Shown: in pieces, positions 1 through 64,000 of the stretch
Layout of the letters: each line of letters starts with the position of its first letter
Numbering within the stretch: position 1 is the stretch's first letter
From: Monocercomonoides exilis PA203
Taxonomy: Eukaryota; Protista; Preaxostyla
DNA: 64,000 nucleotides
Direction: 5' to 3'
Assembly (NCBI GenBank): GCA_001643675.2
Contig: LSRY02000001.1
Location: 1,178,001-1,242,000, forward strand
The notes under the pieces: model-generated
What the model saw: the letters and a program-made list of their open reading frames with translations, nothing else
Told to the model about the DNA's origin: nothing
Databases searched by the model: none
Made by a program: the position numbers and the translations under genes

Positions 1-210
1 AGTAATAATTTCGAAATTCCCAATCTGGAATTTTTCATATGCGTATTTGCGAACACTGTTTTTCTTGATTTGCAATTCGGACACCTAAAAATTCTATCTT
101 GAACAGAATCCTTTGTGAAATACATTATTGATCCGCACTTCTCGCACTCCATCTTTTTGTCCGATAACACAGACATCATTAACCAATCTCAACAATTTTC
201 CTCATTTTGA
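1..210 (-). pseudogene. N-terminal zinc ribbon of a Merlin/IS1595-like transposase (continues off the left edge)
   Basis: Manual translation of the minus strand from 152: MECEKCGSIMYFTKDSVQDRIFRCPNCKSRKTVFANTHMKNSRLGISKLL (CxxC...CxxC then T-x-x-x-x-S-x-L), typical of IS1595/Merlin N-termini. An in-frame TGA lies just upstream (ENC*DWL). Confidence 0.6.
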
Positions 211-1333
211 AACAATGTTAAATAAGAAGAGGTTTCACTTTTTTCCTCGATTTTTCATTTGATTGAAATAATCACTATCACTTGTGTGGAAATTGTTTCT
301 GTTAATTCTCGATAATATAATAGAGAAATTGATCCGAATTTTTGAGGCTGTTAATTTGCAACAATCAATAAAAAAATATCAATCAATATTCATTTAACAT
401 TGTCTTTTTTTTCAATGATAAAAAACGATAAATACAAAAAATATTATAAAAACATAGGCATTATTGAATTTTTTTCTTTAAGAAATTTTTGATTTTTTTT
501 TAATCAAGAGTGAAGGAAATACGGAAATAGAATACTGTTAAAGATTCACACCCACAAGATCTTAATATTCGATAAATGCACAATGAAAAATTTGTCCATC
601 CTATTTCAAAAGAAAAGATTGCGAAAAAATTGTGAAGTTGTTAATTAAATAAAAATGAAAACCTTTTCAACATTTTTTAAATTAACAGTTTCTGAATCAC
701 TTCATTTTCAACTTAAAAATAAACACTGTTCAAACAGTTAATAATTGAATTTTTTTGTTCTGGAACTTTTTTTCTTTCATTTAAAACAAAATATTTGACT
801 TTATGCATTTTCATTGAAAAATTATGCTTTTTTTTTAACTATTTGTGATTAAAAAATAGGAAACAAATGGGCTTATATTTTGAAATTCGTTTTATGAAAC
901 GAAACATAATGTTGTTGTATCAATGATGTTTTTTTCCAGATAAAAAAAATCAAATTTTTTTTGAAATCTGAGAAAGTTTAATTATGTTATTAGAAAAATA
1001 ATTTTTCAATACTTTATGCATTAAAAGCTTGAAAACCCGAAATTTCCCCCATTTGTTCATTTTTTCACAATCACAGTCACATGAAAACACTCGTAAAATT
1101 ATATAATTTAATTTTTATCTTTTATTATTAGATATATTTCATATGGATGATTTGCAATCCTTGGCAATTATTTTGATTTTTCAAAAAAAAAAAGAATCAA
1201 TATTAAAAATATTTTTGTAAAAAATTGTGAAAATGAATTTTTCAAACGAACGTATTAATAATGACAAAGATAAAGATTAAAGTAATATGCAATAAATATT
1301 ATCAAAACACCTGGAAAACAGTTCACATAAATG

Positions 1334-2600
1334 TTAAAGATTATGTATTTGTTTAAAATGAATAAATGAATATGATATGAACCATTTAATGGAAAAGTGA
1401 TTTTTGAAAGTCAATTTTGTATGTTTAACTGTTTTATCTTCTTTCCATTTTGAAGATGATCCATTATCTCCAACTTCATTTTGAAATGTTTCTGAAGAAG
1501 AAGTTGTTGAATCATCATCAACATTTATATTCAGTGAGATATTATCTTTATCTGGAACATCATCTTCACTTTTTATATACTTTCTTTCTTCTTCTTTTTT
1601 ATCATAATTTAATATATCATCTCCGATTTCTATTTCCATTTCATCAGTTTCATCAGTATCATCATGATGAATTTTCAATTCCATTTCATTTCTGCTTTTT
1701 TTTTCAAAATTTCGTCAGATCGAGATATATCCAATATGAACTGTTCAAAATTGTAATCTTTTCTTTTTCTATTTGAAAATTGAGATAAATAATCAGGAAA
1801 AAATTTTATTCTGATACCATGAGAAGGAAAAAACGAACTGAAATAGATCCAAAAACCTTCTATATTGTTTGAACAAGCTTCAGAATCTGGATCGTCACAG
1901 TTTTGTTTGTGACAAACAGTTTTGTGAATGTGAACTATTTCTTCAAGACAATAGTTAGCCTTCCACTCATCAATATGAATTTCTGTTCCTTTTTTAATAT
2001 ATTTTTCAATAATTGGAATCAATGTTCTTTTGCTTCTATTTGGAACAGTTTGAATTAGTTTTTTTGCTTCCTCTTTATAGTTTCTTTTCTCAATAGCTCC
2101 AAAAATCCATATTTGTTTCTTCATCCTCCCTCTTTTGTACTTCCTCCTCCTCCATATTGCCTCATCAATTTGAACAATAACTCCTTCACCACCTCGTGAA
2201 ACATTTTGCATGTTGATTAGTTCTGTTGCAACTGTTTTTATTGCACTCCCCCAATATCCTATTGAAGATTTCGTAACATCTGTGATCAGTCTGATTTGAG
2301 TTACTGATAAACCAATCCATAACATCTAAATAATAAGAAGAATTTGGTTCAATTTCTGATGAGACCCGAAAAAAACTGTGTTCTTGAATGCTGAACGTTT
2401 GATTGAGCACTCAAAATTTGAAAAATTTGATATATGTTGATTTTTTCATAATATGATTTTGCAACATTTCGGATAAGTTGCATTTTGATTGTTCATCGCG
2501 TAATCGGAAAACCATTTTAAAGTTGAATGAAAGTTTGAAAATTTTTGAAACATTGATGAAAAAAAATACCAATTTGCATTTTTGTGGTTCGATCATATCA
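1334..2600 (-). mobile_element. Degenerate Merlin (IS1595/ISXO2-like) DDE transposase
   Basis: ORF 1675..2325 has VQIDEA..RKYKRGR, WIFGAIE, VPNRSKRTLIPII, IHIDEW, H-x-TVCH, NNIEGFW and YL-x-x-F, the ISXO2 motif series. The N-terminus is frameshifted (2330-2600). Acidic ORF 1334..1684 is probably a frameshifted C-terminal tail. Confidence 0.85.
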
Positions 2601-3482
2601 AATGATGAAAAATCATTGTATTATTTATTCATTTTTCATATTTTTATGTATTTTTTAAAAAAACTTTTGTTATATAATAATGAATATGTGCTTTCACATA
2701 AAACGAATGAAAAAGAAAAAAATCTAACAAAGCAATATTAACATAGATATTTGGGCACCAAAAAAGTGACTTAATGAAAATTTATTTTTGAAAATACGAA
2801 TAATATTTTTTTTTTTGTATATCACATTTTTTCAGACAAAATTTTCTGTTTAAAAATTTCTCATGAGCATAAACAAACAAACATTGAAAAGTTCAAATAT
2901 TTTGCAAAAGACATCTTCATGTTTATTTCAGGTGAAGCATTTGTTTTTAAAAAACAATTGTGATAATAAAAACACTTGTATGCAAAATATCTTTTCAAAA
3001 ACAAACAATCTTTGAAAAATCAACACACGGAAAAAAGTTATGATTTCAAAAATAATCTCCTGTTATTTTTAATGACATGAGACCATTTTCATTGTTTGTT
3101 TCAAAAAAATGTTCATCAGATGAAAATTATTTTATTATAATGCGGATTTATATATGTGTTATTATATTTGAGTTCATTACTTTTTTCAGAGTGTTTATTC
3201 TTAGAAGGTTTTGTTTCTATGGAGAGGTTTTATTCATTCAAAACAGAAAAATTATTTCAATTATTTCAAAAAGCCAATGTTCACGATGAAGAAAAGAAAA
3301 AAAATTTTTTTGAAAAAATATTATCATAATTTTTCAGTGCATAATTATTATAATTCCAACAAATATTTCGAACCAAAATAATTGAAGAAAAAAATGAATT
3401 TTTTGAAAAAAAATGACTTATTTCATTTTTTGGCCATATAAACATTTTTCGATGAGTTCAAAAGAAACATTTTTTGTCATGT

Positions 3483-3750
3483 GGGGGATAATACGGACTT
3501 TCAAGCATTTTTTTGCACAAAGCATGAAAAAAATGTTCCTATTCTAACATATTAAACTTAACCAGATTTCAAAACAAATTTGATTTTCATATTTGCAAGC
3601 AAATATCATTGATAAAAAACATTAAGTTTTGTGACATCACATTTATTTCAGAAAATAAACCCATTTTTTTTAATTTTTTGATCACAGAAAGTTCATCTTT
3701 AATGTATAATTTTTCAATGAAAATGCCTAAAGACAAATATTTTGTCCCAT
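3483..3750. mobile_element. ~270-bp MITE-like repeat, copy A
   Basis: Collinear with 10724-10990 along its length. Ends are imperfect inverted repeats (GGGGGATAATACGGACTT ... AAATATTTTGTCCCA). Confidence 0.7.
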
Positions 3751-5249
3751 GTTTTCGTCAGAGGATATTCAATTCAAAATTTTGGTAAATTTTGATCAAA
3801 AATGTGGATTTCAGATTATTAGAAAACTCAATGTGTTTCAATGACCATGATAGACTTTTTTTGAATTCAGGAAATGCAGTTTCCAACTTTTTTTCGTAGT
3901 TAAGAATCGAAAAGAACTGCACACAAATTCACATACTTTAAAGCATTACATTTATGTGGTTTGTTCTTTGTGTTTTATTTTTATTTTGATATCAATAAAA
4001 TAATATTTTGTTCTTTTCATAGACAATAGCACGACCATTGATAGTAAATTTATTTCGACAAGTTTTTCAATGAAAAAAGATTATTTTTATTTTCGCAGGT
4101 TTATTGATCACTAATTTTCTTTGTCTTGATAATTTGTGCCTTTCATTAATGCGATTTATTATTTATTTTGAAAATGTTAAAAAAAAACAGAAAAATAAAT
4201 TGTTCTTTTCTTTTGTTTTTCTTTTTTCAGTAATGTTTTTATTTCTTTTTTTATTCTGAAAATTATAGTTTCTATAAATTGAAATTGCTATTCCTTGCTT
4301 TTTTTTAAAAAAAAAGAGTCATCTTGATTCTTTGTCAAAAACAGTCAAAACTTGAAGTTTGAAACAACGCCATTAACAAAATGTTTGACAATCAAATTGC
4401 ATAGTGATTTCCTGAATGATTATTGTTTGAGATGAAAAGATTGAAAAGGTTTGTTATGTTTTTCAGCTTTTCACGATAGTTTATTTCTCACATATCATTT
4501 CTTTGGATTATTCTCACTTTCATCAGAATCCGTAAAAATAACATATTGCTCAGATAATCTTTTGAGCAAATATTTCACCGACTACATGGAATTTTTTTTG
4601 TGCAATTTTTTTTTTCTTCCGAATTATCTTATTCGTCGCTTGATGAAAGATTTTCTTTTATGCAATCTCTGCTGTCAAGATCTTTTGTCCTTTTTGTTTT
4701 TCACATATTGGATCTGGAAAAGCGATGATCAATTTCAAGAAATGATTCGACAGAACTATCCTAACAACTTGATGAAAAGCTCATAAGTTTTTGAACATCA
4801 TTTTCACCAAATAATTCTGATATTCATAAAATCAATCTTTCGTGTTCACAACTTCGATGAAAAACATGAACACCCTAAATTCTTTCTTCTTCTTCTTGTG
4901 AATCAGTTGGATCTAATTCGAAATCTGTTGAAAAAAAGTTATCGTCAGGCTTAGTATTGTCACCAGTATTTTTGTTCGAAGTGAGATTCGATAGTTTAGA
5001 ATCAGTTTGTGTTATTTTTGAAGATGATTGTTTTTCCTTATTGTTTTATGTCGCTTTTTGCTTCATATTTTTCATCTGAATATTCTCAACTCTTTCATCA
5101 TCATAAATAGTCATTTTCTTTACAAAGTCTTGCCATTCATTCAGAACTGCATTTGATGTTATTTGTTAACCAGAGATGGACCATCTTTTCGTCTGTCTAT
5201 CTGGTTTCACACCGAAAGGCAAGGAATCCAAAGTGCGCATCAGAACATG

Positions 5250-6896
5250 AGATATTTGGAAAGATGTCATTCCAGCTTTGTCGAACCTATGCCGTATTAT
5301 TCTTGGAGTTGTTGCATAACTTGAGCAATCAGCAAAAGCTTTCAAGAAAGAAAAAAATATTTGGGAGAAATCTGAAGGAATTTTGCAACGATATATTCTT
5401 TAGCACATTCCTGCAATAGTTTTAAGTCCTGCTTTGAAAAATGACCATTCAATTATCTGAATGCTGGTTGAACTTAACAAGATTCTTATTTCTATTAAAA
5501 TTCAAATTTTTGAAAGACAAAGATTTTCATGAATTGATTCACAAATCCAAGATTAAGATTTCAGCAGCCAATTACATTTGTCTCACTCATTCTTATTCAA
5601 CAAGACATTTGAGGAAGAATATTCGTCCTTTTGAAATGAAGAAACAAAATCCTTTCATAAATTGTTTTCTATTTCATCTGCATAAATGCGCTTATCATGT
5701 GAAAGAAAGTTGTGTTGAGAATGCGTTAAGAAAAACTGTGAAAAAATCTGTTAAAGTTCAGTGGATTTGCATTTAAAAGTTGTTCCAATTTTTGCTGATT
5801 CAAAATCAAAAGAATTTGAAATTGGATCACAATCGCAAACTGAGCCACTTGACATTTTGAATGTTTAAGAAATGTTTAAATCTTTTTAGGATTCATCATC
5901 ATCGATGTTTTTTTGATTTCGAGAATGAATGAGTGATGATTCTTTGCTCGGCGATGAACGTTGCTCGATAATTTTTGTTGAATCAAAAATTGAATTCCAC
6001 TCCTATTGCATCATTTCATTGATGAATGTTTTCCTTAACTGTTCTAATTCTTGTTTTTCGTTTGTTTTTATTTTTCTAGTTTTTGGTTCTTGTTATTCTT
6101 GAAGACGTCGATTCATTTTTTTCCCATATTTTTGTTGCTTTTGAATATGTGGAAACACGTTTGTCAACATTATTTCTTCGAATAACTCTTTTGATACCCA
6201 ATTTTTTTTATATGAGCAATATATAACAATCATCACTTTTCTGTTCTTTAATCTCTTTTCAAAATTAATAATGTGAAATGTGATAAGTTGGCAGACAGAA
6301 TCCATTTGCTCTGACGATTAAAAGAAGTGTAATGTTATGAAGAGGAAATTTTTTTAAAGAAGAAATGAATGAGCATTTATTCAACACAACTCTGAAGTTT
6401 TTTCTCCGATCTGAAGATTGACAACTGGTTTCATCCTGCTATAATATGAACGAAGGATGATATTTCTTTCACTTCATTTGTTAACGTAAATGCATCAAAA
6501 ACGAAAGAATATTGTTTTTCAAAAAAGCCCTCAGTCGAGTATGGCCCAATTTCATTACGCAATATTTTTTGAGTTGTTTGCGTCTTTCAAGAAGGCTGTA
6601 CACCCATCGCATGCTTGGAATCCCAATATATATATCGGATTTTTCTGAACTTTGTATTCTAATCCTCCTTACCCAAAAATAATGACGAAAAAAAACAAGA
6701 ATCTTATCCAAACTATTTTTGGGATATCTTTTATTGTCGGCCGAGTGACAACATCGTCCAAATTGAATAGTATTTCTTGCAATCTTTCTTTTTCTTCTTC
6801 CGATAAAAACTTTGGCCTTCCATTTTTTCCTGTTAATTCTCCTTTGGAGATCATTCGAGAAGCTCTTTGTTTGCTATAATAACATTGTGCTGTCAT
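5250..6896 (-). pseudogene. Highly decayed pogo-like (DDE_1) transposase
   Basis: HTH region GKNGRPKFLSEEE (6669..6896) parallels GRPELFTKED at 62587 and GRPGLFNKEE at 57949. WVSKELFEEIM (6093..6305) parallels WMTRRDFEKIM. TPRIIRHRFDKAGM (~5260-5310) parallels SPRIMRKSFEALGI. Many stops and frameshifts. Confidence 0.65.
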
Positions 6897-8903
6897 TTTA
6901 TTTATTAAATCTTTTTGTTTTTCCTTTTATCCATCTCTGAAAACAAATTGAGAAAGATTGGAAAAAGAGAGAAACCTTATTTATTTGTTTTAAGGTATAA
7001 AAAAGTTTAAAACTCTTATTCAAATATTTTCTAACCTGTTAAATTATTTAAGTGAAGAAAAAATATAAATGAAATAATTACAAGATAATTTATCAAAAAA
7101 TGTTATTGGAGAAAGATCATTTATTGTGCGTTCACAAATGTTTTTTATTTTTTTTCAAATAACAAAGAATAAACAAACATCCAAAATTATAATTGTTTTT
7201 TTAAAGTCTTTTAAGATTTGAAAAAATTTGTTTTTTAACAAGATTTGTTTTTGGCAAACATTTCTCATCAAAATTCAAATTCTATTCAACACAAATATAT
7301 ATATCGGAAATGTTTTGAAAAATTTTTAGTGTTTTATTTTCATAAATTTTTTTAAAAAAATCTCATACATTTTTATCGAATTACTGTTCCCAAATTTGAA
7401 AATTCGCAGAAATGTGTATTATAACCATGTTAAGATTTTGGTTTTGATATCTATTTGAGTGAAGTTTTATACGTGGAAACAGAAATTTGATCAAAATATG
7501 AAATTTTAATTCTATAAGAATTTTAAACAAAAGGAACCATACAAAAAATTTAGACATTTGTGTGATTATTTATGAAATCATATTTTTTCTGTAACAATAT
7601 TCTGTTTGAAATTCTGTATTGCATTTTTGTTAATGAGCATTGAAAAGTGAAAACGCTATCTTCAAAAAAATTGTCATGAATACAACAAAAAAGTTTGCTT
7701 TTGCAATAGTTGCAATTTAAAAAAATTTGGATATGATAATTATCTAGCCATTTACAAAAGAATATAAAAAATTCAACCCCTCGAAAAAAGTTATAATTTC
7801 AAAAATAATCACACGTATGAACGATAGAAAAAGCCGATATGACAGAAATTTCATTCTGGAAAAGAATATTTCATGATTTGTTCAAAACTTTTGAATATCG
7901 AAATAATTCTCATTACGAACATAATATATGATAATTTGATGATTATTTTTATAATCAAATTTATCTTTCATAATATTTTTGTTTGAAAATTTGTGAAAAA
8001 TATTAAAAATTAAACACTGAAAAATTATAATACAATTTATTAAGTATTTTTCAGATATTCTTTTTTTCCATCGGTAATATGAAACAATGATAATGCATTC
8101 TGCATAAAAATGAGTAATTTCTTATCAAAAGGCAAAAAACTTTTAAAAGGAAGCACTCCACAAAAAAGTCATAATTTCGGAAAGAACAACATAAACCACA
8201 ACGCCTCTGTATTTGGTGTCGGACATTCAACAAAATGAACAAGTCGATCAATGAAATAAAAAGGATAGGCTGAATGAGAAACGTGCAAAGAAATAAACAA
8301 AATCATTGTGGTGTTGTGTAAGCGAATAGTGAATACTGGTGAAAACAATAAGTCATTTTTAAGTTTGGAAAGATGTATCGTTGAAAAGGTTGTTCTATAT
8401 GAATATAATGGAGAAAGCCAATTAACTCTCAACAGCAGACGATTAATCAACAACACCTCTGTTGTGTGAGAAACACTAATTGAGCTTCAAAACTTCTTTA
8501 TTCATGAACGTCATTTCCTTAGCTCTTTCTGTTTCCAACTCTCATATTGTCACTTTTGTTTTATCTTTTTTCTTCTTTAACTCTCGCTGTTGGTTATTTG
8601 TATTCGAGATTAGGAAGGTTTGTGTGATTGGTATTGTGGTGCTTTCATGAAAAGGGAACAGTGGGAGTTAACAGTCGAAGTGAACAGTTGTGCAGGATGT
8701 TATGATGGTTATAAAAATTGACTGAGTTGAAAGAAATGTTCGTTGCACATTCGCCATTAATTCCACCATTTCTGACGTTGAAGATTTTGGTAGCTGAGAT
8801 AATTTTGACAGTTCCAACGATTGAACAGGTTTGCAGGAAAACGGAGGGGAGAAGGCTGCTTGGAAAGGCCTTGGCAATTTTTGCTGCATTCTGGCAGATA
8901 TGA

Positions 8904-9518
8904 TTACTTTAAATACGATCGTGAAGGTGTATGTGCTGAATGTGACAACATTGAGTGATGCGAGATAAACACTTCTGGCACACCCTTCAAGGAAGAAGCT
9001 GAAATTGAGGTAACTTTTAATGAATATGATCTGATTTCTTTTTGAACACCACCTTGATTCATTGCCCATTTTGCCAGTTCTCCAACTCTATTAACTGTGA
9101 GAAGCGTTTTCACCACTGCATTAAGAAGAAACGTGTATTGGTGAGGTTAAGTCTCATTCACTCTCCTCCACAATTCCAAAACTGCTCTGAAAGGACAAAT
9201 TTTCTTTTGGTCATGTCTCAGAGCTCGAATTGTAATAAATAAATGATGAAAGTGGGTCTTTCTCTTTGATTTCAAAAAAGTTTCATCTTTTGTGATGAGA
9301 GATCATAACATGGATATAACAACAAAATTGTCAAAGCTGCATGATGAAAGCAACACGAATAAAACGATGCATTTTAACGTGAGGAAATTAAATGTTAGTT
9401 GAAATATCGTTTGTAACATTTCATAGAATTTAAAAAAACTGATTTGGTTACAACATTGATGTGAATGGTGTTCGAGTGATGTGACTTCTGGCAAACGATC
9501 TAAAGATTCAGTCCACAA
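8904..9518 (-). pseudogene. Tyrosine recombinase of the DIRS element (fragmented)
   Basis: Box I-like LTLKCIVLFVLLSS (9303..9518). Box II-like RSYSLKVTSISAS..KGV...I....S..T..RSYL with the terminal Tyr (8904..9116). Confidence 0.65.
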
Positions 9519-9837
9519 TTGCTGCTTCTCCTAAATCTTTATCGAACACGAGTTTTGAAATGAGTGATATGGCTGAACGTGTCAACTCAATATCGAATAA
9601 AAATTGTCTAAATCATTCAAAGAAATTTGCTAACAAATAAGCCTTTCCCCCAAATTCTCTACTCGTTCGGGCATCCAGTTCCATCAGGAAAGCCTGCTAA
9701 TTTGCCAAATAAAGAATATCCAAAAGAATACACTATCCACGTCGTCTTCCACATGCTCCATTTCAATTCAATGGTTAATCTGTTGTCAATGTTGTCTCTC
9801 TCTGCTGTTCTGAAATAAAACTGTTCACCTCTCTGTC

Positions 9838-10125
9838 TTACCATAACTTTGCTGCCATGTACTGTCCCGGTGGAAGCGTTGCACCCGCTTGAGTCATTCC
9901 TATTCCAGGCTTCAAACAATAATTGCTGTGATTCCAGATTATGCAACGCGTCATTAACTTGTACAAGAGCTGACTCCACACCTGCCCTCTCCAATTCGGT
10001 AGGAGCAGAATTGCTCTCGCTTTCTCTGCTGCTATCTTCCGAAGTGTCGGAAGCAAAAGCGGAATTGGAGGATGTGCCCAAACTATCTCCTGACTCCACT
10101 TCCATGCGAGACAGTCTTCGCACAT
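9838..10125 (-). pseudogene. DIRS-type N6-adenine methyltransferase-like domain
   Basis: DCLAWKWSQEIVWAHPPIPLLLPTLRKI..EKARAILLLPNWRGQVW matches the Dam-like module that follows RNase H in DIRS1 elements. Confidence 0.75.
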
Positions 10126-10249
10126 GTGGCTTCCTTGTACGCACCACCTTCTCAGTTTGTGGTTTCATCTTGATGCGAATGCGAAGATGGCAGGTTGCAT
10201 TTTCATTTTTCGCAGAACTTCTTCTATCACTTTCGTTTTTTATTTTGTA

Positions 10250-11880
10250 GTCTCCCACTCGCTCCAGACGAGATTGAGCGTCTGCTTCTATATTGTTTGC
10301 TCCCGGAATATGAACTGCTTTCACTACTAGTTGTTCCTTCGTCATAAGGCTGTAAATCCTCTTTAATAGACATCTCAGAATTCTTCCTGCTCCTCAACGA
10401 TTGATGTTGAAAACTGCTGACTTGTTGTCCGATCTGATCAGCAGGCGATTCATTTTATGTTCTGACTGTCACGCTGAATGATATGTGGGAGACAAACTTC
10501 TTTTGAGCAATTTGCAGAATTGCTCTCTCAGCTGTTGGCGATGCATCCGTTGTTAATATAAACTGCCAATGAAGCAACAAGTTGAGCCTGTGTATCTGGA
10601 TGTGGAATAGACGGGTTTGCAAGAACTGAATTTGTACACAGACATTGTGACTGAATCGGAATGATCCACTACATCCTGCCTTCTTTATTGCATTGGATAA
10701 AACTTCGCAAAGCTTATTTATATTGGGGAAAATACGGACTTTCAAGCTTTTTTTGAACAAAGCATGAAAAAATAGTTTCTATTCTAACATATTTAAACTT
10801 AACCAGATTTCAAAATAAATTCGATTTTCATATTTGCAGGCAAATATCATTGATATAATAACATTATGTTTTGCAACCTCAAACGAATTTCAAAAATTAA
10901 TCCATTTATTTCAAATTTGTTGATCACAAAAAATCATCTTTGATACATAATTTTTCAATGAAAATGCCTAAAGTCAAATATTTTGTCCCACATGCAGTAT
11001 GGTATCCATCACAACAAATCTGAATGAACTGTTTCATCCCACAAATCCTGAAAAATGCCTGATTCTCATTTGCACGTTTCTCAATGCAATTTTTGGCCAT
11101 CTTTTGCACATTGCGCACACGTTCAACCTCCTCTTCTGTTCCAAGCAAACACTCATCTGGTTCGTATTTCATTCCCATCCTAGAAATGTGAATGCCAGCA
11201 TGGGATACGTCACGCTCTTCTCCATGTTGATGATGATACACAACGTTTCGAACCACTGATCAATCTCTCATTTTATTTTTGTAAATTCTTCTTCATCTTT
11301 TTTAGTGAGGAGTACGTTATCGATAAAAGAAACACAACGAACGTTCCATCCATTTCTCATTTTCTTTACTGCCTCCAACACGACCTTTGCAAAGATGCGA
11401 GGAGCATTTTTCATTCCGAATGGCATGCATTCGAATTCGATGTTCTTGTCATAGAGCTTTTATGAAAGGAAAGGGATGAATATTTCGCTCACTGGAATCT
11501 TAAATTGTGCTTTAAAAGTGTCTGGTAATGTTGAAAAGTCTTCTTTTTTTTTAAGCTTCTCGAATGTGCACAAGTCTTCCATCTTGAAATGAGTATCCTT
11601 TACGCTGAATTCAGAGGGACGCAGTCCAAGGCTTGGAGGTATTTTCCGTTCTTCTTGTGAATGAAGAACAGGTTGCTGAGATATTTGACAACCAATTTCT
11701 TTTGATCCCTTTGAATTCTGGCTTGAACTCCTTCCTTCACCTTGCGTGAGCATTCTTCTCACTCTGTCTCCGTCAAATGAATCCTTCCCATCCGCAACTT
11801 CATTTTCCAGCATTAATCTTTCCTGTTTCCGTTTCCACACAGGCTCGACTCCGTTGGAAATTAATCTTTTCACTTGCATG
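10250..11880 (-). pseudogene. Reverse transcriptase / RNase H of the DIRS element, interrupted by a MITE
   Basis: MPFG motif, YxDD box degenerated to FIDN, RNase H TDAS / SDN / N..AD..SR motifs. Several frameshifts. Confidence 0.8.
10724..10990. mobile_element. ~270-bp MITE-like repeat, copy B, nested in the DIRS pol region
   Basis: Direct-orientation homolog of 3483-3750. Imperfect TIRs TGGGGAAAATACGGACTTT / AAAGTCAAATATTTTGTCCCA. It is an AT-rich block splitting the RT-RNase H coding sequence. Confidence 0.75.
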
Positions 11881-14800
11881 TGTATTCATGACTGGAGGTA
11901 ATTTTTCGTTCAATCTCTGACGATCCAATCAATTGCACCTTCTGGGAAGTTAACTCCTCAGCTGAAAGGATTTTGAATATGTTCATGTTTTTACCCCTGA
12001 TATAGACACAGCTATCGATTATCCGAGTATTGGGTTTTACACAGATTCCTCTTCTGAAAAAAAAGATGCTTCACTGCGAGATTCGTCCTCACGAACGGTT
12101 TCTTCTCCTTCTCCTGATCGTTTAATTTGAATGTGCATGTTTTATTATATCCTCATGGAAATCTGAAAAAGGAGGATCATCCATTTCTTCTCTATATGCC
12201 TTCGCAGCAGCGAAACCCTGACGTCCTGCCACTCTCGTTATTCTGCTTTCCAGTAATGCTTCCGTTACCAGAGTGAGCGCATCCTAAATTGGAGTCCTCG
12301 CGTCTTCGCGTGCTGAGTCTCTCGTAAATAACAAGGCCTTAATGGAAAAGCAGAGCTTTTTTTTAATTTGTTCCCCTGCTTTATCCAGGGAATCTGATGC
12401 CCACTTGGATGTAAATTCGGGCTTACGAATTGAAGAAGGGTTGAACGGAGCCGGGGTTGTTAAATAATTGTATTCAATTGTTCTGCAACATCTCTTTTCC
12501 CGACCGGAATGTCAAAAATAATGTGAGATAAAACGCCACCAAAGAAATCTGCAGCTTCTCTTTCTAGGATTTCTGAAATTCAATATTCTTTGTCACTGTT
12601 TCTTTATTCACCTTGTGACTGTGAAGAAGACTGCGGGATAAAAAAAACGGTTCTGGCTGAGTGAATTGCAAATTTAAACTCGGAGGAAGAAGAAAATTTT
12701 CTTGGGACGGAAAAGAAGCCCTGGAGCGGGACTGAAAGATTGCATCACAGGTTGTTGTCACAGAGATTTGAATTCTTGATATTGCTACGAGGCAAATGCA
12801 TTTATGTTTTGTGTGTGTTTATCAAATAATTTGTTATCGACTGTTTTCTTTATTAAAAGGGCATGCTTCCATAACAGAGGAATTATTAATTCATCAATAA
12901 TTCTTGCCAATAAATTATATTGTGCTTGATAATTCAAAAATGATCAAAAATAAATAAAACATTTTTTCTAAAATGAGTATAAATATTAAATTTTTTTCAA
13001 AAAATAATAAATCCATATCATTTTTGCAAGTGGTCAAATACAAATATATACAAGATCTCGATATTGATGTTTTTCATTGAACTTCTGTAACGTTTCAAAA
13101 AAAAATTGAAACAATGACAAATTGTTTAACAATTTTTTTGTTGTTTTGTTAAAAAATGAAAATTTTCCGTTTCCACGATTTTTTGATTAAACAAAAATAT
13201 AAAAAACGAATTGACAGACAGTGAAAAAAATAAATAAAAAATATTGAATTTCAAATCTTGACGATCGAGCTCCCGATAATTTTTTTGTTATTGACTGTAT
13301 ATTTCAGTTGAGGTATTTTTTTTACAAAGATTTGTCAGTGAATGTCATTGACGATCACTGACAATAAAGACTCTAACTGATATTTCATATGCAAGAATCG
13401 AATATCTTTCAAAGTGCTAAATATAACATTCAAAAGTTTTCGAAATTGATTGTTTTATTTTGCAATAATTTTATTTTGTTTTGTATTTTTTTTGTTTTTT
13501 TAGAATTATATGAAATTACATCTTGTCATATTACAGATGCTTAATCAAAATTATTAAAACAAATATTATTTTTCAAAATATGATGTTTTCAGTGACTTTT
13601 TGAAATTTCATTTGAAATGAACGATTCAAACAAATCTTCATCAAACAACGAGAAAAAGAAAAAGAAAATTTTCCTTTATAAATTGAAAGAAATAATCAGT
13701 TAATTATTTAAAACCTTTCATAATAAATGAGTTCAATCAAAAACATTTCCATATCAGTAATTTTTCTTTCATCATTTACACCAAAAATAATTCTAATTCG
13801 AAAAAAAAAATAACTCATTTTCGAAAATTTATTAATTCGATTTCGAAAAAGAATAAATCGGTTTCGAAATGAAAATTTTTTTGATTTGAGGAATAAATAA
13901 CTTGTTTTTTGTGTTTTTAATTCTTTTAATTTTTAACTCATCTATTCACTAAGTTAATCAATATTTCAAAAATGTCGTTTTTTCATAAAAAATCATTCCT
14001 CAAAATTGAAAATTTGATAATTGAAGTCATTTCAAAAAGAAAACGAACACATTTTTATATCAAAAATCTATGTTTTTCTTATTTCCACGAAAAAAACCGA
14101 AAAAATAAAGTTTAATTTTTTCGAACATTTTGTAATTCAATAAATGAGTCAAAAATTCCATCTTTCAATCAGGTTAATCAAAAAATGAATTATTCTTTAA
14201 TAAATTTATCTTTTGAGTGATGATTTTTAAAATTGTCAAAAAACAAAAAATTATTTAATAATTATATTTGCAGTTAAAATAACACTTTTCTTTGAGTAAT
14301 AATTTTTGATATGTTAATGAATATCTTTAAATATTCTGAAATCTATTCTCGAGATATATTTTGCATTTAAGAAATGAATGAATATAAAAATCGAAACATT
14401 ATTCTTTGAAATTGATTTGGGTGATTTTTTTTGATATCATAAAAAATTACGAAGTTTGATCATAAAAAATTTCCATTAAGGGTGGGGTTGATTAGAAAAA
14501 TGAAAGTGATGATCTCACGAATATATTGCAAAAATTATTATTATAATTATTTATTTGTTGATTTAAATTTGTTTCCAATTGTTTTTATCACAAATTTTGA
14601 AAAAAGTATTAATTTTTATTCAAAAAATTACAAAACTGAAGCAAACAGTACGAAACAGATGTTCACTGGTATTTGAAGCATGAAAACAATAATAACAATA
14701 TGAAATCAATAATTTTTTAATATGAAAATTAGTTTTATGATGTTATTACAAAGAAATTATTTAATTAATTTTGTAGATCTTAAAACATTTGTGAAAAATA

Positions 14801-16999
14801 AACAATTTTCAAAAATTAACATCGAAAAAGATTATAGTTAAACAAGATATTTATCAGATATACAAATGTTTGCTGTTTGTTTTTCTATAAAAGCAAATAA
14901 TACTTTGAAGAAGTTATTAAAAAAATTGATCAAACAATGTTAAAAAAAATTGCAATGAAATAATAAATAAATAAGGAAATTGGGGAATTTTCACTTTTTT
15001 TAACTTAAAAAACTTCTGTCACATAACCATTCTCATCTCTTAAATCTTTTTTTATCAGATTAGCTGAAAGAGAAACTAAGTCCCTCTTTTATCGCTTCTC
15101 TTTCAGCTAATCTGCTTTTGTCAAGCTGCTCCTTTTCAATGCTGACTTCTCAAACACCACTTGTATATGCAATGGCTGAGGCGGTGGAAGTGTATGTACC
15201 TTTTAACAACTGCATCCCCATAAACTGCAATCTCCTTTCATTCATTGTTTAAATCATCCTGCTCTTCCTTCTTTCACCTTTTTTAACGTTTTTTTTGATG
15301 TGAAATATTCGCCATGTTTTTTGATCGATTATCATTATAATCTCAGCTTCTTGCTTCTGTGCTCTTCCTGCTTTATCTTTCACGCTCTCCCATATCAACC
15401 TCTACGCCCCTGGTGCTGCCTCTCTCATCTTTGTGTTCGATGTTGACTCCAACAGCTCTTTCGTGTATCTCATTTCCACAAATCTCACCACTGCTTCTTG
15501 CAACGTTGTTCTTCTCAATCCTCTGAGTAATTTCCATTTTTCTTCTTCTTCTTCTTCTTCTGTGTATCTTTTTCCTTTTGCTTTTCCCCCGTTGAACCTC
15601 TTTCTCTTTCTCTTTCGATTTCTCTCTCGTTACTCTCTACTCTCTCAATTCTCTTCTGGAGCGATGAACAGCATTCAAGACAAAGTAGTTGAGGAAGAAG
15701 ATGAAGAAATAGAAGAAAACGAAGGTGAAGAAGAAGGAGAAAAAGAAGATAATGATGAAATAAATTGAGAAAACGTAAGGTTTTCATTTCATTTGCTTTT
15801 CCTTGTATTTATTCAGTTGCTTCATTTGTGAATAACTTTTGACCGACTTTTCTTCATTCTGAAACAGTCCATTTATATCATGAAACATAAGTTCTCAAAC
15901 GAATAAACAGAAGAAAAGTTTATATTGATTTCAATAAATTAAAATCAAGCTTTGTCCTAAGATTGATATTATCATCTCCCTTGTGCTTGTGGCTCGATCG
16001 CGAACGGCTGAAAGAGTATTTTTGAAGAATAAGCCAAATTCGACTGTTTTTGCATTTTCATTTTGTTAACATTTTTGGATATTTTCATTCTTTGAAAAAG
16101 CGCAAGCAGATGACACTGTTGATAAAGACAGACGAAGAGTTAGATTTGATGTTATTGTTATCGTCCTTTTTTCAAATGGAAGCAATGGAAAACAACAATT
16201 AGAAATATTCATATTCATTGTTCAGATCAAAGATTCCGTTTGATCAATTCTCATTTCTATGCTTCTTGCTCCGTTGCTTCCTCCTCTTGCACATTTGTTA
16301 TTATCCGCCTTCTTTCCCCTTCCAACCTTCTCATTCCCTTTCCCTTTCTTTTTCCCTTTCTTTTTCTCTTCCTCTTCCTTTGCAGCTTTTTTCATTTCCA
16401 CTATCTATTTCTCTCTTCTCCATCTCTCTGCAATACTCCTCCTCACACGCCAGATGCATCAGTGCTTCATTCATTTTCTATTTAATCACTCTTCAAGATC
16501 ACAAATAGCTCTGTCGATACAGCCACTTCTGTTACATAAACAACAGCCATTCGAACTGCAGAATCGGCTGAACCAAATAAACTGTCACTCTCTCGTCTCC
16601 TCCACTTCCATCAGGTGCATCATCACAGCCAAACACTCCGTTCCTCTCAAAAGCAGCCATTAAAGATTCGAAGTCAAAAGCAGAAGTTCAAATTGATTGA
16701 AATTGAGCTTTTGTAAAACTGATTTGTAAAATACAAAGACGTTGCTTCCAAAAGTTGTCATGATGCCTGAGTGGATAAAACTCTCTTCCATATTTGGTAT
16801 CAATATCTTATTTCAGAGTTTCAAGCAAAAAAAGACAGCTTTTTGTCTTATAATGTCACATTTAAACGCTCCTTTCCTTTAGACAATTCGTTATCTTTTA
16901 ATCTTTTATTTTCCAAATTGTCCTATTCTCTGAGTTCGAATTTCTCTCGATCTCACTTCCTCCTCAACCTTTTATTTGGTTCGTCACAAAAACCTCATT

Positions 17000-17950
17000 A
17001 CAGTATCCCCACATGTTTTTGAACGGCCCAGCTTCCATCGAGCACTGGCGTTCAGAAAAGGAGCAATTTTTAACACTGAGAATATCATTTCCATCCAGCC
17101 ACAAGGTACAAATCCCTTCGAGAAAGGAAAAGCGACTTCAGAGGAGGGCGCAAGTTAAGTTGTCGGAGAAGAAATTGAAATGAGAAGGAAGTTCGAGAAA
17201 AAGAAAGAAGTGAGATTGTCAATAAGCAGAAGAGGATGGAATGGAGGGAGAAATGAAGCTGAAAGAGATTAAAGGTGAAGAAGAAGAAGATGGAGAAGAT
17301 TTCTAAAGATGAGTTGCATTCAATGCTGTCGCATCATCATCAGAACAAATATCCTTTTCGTTTTCATGTGACAAGTCAGAATTTTTTGCAGTTGAAGAAT
17401 GCCAGTCATTTACGATTGGACAGAATGTCTGTGCTCTGATAGCAATCAAGGTCGAGTCTTGGCGTTCATCTGAGCAGCAAATCTGTAAAAATTATTGCTT
17501 TTAGTCTCATCAGAATACATCGCAGATGAAGAAATAGATTGAACATTCAAATTTATCTGGTTTTGACTTCGTGTGATGTTAACTTGAACTTGTGCACCGC
17601 CGCATTCATGATGGCAGAATCTTAACACTATGTTTTGCAGAGTAACATTCGCAAAGAAGTTGTCCATTGTAATCGAGACACACGAAGTCACAGAATAAGC
17701 AGACGCGAATGTTCCTTGTAATTCTATTTGAAAGCAATCTCCGATGAAAATGAGATGAAAGTGAGCTTCGATCATTTGGACGGTAGATTTTTTTCTTGTG
17801 CTTGATGAGATGCAGCCAAAGGATAGAGGAGGAAAAATGTTAGAATTGCAGTGGAAGTCTGGTGGATAGGAAAGAGAGATATATTCGAAGGAGGAGAAGT
17901 GACAGTGTAAATTTGAAGTGGAGAATGAGGAAAAGAATGATGGAAAAACA
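17000..17950 (-). pseudogene. Probable decayed fragment of a secreted/surface protein
   Basis: Short Ser/Cys/Asn-rich frames (e.g. 17446..17775 ...FANVTLQNIVLRFCHHECGGAQ...) resemble the beta-helix-like surface protein family in this window. Frames are broken. Confidence 0.3.
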
Positions 17951-18420
17951 GAGTCTTATTTATAAAAATGACTTAAGAAATTCACTGCCACCTTCTTCAT
18001 TTATTGTTTTAATAGTTTGAATGACTGAACATAATTAAAACACGACTGCTTTTCCATCAGAACAACAAATGAAAGGGATAGCGATGCTTCGAAGCTTGAT
18101 TCATACAAAGAAAAATAAGAAACAAAGCACATGAGTCAACAATGAAGGAGTTTTCGCTTTGTACCTCGTGTGTTGAGAGACATCAACTGCAGATTCTTTC
18201 TATTGACACACATAACAAATGACCGAATAATGAAGATGAAGGAGACTGTGGTGGAAATTGTTGAAGGAGTTGAAGAATGATAGGAAGAAGAAGTTGAAGG
18301 AGCAGAAGATAGAGTTGTTTTGTTTTATAATATTTTCATGAATGGATTAAAAAATTATTTATTCGTTGTATCATTAAAGTTGCAATATTAAAAGTGACAA
18401 AAACAACAAAGTTATAATAT

Positions 18421-18852
18421 GAAGAAGAAGGAGAAGAAGAAGGTGAAGAAGAAGGAGAAGAAGATGAAGAAGAGGAAGAAGAAGGAGAAGAAGAAGGTGA
18501 AGAAGAAGAAGAAGAAGAAGAAGAAGAAGAAGAAGATGATGATGATGATGATGATGATGATGTCCAGGAGAGCTTGTAGAATTCTTTTAATTTGACTTTT
18601 TGCGAGATTTATTACGAGGTGTTGTGGCAGAAGGAGAAGGAGAAGGAGAAGAAGAAGGGGAAGAAGAAGGAGAAGGCAGTAAGTCAGAAGAAGAAAGCTC
18701 TGGAGAAACTGAAGCAGATGATATGTCAATAATATCTGTAGAAGATGAAAACAAAAAAGAAGGTGAAGAAAAGGAAAATGCAGAAAAAGAAAAAGAAAAA
18801 GAAGAAGAAGAAGAAGAAGAAGAAGAAGAAGAAGAGCTTGATGAAGATGATG
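18421..18852. repeat. GAA/GAT trinucleotide low-complexity tracts
   Basis: (GAA)n then (GAT)n at 18421-18562 and another (GAA)n at ~18790-18852. These produce spurious poly-E/S/K/F ORFs. Confidence 0.9.
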
Positions 18853-21800
18853 ACACATCTTCTCTTCAGCAGTCCAACCTGCTCAACACACAAGCGCGCT
18901 TTGCTTTTAACTTCACATTCTTTTTTGTTATCCATTCATATCCACTCTCCCTGCCAGCCAGCCTTATTCTTCCTCTGTCCTCTCTTCAGTCACTTCCACA
19001 TAACTTTCATCATCTTCTTCTTCTTCTCATTCTCCTTTCATAGATCCTTCATTTTTTTATGATTTTGTTCTGTTTGATACGAATATCTTCCCTTTCACAC
19101 TGCGTTTTTCTTCCTCATTCCTCAATTTTCTTTCACAAGCTCGTTTTTTAAGAAGAATAAGTTTTTTGTTCCAGTAACTGGTCACTGCTGCTCACTTTCT
19201 GCAATGTTCCTGTTTCCTACCACACCCTTCTCTCAACCAATCTCCATTTCGCATTTCCTTCTCACCAACCGCTCCTTTCCCTCTTTCTCATTCCCCGTTT
19301 TTTTAATCACTTTGCATGCGCAACATGCTTCTGATACTCCTCTCACTGCTTCTCAAACTATTTCTATCTCGCTTCCCCAGATGCTTCTGCACCATCTCTT
19401 CTTTTCCCTCCAATATGGCCGTGTATGAAAATCCACTGAATGAATATCTCAAAGTCTAGCAATCCCAACATGCACCAAACAAGGAAAAAAATAAATAAAT
19501 AAATACTCAAATAAAAAACAAACAAATAAAAAGAAATAAAAAACAAAATAAGAAATAAAATAAACGATCATATAAATTAATTAATGAGATATATTTTTTT
19601 CTTTTCAAAAACCCATTTCACTCATTCACATACCTGGCATTGTTGCCAACAAGCTTAGTGAAATAAAATTTGTATTTCAATATGTTCCTTCCTTGTTCTC
19701 CTTTCTTTCTCTGATTAATCCTTTCTCAAAATGCTCAGCCCGATTCAGCCTTCCCTCTGTCCTATCAAACGCTCTTGCTCCTCGACAAGCAAACACCTCG
19801 TATTTGTAATCTCATTATCGCACATAGATAGAAATCGCACTTGCAGCCACGACTCACCAGAAAAACTTTCAGACCCATCTTCCTTTTCTGTTTATGTCTC
19901 TGATAACGATTTGCTCAACAACCTTATCATGGATGTTTCTCACAACAAATCCTCTTCAAAATATCTTCTTCTCTCAAATAAACGCTATCCTCGTTCATAT
20001 AATTTCTCTTCTTCTTTCTCCTCCTTGTGCCTCTGCTGCTGCGACTGTTTCTGCTCCATTGGCTGCTTGTTCCAAAAGCTTCAAATTAAAATCATCAAAT
20101 GAAATCACTTTTCTTATTCTTCACGTTAATGGAAATAAATAAATTAACATCCTGCATCTTTTCAAGAATATTTACAACTGCAAACCCTGCTACCTTCCAG
20201 AAGCGCTCAAAAAGCCATCTTTTTTCATTCCTTTCTAGTCTGAATGCATTTAGTTTAATTGAGAAAAAACCATTGATAAAAAAACAATTGTGATTAGAAA
20301 AAATCAAACAAAAAAATACACATTAAATAAGGCAATGTCATATTCGATGTTCCAATTCAATTTTCTCATTCTTTTCCTTCCGCTAAATATTCATCGATAG
20401 ATCTTTTTTGAAAGAATACTTTTGCCATCAGAACTTATGAGCATTGATTGAAAAATTCTACAAGCGCAAAGGCTTTTGTTTTTTAGCGCAATCCTTCCGT
20501 TAAATCGATGCACCTGCTAGAATTGAAAGCCTTTTCTGTGACTGCATTTCTCTGTTCCATGCGTTTGAAACCAGATCTTCCAAAAAAATACTTCCTTAAC
20601 ATCCATCCGTCTATCAGTCCTTTCTTTCTGTCCAACCCTTCCTTCTCCTCTCTCTTTTGGCTTTTTCGTCCAATTCACTTAAAGAATCTGGATGCAACAA
20701 TTTTTACTCATTTCTGCAGACATGCATGTTCATCGTTAGACACTTTATAAAGCTTCGGACAAAGTTTGGAGCTGCTGAAGCTTCCAAAAGTATCTCCGGC
20801 TTGTCAACAAGGCATATTGAGAACTCGTTGATAAGGCAGCTCACGATGTTCACCATATGCATCCTCTTTGGGAGAGATGCACATCCAGAAACTACTCAGC
20901 ATCGATGACTTACTTTTTGTTTAGGTTCAGTCAGCTTCCTGAATAGATAAAGAACGACTATTAACACAGCGCTATTCTGCACTTTCTCCTTGTTAGTCAA
21001 GCTGGTCAAACTCATCTTATCTTTCTTCGTTTCCTATTCGTTCTGCAAGATTGAGCTTATTCCTTTGCTATTCTACCGCTAAGCCTCCACATATAAATAA
21101 GACCTATCAGCTAACTTCTCCAGTGCGCTTTCAGGATTCTGCTCACTTTCTCATTAAAAGATGTCTGAAGTGCATCTGCGTATATGTTGACAGCTCAACA
21201 AACACATAGTTTATGAAATTCAGAGCTCTTGTTTAAACTATATCTTGCATTTTGACTCTTCATTCTTTTTGACTTTTTTTCTTCTTGTGTAATTTCGCAA
21301 GCTAGTTGAATAATTAGACCTGGAAAAACGGAGATGTGTTCTTTTTGTTCATTTTAAGATGACTTTTCTGATCTCTTCATCTCCCGCAAAATGGCTCTGA
21401 ATGATTTCTTCTTTAAAGTTGCTGAGAGAATATTTCAAAGCAAACTTTCATTGTAAACCGCCACGGGTGACAATAGCGATCAAATATAAAGCAGACGATG
21501 CAAAAAAGCTTCATGGTATCTTTACTCCAGTCATTCCCAAAAATGAAAGCATTAATTGCAGCTAAATCGAATCTCGCATCAGTTTGTCGATCCACAGATA
21601 ATTAACAATGATCGCCTCAAAGAAGCTGTCGGTCAGCTATAAGTAAACAATTGTTTGGATTAAATTATCATGTATTCTTAGGTTGGCTTCGGTGGTCTGA
21701 TTCAATACACAGTGGAGCAGGAAAAAGTTATTCGAAATGACTGTCAGTTCAATTGATATATGTATAAGCAACAACTTGTGCCTCTTTACGAATGTTTTAG

Positions 21801-21949
21801 ATTCAATAATGAAGAAGAGGTGTAGAATGAAATATTTGTAATAAAATGCGTGTGCAGCAAAGGAAAATAAGAGAACATCGTGAAACAACAGGAATAATAG
21901 AAGAAGAAGAAAATATAAATCTCTGAAGAACTTTGTTATATCTCAAAAC

Positions 21950-22160
21950 GAAGTTTCTTTTTGATAATTTTGATATATTTTATTTCACCAAAATCCCATT
22001 TCAAATTTCATTTTTTCTTTTGATCTGCAATTTGCAGAAATGCTTTTTTGATGTGTCAAGATAATATCTATATAATGTTGAAGTGTTTCATGAGGTTAAT
22101 AACGATTTCTGCAAATTTCCACGTTATAAAAAAGTTTTCATGATCATTGAGATCATTTTT
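21950..22160. repeat. Left arm of an imperfect ~200-bp inverted repeat pairing with 27460-27675
   Basis: CCCATTTCAAATTTCATTTTTTC and AACGATTTCTGCAAATTTCCA have near reverse complements at ~27598-27623 and ~27496-27516. Confidence 0.65.
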
Positions 22161-22933
22161 ATACAAAAAAATTTTTGTTGATCTGTTTTGAAAAATTCAT
22201 GATGAATTTTTTTGAGTTTGTTGGTTTTCTATATATGACATTGCTATATGGAAGAATTAAAAATGATTTCAATTTGAAAAATGCTTGTTTATTCAAATTT
22301 GAGTTTTTTTCGAAATAGAAAAAAGATCAGTGAAATGAAAAAATATACGTTAAAAAATAACAATCGTTTTGCAATCAAAATGACATAAATAAACAAAAAG
22401 CACTTTATGATATTAATCATTTAAAAAATTGAAAACAGTTAGAAATTTTCTAATCAGATTCAATAACTTTCAAAAAAACATAATTCTATCACATAATCAT
22501 TGAACATTCACAAAATATCAACCAAATGTCAACAATTTTGAACAATAAAAGATATAAGAAAAAACAATACTATAACAACAAATTCACAGTATCAAATACA
22601 ATTCCTAGCAAAAAAGAACACTTATATAAAAAGTTCAAAAACTGACTTGTCTATTTTCCCTCTGTTTTCCATCCACTCTCCCCTTTCTGATATTTCTCTA
22701 ACTTTGACTCAAAAAGATCAAATCCAACAAAGAAAAAAGACAGACACAATGATAAAACATCACTTCACACTCTCAACAACTCTCCCTTCCAAAAACCTCA
22801 CTCAAAGATCAATGAATTCCCTCACAACTCTCTCTATTAGTGAATCTCGATATATACATAAAAATTCGGGACAATAACCAATTTAATTATAGGGACATTA
22901 TAGGGACAAAAAGCACAAGAAAACAACCGGATT

Positions 22934-23071
22934 CTAACTGTTGTGTACCTGGGAGGCTGTTCGTCGTATCCAGGTCCGGATATTGCAGCCCGAAGGCTGC
23001 AATATCAAATACGAACAGTCATGTCCAGCACCCTTCCGATAGAGTACCAGCTAAGCATACACAACAACTAG
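22934..23071 (-). ncRNA. Putative structured RNA element (~140 nt) directly 3' of the USP-transposase stop codon
   Basis: Four stems readable by eye, including a perfect 12-bp hairpin with a cUUCGg loop (22979-23006). Wobbles are G-U only on the minus strand. GC-rich island in AT-rich surroundings. Confidence 0.6.
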
Positions 23072-23075
23072 TTTC

Positions 23076-26000
23076 TTAATAGGGGACACCAAAAGAACAA
23101 TTTTGAGATTCATTAAAAGAAGAAGAGTCAAGAAGAAGCTCAAATCTCCTTGAAAGAAGATCCTGAGAAGATTGAGAAAGAAGAGAAGAGTTTGATGATG
23201 TGATATCAGAGTGAAATGACTTCCTTGTTCGTTGAACCTTTTCTTTCATTGTCGAAGATTCGAGGGCAACCAGAGAGCGTTGAGGAAGATATCCAACAGC
23301 TGAAGCACAGACAAATGAGCCTTTGCGCTCAAAATACAAGTAATCTTTCATGTGGGGAACTGACAATGATGGCCATGAGACTTGTTGAGATGGTACATAT
23401 TCTTCAAAGTACCTCTCATGCTCAAAGTTATTGACAGATGTCGAAGATGGTGAAGAGTTTGATGATGATGTTGAGAAGTTGTTCGATTGTGAAGTTGAAG
23501 AAGCTGATGTCGAATTATTCATATTGTTTTCGAAGAAGTTGATTAAGTCATGAAGTGTTGTGATGTGTTCAGTCGAAAGATTGTTGTCAATTGCATTAAC
23601 TAACGCACCAAATTCACTATCACAAATATTCTTTCCATGGTGCTCAGCGAAGAAGTTGAGTTGAGTATTTTTCTTTTTCAGGAGTTTCGATTGTTTGGAG
23701 AGGATGAAGTAAAGAAGGAAGCGATTTCGGTTGTGTGGACCCGAATCGCAGAAGAACTTAAAAGTGTGAGTGTCTGAAAAGAAGTGTCTTTTGATCACAG
23801 ATTCCAGACACTCAATAACAAATCTGTGATCATTTGAAAGGCAATCGGAGAAGAAGTTGAAAGTTCGTTTTATTTTTTGATTTTTTATTTTTTGAAGAGA
23901 GATGATTGTGAATTGAGAGACTTGTTGATAATTGAAGAATTCTTGTTGAAGTTGATTTTTTCTTATGGGGAGTTTCCATTTCTCTTTGAAGTCGAAGACG
24001 AAGACTGCCTCTCCCTCTTTAAGATTATCAACAGTTGATTGATAATGTTTTCGTTGCATTTCTGCAACAAGACGATGTTGTCGAAGAAGTTTTAAAATGT
24101 GAAACTCAGCAGAAGAAAGTCCATTTTTGTTTTGTGAAGATTTTAATTTGTTTTCCAGATAGTTGAGTTTCTCGCACATTCCGCAGAGATCTGTGCGCCT
24201 TTTTGCTTTGGAGAAGTTGGTGGTGAGTTTGTAGAAGTGAGATAATGAAACTTTGATGTTTGTTTCATCTGTAAACTCTTTCCATAATTTCGTCTTGGGC
24301 TTGAAGATTAACCTCTTTTCATTGGGAGAAAAGATGCCCGTTTTCTTTCTTTTTTCTTTCAGTGCTTCCAATCCATAACTTGTTGAAATTGACGAAGAGA
24401 GTGGAGGAATGGAAGTTGTTCGATGAGGTGGAGTGATGAATGCGGATGACAGAGTAGTTGTTATTGTTGGAGTTAATGTTGTTGTTGACGATGATGATGA
24501 GTTATCTGAAGTGTTTAAATTTGATGTTTCTGAAGAAGAAGATGAACCACCAAATTGAATAGTTGAAAGCGTTGGTCTTGTTTTTTCTTTTGTGTAGAAT
24601 GAAAGTGAAGGAGTGTAACCTTGAGCATAAAGATCCTTCCATGCCTTTATCCAATTTTTTTTCTCCAGTTCAGTCACGCCAGCATCATTGCAAACATTCC
24701 ATTTGAAGCGATTTCCGCTCTTTCTTTTCACCACAGCTATGTAATGCCCGTTTTGTTGATCCATTCGCTTATACAGTATCTGCCCAATAAGATGATAAAT
24801 AATAATCTCCTTATTGCTCTCTTTATTATGTTGAATGTTTTCTTCTGAATACCCTTTGATAAACGTTCGCTGGTTAGCACGATCAGTTTCAATAAGCAAC
24901 ATGCTTGATGGCTCAGAGCTGGACGTGTCAGTGCATTCGTGACAGAGAGCTAGCACCTCTGGAAATGCAGCCATTTCCTCCCATCGTGAAGTGCAGCACT
25001 TCTCTTTGCATTCATTGCAATAAACGGTGTTCTTTCCATCCAATATCTCTGTTGCAAAGAGAGATGATAGACCTTTGTGAGGAGAAGATGAATTAATTAC
25101 CACATTGTTGCTAATTTCATCGAATTGATTTGAAACTTTTTGGCATTGTTGGCATTTCAAATGAGTGATCAAAACAGGATTGAACGTATCTTTATTTATC
25201 AGCTCATCTTTTTGAAGAAGTTGGTGAAGATTGTCAAATGCCTCAACCACGTTTTGCTGCTGTCTACTGCCATATCCACAAAAGTCTTCCCATTTGTTGA
25301 TCAGTGATGGGACCCACGAACGCACTGCCATTCCATCTTTGGCAAGTTGTTTGCAAACACTCAATACACGAGAAGATAAATTGTTTTTTGATGATGTGGT
25401 TTTTATTATTGATTGTTTTTGTGAAGTGATTGAAGACATGCATTGAAGAAGAGAGGAAAGATAGCAAGTGTTTCCAAGATTTTGCAAGCCTTTAACTGTT
25501 TTTGATGACGAATTGGAATCTTCATTCTTGTTCGAAAATATTGATGAAGAAGGAGATTGAATTGCGGGAAGAAAATCAGTTGTGTTGCTGTTAGACATGA
25601 TTTGAGGAGAATGATTATTAAGTGTTTCATCTCTTTCATCTGTTTGTGTATTATATTGAGAAGAAGAAGAGTTAATTTCTTTTGAAAATGATGAAAGAAG
25701 ATTTTGGAATGCTTGAGGAGGAATAAGAGTGGGTGAAGTGGCATATTCGACTAATTGATCACTCACACACACATCATCGTTGCGAAAGGATGCTGAAGAT
25801 TTTTCGATACAAGAAGAATTTTTTGATTCTTCTTGTTGCTTTTTGGAAGAAGAGGAAGATGAGGAAGATGAGGAAGATGAGGAAGTGGATGACGATTGTT
25901 TTGTTTTGAAGAATTTGTGAATTGGGATTGGAGAAGGAGATGAGTGACGTTTTTGATGTGATTTATTTGTTTTTCTTTTTGTTGAATCCCTTTCTCTCCT

Positions 26001-26863
26001 AATTGGAGTGCTGATTGGAGTATCAACAGCTTGAGATGGAGAAGAATTTGGTGAAGAAGAATCATTTTCTAAAATAGTTTTTAAATTTTTATTTTGCTGA
26101 GATGATGAAGAAGATGAAGAAGATTGTTTTCTTTTTGAAGAAGAGTTTTCTGTAATTATTTCTTCTTCCCAAGCCTCTTCGTCTATATATCTCGTAAAGT
26201 CCGGCTCAGCTCGCTGCTTTTTCTTTGCAGATTGAAGAGAAGTTGACGCTTCTGTTGAATGGGCCAACATCCAGTTGTTGCCCTTTTCCCAGTCCTGTTC
26301 AATTAAGCCTTAAAAAAATAGAGAAAATTATTCAAAAAAATTATAAATAAAAACAAACCACTTTTGCAAGACGGAAGATGAGGTTTTTGAGGAGGAATGA
26401 TAAATCCTTGGTTTTTCTTCAGTGTTTGCTTCGCATAAATAAATTTTCCCTCTGTCACATCATATCCATAGTCTTGCAAATCGGATAATGATGTATTGCG
26501 AGATAGCGCTTGAAGCATTGTTGTTTGAGTGTGCAACGGAGCGTTGTTGTACACCACAGACAAGTCTTCCAGCAGCTTAATGTGATATTCTGTTTCAAAA
26601 AAAAAATAAATAATAAACAAATATAAATAAAAAAAAAAAAAAAAACAAAAGAAGAAATAACATTTCTAACACAATACAAAAAAATAAAAAACCAAACCAT
26701 TCAAAGACTTCAGTAAATCATTAATTACTGAAGATGATTGCCTATAGTTGTAAAAGAGATAGACAAGCAATGAATCCACGTCATCTCCACCTATACGTTT
26801 TATTTCGTTCCAAATAACTTTGCATCGAGAATTAAGAGTTGATTGAGGTTTAGAAAAAGACAT
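23076..26863 (-). CDS. Sola2-like DDD transposase with an embedded ubiquitin-specific protease (USP/peptidase C19) domain; 3 exons, ~1209 aa
   Basis: Exons 26863-26698, 26589-26359 and 26308-23076 join in frame through two phase-1 GT-AG introns (3630 nt). USP: GLQNLGNTCY, QQNVVEAF, CQQC/CNEC, GHYIAVVK, W..CND (~25490-24590). Transposase: TDLCGMC...H, VFDFKEKW, QEFFNYQQVS, SND..FV, CDSGPHNRN, FFAEHHGKNICDSEFG. Confidence 0.85.
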
Positions 26864-27459
26864 TTTTATGTTGAAAGTATTTTAATAATGGTTTGATGAT
26901 ATTAGAAATTAATATGCTGTTGTTTGAATTAATAATACTTTTTTTTTATTTTTTATTTTTTTTTATTTTTTTTTTTTTTGGTTTTGTGTTGATTCTGAGA
27001 AAAATTGACAAATAAAATATTCAAGGAGCTTCCAAAAATGAATTTTTATTGTTCAAAATTATCCTTCGAAAATTTGCCAACAAGTCAAAACTGACATAAC
27101 TCAAATTTCTTTTTCCACATTATCTGAGAATAACAATAACATCAAACAACAAAATATGATTTTTTTAAAAAATAGTAAAAATGTCATACATATAACTTAA
27201 AATAAGCATTTCTATCTCAATCAAAATTTTAATATATATAACAGTTTTTTTGTGTTTATTAAAAAAATGACTTTCGTTAAAATTGGATTTTTTTTTAATA
27301 TTAATTTTTCTGGAAAATGATAAGTTTTTTCAAAACATTCTTTTTTCTATAATGACGAATAATAACCATTGAAAATATATATCATCCATTGAAATTAAAA
27401 AAATAAAGAAAATTTGTGAAAAAATGTTTCAAAAAATATTCATTCTGAAAATTGTTCAA

Positions 27460-27675
27460 TTTGATCTTATTGATCATTGAAAGATTTTAATTACTTGGAA
27501 ATTTGCAGAAATCGTTTTTGCATTTATGAATCTCTTCTTTATATCATTTATACCATTATGAGCTAATAAATAATCAATTCTGCAAATTCCCGATCAACGA
27601 AAAAATGAAAATTTGAAATGGGTTTATAACAAGAAAAATAAAATTTGATTATCTTATGAAAAACTTCGTTTATTG
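27460..27675. repeat. Right arm of the imperfect inverted repeat pairing with 21950-22160
   Basis: GGAAATTTGCAGAAATCGTT and GAAAAAATGAAAATTTGAAATGGG reverse-complement the left arm. Confidence 0.65.
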
Positions 27676-28099
27676 ATAAGCAAAATTCAAATATAATTCA
27701 TGTCTTCTTTAATGCTTCTTCTTCCTCAACTTTTTCAATCCAAACTGTTCTCCATTTATGACAAATAATTTGATGAATCTTTCGTCATATTTAACCTCCA
27801 CTACTTCTGTTTTTTCTCTTTTCTCTCCTTTTTCGTTTTTCTGATCCAATGATGTTATCCTCCCCTTCTTTCTTCTCCTTCTGCTTCTACTTCTTCTGCT
27901 TCTACTTCTCTTTCTGCTTTTCCTTCAACTGCTCTGCATGTTCTGTCAGTTTAACCACAAAGCGAAGTCATTTCAGCAAAATCATAAAAAATAATCAAAG
28001 TGTTTTTCCTCTTTTTGCTTCGTACATGCACACTTGCAGTGTTGTGCATGTGATTGAAATGACAAAGAGAAAAGAAATGGTTATACAAAGAAATTCAAT

Positions 28100-31870
<3,771 letters not shown>

Positions 31871-32532
31871 AAGACTTGAAGAAGAAGAAAGAACATGAGA
31901 AAATAGTAAAAAAGGAAGGGAAACGAAAAGATCAATTTATCTGCATGATATTCCATCTCTGTCTGAGGCTCTTCTCATTCAACTTTTCACTTTCAACTCA
32001 CCTTTTATCACCACCGCCTCCTCTTCATCATCAATATAGTCAGTCACATCCACTTCATTTCAGCAATGAACTTTATTAAAAGCAGAATATCCCTCTTTAT
32101 CCTCGTCATCACTGTCATCAGCGCCCTCTACAACTTCTTCTTTTTTGTTTCCTCTTATTTTGCATTGGATCAGAGCATCGACTAAGTCAAATGTTTGTTT
32201 TGTTCAATTCAGCAGTCACAAAGTTAGCAAAAAATTATCTCATTTCTTCAACTCACGTCGAATTCATCGTTAGACCTCATCTTTTATTTTCTTTTCGGAA
32301 GCACAAAAGAATTATTTATTTTATCACAGAATATCAGCTGAAATTATGAGACAATAGAAATGATTTCGAGTCGAAAAAAGCTGATTAGTCGGCGCGAAAT
32401 CAAAAAAGGAGGACGATTTTGCCTTTTTTATTTGGAAGCTGAAAGAGGCGCAGATAAAAAAGAAAGAGTATTTGAGCAATTCTTTTATGAAATGAATGAG
32501 CTCAAAAATAGCGTTCAGCAGGTTACACAACG

Positions 32533-33445
32533 TCACACGCCTTCAATGCGTCGAGAAGATGAAACGATGAAGGAAACATATTTATTTGAAAAGGCAAATT
32601 TAATGGATAATTCTATGAAAGAAGAGAATAAATGCCCGACAGGCAATGTTGATTTCATCAAATGCACATATAAGATGTTTTCTTCTATTTTGTGTGCCAT
32701 CTCCCCATCTTTCTTCGGCTTTGCCTTCATTTGCACATAAATTCACCGACAAGTCAGCTGATGAAATGATTTCTGCCTTATGATCTGCACCTTCTTCAAA
32801 AGCCCCGTCGCATTTTGTGTCCTCTTGTAGGGTGTCTTTTCCAACTCGCAATACATTGCTTTGATGCCAAGATGACCATCCATGTATTCATTGTCAGCTG
32901 TATGCCCGTTGATAAAGATTTGTTAATCGACATCCAAATCGCCAAATGCTTTTGTTTTGTCATGTCCAGCAGCCGAGTTGTCTTTTTCAGTGATGCTTGT
33001 CATGAAAGTGAACAAGGGTTCCTTCACAGAAGCGACAAATGATTCACACACAAAATACATATCTCTTCCAATACTCGCCTCGTTGGCTGAAAACACGATA
33101 TTGGTGATGGAAAAGGAGGATTCTGACACTTCTGAATCATCGTTGTACTCGATCATGAGAGCACCTCCTTTTCCTCCAGAACTTGTATCCTCGCTCACAG
33201 AGCAAGTGGAGAAGGCTGTGTCACTCGCTGAAAATGTGTTGGCAGGGGCAGATGAGGTGAATGAGATGCACCCGCCATTGGTGGCAGTCTGTTGGCTCAA
33301 CTGTTCTGAGTTGATGTTGGTGATGGTGCAGTTGGCGAGGGAGAGGGAGAGGGCAGGGGAGGTGGCAGAGGAGAGGACACAGCTGGCGGGGGTGGCAGTG
33401 GAGGTGATGTCGGTGATGTTGGAGGAATTGAGGGAGAGGGAGCAT
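32533..33445 (-). pseudogene. Fragment of the beta-helix-like surface protein family
   Basis: NGGCISF, GGKGGALMI and FSANEASIGRDMYFVC repeat motifs match those in 48758..54634 (FSNNKARIGRDVFVKC). Truncated with stops. Confidence 0.65.
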
Positions 33446-34256
33446 TCAGCGAGAAAGATGAAGAAGAAAAAGCGGGAAATAAAGAAAAGAAGAAAAAGAA
33501 GAAAGAAGAGGAAGTGCATGATGAGTGGAATGAATTTCTTTGGCGATTAAGGAGCGATAGAGGATGTATGTGGAATGAGAATGTGAAAGAAACAATAATG
33601 GAAAATTTTGGATGAAGAACAAAGGGGATGGAGAAGAAAGTTTGAACGCCAAATAATCAGGAGAATAGAGAGAGATAACGAATTTGAATCAGTTGTTATT
33701 GTTGGAAATATATTCTTTTCCACAGTTCTTTCTTTTGTTTTGCTGTTGAAGCTGAGCTACAAAGCTGGAATGATGATTTTGTGATGTTAAATCCAAAGAA
33801 ATAAAAGATAACGAACAGTTCTCTTTTTTTGAAAATCAAAAAAATAATAATTTTAATAAAATTCCAAACTTTTCCAATGTTTTTTGTCTTTATTTTACAA
33901 TTGTTGGTATTGTTCAGTAAATCTTGAAACTTCTATTTCTTTCTGAAGTTTTATTTGTTTGTTTTTGGTTCAATTTCTTATAACTTCATCAAAAAATTCT
34001 ATTTCACCAAAAGCTAGAAAAAGGTGTGAATTATATATATATTACAAATATATATTACAGAAATTAAAGCTAAATATTTACAAAAAAATCAATTAAACTC
34101 TTTGATCAATAAATACCACAATAGAATTTATTTTTTCGATTTTTGATCTTTTTTTATGATATCAAAAAAAATCACCCATTTATTGTTTTTCGAAATCAAA
34201 TTAAAATATATGAATTCGAATAATTTATTTTCGATTTTGAATTAATCATTATAAAA

Positions 34257-34938
34257 GAAAGATATAGTATATCAGCAATAGATACATCTCTATTAGGTTA
34301 ATCAATATTATCGATTTATGAATATCTACTGGGTGTTATCATCTTGTGTAATAAGTTGGTAGGCAATGGTAATAATATAGAGATCGATGATTATTGCTGA
34401 TACTCTCAGGGGTTTCTCATGATTAGATATTCGGTGATGTTCTATAAAGAAGGAGTTATTGATAAGTGTAATCGAGATATATCTATAGCTGATATGCAAT
34501 ATCTCCAAGGAGGAAAATTAGCTAAAAGATTAACTGGAAGATTAACGAAAGTTATGTTCAAGTTGGTAAATTAATGGTGAAACTGTGTGAAAATTGGTGT
34601 TTTCGTTGATGAAATTGTTGATGAAAAACATGAGTTGAACATGTATCGAACGTTGATGAAATCGTTGACATTATCGTGAGTGAAATCGCAAATAAAAATA
34701 ATTGATTTTGTTTTTTGTTTTATAGCAAATGGGTCTGAAGAAGATATACGCAACTGTGAAAGAAGCTAAAGCGGCTCAACAAAAACAGATTAAACAGTTT
34801 CAGGAAAAGCGTAAGGAAGAAACTAAGTATTACAACGAACATGTATCTGAGAAACAGAATAAGTTGATAAAGATATTGAGGAGAAAGCTTATCGAAGATG
34901 ATGAGCTGTTAGATGAGTTGATGGAAAAAGTTAATGGT
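34257..34938. repeat. Left terminal inverted repeat (~682 bp)
   Basis: Reverse complement of 38038-38719. The mismatches I noticed are within the outermost ~10 bp. Confidence 0.95.
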
Positions 34939-34980
34939 TATTGCCTGCACAGGCTTGATTGGGATAAATGTGTTTATTGA
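34729..34980 (+). CDS. Small basic coiled-coil protein encoded in the TIR (copy 1)
   Basis: MGLKKIYATVKEAKAAQQKQIKQF..., identical to 38005..38247 up to KVNG; the C-termini differ beyond the TIR boundary. Confidence 0.55.
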   Translation: MGLKKIYATVKEAKAAQQKQIKQFQEKRKEETKYYNEHVSEKQNKLIKILRRKLIEDDELLDELMEKVNGYCLHRLDWDKCVY

Positions 34981-35479
34981 TGAAATATAACTGACTGAAC
35001 ACGTTTGTTGTGTCGTAGATTATATCAAACATTAGTCACGATTGCATTATGGTTGATTGCCAACATCTTTATTTTTGATTGGAAAAAGTGTCAACCCGTG
35101 TCCAGGACACCGAATTGTGGTAATATCAATGACTCAGCTGAAGGGGAATATTTGATTAAATCTCCGTGCCAAAAGCGTAAACCGGTAAACCGGTAAACCG
35201 GTAAACCTGATCTTTTAATTTCAACTGAAAAGAGCTGCCAACATGCCATTTCTGCCAACATAAGCATTTTCCCCCTAATTTGGCATGATTTCGAGGGTTC
35301 TTACTCATTTTCGATTGTGTTGTCATTCTGCCACATTGCCACATGGAATAGTTGGTGGAACACATCAGTTGTATTGTTTTTGTTTGAATGATTCCAAAAA
35401 TACGAATATGTTTAGTTGATTTCCACAGAACAGTCCATGTCATCTTCTCTTCGTTTGAGGAGTTGTTCAGACTCTGGCT

Positions 35480-37750
35480 TGAGTTTGAAACACCACACTT
35501 GATTTCCTTTTCCACCTACTCGTATTCTCTCACATCTGTCTTTGATTGCTGGTTGGAATGAGCGATCGTTCTTGTATTAAGCTGGTTTGAAACATAGTGC
35601 ACCAGAACATCTCCACACTTCTTTGAGTTTATTGTCATGCTCCTGACAGAACAAATCGATGACAGAGAGTGATGCTGCAATGATATCTTCCTTTGCCTCC
35701 GTTGTTGGAATAGCCCTTATGTTGAAATTGGAGAGATCTTTGCTGAGGAAATAGCAGAGAAGTTGTTCATAGAATTCATCGTAGAAAGAGTTTGTGAAAT
35801 CCTTGAAGAGTGTGAGATTGTTCTTATATTTTGAGTTACAATCACAAACAACATATTTTCTGTCACCAATCTCAATCTTTACAGGGTGAGTGTGATTTGT
35901 CACAAATATGAAATTAGCAACGTTCTCAGTTGTTCTTCTTGGCTGATTCTTCTTATTTATTCCGATTGTTGAATCTGCAATTATACTCTTCAATACGTCA
36001 AAGTTAGCTGTTCGATCATCTCCAACGTTTTTCAACTCATGAAGTACAATGAACATTTTCCCTTTGAAGATGGAGTTGAACTGTCTCGTTTGTTCTGCAA
36101 TCTCTGTGACATTTAGACATGAATATCCTGTCAACAGTTTAGCAAGGACATATGTCCAGACATTCTTTCCAATTCCTTGTAAACCTTTGAGAACAAGTGA
36201 TGTTTCTGCTTTTTGACCAGGATTTTGAACAATTGACGCAATCCAACAGAGGATGTGTTGACAGAGTTCATCGTTGTTGTTGGCGATAACTTCTTGTGTA
36301 AAATCAAGGAATGGTTTGATGATTTCGTCATTTTGTTCGTTTGCCGTTTGGTATTTGAACCCATGGAACAGAGAGAATATTTGAGGGTTATCTGAGAAGA
36401 ACTTCACCCCATCAATCGATAGAACGTGTGAGTATTGTTCGAAAGCTGTCTCAACTGTGAGAGTCTTTTTGTCATCATGCCACAGTTTTATTGTTTTGAA
36501 CAGTTCGCACATTGCTGATTTTGTCTTGAATGTAATTGAATAACAGGAGGTGTGAATTTCAAACTCTTTCACATTGAATTCCATCCTTGCTTCATCAAAT
36601 CTTAGAACTTTTGTTAGATCTTCAGTGACTTCAGACAGCGAGGATAATTGCTTTCGACAAGCTTAATCCCTGATTTCAGAGAACGAGCACGATGAGTTGA
36701 GATCTATTTCATGAACAGTGATCTCTCGTGCAGGTTCTTCCTTTTGCTCATTCTCTTTTCTGAGGAGTGGAATGATTATATCGTTGAAACATGTTGGATT
36801 CCATCCCTTGACAATCTTTTGAAGAACAAATGGATGTGACTTGTGATCCCTGTGCCTGTTTTGTTTCTCTTCATAGTGAGTGATTGCATTTGCTGTCAGA
36901 GCAGCTGTTTCTCTGATTTGATTGAAAAGAAAATCAATTGAATTGTTGTTGAAACCATTAATATTGATGAGAGGATTGAGAGCTGCAAATAACGGTAAAA
37001 GAGTTAACTCAGAATCAAGTGACAAAGAATCTGTGTCGTTATGTATTTCAACATCTTTGAGTCCATCTACAAGAGCAAGAGCGACAGTTGGAGACATATC
37101 AACAATTCCATCTTTTGTGAGAAGATTGTGTGGTTCAGCTGCAATTATCGCTAATGTATTCTCTGTTTTGAGGTTCTTACCGAATATGTCAAGAACACTC
37201 TCAAGTGATGAAAGATCTCTGAGCTCTCTGTAATTGTTGAGGGGAATGTATTTGGTGATGATTCTCTCGCCATCTTTCATCTCTCTGTATGAAGTTTCAG
37301 CTTGAACAACAAGCCTCTGTTTTCCATCTCCAATTCCTGCAAAAATGTCGATATTGAACTCTGGACTCGTTATCATCTTGGTTTGTGACGAACATTTATG
37401 GGGATAACCACACAGCTCACAATAAAAATGAAGACCACCATGAACTGTTTGAACAAGTCCTTCATTTCGGGGGAGTTTCTCGAAAATGGAAATCCTGATG
37501 GTTTTCGTTTTTGTTCAGCTTGGAGGGATTTGTTGATATCAACATCAACGACAAAAAGATCCTCACATGTGCTGATATCGACAGCTGTTCCAGTGTGTCG
37601 TTGGCCCTGCTTCTTGTCAGAATATTTCTTGCAGTCGAACAAATCAACAAGGTGATCTTTCATTAGTTCTCCAAGCGTTTGCTGTTCTGTTGACATTGAA
37701 TCAATTAATTGTTGGATAATGTTGTCAGAGTCTGTTTGGGGGTTTGTCAT
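35480..37750 (-). pseudogene. Prim-Pol (AEP bifunctional primase/polymerase) fused to a D5-like SF3 helicase, ~750 aa, disrupted
   Basis: From ATG 37750: LFVVDVD, then after one frameshift (~37505) VQTVHGGLHFY and NIDIF. In-frame TAA at 36663. Helicase Walker A LKGLQGIGKN, Walker B IVLHEL, motif C FIFVTNH, then DRKY. Second in-frame TAA at 35577. Confidence 0.85.
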
Positions 37751-38004
37751 TTTAGAAAAAAAAAAAATAAATATTTTTGAAACAGATTTATTTTTTTTAC
37801 CTGAATTTACAGGGAAGATGACGTTGAGGTTAATGTCGAAAATGAACGAGGAACAGTTAATTTTCACATTAAATGTATTTTGCCCACTTTGCTCACTTTG
37901 CCCGTTTGCACACATAATTTCAAGAATAGGATTGACCCAGTCCACCCGGTCCAAGTGAAAAAAACGGAGATAAAACTCAATATTTCCCAGCCACAACATC
38001 CGAA

Positions 38005-38247
38005 TCAACTACTCAGTTGACCTGGTCCAGGCAAATGACCATTAACTTTTTCCATCAACTCATCTAACAGCTCATCATCTTCGATAAGCTTTCTCCTCAA
38101 TATCTTTATCAACTTATTCTGTTTCTCAGATACATGTTCGTTGTAATACTTAGTTTCTTCCTTACGCTTTTCCTGAAACTGTTTAATCTGTTTTTGTTGA
38201 GCCGCTTTAGCTTCTTTCACAGTTGCGTATATCTTCTTCAGACCCAT
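38005..38247 (-). CDS. Small basic coiled-coil protein encoded in the TIR (copy 2)
   Basis: Duplicate of 34729..34980 inside the right TIR, pointing inward. Confidence 0.55.
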   Translation of the reverse strand: MGLKKIYATVKEAKAAQQKQIKQFQEKRKEETKYYNEHVSEKQNKLIKILRRKLIEDDELLDELMEKVNGHLPGPGQLSS

Positions 38248-38719
38248 TTGCTATAAAACAAAAAACAAAATCAATTATTTTTATTTGCGATTTCACTCAC
38301 GATAATGTCAACGATTTCATCAACGTTCGATACATGTTCAACTCATGTTTTTCATCAACAATTTCATCAACGAAAACACCAATTTTCACACAGTTTCACC
38401 ATTAATTTACCAACTTGAACATAACTTTCGTTAATCTTCCAGTTAATCTTTTAGCTAATTTTCCTCCTTGGAGATATTGCATATCAGCTATAGATATATC
38501 TCGATTACACTTATCAATAACTCCTTCTTTATAGAACATCACCGAATATCTAATCATGAGAAACCCCTGAGAGTATCAGCAATAATCATCGATCTCTATA
38601 TTATTACCATTGCCTACCAACTTATTACACAAGATGATAACACCCAGTAGATATTCATAAATCGATAATATTGATTAACCTAATAGAGATGTATCTATTG
38701 CTGATATACCATATCTCTC
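38038..38719. repeat. Right terminal inverted repeat (~682 bp)
   Basis: Reverse complement of 34257-34938. Confidence 0.95.
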
Positions 38720-39232
38720 AAAATGATTTTATTTTTTCCGAAATTTTAATGTTGATTTTCGAAAATGAATTATTTTTGGTGTATTTGTTAAAAATACTTT
38801 CAACTGAAAGTTACATATCAGTTTCTCTTTCAATTTTTTTCTTTTTCTGAATATTTTTTTAAAAACAATAAGTTTCCAATTATTTCAAATTGAAAACTTT
38901 AAAAACTTCTTTCATTTTTTTGAAAGATTATCGATCAATCATTTACACAATTTATCATTCATATTTGAGAAACAAAAGGGAAAATTTGAATACAACATAA
39001 AAATACAAATTGAGAAAAAAATTAAAGAAAGAGAGAAAAATATTTCACGTTTTCTTTCATAAAGAATAACAATATCACAATCATGAATAATTGAGGATTT
39101 AGAACAAAAATCACACTTACGCTTCCAAAATAACCATAATAAATTAATATAAAAGCAAAAATACTGATTATCAAGCTCTTTAAACATTTTATGATATAAA
39201 ATTTTTTAAGCATAAATAGAAAATAATTAACA

Positions 39233-42200
39233 ATGCAGTTATACAATATGTTATCAGCAAATTCGAAGAATTTGCTGGAAACGAATCCTTTTTCTTCTTT
39301 GGCTTTGCTGTCTTCTTTATCTTCATCATCTACGCGTTTGGATCCACATCATGATGAAGAATTTATAAAGGATTGTTCATTATTGGTTCAAATCAATTCA
39401 ACATTTGCGGAGAAGATTTCTACAAACATTGTTAAAGATTGGATGAAACGTATTGTTCGCATAATGAATTATTTTCATACTAATTTACCGGACGAATGCA
39501 TTAGCAAAGGACTAAAGATGAATTTTGAAAAATATTACCCAAAATCGATCATAAATGCAAAGACAAAGGGATGTGGGAAAGAAAAGGTTGATAAACATGA
39601 ATGCAACAAAAATTCTGAAGTTTATTTGAATGATTGCTTAATGACACTTCAATTCCTTCATCTTCTGATGCACGAATCATTGCACCCTCTTATTTTTGTA
39701 GATTCTTTAAGTAGAGAAGGGTTTTTTCCTCAAAATTTTATTTTAGACATAATTCTGAACGCGAAAAATTTATCATCATTGGTCAGAAACGTATGATTCA
39801 TTTATGTTTTATTTTTTAAAATACTTTTAACAATGTTTATATGGATTTATAATGGAAATACTCAAATATTTCTATTCGAAAATAACAATTATTATTATTT
39901 TGATAATTTGTATGTTCTACATCTATATTATGAAATTTAGTTTTTACTGTTTTCAGATATTCACGTGGATGAAATGAGCATTGAGCCTCAACCTTCCCAC
40001 CTTTTATCAGACTGCTTGTATTCTCAGGAAAATCAAAAGCAATTACTGAGTCATCTGATTCTTCGAAAAAAATGCAAACTTAAAAAATTGTTACTTGATA
40101 AGCCAGCTTCTCTAATCATTGCATCTCCTTCTACAGCGCTTCTTCAATATAAAAATGTTAACATTCGATGCTTACCGACTTCTATCCCACTGCAGCAAAT
40201 CAATAACAATTCTTTTTATCATCCAGCTTTTCATTTCCTTCCAACTTTGCTCATGAAGCATCACCATCTTTCTCCAACAGAAGATGCACATTCAGCTCAA
40301 ACATCACTTGCTCAATGCAAAAGGACCTGTAAAATCTTACAAAACGATTGTGATGATTGCGCTGATTCTTCTGCTGAAAAAAATGCAGAAGCAACAAGAA
40401 ACGAAATTTTGGAAGTTTTATCTTCACTTTCAAGCTATCATGACAAGTTAATGCGATGTTTGACGTCTCAGCATCCATTGATGGTGAAAAAGAAGCGAAC
40501 ACACGACGATTTACATGTTATTACAAGGCAATTAATGAATTCTGCTTCAACTTCTTCCTCCACTTGGATGGATTCTCGTACTTTGGCTTCGGGAAATAAA
40601 AACCATCAACAATCAAGTCATTCTTTTGTTTCTTCGCAAATTCAATCAAATGCAGAAGAGCTGCGCACAGAACTTCAAAGCCAAAGAAGCAACAAAATAG
40701 ATAAAAATACCGAAGATAGAAAGCAAAATGACTCAACAGGTGCACTTGATATCGCAAAGAAAGAAGAAGCGAAAGAAAAAGAAAAAGAAAATAAGAAAAA
40801 CTTGAAAGAATCTGAAAGCGAACAAGATGATAGAGAGAAGAAGCAAATGGAAAAGAATGACGAAGACAATTCAAAGAAGGCAATTGAAAGCAAGTCAAAA
40901 AAAAAGAGAGTGAAAATTCAGACGAACAAAGACGATTTTGATGAAAGTGATGATCTCGAAGAACTTTTTCCGTTTGATAAAACAACAGCGAAAACTAACA
41001 CCTCAAAAGAAAAAACGGTTTCTTCCTTTTCTTCAGCTACTATTCAAACGGCAGAAAATGCAAAATCGCAAAGTTCGATTCCTTCAACCATTTCTTCAGA
41101 AGGCGTGGGTGTGAAAGCAGAATGGGGTATCTTCCAAACAGAAGAGTCAGACGACAGCAGCAGCAGCAGTGACAGTGACAGTGATAGCGACAGCGATAAC
41201 AATTGCAACAAAGAAAGCGAATGCAACAGACAACAAAAACCCCCCAAAATAGAAGAAGAGTCGTATCAAAAAGGCAAGCAAAGACGATTTGTTAACTCAG
41301 TGCCTGCTCCAAAGACAGAAGGAATACATTTTTCTCTTCCTTCAATTCGACCAGTGCAAACTTGGAAAAGCGGTTCTTATGATCTGATTAGAGATGACGA
41401 AGATGAAAGCGAAAAGGAAGAAAAAGAAGATAAAGAAGAAACCGAAAAAGATTCAAAAATAAAGAGAATTGAGAAAGAAGATCGAGAACACATTTTCAAA
41501 TCGAATGAAAATATGCAGATTTTTTCAGAGGTTTCCATTTTGCATTCACCAACTCCTTTGCATGCACTTGAACATTCAACTTCTTCTGCTCCCACTTCTG
41601 CTCTTAGTCGATCTCCTTCACCTTCTTCAACACCTTCGCCTTCTCCCTCACCTTCTTTAACACCATCTTCTTCGTTAGCAGCGTCTGAGAAGCAAAAAGC
41701 TAAGAAAAAGCCAGTCATATTTCGAGATGACGAGTCAGACGATGGAATTGATGAATTCGAAGCCAGACCGAAAAAGAGGACAAGAAGCGCCGAACAAGAA
41801 GGCGAAGAGAAGTGGGAAGGCGTCAAGCGAATGAAAGTCCCGCTGAATGAGGAAGGAAAGGAAAGTGTTGCTGTTGTTGTTGAAAGCAGAAAAGACGATG
41901 AGCAGAATGAAGAAGGAGAAGAGGGGGAAGAAGAAGAAGCAAATGAAACTTCCGGTTCAAAACATCTGAAGACAAGCACAAACAAGAGCATCGAAGAAGG
42001 TTGTGACAAAAACGATGAAATTAATAATAAGTTGCCTCCATCGCATCCAAAAAGACTGAAGCAACTTTACAATGAGATCAACAAAATAATTAAGGAAAAC
42101 GGCATCGAAGAAATTGGATGTGCCAATTCGAAAGCATCAGTTTCCTTAGCTTCTGCGAATATTCCTTCGTCTCTTTATTTCTTGTTCACAAAGTTTTGCA

Positions 42201-45200
42201 GCATTTGCGGGAGGGAATTCCATTCATTAAATGAAAATATGCAAGATTTAAATGGAAAAATGAACACGAATTCAGCAATTGCCTTGAATGATTCAGAAAA
42301 TCTTGAAACACACGAAATGAATCAAAGATATGGAAGGATTGAAAACGAGAGCAACAAGAGGAAGATGAATTCTGCAGTCAGCAATTCTGTTCTGATTGCT
42401 CTTTGGCCCTGTCATCACGTTGTGTGTGCTGATTGCTTGATGCATTGCTTTGTTGATTCTGCTGAAAGGCAAAGAGCACATCACAGATTTGGAGCTTCAG
42501 ATGGAAATACTTTCTCTTCTTCATCTTCATCTTCATCTTCTTCATTTCATTCTTCTTCATCTTCTTCTTCTGTTGTTGCTGCTATTGCTACTGCAGCTGC
42601 TGCCTCTTCTTCTTCTTTTTCTTCTTCTTCACCATCGCATTCACATTCACATTCAAACTCAGATTCTCTTTCATCATTTTCAGCTTCTCTTTCTCAATTG
42701 CATTCCTCTTCTCGTTCGCTAAAGTTGAAATCATATTCAATCTTCTCTTTTGTTGCGGAGCTGGCTTGTTCTCCTTCTTCTGCTGTATTTCTGTTGCCTT
42801 CTTATTCCCTCTTTTGCCCCATCTGCGGAGCGAGGTGCAACAAAAGACGTTCAATTCCTCTGCCTCTTCTTCACTCAGCCACTGTTTTGCTGCTAGCTGC
42901 ATCTGGATATCCTTCCTTGGATACATTTTCTTCTGCAAAAAATGATCAGGAAAAGAAGGAAACAACCGCTCACACATTATTTTCACCTTCACTCTCTCGT
43001 TCATCGCACTTCAACAGCACACCCACTTCATCCATTTCATCAACATCTTCTTCTTCTCTCTCTTCTTCGCTTCCTTCTTATCTTTCTCCTTCTCCTTCTC
43101 CTTCTCCTTCTGTTACTAGCTTTTGTTTATATCGTGATCGAAGCTTTCTTCATTCAGTACATTTTACGTATGACAGAGCAAATGCATCAACTTTGCTGAA
43201 GCATCTGGAAAGAATGAAAATAGAAAGAAGAAGGAAGATTCTGGACATGATAATAAATGCAAGAGCACTTCAGAGAGATGACTCAACAGCTGGCGATATC
43301 ACATCATCGAATGCCCAACTGACTCAAACAACTGCCATTTCACAATCATCTTCTTCTCCAAATGAAACTGAAGGTACCAATTCGTCTTCCCCAACACAAC
43401 CTCAATCTCCAAAAAAAGAGACAGATGTCAAAAAAGAGGATGAACAAATCTTTGCCATTTCATCTGAACTTCCATCTTTTTCATTCAGACCACCTCGACT
43501 GAAGGCTAATGCAAATATCCAATTCAACATATCATTCTCTTTTCTTTCCTCTCAACTTCGGTTCATACTCGACATTCTCCGAAATCTTCCACCAAAAGAA
43601 AAAGCGATTGTTGTTTCCAGTTTCATCTCTCCGCTCGTTTTGATCCGCAACATCTTTTCATCGAACTCTTCATTCGCATCAACATCCACCTTCGCTCTTT
43701 GGAAGAAGGCGAATGGGCAGGGCAGAATGAAAGAGGTGTCGTATTTCTCTTCTGTTCCACCGCCGTCTGTGCTGCTGATGCCTCTTCAGTGCTTCAGTGC
43801 TGATTACAATCTGTCCTGTGCGAACACTCTGATTGTGGCAGACGCCCTGCTGAGCAGCAAAGACGTGGAGCAGATCGCAAAGCGGATGGGCAATGCAAAA
43901 GGGATGGGAAAAGAAGGAAGAGAAGGAAAAGTGGTGAGAATTATAAGAGTTGTCGGGGAAGGGATGATTGATGAAGAGTGGACGAAAGAAAAAGAAAGAA
44001 GGATTGCGAAGGATAGACTCAACAAAGCGATGGAAGAAGAAATGGAAAAAAAGAAAATAAAGGAATTCAGAGAAAAAACAAAAGAAGACATCAAATTCAG
44101 AGACATTTGTTCGACTGAAACTTCACTCGATGGAAGCAATTTGAATGAGAGCAGAAATCAGTCACCTGTCCAGAAATGTTATTCATCTTTTCCATTCAAC
44201 AAAACAAAATCTCAAACAAACACCGCATTTAATCCAAATGAAAATGCAGCTTCTTTCTCTTCTCTTCCCTTTTGTTATCCGATGAATCCTTTTGCTGTCC
44301 ATAGCAATGACGAGATAAGTGCAATCAGCCATTCTGTTGCCATTCCATCTCTTCCTTGGTTCAATGAATGTTCCAATTGCAATGGTGAAAAGGAATTTTC
44401 TTCGGCAACAGTCGAAGACGAACTTGCTGCAACAAATGAAAAATTGCTTGAGAATAGCAAACGAACAAGCATGCCAACCTTTGCTGATATTCTGAAGGAA
44501 TCTCAAAAGCAACAAACCGCACCAGATGAGCTGACTTATTCATCAGCGCACAAGTTACTCAATTCTCCATCGATCAGCTTGTTATCTCCTGATTCATTGA
44601 ATAAGCACATCCACAAAAATGTACAGAGCTTATCTCAATTTGCTCCATCGAAAAATTATCAATCTTCTGATTCCATTTTTAATAAACCAGTTCCGTCATC
44701 TCGAATATCTTGGATTTCAGTTGGCTTATCTTCAGCCAAACATCCTCCGAGAACAACCAATTATTCTAAAAGCCGTATGGCTTCGATGATGCGGCCACAT
44801 CCGTTGAATTCTTTTTTAAGCCAGAAAGAATCCAATGGAAAGCAATCATCTTCATCGAAGACAACATTAATTGCTTCATCTTCGACAACTTCTGTTCCAG
44901 CTTCTTCTTCAAATCACTTGACTAATTCTTCTTTGGCAAATAGCTCGACTCATCGCAGTGATTCTATTCGTCTGCGACTTCCTCGTGTCAACCCCTCAGC
45001 TTCTCCTATTGCAACTAATCCAGCCAAAAATACAACACAAACCACTTTGAACTCTGCTGCACCTCATACATCTGTTTCTGCTTCTTCTCGTCAGCAGACT
45101 TCTCCATCTGCAGCTCCATCGTCTCAGTCAACTGCAGCATCTGTTGCTTCTGTGCCATCTGCTCCACCTCAACAGAACACCATCAGAGAACAGACAAAGC

Positions 45201-47665
45201 AGCACGATGCTCAAAAATCGAAAGAGCAAGCAAAAGAGCAATTACCACAGCCATCACAAAGGAGCAACGAATTTTCAAATGAAACTCAAGCTGCTCACAA
45301 AGAAAATTGCATTGCCACAAGCTCAATTGAATCTCATGGAGTAAACAAGACTGATGGGAATAGCAATAAAAGTGAAGGAGCAAAAGAGAAAGGAAAAGAA
45401 GAAAATGAAAAGAACAAGACAGAAAAGAGAGAAATTAAAAGGAGGCGCTTTGACAAGCGCCCAGAAGATATTGAGGCGCAAGAAAGAAAAGAAGAAGCAG
45501 CAACGAAACAGAGTTCAGTGCAAGATGAAGCAAAGGACAATAAAGAAAAGAACATAAATGAAGAAATTAGGAAAAATGAAGAAGAAGAGAAAATGAAAGA
45601 AGAACTTGAAAAGTTGAAAGCAAATGAAGAAATTCGGAAAAAAGAAGTGGAATTGCGAAAGAAATTGGAAATGAAGAAAAAGAGAAAAGCAGAAGAAGAA
45701 CTGAAGAAGAAAGAGGAGGAAAGAAAAATGATGGAACAGAAGAAAAAGGAAGAAGAAGAGGCAAAGAAAAAAGCAGAAGAAGCAAAGAAAAAGGAGGAAG
45801 AAGAAAAAAGAGCTGAAATCGAAAAAGAAAGAAAGCGATTGAATGAGCTTGTTTCAAAGCAGAAAGAAGTTGTCGAGAAAAAAGAAGAAATACTTCAAAT
45901 GCTGAAGTCACTTGAAGAAATAGAGCAAATGTATTCAACTATGATAGAGAATTTGAAGGAGAAAATATCTCATTATGATGCAGATAAGAGAGAAGAAGAG
46001 AAAGACAATGAGAAAGAGAATGAGAAAAAGATTGAGAAAGAGAAAGAGAAAGAAAAGGAGAAAGAGAATAAGAAGGAAAAGGAAAAGGAAAAAGAAAAGG
46101 AGAAGGAGAAGGAGAAGGAGAAAGGGAAGGAGAAAAAGAAAGAAAAAGAAAAAGAAAGTAAATCTCTGGGGCATAGCGATGTAAATGATAACACATCAAA
46201 AGTTTCTTCAGTCGAAGATCAAGAGAAAAGCAAGGCCGATTCACATTCTCCGAAGAAGGATACAATTGTTTTGAATAATCTGGATGCAAATTTTGAAGAG
46301 AGAGAAAGACAATCACATGGAAAAGAGCAGACAGAAATTATTCGCCATGCAAAACCGATTGTTTTTGAAGGGGCAGACAATGAAAAGGAACAACAAAATT
46401 TGCCTTCGCTTTCGTCGTCTCTTGATGCATTCACATTTTCCTCATCTCTTCCAACTCAGCAAACGATGCAACAGACGAATTCGATCCTGTCCACTTTCCT
46501 TTCTAATTTTCACAAAGAACAGTCTGCCCATCGAAAGGATGGTTTCACTCAAAATTCTTCTTCCTTGCAACAACAACAGTTTCCAAATCAAGTCACACAG
46601 AATCAGACACAGCCTTTCAATTCAGTCTCAACAAATACTTCCTCATTGAGCCAGAGCAACATCAGCAGCTCATCAACTTCACTGGGAATGGAAATGCAAA
46701 AAACAGCTGGAGGTGCAGATGCTCAAATGCAAACTTCTCCTGCTCGCAATGTGTTGATGAGTGACAGATCAAATAGCATTTCTCATAGTCCAACAGCACT
46801 TTCTTCACAATCATCTTCTCCTTCTTCTTATCATGGAACTTCTCGATTTTCACCACAAAGTGCAGCATCATCCTCTCAATCTTTGATCGTTGCCAATGCC
46901 AAAAATTATGTCGAAAATAAGAATTTTCGAAAGCAAAAATACAACAGATATCATCAGCAGACATCGCCCTCTCCTATTTCTTTACAATCAATATTTAGTG
47001 ATCACTTCGATCAGCAAAATGACAGACAATCAACTCCATCGAAGAATTCATACAGTCAAGCCACACAACCTCGAATATTCAGGCCTTCCTCTTCATACCA
47101 ATCTCAGTCTGGATATCACCACATGAGCAGCAAACCTGACATGCCAAAGAATTCCAATTTGTCCGCACAATCCAAAAGAAGCAGCAGCTCCTTCCACAAC
47201 CCTTCTCTGCCATCTGTTGTGGCAAAATCAGTTTCATCTCCGGATGCCAACAAATCATCGCTCATTTTTGTTAAGCAGCCAACACGGTTATCAACCTCGC
47301 CAAATGATGTATTCCTTTCTCTTAATATAGCCAATTCATCCAATCAGCCTCGGCCTCAGCCTCAGTCCCAGTCCCAGACCAAGTCTCAAGGTTTAACTCA
47401 GCCGCCTGTCGATAGAACTCAACAAATAACTGAATCTGCGTCATCTTCTTCTCCAATTAGCATTCCAGCAGTTTCTCCTTTGACCGAGTCCAGCCATCAA
47501 TCTTCTCCTCCAAAGATGCTGCTGGCATCATCTCAGCCATCGACTTCATCCGAATTTCCTTCTGTTCATTCAACAACACAGCTCATTAACGAAGCAGTTC
47601 GTCAAATAAGATCACAACCTTCTGCTCCCTCTTATACAGCTTCTTTACCGTTTGCGACTTCATAG
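39233..47665 (+). CDS. Large low-complexity protein with a RING finger and degenerate SNF2 (Rad5/Rad16-like) helicase C-terminal domain; 2 exons, ~2760 aa
   Basis: Exon 39233-39790, intron 39791-39940 (GTATGA...TTTAG), exon 39941-47665 in frame. RING ligands CSIC...PCHHVVCADC...CPIC. HELICc-like EKAIVVSSFISPLVLI, VLLMPLQCFSADYNLSCANTLIVAD, EQIAKR, VRIIRVVGEGMIDE. Confidence 0.75.
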
Positions 47666-48757
47666 AATGAAACTAAGCAAAATATATGTTTTCTTTTTCT
47701 TTTCATTTTTGTTTTATTCAATCTTTTTTCACTCACATTTCCTCTTGAGATTTTTATATTCTTGTAGCATTTAGCACACAAGAATATTTAAGAAATAAAT
47801 TATTCTTCGTGCTTTGTGAATAACTATGAATATATGCATTTCTAATATGCTAATATTTTTTTTTCATTTTTTGAGTGATTTACTTATATTAATACGACAA
47901 TTTGGAATGAAGATAAATTTTGAAAAAAACAAAACTCTCCCATCATAAATTCGTTTTCATTTGATCAATATTTTCTGATAAAATTCACAATAAATTGGCT
48001 TGCAACGGAATTTACGACATGAAAAAAAAAGCATACAAGTTAAACATTTTTAAGATGTTTATGAATTGCATCCTCAAAAAAAGAGATTTAATTGTTCTTA
48101 AGTGAGTTCGCATCATTTGCATTCCAATGAAGATTTTGGTGGAAATAAAAGGAGTCAATGTTATTGGTGGAATAAACTTCTTACAAATAATTCTATATAA
48201 CTTTTTACCAACAGATTTCTTGGATTTCAAAATTATACAAAAATGCAACAACAAGTTATAATAATCTTCAGATGGCATTTATTTTCAAGCAATTGTTCAT
48301 TTAAAACAGCAGAGCTACTATCACGTTCATAGCAAATCATATGAAAATGATGGAGCATACTGACAACTCAAACATTCAATAAACTATCACGCGAAAAGAA
48401 TAATTAAATAAAGAATATGGTTTTCTTTCCATATTCAAATTGCTCGAAGTACCTATTGAACTTGATTTATTGAACGCATTTCTTTAAGAAGAAAACAATT
48501 TTTCAACAATAACGAAAAGCTACTATATGAAGGGAAAATCAAAGAATATCAATTTTTTCCTGAAACTGATCAAGTGCTGACTAATATCCGCTGCTTCAAT
48601 GAGGCAAATACCTTAATATCTGTGCAGCCGAGCATCCGTTTGAGAATTCAAACGATTCGATAGAAAGACAAAGACAGGAATATTGGTATCGCAATCCTTC
48701 TTCACAAATGCAACGGGATATAGAAGATCGAAAAAACAAAATGATTTTAATACATTT

Positions 48758-51700
48758 TCACAATAAACTCAAATTTTCCTGCTCACTTCTGCTTTCTGAA
48801 TCTCTAGCGCGTTCGCTTTCTCCACAGCATCCACTGTAGCATTTGACAGCATCTGTCATTGTTAGCACAGCTGCACCTGGAGGGAAGCGCTGGATGAACT
48901 CGCGCTTCAACAAAGCCAAAGTCTTCCTCTGAGAGGCACATCCAGACAAGCAGCACTTGGCAACATTTTGCAATGAGGAAGTGCTTATTCTTTCAAAATT
49001 CGGTCTTTCTCCATTCACTATCTTCTGTCCTGCCACGTCGGCCTCATACTCTCCAAACGGGATCTCCAAGGTCAAGCATTCCCATAGCATCATCCCAATC
49101 GAAAAGGCAACTGATTCCTTTGTTGCCCCCATCTTCTTATTCATCAGCAGTTCTGGTGCCTTCCACCTCAAACACTCTTTTCTTATATCGTCGTCGTCTT
49201 CAAACGCGGATGAAGGAAGGGAATCATCATCATCATCACCACTGACAGATGTCACAACCGTTGATGATGAGATCGACGATGAATCCGAATCATCTGACAA
49301 TAAGTCAGAGTGTATCACAATGCAGATGACCATGTGCTCAGAGAACAGTACAATATGTGGAATGAGATTCGCAAGAGATGAGAGAGGATTTTCCATCTCG
49401 TCAAATGAATGAAGTGCAAGATTAGCAACCCAGAACAGGATCTGTGCAGCTGTCACCTCCCTCTCCTGAAGAGTGCCTATCGCCATCTCCTTCTTCTCGT
49501 TCCTCCCATGAAGCAGCATGAACAGCGAATCCCTCAGATCAACAATCAACTTCTCGTGTGGCGATGAACAGGCCATTGCATCCACCAGATTCGACATCGA
49601 TGAGGTGGTAGGACACATATCCTCCCCTCGTACAAATGTTGAGTCTGAATCAGTTGTGAATGTGGATGAAATGGAGGGTGACGGTGTTCGCTTTCTTGTC
49701 TCTTCTTCCTCACCATTCTCATCAACCTTTTCCAACATCCATTCTGGGATCTTGTCTGAGTCTCTTCCAAGGATGTATTCTGTTGAGCCACTCTCACTCA
49801 ACAAATGCTCTGATGACTCTGAGTGTTCCAAGCTTTTCTCATATATTCTCTTCTTCATCCTCTCATCATTCTTCTTCTCTGCCTCCCTCTCTGCTCTCCT
49901 CCATTGCTCTTCAGGTGACATCTCCATCGTCACCATCTCAATCAGCTTTGGATCTTTTCTGATATTATCATTCACAATCTCTCTCAGATCTTCGGCTTCA
50001 TTCTTCACCTTTCTCCAACGAACAGTAGAAATCACAGCAATCATCAAAACCACAAAAAGAACAATTGCCATAACAATTACAACCAGAATCCACCACGACT
50101 TCTTCTCATTTCCACCTTCAACGATCCTTTCATCTCTTTTTGCCTTTGTTTCACTTCTATTCTTCAGAATGAATGACTGGGTTGATGAGGGAGAATCGGC
50201 ATTCCCAAACAGAAGACACACCCTCACCTCTTCTGATTCTTCTTCTGCTTCTGCCTCGGGCTCAATCTCTGAGGATGAAACGGCACACCAGGCCTCGTGC
50301 TCATCCACAAACCCATCCTCCCCAAACTCATGCCTCTCAATGTGCTGCTCAGAGCGGAGTGAGCGCACCAGCTGGCAGGAGAGGTTGCAGGGGAGCAAGA
50401 GCTCACCCACAAACCTGAGCTTGGCCTGTGTGCCTTCCACTTCCATCTGCACCCCTCGCAGCTCAGGGACAAACAAAGCAGATGGCCGATCTGAGGCCAA
50501 ACCCTTCAGAGTGCACCTCTCGTTCAGAATCCACAGCGATGAATTGTCTTTCCACCCGTCGCCTCCCTTCAGACTCACCACATCCACCACAGCAGAGCCT
50601 GTGCAGACAACATTTCTTCGAGCTGATGGATATTGCGAAAGGGAAGGCGTGTTGTTCACAAACATCCCCATGGTGATATCAACATTTCCGCGATCAATTG
50701 ATATGCCCCCTTCTGCAGAGTTTGTGATGATTGTGTCCTTCAAATGGCTAGTGCTGTTGAAAAGATAAATCAACGATCCATTCCAATGGCATGCATCTTC
50801 AATTGCTGAATTATCGATGATATTGGTATCATTTTGATATCCTTCAAAAAACGAAGATTCAATGGAAACATTATTGGACATATCAATAATCTGTGCATTT
50901 GTGGAAGATGATGTCTGATTAGCAAATGAGCAGTTTGAGATTCGACAGAGAGTTGGAATGGAAGAAGATGATGACAACAAGCATGCACCTGGTGTCATTC
51001 GTTTGATCCCATAGACATTCGAGTGAATTATCATAATAGAACTTTCAAGATTCTCCTCGTTCATTTTTGAAATGCTTCGCTCTTTTATTGAAATTAGAGA
51101 ACTGTTTTTAACAGTGATATCTGAAGTGTTTATTTCTTTAATGATGAGATTTGAGCCTTCACAAGCATCGATCAGTGAGCTTCCTAATGTCAATTCGCCA
51201 AACTCAACGGCTTGCAGCTGAGCAAAACAAGAACTCCTCAGCTCAAACAACGGCCTTGAAGTGATCATGTGTTTCACGCTTGTTCTGCTCATGTCAAATG
51301 ATCCTGAAGCAATTGAAAACAATGATTGATTGATGCAAATGCTCTGATCAGTACTGGAGAATAAACAGGATGCAACAACCAATGATCCATTCATTTGAAT
51401 GAATATGCTTTTGCACGTTGAAGCAAATCCATGTTGAAATAAAAATGAAACACATTCAAATTTCACGGTCTCAGCACTTTCCAAAATACACTTTGATCTT
51501 TGCGGTTCTGAAATCTCCGTTCTCAGATGCACAACAGCATGCGTTGCTGGATTCAGACTCTTAGCTGTCACACTGTTTGCAGTGCAAATTTGTGATATGT
51601 CACATTCTCGATCTATCAGAAGCTGACTGTATGCTGAAGATATTATATGAGACAATCCATAACTCAAGGATTTGCATGGTGTTGTTGAGTTCCCACATGG

Positions 51701-54700
51701 CTTCGCATCATTCCCCTCATCATTCACTCCATACACAAAAATCAGCTCGCTGCGATACACAACAATAAGAGGAATAAGATCCACATCTTCAATTGGAAGT
51801 GTTTCATCCACACCCCAGATCGCATTAAACCTGTCATACGGTGGCTCACGAAAGTCTAAATCAAATTGTTCTTCGCTGATTTGTTTGGAAATTGAAAAGC
51901 ACTTCACAAACACGTCTCTTCCTATCCTCGCCTTGTTGTTTGAGAACGTTATGTTTTTGAAATGGAATGGAATCGTCTTGTTTTCCTGAGAAAGACAATT
52001 CAAAAACACTCCACCTCCTTTTCCTGCAATGGCAGAGCATGAAGAAATCTTTGTATCGTTTATCTCAAATCTTCCTCCCTCCTCTATCTTCACATGCAAC
52101 GCTCCTCCGCAATCACTCGTATCAGCTGCGCACACAGTAAATGATGAATTTGATAGCATAGCATTTGCATCATTGACCATAGTTGTTATCAAAATACAGG
52201 CGCTGTTGACACTTTGAGTTACACTTCCAAATAAACAATGTTCAATCGTCAATATCCTACCAGCTGAATCCGAAGACTGACAAAATTCAATAAAAGGCTT
52301 TGATATTTGAAGTATTTCAAATGAGCATGAATAAAGATTTAATTCTCCATTTTTGACTGACAAAAGAATGAAAGACAATATTCCCTCGCTTTGGAGATTG
52401 AATGAACATTCAGAAATGCTCAAGCACGATTCACCGTCCAATGTTTCCATAAGAGCTTTCTGCAAATTGGTGAAAATTGGCGGCAACGAAAAGTTGATTG
52501 ATGAAAATGATACAAGGCTTGCAGATATTGCAACTCCAACAGAATTAGCCAATGTCTCATTCACAACCAATCTTGATGATGAGTTTTCTTGCTCTGATTT
52601 AACAGTGACATTGTCTATCAGCACTTCTTCAAGAAGAAAGCTTCCCCCAGATATAAGAATATTTTTTGTTCCCTCACCCTGTATTCTGTTCAATCCAAAG
52701 TTCAACGAATTACATGGAAAGTTTGGCTTTCCACAGGCGATACTGTTTATTCCTCTTGCCCCATCGACGTGAATAGTTTCATTGAAATATCCTGAAATGA
52801 AAATAAAAAGATCTTCAGCATTGGCAAAATGAGTCCTATCAAAACCCATCAGTAAATTTGCTCGTTTGGAATGTTCAATATCCATGGCAAAGCTGAATGA
52901 GGTTGAATTGACCAATTCTGTGAGATCGCTGCAAACAATGAACATGTCTTTACCAATCGCTGCCATGTTATTGGTAAAATGCAAATCCTCAAATTTAATC
53001 ATATTCGCATTGTCCACACAGTTCAGAAAAAGGAACCCACCTCTTCCCGATGCATCACTTTCACATTCGCATCTGCTTGTTTCTGTTTTGTTTACTGTGA
53101 GTGCACCTTTCTCTTGAATGGATATTCCCACAGCTCCTCCATCATTGCTGTCTTTTGATGAAATAGTCATTAATGAGCTCTGATCAATTAAAACTGGAGC
53201 ATTGATTATTGATGATAAAATGCAAGCCATATTTGAACTGGAAGAGGTTATTCCTTCAAAGGAACAGGAACTCAATGTTAGTGATTGAACTTCCTCATTT
53301 CTGCTTGTGTGTTTGTCGCTTGGCTCTTCAGAAACAATTGAGACTAATGGGCAACTTGTGAGTTCCACAGAGGAAATAGTGAGCATTCCAAGAACGACAA
53401 GTGCTTTGCTTGAAACAACCACAGGGCTTGAATCAAAAGCCATCTGAGATACTGTGCATCGTTCGACTCGAAGAGTTCCTCCAAGAACAAGAAGAAGAGA
53501 AAATGTGATGGAATCCTTGGTTTTGTTTTCAAATGAGCACTTCTTCAAAACAAGGTTCGAGTTTTCCTTGTCTGAGGAAGAAATTAGAGAAGATATCGAG
53601 ATTATAAAACTTGATGGAATGTTGAAGCAGATTCTGTCAAACTCCAAATTATTCTCATTCAACAGCATCACATCTGAACTTCCTGTCTCCACAATGGACT
53701 GAAATTCCAATTTCGCTGTTTCTTCGCCCTGTTTCGAGCGTATCATCAAACAAGACAAAATGAACTGGTCTTGGATGATAGTCGATCCATCAATCCTCAA
53801 TTCCTTTTTTTCGTTTGTGGCATCAATTGCCAAGTTTTTGTATCCTCTCCAGAACGAATTGCAGGGAAATACATCATCTCCGCATCCCGGATAATCCTTT
53901 CCAGACTGACTTATTTCGATTTCTAACGATTGCCTGTGCAAGAAAAAATAGGACAGATTCACTGGAGCATCTAGAAATACTGTGCTGTCAATCCCAAAGA
54001 AATCCAAATTGTCGCCATCATCGTTTTTAATATTCACAATCTGACTTGTTGTCACTGATGCATTCAAGTCAACACATTGAACAAACATATCTTTTCCCCA
54101 TTTTGCATCATTTCCTGACACATTCACAGAATCTAATTGATAATTACTTGTTGAATTTTCGCACAGAACCAAATAGATTCCCCCGCCCTTTTCATTTGTT
54201 GTTCCCACCTTGCATTGCTTCAACGACACGTTTTTTACGATATATTCTGCATCATCCACCAATATCACTTCCATAGCACCCCCATTCCCGGACTGCCGAG
54301 TCATTGTTGAGATGCACGTATCATTCACAACAAGATTTCCACATTGCTTTGTGATGAATGCATTCAAAGACTGGCAGCCCTCAATATGGCACAAGTCAAG
54401 TGTCACTTTGCCATTCTCTGAACTTATAAGAGGCTTTGAAAAGGACTGTTCTGCAGATGAAGTTTCGCAAGTTATTTGACAAGAAGAAAGAACAAGAAGC
54501 CCAGAACTTTCGCTCATCAGAAACAGCGATGAACTTCTGCAGTGTTCATTCGAACCATCGTGAATAAACTTCATTTCCGATGCTTGAAGTTTTCCAGAAC
54601 TTATTCTGAAAAGTGCTTCTTCTCCACTTTTCATCTCTGACTTTATGCTGTCATCGATGTTCCAGATCCGCTTCCAATAACATTTGAAGACCCAATATCA

Positions 54701-56412
54701 ATTTGGCCTGAAGGAAACAGTCCTTCTTTTATCTCAAAACTCATCGATTCTATCTTGGCTCTTTCTATTCCTTTTTTCATTGTCAGACAATTGAATTCGT
54801 CAAAGTCACTTCTCCCACAATTATCCCAATCGTAGCCATTTGTTGTAATCATAATCTTATTCTGGCTGTTTGGCGGATCGATCACATAATGTGAGGTCTC
54901 CTCTGCAGTTGCCCAGGCAAATATCGTTCTGGGTTGATTGCTTGTGGAAAACAACCTTGATGCAACAAGATTCAATTTTCCAGTCCATGTTTCATGTGCA
55001 TAAATATCATTTCCTTCATTTGCTGTATTGTTTATGAAAATGCAATCAGATAGTGTTGCAGTGATACCGTAAACTTGACTGTGATCAAATCTGATTGCCC
55101 CTGCATAAGTTTTGGCTCTATTTGAATTGAATAAGCAAGAAACAACTGAAAAATCATGCTCTATAACGTAACAATTAAGTGCACCTGCAAAACCTCCATT
55201 TGCTTCATTCAATAAAAAATTGCATTCTGTGAGAAGACAAGATAATTGCTTGTAAATCTCAACTGCACCAACTCCTTCTCCTGCAAAACATTGCACAAAA
55301 TTGGAAAAAGAAACTTCGAGTTCTCCTGTTCCCCTAATATCAAACGCACCAGATGCTGTTTTTGCTGAACAATTTTGAAAAACTGTATTCTCACACATCA
55401 ACTTTCCTGATCCTTCATTTCGAACTGCAGCTGCTCTGGAACCAGACTTGGTGAGAGAACAGTTTTCAAACAAACATCTTGCAGTTGTGAGAGATGCATC
55501 CCCAGTCAGACAAATTGCTCCTCCATAAAGTATTTCTGAACTTTTGAACGAAAAAGTTGTATCATTGATCTCCTTAAATCCTGTGCTGAAATTCGTTCTG
55601 GTTGTTACTGCCTCACAGCTCAAAAATGACGAATTGCAGCAGATGAATGCACTTGTTGCTCCATCAACGATGCACCCCAGATATGGATTCTGAACAGAAA
55701 CGCAATTCACTGAATCCATTACACATCTCTTATCTGGATTCATATAAGAAAAAGGCAGGCAAGTTTTCACGTTGACTTTTTTCTGTGAAACATTAAAAAA
55801 GGAGCATTCGCTGATTGTGATGGAAGTCAAGGGTGACAGTTGAACAAACGGTGTTGGTCCTTGAACAAAGGATAAGAATTCTGAATCACGCACCTCTGCA
55901 TTAATATCATCAATCCAGTTTAAATTTTTCATAGGTACTTCAACAAGGCTTGACATTGTCTTCACATTCTTTGAAAAGTGAAGCGAAATATTCCAAAACG
56001 AAAGCGAACCACAACCTCCAAAGAACAAACCATCCTTTTCGCTTCCTGCAAACTTTAGCAAGCATGAACATATTTGAAGCGAAGAGTTGAACTTTGAAGA
56101 AACCAAATAGCAGCCCTCTTTCTGCAGAAGCACAAGTTGTCGAATGCAAATTGATGTGTTTGAAGTTATTAATTCGGCTTTGAGAAGACTCTTCAAATCG
56201 TTTTTTGACTCTGTATTTTCAGATATTGCAAATTGCGCGTCTTGAAAAGATGGATTCATATTTGATGTTGGAATTCGAAATGAACAATCGGGATGCATCT
56301 CTCTGATATGACTATGCAAAAAGTTCTCCTCTGTACAAGAAAATTGATGAATTGCAATTATGAACAATTGAACCGTGGAAATCAAAAATGTTGATGCACT
56401 GAGCATTTGCAT
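48758..56412 (-). CDS. Type I membrane surface protein: signal peptide, beta-helix-like repeats, TM helix, kinase-like C-terminal lobe; split by a frameshift near 54640
   Basis: ORFs 54643..56412 and 48758..54634 abut in different frames. Hydrophobic N-terminus; repeated GGA / N.A..G.D / CG....PC motifs; TM WWILVVIVMAIVLFVVLMIAVI; RWKAPE..., SVAFSIGMMLWE..T..IPF, G.RP. Confidence 0.8.
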
Positions 56413-57233
56413 CAGCAGAAAAAGAAAACTGAAATTCTTCTTCTGAACCCTTAATAAAAAAACAAGAAGTGAACATTTTTAGCCCATAACTTTGGATTCG
56501 TTAATGGAAAAACATGATTCTTGCTTTCTCCAATCAGGATATACAGCAGACATGTCATTCTGAATGTTGAGAAAATCATTGAATCTTCAGAAAAATCAAT
56601 CAATATTCATAAATGGAGAACAAGAATAATTCAAACTTATCAAAAAATAGCAAGAAAAATCAAATTGCAAAAATGTGTCAAACAAATTGTGCTATTGCTA
56701 TGTTATTATAATCCAATGGAAATGAATGAATGAAGAAAATGTGTGAAGAATCTGTTTTATCTGAACTCTTTTTATTTTTTGAACAAAATTATTTAACTTC
56801 AAACTTCAATTATAGTACTTCTATATAGTTAATAAAATAATTCATAAGCTTGAAAATTTTTGGAGATCAAATACTTTTCATCATTTCAAAAAGTTTTATA
56901 AATTTGAAAGTTTGAAGTGTGGTTAATATTTTCAAAACAAAACATTGAAAAATATAGGTGATTCTTTTTGATTTCATATTTTTTCTATCAAATTTTTCGA
57001 ATTAACAGTTTATCTCTAACACTTTGAAATTAATCTAATGTGTTTATTAAAACCATAAATGAACTTTCTCTGTCTTTCTTTAACTACATGCTTTTGAAAG
57101 ACAATAATGTGAAAACATGTGACATATTTTTGTAATTCAATTGCAAATAACTGTGAATGAGAAATGCACACATTCACCGAAAAAAGGTATGATTTCAAAA
57201 AGAATCACCCATATGGCATCATTCTCTCCTTTG

Positions 57234-57236
<3 letters not shown>

Positions 57237-57318
<82 letters not shown>
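57237..57318. repeat. (TC)n followed by a ~50-nt poly-T run
   Basis: Direct reading. Confidence 0.95.
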
Positions 57319-57319
<1 letters not shown>

Positions 57320-57597
57320 GTTTATTTTGTAAATATGTTTGAGACAAATTAATTTTTTGCTGAGTATCGGAAAGCGATAAAAATTTTATATTTTTGCATT
57401 TTCAATAAAAAGGATGAAAAATTGATCCCCGATTTTTGTTATTTGTGAATTAGCATGAATTTTTTTGATTTTTGAGAAAAAATTCATCGTCATGGAAATC
57501 GGATAATTTTCAAATGAATTCACCTAGCATTGTTGGAAAACACATTTTTCAATAAAGATGTGTTATTTGGATCTTTTGAAGATGCTGCAAATATTTA

Positions 57598-59817
57598 CAG
57601 TCAGAGGCAAATCCTGGGACAAGGACAAAACGCGGGACACTAAAGTCAAGAATAACTATTTTAAATGTTAATTTCAAACAATTCCAAATCAAAAATCAAT
57701 TTTTGATAAATTATTATAATTTCATCCTCTGAATGCATGTCAAAATAATAGTCTCTTCAATAAGAAATTATATCAAATAGAATGATCAAACTTCCATAAA
57801 TTATTTGAAAAAAGCAAACGCATCATCACTAGTCCCTTACAAAAAATTATTTTCGATAAAGATTTCTGTGGAGTTACTTAGGCTCTCTGAAAAAGTTGAA
57901 AAAGTTGATTATCTTCTGAAACAAGATTGAATCATTCCTTCAGATTTTGTGAAAGATAAAATCATTTCTCATTTTTCCATCTGCAGGCATATTGCTTCAA
58001 AAAAAGCAAAGCGTGATACTCAGCATGTAGGCAGACCGGGGCTATTCAATAAAGAAGAAATCGAGGAAATCGAAGATAGTGCAATTGCTCAAATATCATC
58101 CACAAACAAATTGACAGTTTCAGACATTATCAGATTCGTGTGTTGTTTTGTGTTTATTTTATTTTATAATTGTTCATTTTTGATAGTCAGAAAATGTGAT
58201 GATGAAGAAAAAGAAAGAATAGACATAAACGCCTGAAGTCAGGATAATCAGCAAAAAATGAACATGCAAGTTGATAAAGAAAAGTGGATACCTGAAATTA
58301 ATAAAATCAACTTTTATTGATCTTCATCGCATTCAAGCATCTGCAATTGAAAATATGAGGAATTGGTTTTCGTTGTTGATAAATGAAATTAATGGTTATC
58401 TGATTTCATCAGATTTAATTGTCAATATGGAAGAAACTGGCATCTTGATGAAGCAGTCGGACGAGGAAATAGTTGTCGCAAAAGAAACTCAACAAACTCT
58501 TTTTCCAGATGTCCAGCGAAGAAAGAATGAAACATTATTTTTTTCTATTTTTGCAGATGGAATGTCACTTGATCCAATCATGCTATGGCTTTCTCAGACC
58601 ATTTCCGAGAATCCAAAGGAATTAAAGAATAATAGAATTAACTGTTTGGCAAATCGTACAGGCTGGATGACAAGAAGAGATTTTGAAAAGATTATGATCG
58701 AAATATTATTGCCAAAAATAAATGAGAAAAGAGTTGAGCTTCATGGACAGTCTTTTTATGCTTTGATTACACTTGATGGGCATTCCTCTCGCCTAAGTTT
58801 TCCAGTGATATCTTGGTGCAGAGATCATTTAATCCATTTATTGATTCTTCCATCACATACAACACATCTAACTCAGCCGCTGGATAGGTTTGTATTCGCG
58901 CATTTCAAAAACAGCCCAAAAAAGAGTGTTCTCGGTTCCTTCTGATTCGTCAATTTTTTCTTACAGAAAATCATTAATACCTGCAGTATCAGAAGTGGTA
59001 AATAACTCTCTCTCTCCAAGAATAATGAGAAAGTCATTTGAAGCTTTAGGAATTATCCCATTTGACTTTTCTTCCGTATGTTAGTATTTTCATAAAAACA
59101 ACGAAGCCTTTTCGATGACAGAAAAAGCGGTGAATAATTCTTCACATTCAAGCAGTATCAGAATGAAATTAATAACAGGAGACAAAATTTTCGAAGGCTT
59201 TTCCATTCAATTTGAGAAAAAAAAAGAAAAGTTTTCCAAACAGCTCAGCAACAAAGCAAGACGTTGCAATTTCTGAGGTGAAAGAATCATCTTATGTTAA
59301 TGACAAAAGCTCCATTATTTCTGTCCCTGTTGAAAACATTAACTTTCAAAACCATGAAAAGAAAGCAATAATTCGCAATGATGTTTTAACGAACAATCTG
59401 ATAATTCAATGGATCGAAAGGAGCAACCAGATACATCAGAAGAAGAGGTTTCAATTCTTTGTGAAAAAAGGAAAAGAAAGCTTTCTTCAGATAGCGAATT
59501 GGGATCCATCTTCAATTACAGTTAAAAATATTTTCTGTGAGAAGCAAATTATTTGTTCATTGCATGTTAAAACATGATTCAACGTTATTAAACAGTGTTT
59601 TGTTTTCAGTTGATTTTTATATGCCTTTCTTTTTAAACTGCTATTTTGAATGCAAATTCAATTCAGGAAATTTTATTTGGCTTGTTCGATCCACCTTAAT
59701 TCACGAAAAACTGGATAGTCAGAATATTTTTCCATTTTAAAGTGTTGAATTGTGACAAAAAAAAGCTGAATGGAATATCCTAGGTTTTGTCCTTGTCCCG
59801 GGATTTGTCCCAGACTA
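57598..59817 (+). mobile_element. pogo-like DD35D DNA transposon, degenerate, ~40-bp TIRs
   Basis: Left TA|CAGTCAGAGGCAAATCCTGGGACAAGGACAAAAC; right GTTTTGTCCTTGTCCCGGGATTTGTCCCAGACTA. ORF 58271..58945 has NMEETG (first D lost), IFADG, GWMT, LDGHSSR...TTHLTQPLD with 35-aa spacing. Stops and frameshifts present. Confidence 0.9.
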
Positions 59818-60463
59818 TTTTTTTCGCATCTGAAATACATCCATTAATGCACTTTCGGTATTTTTTTTTGATGTTTTTTTTTTTAAAATTTAACATTACA
59901 CACTTTTTCTTTCTCTCTCTTTTTTTTTAACAATTTATTTTGATTGTCTAATGTGTCATGAAAGAATGCAATGGAAAATCATTTGAGAATTTTTTGATTT
60001 CCTTTTTGATGATTTTTTTCTGAAAATGTGGATTTTTTAAGTTTTTCGATAAATTATAATATTTGAGGTCCAAATTTTCTTCATTTTCACAAATATTGAC
60101 TGAATATTATATTTTCATCACTTTCCAACATTCAGCCAAAAACCAATTTATCACAAATATATTTTCAAAAATAAATAAATAAAAAAAAAAATAAAATTAA
60201 ATAAAAAAGAAAAGAAAAGAAAAGAAAAGAAAAGAAAAGAAAAGAAAAATGAAAAATTTTGAACAATAAATAGTGTATATTTTTTTCGATTTTCATAAAA
60301 TTTGCAGGGTGTGTGTGAATCACCAATGGATGATTTATCCGAAGACATAAACATTGGCAACATTCCGAAAAGAAAAACATTGACTCAACAAATTGTTCAA
60401 ATTATTGAGTTCATCACTCATATTTATAATTATGAGAAACACTATTTTACACATTTCATTTCC

Positions 60464-61213
60464 TTAAACGATAACAAAATAATCAGCAATATTCAACGAT
60501 GTTTCATTAAAATTTCTCCTTATCAAAAGTTGAATGATTTCATAAAAGCTCATAACGATGTCTTCTGATCCAAATTCTTCCATCTTTTCAAATATCTTTC
60601 TTTTCAACTCTTTTCTTTTTTCTTCTACCATTTCATCATTCTCCTCTCCTTTCAATCGACTTGATAATGTGTCAAAAAATATCAAGCATTCACACACTAT
60701 TCCATCATTCGATGTTGGCCTACGAATTTCCTCCATTATAGCATCAATTGCCTTTCCTTTCAACAAGTCTTCAACTTTAACAGCTTTGCTACCTGCTGCC
60801 TCATAAAGTAAACATATGCTTTCATAGTGAATTTCTTCACAATGATTCCTTGCTGCTTGAAACACTTTCACAATGCTGTTGATGAGTACAACCAATTCCT
60901 CAGACCATAATGTGCAATACTCTAAGAAAGAATCAAGAACAAAAAGCCATCTCCCGATTATCAGCACTTCTTTCGCTTCTTTTTTGCTCATTTCCTCTTC
61001 TTTTCTCTTCCAATCCATGCATTTTGTTAATTCTTTAAGTTCTCTTGCTGCCTCTCTCCCCAAATGCAGATCATTTGCAGTCTCTTCTTCTAAACTTTTG
61101 TCAATAAAAAATCTATTAATCAAAAACTCCCATGCAGATTGATGCGCAAGGCGTGTAAGGTTATGATGCTCCTGATGATATTCGATAATTTCTTTGATAT
61201 CATTCAAATACAA
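60464..61213 (-). CDS. Hypothetical helical protein, probably 5'-truncated by the adjacent transposon insertion
   Basis: 249-aa open frame with natural composition. Upstream coding-like sequence ends near the MITE terminus at 61291. Confidence 0.55.
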   Translation of the reverse strand: MYLNDIKEIIEYHQEHHNLTRLAHQSAWEFLINRFFIDKSLEEETANDLHLGREAARELKELTKCMDWKRKEEEMSKKEAKEVLIIGRWLFVLDSFLEYCTLWSEELVVLINSIVKVFQAARNHCEEIHYESICLLYEAAGSKAVKVEDLLKGKAIDAIMEEIRRPTSNDGIVCECLIFFDTLSSRLKGEENDEMVEEKRKELKRKIFEKMEEFGSEDIVMSFYEIIQLLIRRNFNETSLNIADYFVIV

Positions 61214-61290
61214 TTCTTTCTCCAGTTTCTCATCAAAAAATTAAAAGCAAACAATGCGATTTACAAGGAAGCAGAAATGCTCAAACTATA

Positions 61291-62255
61291 GGGTCAGAAA
61301 TTTATCGGTACCCAAAAAATTAATCGGGACCTAAATTTTCTGGCTCTCAAGAGCACTTTCAGAAAAAAATAAATAATAGAAAATTATTAATATATTATAA
61401 TATACTATTTCTGAAAATATTTTTTCATATTTTAATTTTTGTGAAAAGATCTGGTGTTTTTTGTTTAATTTTTGAGATCAAAGACTTGCTCGTATTTTCA
61501 TGAGCTTTTTGTTTTGAGATTTTTAAGTATTGTTATTGTTATTGAACATAACTTCTTTATAATTTTGGTTATTTTTCATTGTTTAACACTTCGTTTTTTT
61601 ATTATTTTTTGCATTTCACTAAATTTCGATAAAATTAAAAATAAAATGTGAAATTAGAGTTAGCATGTTTTTGTTCATAAAAGAATAGTTAAAAAACTGA
61701 TTGATATGTGTATCACCAAAATTTTGAAATGAAAAAATATGATTTGAAGTTAAAAGCACAAAAATACACAAAAACATGTTTTTTGAATAATAATCTCGAT
61801 CATTAAAAAGTAAAGATTTTCTTATTTCTGATTACCTTTATTTGTTGATAATTAATATATTTACTCTTTCAAATTAACGAAAAAACTAATTTATTCAGAT
61901 GCATTCTTCAATTTGTCGAAATTTAGTGAAATGGAAAAAATAATAAAAAAACGAAGTGTTTAATAGCAAAAAATAACCAAAAACATAAAAAAGTTCAGTT
62001 TATCAACAATGATAGAACTCAAAACACTCAAAACAAAAAACTCGTGAAAATATGAGCAAGTCTTTGATCAGAAAAATAAAACAAAAAACACCAGATCTTT
62101 TCACAAAAATTAAAATATGAAAAAATATTTTCAGAAATAGTATATTATAATATATTAATAATTTTCTATTATTTATTTTTTTCTGAAAGTGCTCTTGAGA
62201 GCCAGAAAATTTAGGTCACGATAAAAAAAAAGGGGATATGATAAATTACTGACCC
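61291..62255. mobile_element. 965-bp non-autonomous TIR element (MITE/foldback), TA-flanked
   Basis: TA|GGGTCAGAAATTTATC ... GATAAATTACTGACCC|TA. More than 200 bp of near-perfect inverted repeat (about 61329-61505 vs 62040-62217). AT-rich non-coding core. Confidence 0.92.
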
Positions 62256-62394
62256 TAGGGTGGTTTTTTTATCCGGACATTTTTTTTTATCCGGACAAAA
62301 ATTTTAATTATGAATTATTTCTTCCCACTTTTTGGATATTTTATCATATTTTTAATATATAAGGAAAAGTCAACAGTTTGAAATTAAGATTAAA

Positions 62395-62488
62395 TTACTA
62401 TACCTAATCTCTGATGGGGGTGGAGATGGGGGGGTTAGCTCCTCCATCTCTGATTTGTGCCTCCCCTGAGGAGATTAGGTAATAGCAA
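62395..62488 (+). other. GC-rich stem-loop in the transposon 5' leader
   Basis: ACCTAATCTC (62402-62411) pairs with GAGATTAGGT (62471-62480). Inner 12-bp stem GAGATGGGGGGG-TTAG-CTCCTCCATCTC (62423-62450). Confidence 0.6.
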
Positions 62489-62586
62489 CGGGGCTTACAA
62501 AAATGAAAAAAAAATGGATTTTTTTCATTGCAAAATAATTTTTTTTTCTAAAAATAAAAAAAGATCATAACCATTACTTTATTTGT

Positions 62587-64000
62587 ATGAGCGCAGTGAA
62601 ACAAAGAAAAGAAATTGGACTAACGAAATTAAGAGATTTGATGAAATCTTTCGAGTATCGTCAAATTAAAAATCGATTAGTACGTATTGCCACAATAATT
62701 GCTGACGGAAAATGCCGTGTTACCGACGCTGCTAATCTGAATGAATTCTCTCGTTCATCGATAAACCGAGCTGTAACTGCCGTTGAAAAGGGAAGAACCG
62801 TGGGAAAAGTTGGTCGGCCAGAGCTGTTCACGAAAGAAGACAAAGAAGTGATAACCGGAGTTATCAGAATTGAAAGCATGACAGGAGTGAGTTATTCTTT
62901 AACTCAAACAAAAATATTGGTTTGTATTTTTATTTATTTCTAACAAATTTTTATTGTTAATAACATTCCAAGATGGAATCAGTGCTAACTGATAGAAAAA
63001 TTCGAGGTGGAGAAGAAGAAGATCAAGAAGTTAAAATTTCAAAATCAACTCCGTATTCATTCGTTAAACGAAATCCAGACCTAAAGACATCCATTCCTCA
63101 TAACGTTGATATTCAACGATTATCGGTATCAAACAAACAGTCTCTTCAACCTTTCTTCTCTCTTCTGCAATCACTTCATGATTCTCACAAATACTCTCCT
63201 TCTCTCATCTTCAACACCGACGAATCCTCTTTGCGCCTTTCCGACACCACAAAACAACTAGCCGTTCATCCTTCAGATGTTCCAGTCGGGTTTTCCAAGA
63301 CACCAATCAACATGCCAAACTCAACTCTTGTGGTTGCAGTTGCAGCTGACGGTTATTCCTTACCAAGCCTTGTTCTTTGGCCATCCAAAAAACTTCCACA
63401 AGAAATGAAGGTCTTGCTCAGCCCGCAGCTTCACGCCTGGGCAGACAATGATGGATGGATGACAGATGCATTGTTTGCTCGCTATGCTGAAGAGATACTA
63501 CTGCCTGGAATAGTTGAAAGAAGAAAATTGTTAGACATGAATGAAGATAGATGCTTGCTTCTCTTGGATTCTCATCCTTCAAGAGCACAGCCAGATCTGT
63601 GGCAAAAATTTGCAGATGAATCAATTGACGTTGTTACATTTATTCCACACAGTACTCATCTCACACAGCCACTTGACTGCGGAGTTTTTGCTGTGTTTAA
63701 AAGATGTTTCAATTCAAACTATGTTGTTCCATCATCTTCTTCGATCGCACTCAGACGAAAAGCAGTTGCAAATGCCTTGCCACAGGCTTTGCAAACTGCA
63801 TTGCTACCTTCAACGATTCACTCTGCATTTGAAAAGAGCGGCGTGTTGTCTGGGCAGTCCAATTCCGTATTGATGAAGTTACCTGACACTCCTTCTGTTC
63901 AGCTGAAAAAAAAATCCCATCGTTTCAATTTCCATGGAAAAAATATATCCGACCAAGCATTTTTAGATGAATGGAAAGAATGCAAAAAGATGAAAGAGGA
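62587..64000 (+). CDS. pogo-like (HTH + DDE_1) transposase, 2 exons, 3'-partial
   Basis: Exon 62587-62919, intron 62920-62972 (GTTTGT...CCAAG), exon 2 apparently open to the window end: IFNTDES, VAADG, DGWMT, LLLDSHPSR...STHLTQPLD (DD35D). Confidence 0.9.

Follow-up and report, generated by a model that had tools for sequence, protein, structure and literature searches.

A dead two-gene element with terminal inverted repeats and a predicted Prim-Pol/SF3-helicase replicase in Monocercomonoides exilis, probably a reduced Polinton-like derivative

The closest described systems to the element reported here are the Polinton-like viruses (PLVs) and Mavericks of metamonads (the Metamonada MCP group, PMC10120064), taken together with the gut-metagenome loci L005 and L002/L003, in which a related primase-helicase is found at 36–43% identity. 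PLVs and Mavericks are 15–30 kb long, have long terminal inverted repeats (TIRs) and an AG-starting end, and are integrated in multiple copies in protists; Mavericks open with AG repeats, and their TSDs are 6 bp long (PMC8097293). In M. exilis itself, 6 MCP genes in one cluster are reported (PMC10120064, Tables S1 and S4). The genome paper of this organism gives 35% unclassified repeats and never uses the word poxvirus. Transpovirons are small TIR-bounded capsid-less elements of ∼7 kb with 6–8 genes, among them a fusion of an SF1 helicase with an inactive pDNAP; they are associated with mimiviruses, and their presumed origin is loss of genes from PLVs (PMC5499653, PMC3671162). PLV end modules and mobile D5-like helicases likewise have a primase-helicase beside inverted repeats, and an integrated PLV without a detectable integrase is reported from the same work (PMC11296320). 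Helicases fused to unknown domains have also been noted in elements without a detectable polymerase (PMC10120064). At the level of the replicase, the combination of AEP Prim-Pol, helical domain and SF3 helicase is shared with NrS-1 polymerase, pRN1 ORF904 and ASFV PrimPol, which in contrast with the element come from phage, archaeal plasmid and large-virus hosts and are 20% or less identical to it. Fusions of the NrS-1 and pRN1 type prime de novo and unwind DNA with a hexameric SF3 motor.

The 4463-bp element lies at 34257..38719 of a 64,000-nucleotide stretch of M. exilis PA203 DNA (the window). In contrast with PLVs and Mavericks it measures 4.5 kb and has no MCP, ATPase, pPolB, protease or integrase gene; the PLV end modules, for their part, carry a tyrosine recombinase or endonuclease and lie within larger genomes (PMC11296320). 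In contrast with transpovirons it has just two genes, one of them the AEP-SF3 fusion, its copies are chromosomal, and no giant virus is known for it. The element is thus outside the autonomous Polintons/PLVs (no pPolB, integrase or capsid) and outside the transpovirons, a link drawn in the initial annotation that fails on helicase type, SF3 here and SF1 there (PMC5499653). In its working it would resemble a mini-Polinton that depends on a helper; a transpoviron offers a further analogy. The ends comprise the following features.

34257..34942, plus strand: left TIR, from arm self-alignment
38034..38719, minus strand: right TIR, reading from the end inward 5'-(G)AGAGATATGG
34260..34504, no strand: sub-terminal fold-back with 48-nt stems (34260-34307 and 34457-34504), 81% complementary, E 5e-9
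38472..38717, no strand: mirror sub-terminal fold-back, from self-alignment and folding against shuffles
34252..34257, no strand: left target flank, AAAA (34253-34256) if the ends are 34257/38719, TAAAAG (34252-34257) if they are 34258/38718
38719..38724, no strand: right target flank, AAAA (38720-38723) or CAAAAT (38719-38724)

The near-identity of the long TIRs and their share of about 30% of the element, both claimed before, are borne out: each arm has 686 nt, with 3 mismatches between them (arm positions 3, 10 and 683), and the two make up 30.7% of the length. Sister contigs share sequence up to 38718 and then continue into other flanks (7 and 6 contigs in two runs, from one sample of one study), so the terminus of the family may be one base further in than the limits first drawn. 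The right family terminus is probably 38718, and the left probably 34258 in the register given by the sister-contig loose ends at the mirror end. In this register the right end reads 5'-AGAGAT, short of a full (AG)3, and the left end differs by one base. The flanks TAAAAG and CAAAAT then match at 4 of 6 positions, with a low-complexity AAAA/AAAA pair one base outward; two or more mismatches in a 6-bp TSD are expected with a chance of 0.23 at 8% drift. No 7–10-bp TSD is present in the flanks of this locus in either register. Contig joints that omit the entire element (34244-38756) have short AT-rich sides and were left out of the TSD definition. The outer 250 nt of each arm form a long imperfect hairpin (z −3.6, matched by 0 of 200 shuffles, with folding run on the right arm), and the sub-terminal fold-back is a candidate origin or binding array.

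An ORF scan combined with Pfam found no integrase, transposase, pPolB, capsid, minor capsid, A32 ATPase or protease ORF inside the element, in agreement with the earlier statement that transposase, integrase, pPolB and capsid are missing. ORFs of at least 150 aa are limited to pieces of the replicase and a 211-aa frame containing the replicase start, and the single match in an Rfam scan (E 0.39) was put down to chance. The replicase itself is the following feature.

35412..37750, minus strand: AEP Prim-Pol fused to an SF3 (DUF5906, NrS-1-like) helicase, pseudogene, from Pfam, PHROG, structure match and motifs

The gene runs from an ATG at 37750 to a stop at 35412. Its C-terminal half matches Pfam DUF5906 (E 4e-18, above the cut-off) and PHROG primases (E 1e-18), and its N-terminal half has no Pfam match. 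The motifs of this copy are DxD (VDVD), TVHGGLH, a Walker A GLQGIGKN and a Walker B-region VLHEL. All five motifs tested are present in each of 22 intact homologues, where the Walker B region reads LNE in every case, against VLHEL here. The fold was assigned on models of paralogues: the model of natural paralogue P0034 (pLDDT 88) matches the pRN1 Prim-Pol (Z 9.8, rmsd 3.5, 153 aligned) and NrS-1 (Z 8.1), with primase-polymerase or replisome entries in all of its top 13 rows, and the model of a full-length paralogue corresponds to the NrS-1 helicase region (CTR, E 5e-13) and to ASFV PrimPol. The replicase is accordingly assigned as an AEP Prim-Pol + SF3 helicase fusion of the NrS-1/pRN1 type, and the initial recognition of such a fusion from DxD and TxxGGxH is upheld by motifs, DUF5906 and fold matches alike. 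Plasmid and phage matches cover the helicase part only, at 30% identity or less.

The element belongs to a multi-copy family, as a search of annotated proteins and sister contigs for the further copies proposed earlier revealed: it has nine close paralogues, one of them full length. The 31 matches of the protein search fall to M. exilis (6), Streblomastix strix (1) and metagenomes (24); with cluster members added, there are 10 M. exilis replicase loci with 9 distinct scaffold sizes, nine at 81–86% identity to this copy and one at 43%. MONOS_12125 is the full-length paralogue and has all motifs. At a second locus, the accession of the D5 gene and that of the small ORF of the TIRs (described below) are adjacent in number, and both belong to one scaffold. 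Many divergent copies cover the whole element in contigs (four runs, one sample), and short contigs link the TIR with the helicase end in two or more other forms (34940-35213; 38028/35023-35068-35209) and with the primase side in one or more (34940-37916). The compact layout thus recurs, at the second locus and in the sister contigs, and longer versions may coexist. Contig depth is 1.4–1.9 TIR-to-core and 14–75 core-to-own, figures that are summed contig depth, in which a contig may count twice, and not copy number.

Two TAA stops (36663-36665 and 35577-35579) and a frameshift near 37515 disrupt the replicase in this copy. The frameshift is crossed in two runs by contigs without differences, and at the second stop contigs with the letter of the window exist; the breaks are therefore real, and the frameshift is no base-call error. 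An alternative code reading TAA as Gln is contradicted by homologues, which have K and E in place of the two stops and terminate at the same point as this gene, and by host frames that are readable under the standard code. About 8% of sites differ between this copy and high-depth sister contigs (18/225 and 19/242). Among 24 coding sites at which it departs from most or all sister contigs, 7 changes are synonymous, in line with the 24% that neutrality predicts (sites from the 40 best-supported of 934 entries). This copy is dead, and it decayed neutrally after insertion.

Independent drift would have left ∼105 differences between the arms where 3 are observed, each of them no more than 10 nt from an arm end (p about 2e-5, post hoc). 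Private TIR alleles occur in both arms in 11 of 11 cases (from the 40 best-supported of 934 entries), and copy-specific arm alleles have 1.7–1.9 times single-copy depth at both sites checked, in two runs. The best fit is that the arms were likely homogenised in place by arm-to-arm recombination or conversion, so that arm identity is no sign of recent activity. A template that was already dead may instead have been copied anew in trans, though the tips would then be expected to be repaired too.

The replicase has a large family of relatives in gut metagenomes. A profile search returned 2015 representatives at E 1e-30 or better, and genomic context was obtained for six loci; two of these are distant and one duplicates L005, which leaves L005 and the overlapping pair L002/L003. 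L001 and L004 (23–28% identity) served as tree outgroups only. L005 is a 9.4-kb, AT-rich contig from a sheep-colon bacterial bin, where it is probably mis-binned. It carries the full Prim-Pol-helicase fusion at 36–40% identity (36% over 597 aa to this copy) and a 299-aa A32-like ATPase (Pox_A32 E 0.002, below the Pfam cut-off), which is 50% identical to the L002 ATPase that does pass the cut-off (Pox_A32 E 2e-6). Beside the replicase it also has an 843-aa ORF, presumably PolB-like by its motifs and with no match in Pfam, PHROG or PDB, and a DUF4108-like ORF, a domain that we take to be linked to Trichomonas. L002/L003 carries a helicase-only relative (43% identity), with the A32 ATPase on one side of it and an HNH gene on the other. 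No integrase or capsid gene was seen on the L005 and L002/L003 contigs, neither of which is a whole element. Further contigs of the L005 element were not found in its bin, scans of IMG/VR gave one distant locus and then nothing more, and M. exilis is not named among the best 120 of 594 ATPase homologues.

A helicase phylogeny, as had been suggested, was built with FastTree from 159 domains (197 less 38 near-duplicates). The M. exilis clade nests among the relatives with PLV context, in clades with L005 (support 0.89) and with L002 (0.87), supports that are moderate. Both independent close members with known context adjoin Polinton-like virus genes. Tree and context, at two independent loci and with moderate support, point to a likely descent of the replicase from a PLV lineage. 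The earlier suggestion of an undescribed stand-alone class finds no support, since the replicase falls in a gut-metagenome family beside Polinton-like virus genes and MCP genes are reported in M. exilis. No description of this element was found in the open literature, the scope of a search that left subscription journals and Repbase outside.

Each arm also carries one small gene pointing inward, overlooked in the initial annotation.

34729..34980, plus strand: TIR ORF, left copy, 83 aa, starting in the left arm with a T-rich leader and AAATG
38005..38247, minus strand: TIR ORF, right copy, 80 aa, upstream of and co-oriented with the replicase

The left-arm ORF is lysine/glutamate-rich and 86% identical to the annotated MONOS_17995 (one homologue among one candidate). 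A T-rich leader with AAATG marks 3 of the 175 ATGs in the element, namely the replicase start and the two TIR-ORF starts, against 19 of 2574 ATGs across the window background, by a threshold fixed after the sequences had been inspected by eye. Eight starts on L005 have the same T-rich leader and AAATG. The leader shared by these three starts in the element points to a two-gene element; it also suggests a true start for the TIR ORF in place of a splice acceptor upstream, which was also considered. Assignment of the TIR ORF to DUF4108 was not adopted (Pfam E 0.009, below the cut-off, and no pairwise match to the DUF4108-like ORF of L005).

From these sequence comparisons, the locus is a dead member of a multi-copy family of two-gene TIR elements, and probably a reduced and helper-dependent Polinton-like derivative that would have kept its termini and its replicase. 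Another account, to which a minor chance is given, takes the copies for plain leftovers of internal deletion in a conventional Polinton/PLV that shared these TIRs, the replicase being spared only by its end position and the compact form never having been a replicon. It draws on the MCP genes reported in the host (PMC10120064), on the frequent position of PLV primase-helicases next to a TIR (PMC11296320), on the shortness of most annotated M. exilis paralogues (320–669 aa) and on the variation of inner junctions among sisters. However, the junction variants are small deletions and not unrelated interiors, sister contigs place the TIR near both sides of the gene, and at least 10 annotated replicase loci stand against 6 MCP matches. 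An independent class of minimal replicon, a transpoviron analogue or integrated linear plasmid, would instead replicate with its Prim-Pol/SF3 protein from fold-back ends, have no parent with the same TIRs, and be inserted by host repair or a borrowed integrase. The compact two-gene layout repeated in sisters, the significant terminal fold-back, the lack of a clean TSD and the presumed origin of transpovirons from PLVs by gene loss (PMC5499653) would all suit such a replicon, as would the many homologues on 2–7-kb contigs, which are perhaps mere fragments. It is nevertheless quite improbable, given that the compact TIR form occurs at neither of the two independent close loci outside M. exilis, that no free linear form was seen among the contigs, and that this copy is dead.

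If the element were instead a Sola2-like or foldback TIR transposon of the cut-and-paste type, carrying the captured PLV replicase as cargo and mobilised by a DDE transposase, this would explain why the 34257/38719 register has AAAA, AT-rich and perfectly matched, on both flanks: Sola2 makes AT-rich 4-bp TSDs (PMC3627910). DDE transposons are present in the window. This explanation is very unlikely: the sister contigs diverge after 38718 and not 38719, neither register has a 7–10-bp TSD, the TIR ORF has the leader of PLV-like genes, and no transposase is found in the element. That the inverted duplication is an artefact of assembly or polishing is barely credible. Arm mismatches confined to the edges are also expected from read mis-mapping, and none of the listed contigs spans the whole element, but a difference-free contig bridges the right inner junction (37874-38067), the allele depth in the arms is close to twice single-copy depth, and the sisters have the same layout. 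An artefact, raised as a possible refutation in the initial annotation, is thus likely excluded by the bridging contig, the allele depth and the sister layout.

Under the preferred reading of a reduced, helper-dependent derivative, a gut-protist Polinton-like virus would have been cut down to its termini and a Prim-Pol/SF3-helicase replicase. Replication of an intact copy would begin with the helicase unwinding the terminal fold-back or the TIR; the Prim-Pol would then start synthesis de novo and extend it across the 4.5 kb by strand displacement, needing neither terminal protein nor pPolB. A capsid-encoding relative elsewhere in the genome would supply in trans the integrase, and possibly the capsid, that acts on the AG-starting ends; mobilisation in trans, one of the routes proposed at the outset, is supported as the likely one. 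Neutral decay of this copy followed its insertion, and recombination between the arms probably kept them near-identical. It is conceivable, though unlikely, that the family goes further and forms a self-replicating oxymonad satellite lineage lacking capsid and integrase, in which Polinton-like viruses would for a second time, and independently, have given rise to a replicon of transpoviron type, with AEP-SF3 and fold-back ends: the 4.5-kb unit would have spread with its own TIRs, would be free linear DNA when intact and would hijack the integrase or capsid of an endogenous PLV.

If the copies were deletion remnants only, the result would amount to routine repeat annotation. The locus also carries a caution: near-identical TIRs failed to date this insertion. 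The analysis names the replicase of a large, mostly unnamed lineage of gut PLVs as an AEP Prim-Pol fused to an SF3 helicase, as predicted from paralogue models, and a full-length paralogue of it exists in a cultured protist, open to assay. If the preferred reading is true, M. exilis would offer a worked case, in such a protist, of how a Polinton-like virus may turn into a minimal replicon, a route that has been proposed.

The main element (34257-38719), with its Prim-Pol/helicase pseudogene, is adjoined on the left by a sequence (34082-34256) that is a repeat of very high contig depth, with shared loose ends at 34082-34084 and 34179-34184. The insertion site may lie inside or next to a short repeat. 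The window holds further repeats and transposase remains:

870-1052 / 10722-10903 and 3552-3617 / 10793-10858: inverted (74-78%) and direct (94%) repeats, flanking the 244-aa ORF region
1675-2325: fragmentary transposase of the ISXO2-like (Merlin-type) group (E 8e-16)
9659-10393: 244-aa ORF, within the region bounded by those inverted and direct repeats
21992-27625: inverted arms (164 nt, 72%) enclosing a 1077-aa ORF
23076-26309, minus strand: the 1077-aa ORF, intronless
58262-58945: DDE_1 (pogo-like) transposase fragment
61320-62225: inverted repeat, arms 323 nt, 90% complementary, spacing 260 nt
62964-63998: DDE_1 (pogo-like) transposase fragment

In the 1077-aa ORF, a domain search identified a UCH ubiquitin-hydrolase domain (E 4e-15), and the C-terminal part, judged by eye, looks similar to a KDZ/DDE-type transposase; the ORF is a possible transposase-deubiquitinase fusion. 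The inverted repeat at 61320-62225 is MITE-like or of foldback type. The 244-aa ORF, which had no match in a Pfam search, resembles by eye the remains of a DIRS-type RNase H.

Among relatives of the replicase, the metagenomic contig L005 (1-9384), filed in a bacterial genome bin, is a fragment of a Polinton-like element. It combines a PolB-like ORF with a Prim-Pol-helicase, a pairing that PMC3671162 describes as uncommon. One search gave 594 homologues for the family of its ATPase. At a second metagenomic locus, the helicase relative L002:1150-2649 is without a primase domain and has an A32 ATPase on one side and an HNH gene on the other, a case of domain loss inside this family.

Follow-up and report, generated by a model that had tools for sequence, protein, structure and literature searches.

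A small element of Monocercomonoides exilis with long terminal inverted repeats, a broken D5-like primase-helicase gene and a degenerate palindrome at each end

Results

Organization of the element

The DNA analyzed here is a stretch of 64,000 nucleotides from Monocercomonoides exilis, referred to as the window, to which all positions refer. It contains a mobile element of 4,461 bp, in which two long terminal inverted repeats (TIRs) enclose a single large gene. The main features are as follows.

34258-38718, no strand: whole element, delimited by the TIR pair and by contigs of other copies that turn unlike the window past 38718
34257-34942, plus strand: left long TIR, 686 nt, from inverted-repeat comparison with the right arm
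38034-38719, minus strand: right long TIR, 686 nt, from inverted-repeat comparison with the left arm
34258-34506, plus strand: fold-back unit at the left terminus, a degenerate palindrome with its centre near 34382, from alignment, folding and shuffles
38470-38718, minus strand: fold-back unit at the right terminus, mirroring the left one, with its outer arm at 38681-38716 and its inner arm at 38472-38507, placed by TIR identity
35412-37750, minus strand: D5-like primase-helicase gene broken at three places, from Pfam matches, reading frames and stops
34729-34980, plus strand: small open reading frame (ORF), left copy, 83 aa, lysine-rich and helical, crossing the inner TIR boundary
38005-38247, minus strand: right copy of the small ORF (80 aa), on the strand of the replicase gene and upstream of it

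The TIR arms differ at three positions (34259, 34266 and 34939) and are separated by 3,091 nt. The element may extend one base further on each side, to 34257 and 38719, where TIR complementarity reaches its limit. The sole target duplication that fits is AAAA, with the ends placed at 34257 and 38719, and it is not significant in AT-rich DNA; there is no TA duplication. The element is integrated in the chromosome: its neighbours include ubiquitin hydrolase and kinase-domain ORFs that are open over 1,077 and 1,979 aa in the standard code, which identifies the surrounding sequence as chromosomal DNA. An Rfam scan produced no matches at E-values up to 0.1 and a tRNA scan produced no genes. In the non-coding interval that separates the left TIR from the 3' end of the gene, the motif GTAAACCG is repeated 3.9 times (35177-35207).

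The primase-helicase gene and its relatives

Between the TIRs lies one large minus-strand gene that is now in three pieces. A frame change at about 37500-37511 splits the archaeo-eukaryotic primase (AEP) domain. The second break is an in-frame TAA at 36663-36665, where paralogues carry Gln or Lys, and the third an in-frame TAA at 35577-35579, where the paralogue P0002 has Glu; a C at position 35579, found in nearly every other copy, likewise makes this codon Glu. A ciliate code, in which TAA would be read as Gln and join the helicase ORFs, was considered and rejected: the standard code leaves neighbouring ORFs of 1,077-2,574 aa open, and in paralogues the stop positions are occupied by codons for Gln, Lys or Glu.

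The C-terminal piece (35577-36662) matches superfamily 3 (SF3) helicases of the D5/DUF5906 type (PF19263, E-value 3.8e-18; PF05272, VapE-like, 5.5e-9), a helicase type also named in an earlier note on this DNA. The N-terminal and middle piece has relatives in 97 representative protein clusters. In an alignment of 22 relatives, residues D87, D89 and H126 are invariant, which we take to be the DxD and His motifs of AEP primases. A family profile matches the helicase region of NrS-1 (2.2e-36) and the pRN1 ORF904 prim-pol (8.9e-4). The structural model of one relative (P0031, pLDDT 82.5) matches NrS-1, African swine fever virus (ASFV) PrimPol, MPXV E5, vaccinia D5, PriRep1 and the SaPI5 primase-helicase, and aligns over its full length with ASFV PrimPol, MPXV E5 and vaccinia D5. 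An AlphaFold model of the paralogue P0004, built from nine sequences, was unusable (pLDDT 37.8). Taken from domain matches and the model, the gene is a predicted AEP primase and SF3 helicase of the replication-initiator type.

No recombinase, integrase, transposase, nickase or resolvase was recognized when four ORF pieces of the element were scanned with Pfam and three with PHROGs. Capsid families were likewise absent from these ORFs, helicase families being the sole matches, and Pfam scanning of 23 relatives of the gene found no recombinase domain. The 83-aa ORF gave nothing above threshold in Pfam and PHROGs, and its best score in a protein atlas (0.82) is at chance level. It has one homologue, M. 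exilis MONOS_17995 (83 aa, 86% identity), whose C-terminus is also resembled by that of the right small ORF.

Searching with the C-terminal helicase piece retrieved 27 proteins, one of them the window's own. Ten come from M. exilis (75-87% identity), and six of these bear the name 'putative Poxvirus D5 protein'; the rest comprise a Histomonas meleagridis protein and 15 unnamed proteins from metagenomes. The annotated paralogues are mostly truncated or deleted. No relative was found in a prokaryote genome collection, and metagenome and viral sequences supplied 30 and 7 loci, respectively. Checks for TIRs at 11 relatives' loci and for local inverted repeats at 8 found weak AT-rich matches alone; the metagenome contigs are probably too short to contain the ends. 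In nine of ten clusters looked up among the 97, the longest contig carrying the proteins measures just 2.4-9.2 kb, which would be compatible with small elements of one gene whose repeats cause assemblies to break. Four gut-metagenome contigs (L004-L007) carry a helicase-only relative at 40% identity; one of them (L005, 9,634 nt) has dense genes, some with weak phage tail and transposase matches. The helicase domain occurs outside protist elements too.

The terminal fold-back unit

The outer 249 bp of each TIR form an imperfect palindrome bounded by an inverted repeat of its own. The smaller features of the unit, and of the TIR sequence that adjoins it, are listed below for the left end.

34260-34295, plus strand: outer 36-nt arm, 31/36 identical to the reverse complement of 34469-34504
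34469-34504, minus strand: inner 36-nt arm, holding the perfect 10-nt palindrome AGATATATCT at 34475-34484
34392-34402, minus strand: third, partial copy of the arm core, TATCAGCAATA, an exact 11-mer near the unit centre
34528-34546, plus strand: GATTAAC twice, direct, 12 nt apart, mirrored in the right TIR
34605-34661, plus strand: GTTGATGAAA three times, direct, iteron-like, mirrored in the right TIR

The earlier note had claimed that a fold-back unit of about 245 bp opens each long TIR, and the alignments bear this out. The 31-nt match that it described, between 34260-34290 and the reverse complement of 34474-34504, is present at 27 of 31 positions. It extends over the 36-nt arms (E 1.3e-4 in a self-comparison of 801 nt) and further to 39 of 48 positions (34260-34307 against 34457-34504; blastn E 4.7e-7 against the 64-kb window). 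When the terminal 63 nt were compared with the reverse complement of the remaining TIR, the score was 51, compared to 18.1 +/- 2.5 for shuffles, none of 500 reaching the observed value. The third partial copy that had been pointed out, TATTGCTGATA at 34392-34402, is indeed an exact reverse copy of 34270-34280, although taken alone it is no more than weakly significant (E 0.12); the 7-mer TATCAGC is found at three places in the unit and at 16 in the whole window. The mirror unit described at 38472-38716 is there as well, since the 686-nt TIR arms differ at just the three positions given above. A second copy of the unit was not found elsewhere in the 64-kb window, and its terminal sequence is not shared by other transposon-like sequences of the window.

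The symmetry is concentrated at the edges. Folded as single-stranded DNA, 34257-34510 reaches -27.1 kcal/mol, compared to -17.8 +/- 3.0 for shuffles (z -3.09; 1 of 200 shuffles equal), and this signal is due to the two arms: the 149-nt interior alone gives a z of -0.81, with 42 of 200 shuffles folding equally well. A global alignment of one half of the interior against the other scores 11, compared to 2.7 +/- 2.6 for shuffles (3 of 500 reach it). On the basis of this weak signal, the unit as a whole is described as a degenerate palindrome with its centre near 34382.

The hexamer AGATAT is enriched in the 249-bp unit, with 6 occurrences observed and 0.26 expected from the window (Poisson p 3.7e-7; about 8e-4 after correction for approximately 2,080 hexamers). 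The occurrences stand in mirror order, with forward copies at 34260, 34425 and 34475 and reverse copies at 34322, 34479 and 34499. The pair at 34475/34479 makes up the 10-nt palindrome of the inner arm. The conserved islands of the unit are the two inverted 36-bp arms, a mirrored AGATAT pair and the central partial copy of the arm core. Inward of the unit, a period-12 array occupies 38432-38464, and the iteron-like motif, present three times in the TIR and seven times in the whole window, lies in a stretch whose length varies among copies, with joints skipping 36, 71, 92 or 136 nt. With its three iteron-like repeats of variable copy number, its two GATTAAC motifs and the small ORF, this part of the TIR looks like a control region.

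Other copies of the family

Other copies were studied through the contigs of four runs (X1-X4) from one sample, mapped on 33900-38990 at 80% likeness. Of 791 variant rows and 41 joints, 40 and 15, respectively, supply the evidence on conservation, with the window copy as the single complete copy. Each run yielded between 577 and 5,853 contig pieces spread across the whole element, and the family is therefore multi-copy. In all four runs, contigs turn unlike the window right after 38718 (9, 8, 7 and 4 contigs). Their continuations disagree with each other, with a loose-end agreement of just 0.51-0.55, which makes 38718 a family-wide terminus that coincides with the outer arm.

The earlier note had staked its structural claim on the internal symmetry being conserved across copies, and the contigs of other copies point to such conservation. 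Among the rows listed, the letter found in nearly all other contigs restores pairing at two places, 34498/38478 and 38685, the latter mirroring 34291. Majority letters thereby repair two of the five arm mismatches, and the family majority would stand at 33/36 if the remaining arm positions are unchanged. In addition, the joints 38506->34303 and 38676->34471 represent copies in which the outer arm resembles the inner arm of the window copy, and three X4 contigs on the outer arm carry the left context of the inner arm. Judged from these contig sequences, arm symmetry is kept in the family, and is better in its majority than in the window copy.

Depth over the unit (bins of 1,086-7,161) shows no excess over the rest of the element (about 1,000-12,000). 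No flip/flop joint, in which the unit would be inverted, is among the best 15 of 41 joints, which are joints of contigs, not reads. Two contig records (7 and 27) match 38513-38716 alone (204 bp with 32 differences) and have unlike sequence on both sides, and four contigs share sequence just from 38617 outward. Several joints in the contigs of other copies link sequence just inside both TIRs, on opposite strands (34940/37916, 35023/38028 and 35076/37849, within 34943-35076 and 37849-38033 of the window). The inner TIR boundary therefore varies between copies, and older TIRs of the family were probably longer.

The immediate flanks, 34212-34256 and 38733-38776, contain units of about 20 bp, TTTTCGAwwwTGAATTA, with a palindromic core, and 34219-34234 and 38759-38774 form an inverted match of 15/16. 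The landing site of the element may have been a minisatellite-like array. One joint, 34244->38756, skips 4,511 nt and was considered as an empty site. It was rejected because the flanks are a tandem-like array and the sides of the joint measure just 21-29 nt; we read it as a paralogous repeat rather than an excision.

A further repeat lies close to the element and outside it.

34084-34184, no strand: very abundant short repeat, delimited by loose ends at 34083/34084 and 34179/34184

In the bin 34070-34239 that covers it, summed contig depth reaches 21,710 in X1 and 29,156 in X2, about ten times that of the element. It is probably a highly abundant repeat of the genome, either satellite or similar to a miniature inverted-repeat transposable element (MITE). 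Partial copies occur in the window at 14418-14446 (29/29), 13788-13862 (76%) and 57188-57212.

Discussion

Interpretation of the terminal unit

We tentatively favor, at a probability somewhat short of even, the reading that the 249-bp unit is a cis-acting end module of paired predicted binding sites, serving as an origin or as an end-recognition site. Several observations together make this reading the best fit, namely the conserved islands in mirror order, their position exactly at the terminus, the adjoining iteron-like arrays, and the fact that the sole large gene of the element is of a replication-initiator type. The arm match that none of 500 shuffles equals, the enrichment of AGATAT, the pairing restored by majority letters in other copies and the terminus that these copies share also speak for it. 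An interior that folds at shuffle level and is weakly palindromic is likewise the pattern to be expected if sites are kept while spacers drift. The arms and AGATAT hexamers would be bound by a protein that recognizes the ends of the element. One candidate is the element's own primase-helicase, in which case the unit would be an origin at each end and two SF3 helicase rings might load head to head on it; the other candidate is a recombinase supplied in trans. The spacer of about 170 bp between the arms could be looped or merely tolerated. A related hypothesis has been published for polinton-like viruses (PLVs), whose inverted repeats are proposed to be an origin read by the adjacent primase-helicase (PMC11296320).

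The window copy has a broken gene and yet almost identical TIRs, and was therefore probably propagated in trans or homogenized by gene conversion. In the former case, the proteins of an intact copy would act on its ends to copy or move it. Several points count against an end module. The predicted sites are inverted, in contrast to the direct sites of known two-site (IR/DR) transposon ends, and they lie about 210 bp apart, whereas the palindromic origin sites of papillomaviruses and polyomaviruses lie much closer together. No integrase or transposase was recognized that would account for the element's entry into the chromosome, and AAAA, the sole candidate target duplication, is not significant. 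Comparable repeats are not seen on the short metagenome contigs of distant relatives.

An unlikely alternative is that the unit is a relic with no present function. An ancestral head-to-head duplication of the terminal 120 bp or so, for example from fold-back repair of a broken end, would have left a palindrome that has been decaying since, and the arms would look best kept merely because the outer one is the true terminus. This would explain why the halves align weakly over the whole length, like an eroded full palindrome, and why the interior does not fold; the family is also possibly largely dead, given that most annotated paralogues are truncated or deleted. Against it, nothing would hold the inner arm at a likeness of 31-33/36 if just the outer one were in use. 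In addition, arm pairing is restored by the majority letters of other copies, and AGATAT hexamers are kept in mirror order away from the arms.

The earlier note had offered two mechanisms of its own, a composite of two MITE-like modules and hairpin telomeres. Neither gains support here, and both are weaker than the end-module reading. In the first, which we hold to be quite improbable, the 249-bp unit is a mobile mini-element with TIRs of 36-48 bp, two inverted copies bracket the gene, and a transposase encoded elsewhere moves either one unit or the whole element. In size and arm length the unit does resemble a MITE, the scanned ORFs of the element include no recombinase, and records 7 and 27 together with the four contigs from 38617 outward could be solo units. 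The inverted duplication nevertheless spans 686 nt, continuing for 438 bp past the unit and including an ORF, which a composite of two MITEs does not predict. The 64-kb window holds no second unit, and unit depth is no higher than that of the rest of the element, whereas a true short repeat 100 bp away stands at 21,710-29,156. Records 7 and 27 could equally belong to a diverged subfamily in which the inner TIR falls below the 80% threshold.

The second mechanism, a linear replicon with covalently closed or fold-back ends in which the 249-bp palindrome is the unfolded duplex of a hairpin and the arms serve for resolution, like the sites at poxvirus concatemer junctions, seems more doubtful than any other reading. 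Large DNA viruses with D5-type primase-helicases do have long TIRs with hairpin ends, the unit is palindromic in layout and sits exactly at the terminus, and relatives of the gene lie on contigs of a size compatible with small free replicons. Against it, just 39 of 48 nt pair at the edges and the interior is at shuffle level, so that no stable hairpin or cruciform would be possible; nor is there pairing along most of the length. The scanned ORF pieces hold no nickase of the HUH type or any other, and no resolvase, the unit is inverted in none of the best 15 of 41 joints, both ends of the window copy are in the same orientation, and this copy is chromosomal, within a contig of 2.7 Mb.

Comparison with known systems

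Among known systems, PLVs share the replicase type and the layout: they have long TIRs, a replicase of AEP primase and SF3 helicase beside the TIR, and many copies integrated in protist genomes, and the TIR-plus-replicase arrangement of the element matches what are termed PLV 'end modules' (PMC4642659, PMC11296320). PLVs are 14-40 kb in length (PMC12220804). At 4.46 kb the element is three to nine times smaller, with room just for the replicase and the 83-aa ORF. PLVs are also defined by major and minor capsid genes, and most have an integrase or tyrosine recombinase; none of these was found in the scanned ORFs of the element.

Transpovirons, the 7-kb linear episomes of mimiviruses, are likewise small, with long TIRs, one large helicase gene and no capsid. 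Their signature protein joins an SF1 helicase to an inactivated PolB (PMC5499653). The element differs in having an AEP primase and a D5-like SF3 helicase, and lacks the SF1-PolB feature. Transpovirons are, moreover, dependent on a giant virus, of which there is no sign for the element.

The ends of Tc1/mariner transposons of the IR/DR type (Sleeping Beauty, Tc3, Minos) are modules that span about 230-250 bp and carry one binding site of about 30 bp at either edge, the outer one being the terminus. Their sites are direct repeats, the target duplication is TA, and these transposons encode a DDE transposase. The element described here resembles them in this two-site geometry and differs by its inverted sites and the absence of a TA duplication and of a recognized transposase.

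Poxviruses, ASFV and chloroviruses combine a D5-type primase-helicase with long TIRs and hairpin ends. Together with parvoviruses, they resemble the element in that a palindrome lies at the very end, inside a longer TIR, and these nucleocytoplasmic large DNA viruses do so with a D5-type primase-helicase. The terminal palindromes of poxviruses, ASFV, chloroviruses and parvoviruses pair along nearly their whole length and exist in flip and flop forms, and parvoviruses need an HUH nickase. In the element just the edges pair, no flip/flop form is among the best 15 of 41 joints, and no HUH nickase was found in the scanned ORF pieces.

Significance

D5-type primase-helicases are known as replicases of giant viruses, virophages, PLVs and phage satellites. 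With many copies in the nuclear genome of an oxymonad, a 4.5-kb element that consists of no more than structured TIRs and a gene of this kind would present the replicase in its smallest eukaryotic context. Most likely, it is a new small member of the elements that combine TIRs with a primase-helicase, one with a palindromic end module. The 36-bp arm and the AGATAT hexamers also give a defined DNA target for tests of the published idea of the TIR as an origin. If the unit is instead a decayed duplication, it is a routine detail of transposon anatomy.

A broader proposal, which we consider speculative and improbable, is that such elements form an undescribed class of minimal eukaryotic replicon-transposons. 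These would be single-gene linear replicons with a D5-like primase-helicase between long TIRs, with end modules that act as both origin and telomere, shuttling between a free and a chromosomal state with no self-encoded recombinase, and widespread in gut protists. The 97 clusters of relatives, and the short contigs in nine of the ten looked up, are cited in its support.

Literature listings and selected passages contain no eukaryotic TIR element with just an AEP-SF3 helicase gene, which is not proof that none has been published. Approximately 35% of the M. exilis assembly is reported as unclassified repeats (PMC8767320). In both M. exilis genome papers (PMC8767320, PMC6759080), the terms poxvirus and inverted repeat do not appear; the former is also without the term virus, and the latter without viral, primase and mobile element.

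Other repeats of the window

The window contains several further repeats and transposon remnants. A fold-back with 323-nt arms (61320-61642 and 61903-62225; 90% complementary, 260 nt apart) is situated between fragments of a pogo-like DDE_1 transposase (58262-58945 and 62964-63998) and has ends that bear no relation to those of the D5 element. A 164-nt inverted pair (21992-22155 and 27462-27625, 72% complementary) surrounds the 1,077-aa ubiquitin hydrolase ORF and may be chance in AT-rich DNA. A direct repeat of at least 240 bp (3508-3749 and 10748-10990) is 90-94% alike between its copies, which are 7,241 nt apart, and has a partial inverted copy at 870-961. Finally, the ORF at 1675-2325 carries an ISXO2/IS1595-like (Merlin-type) transposase domain (E 8.4e-16).
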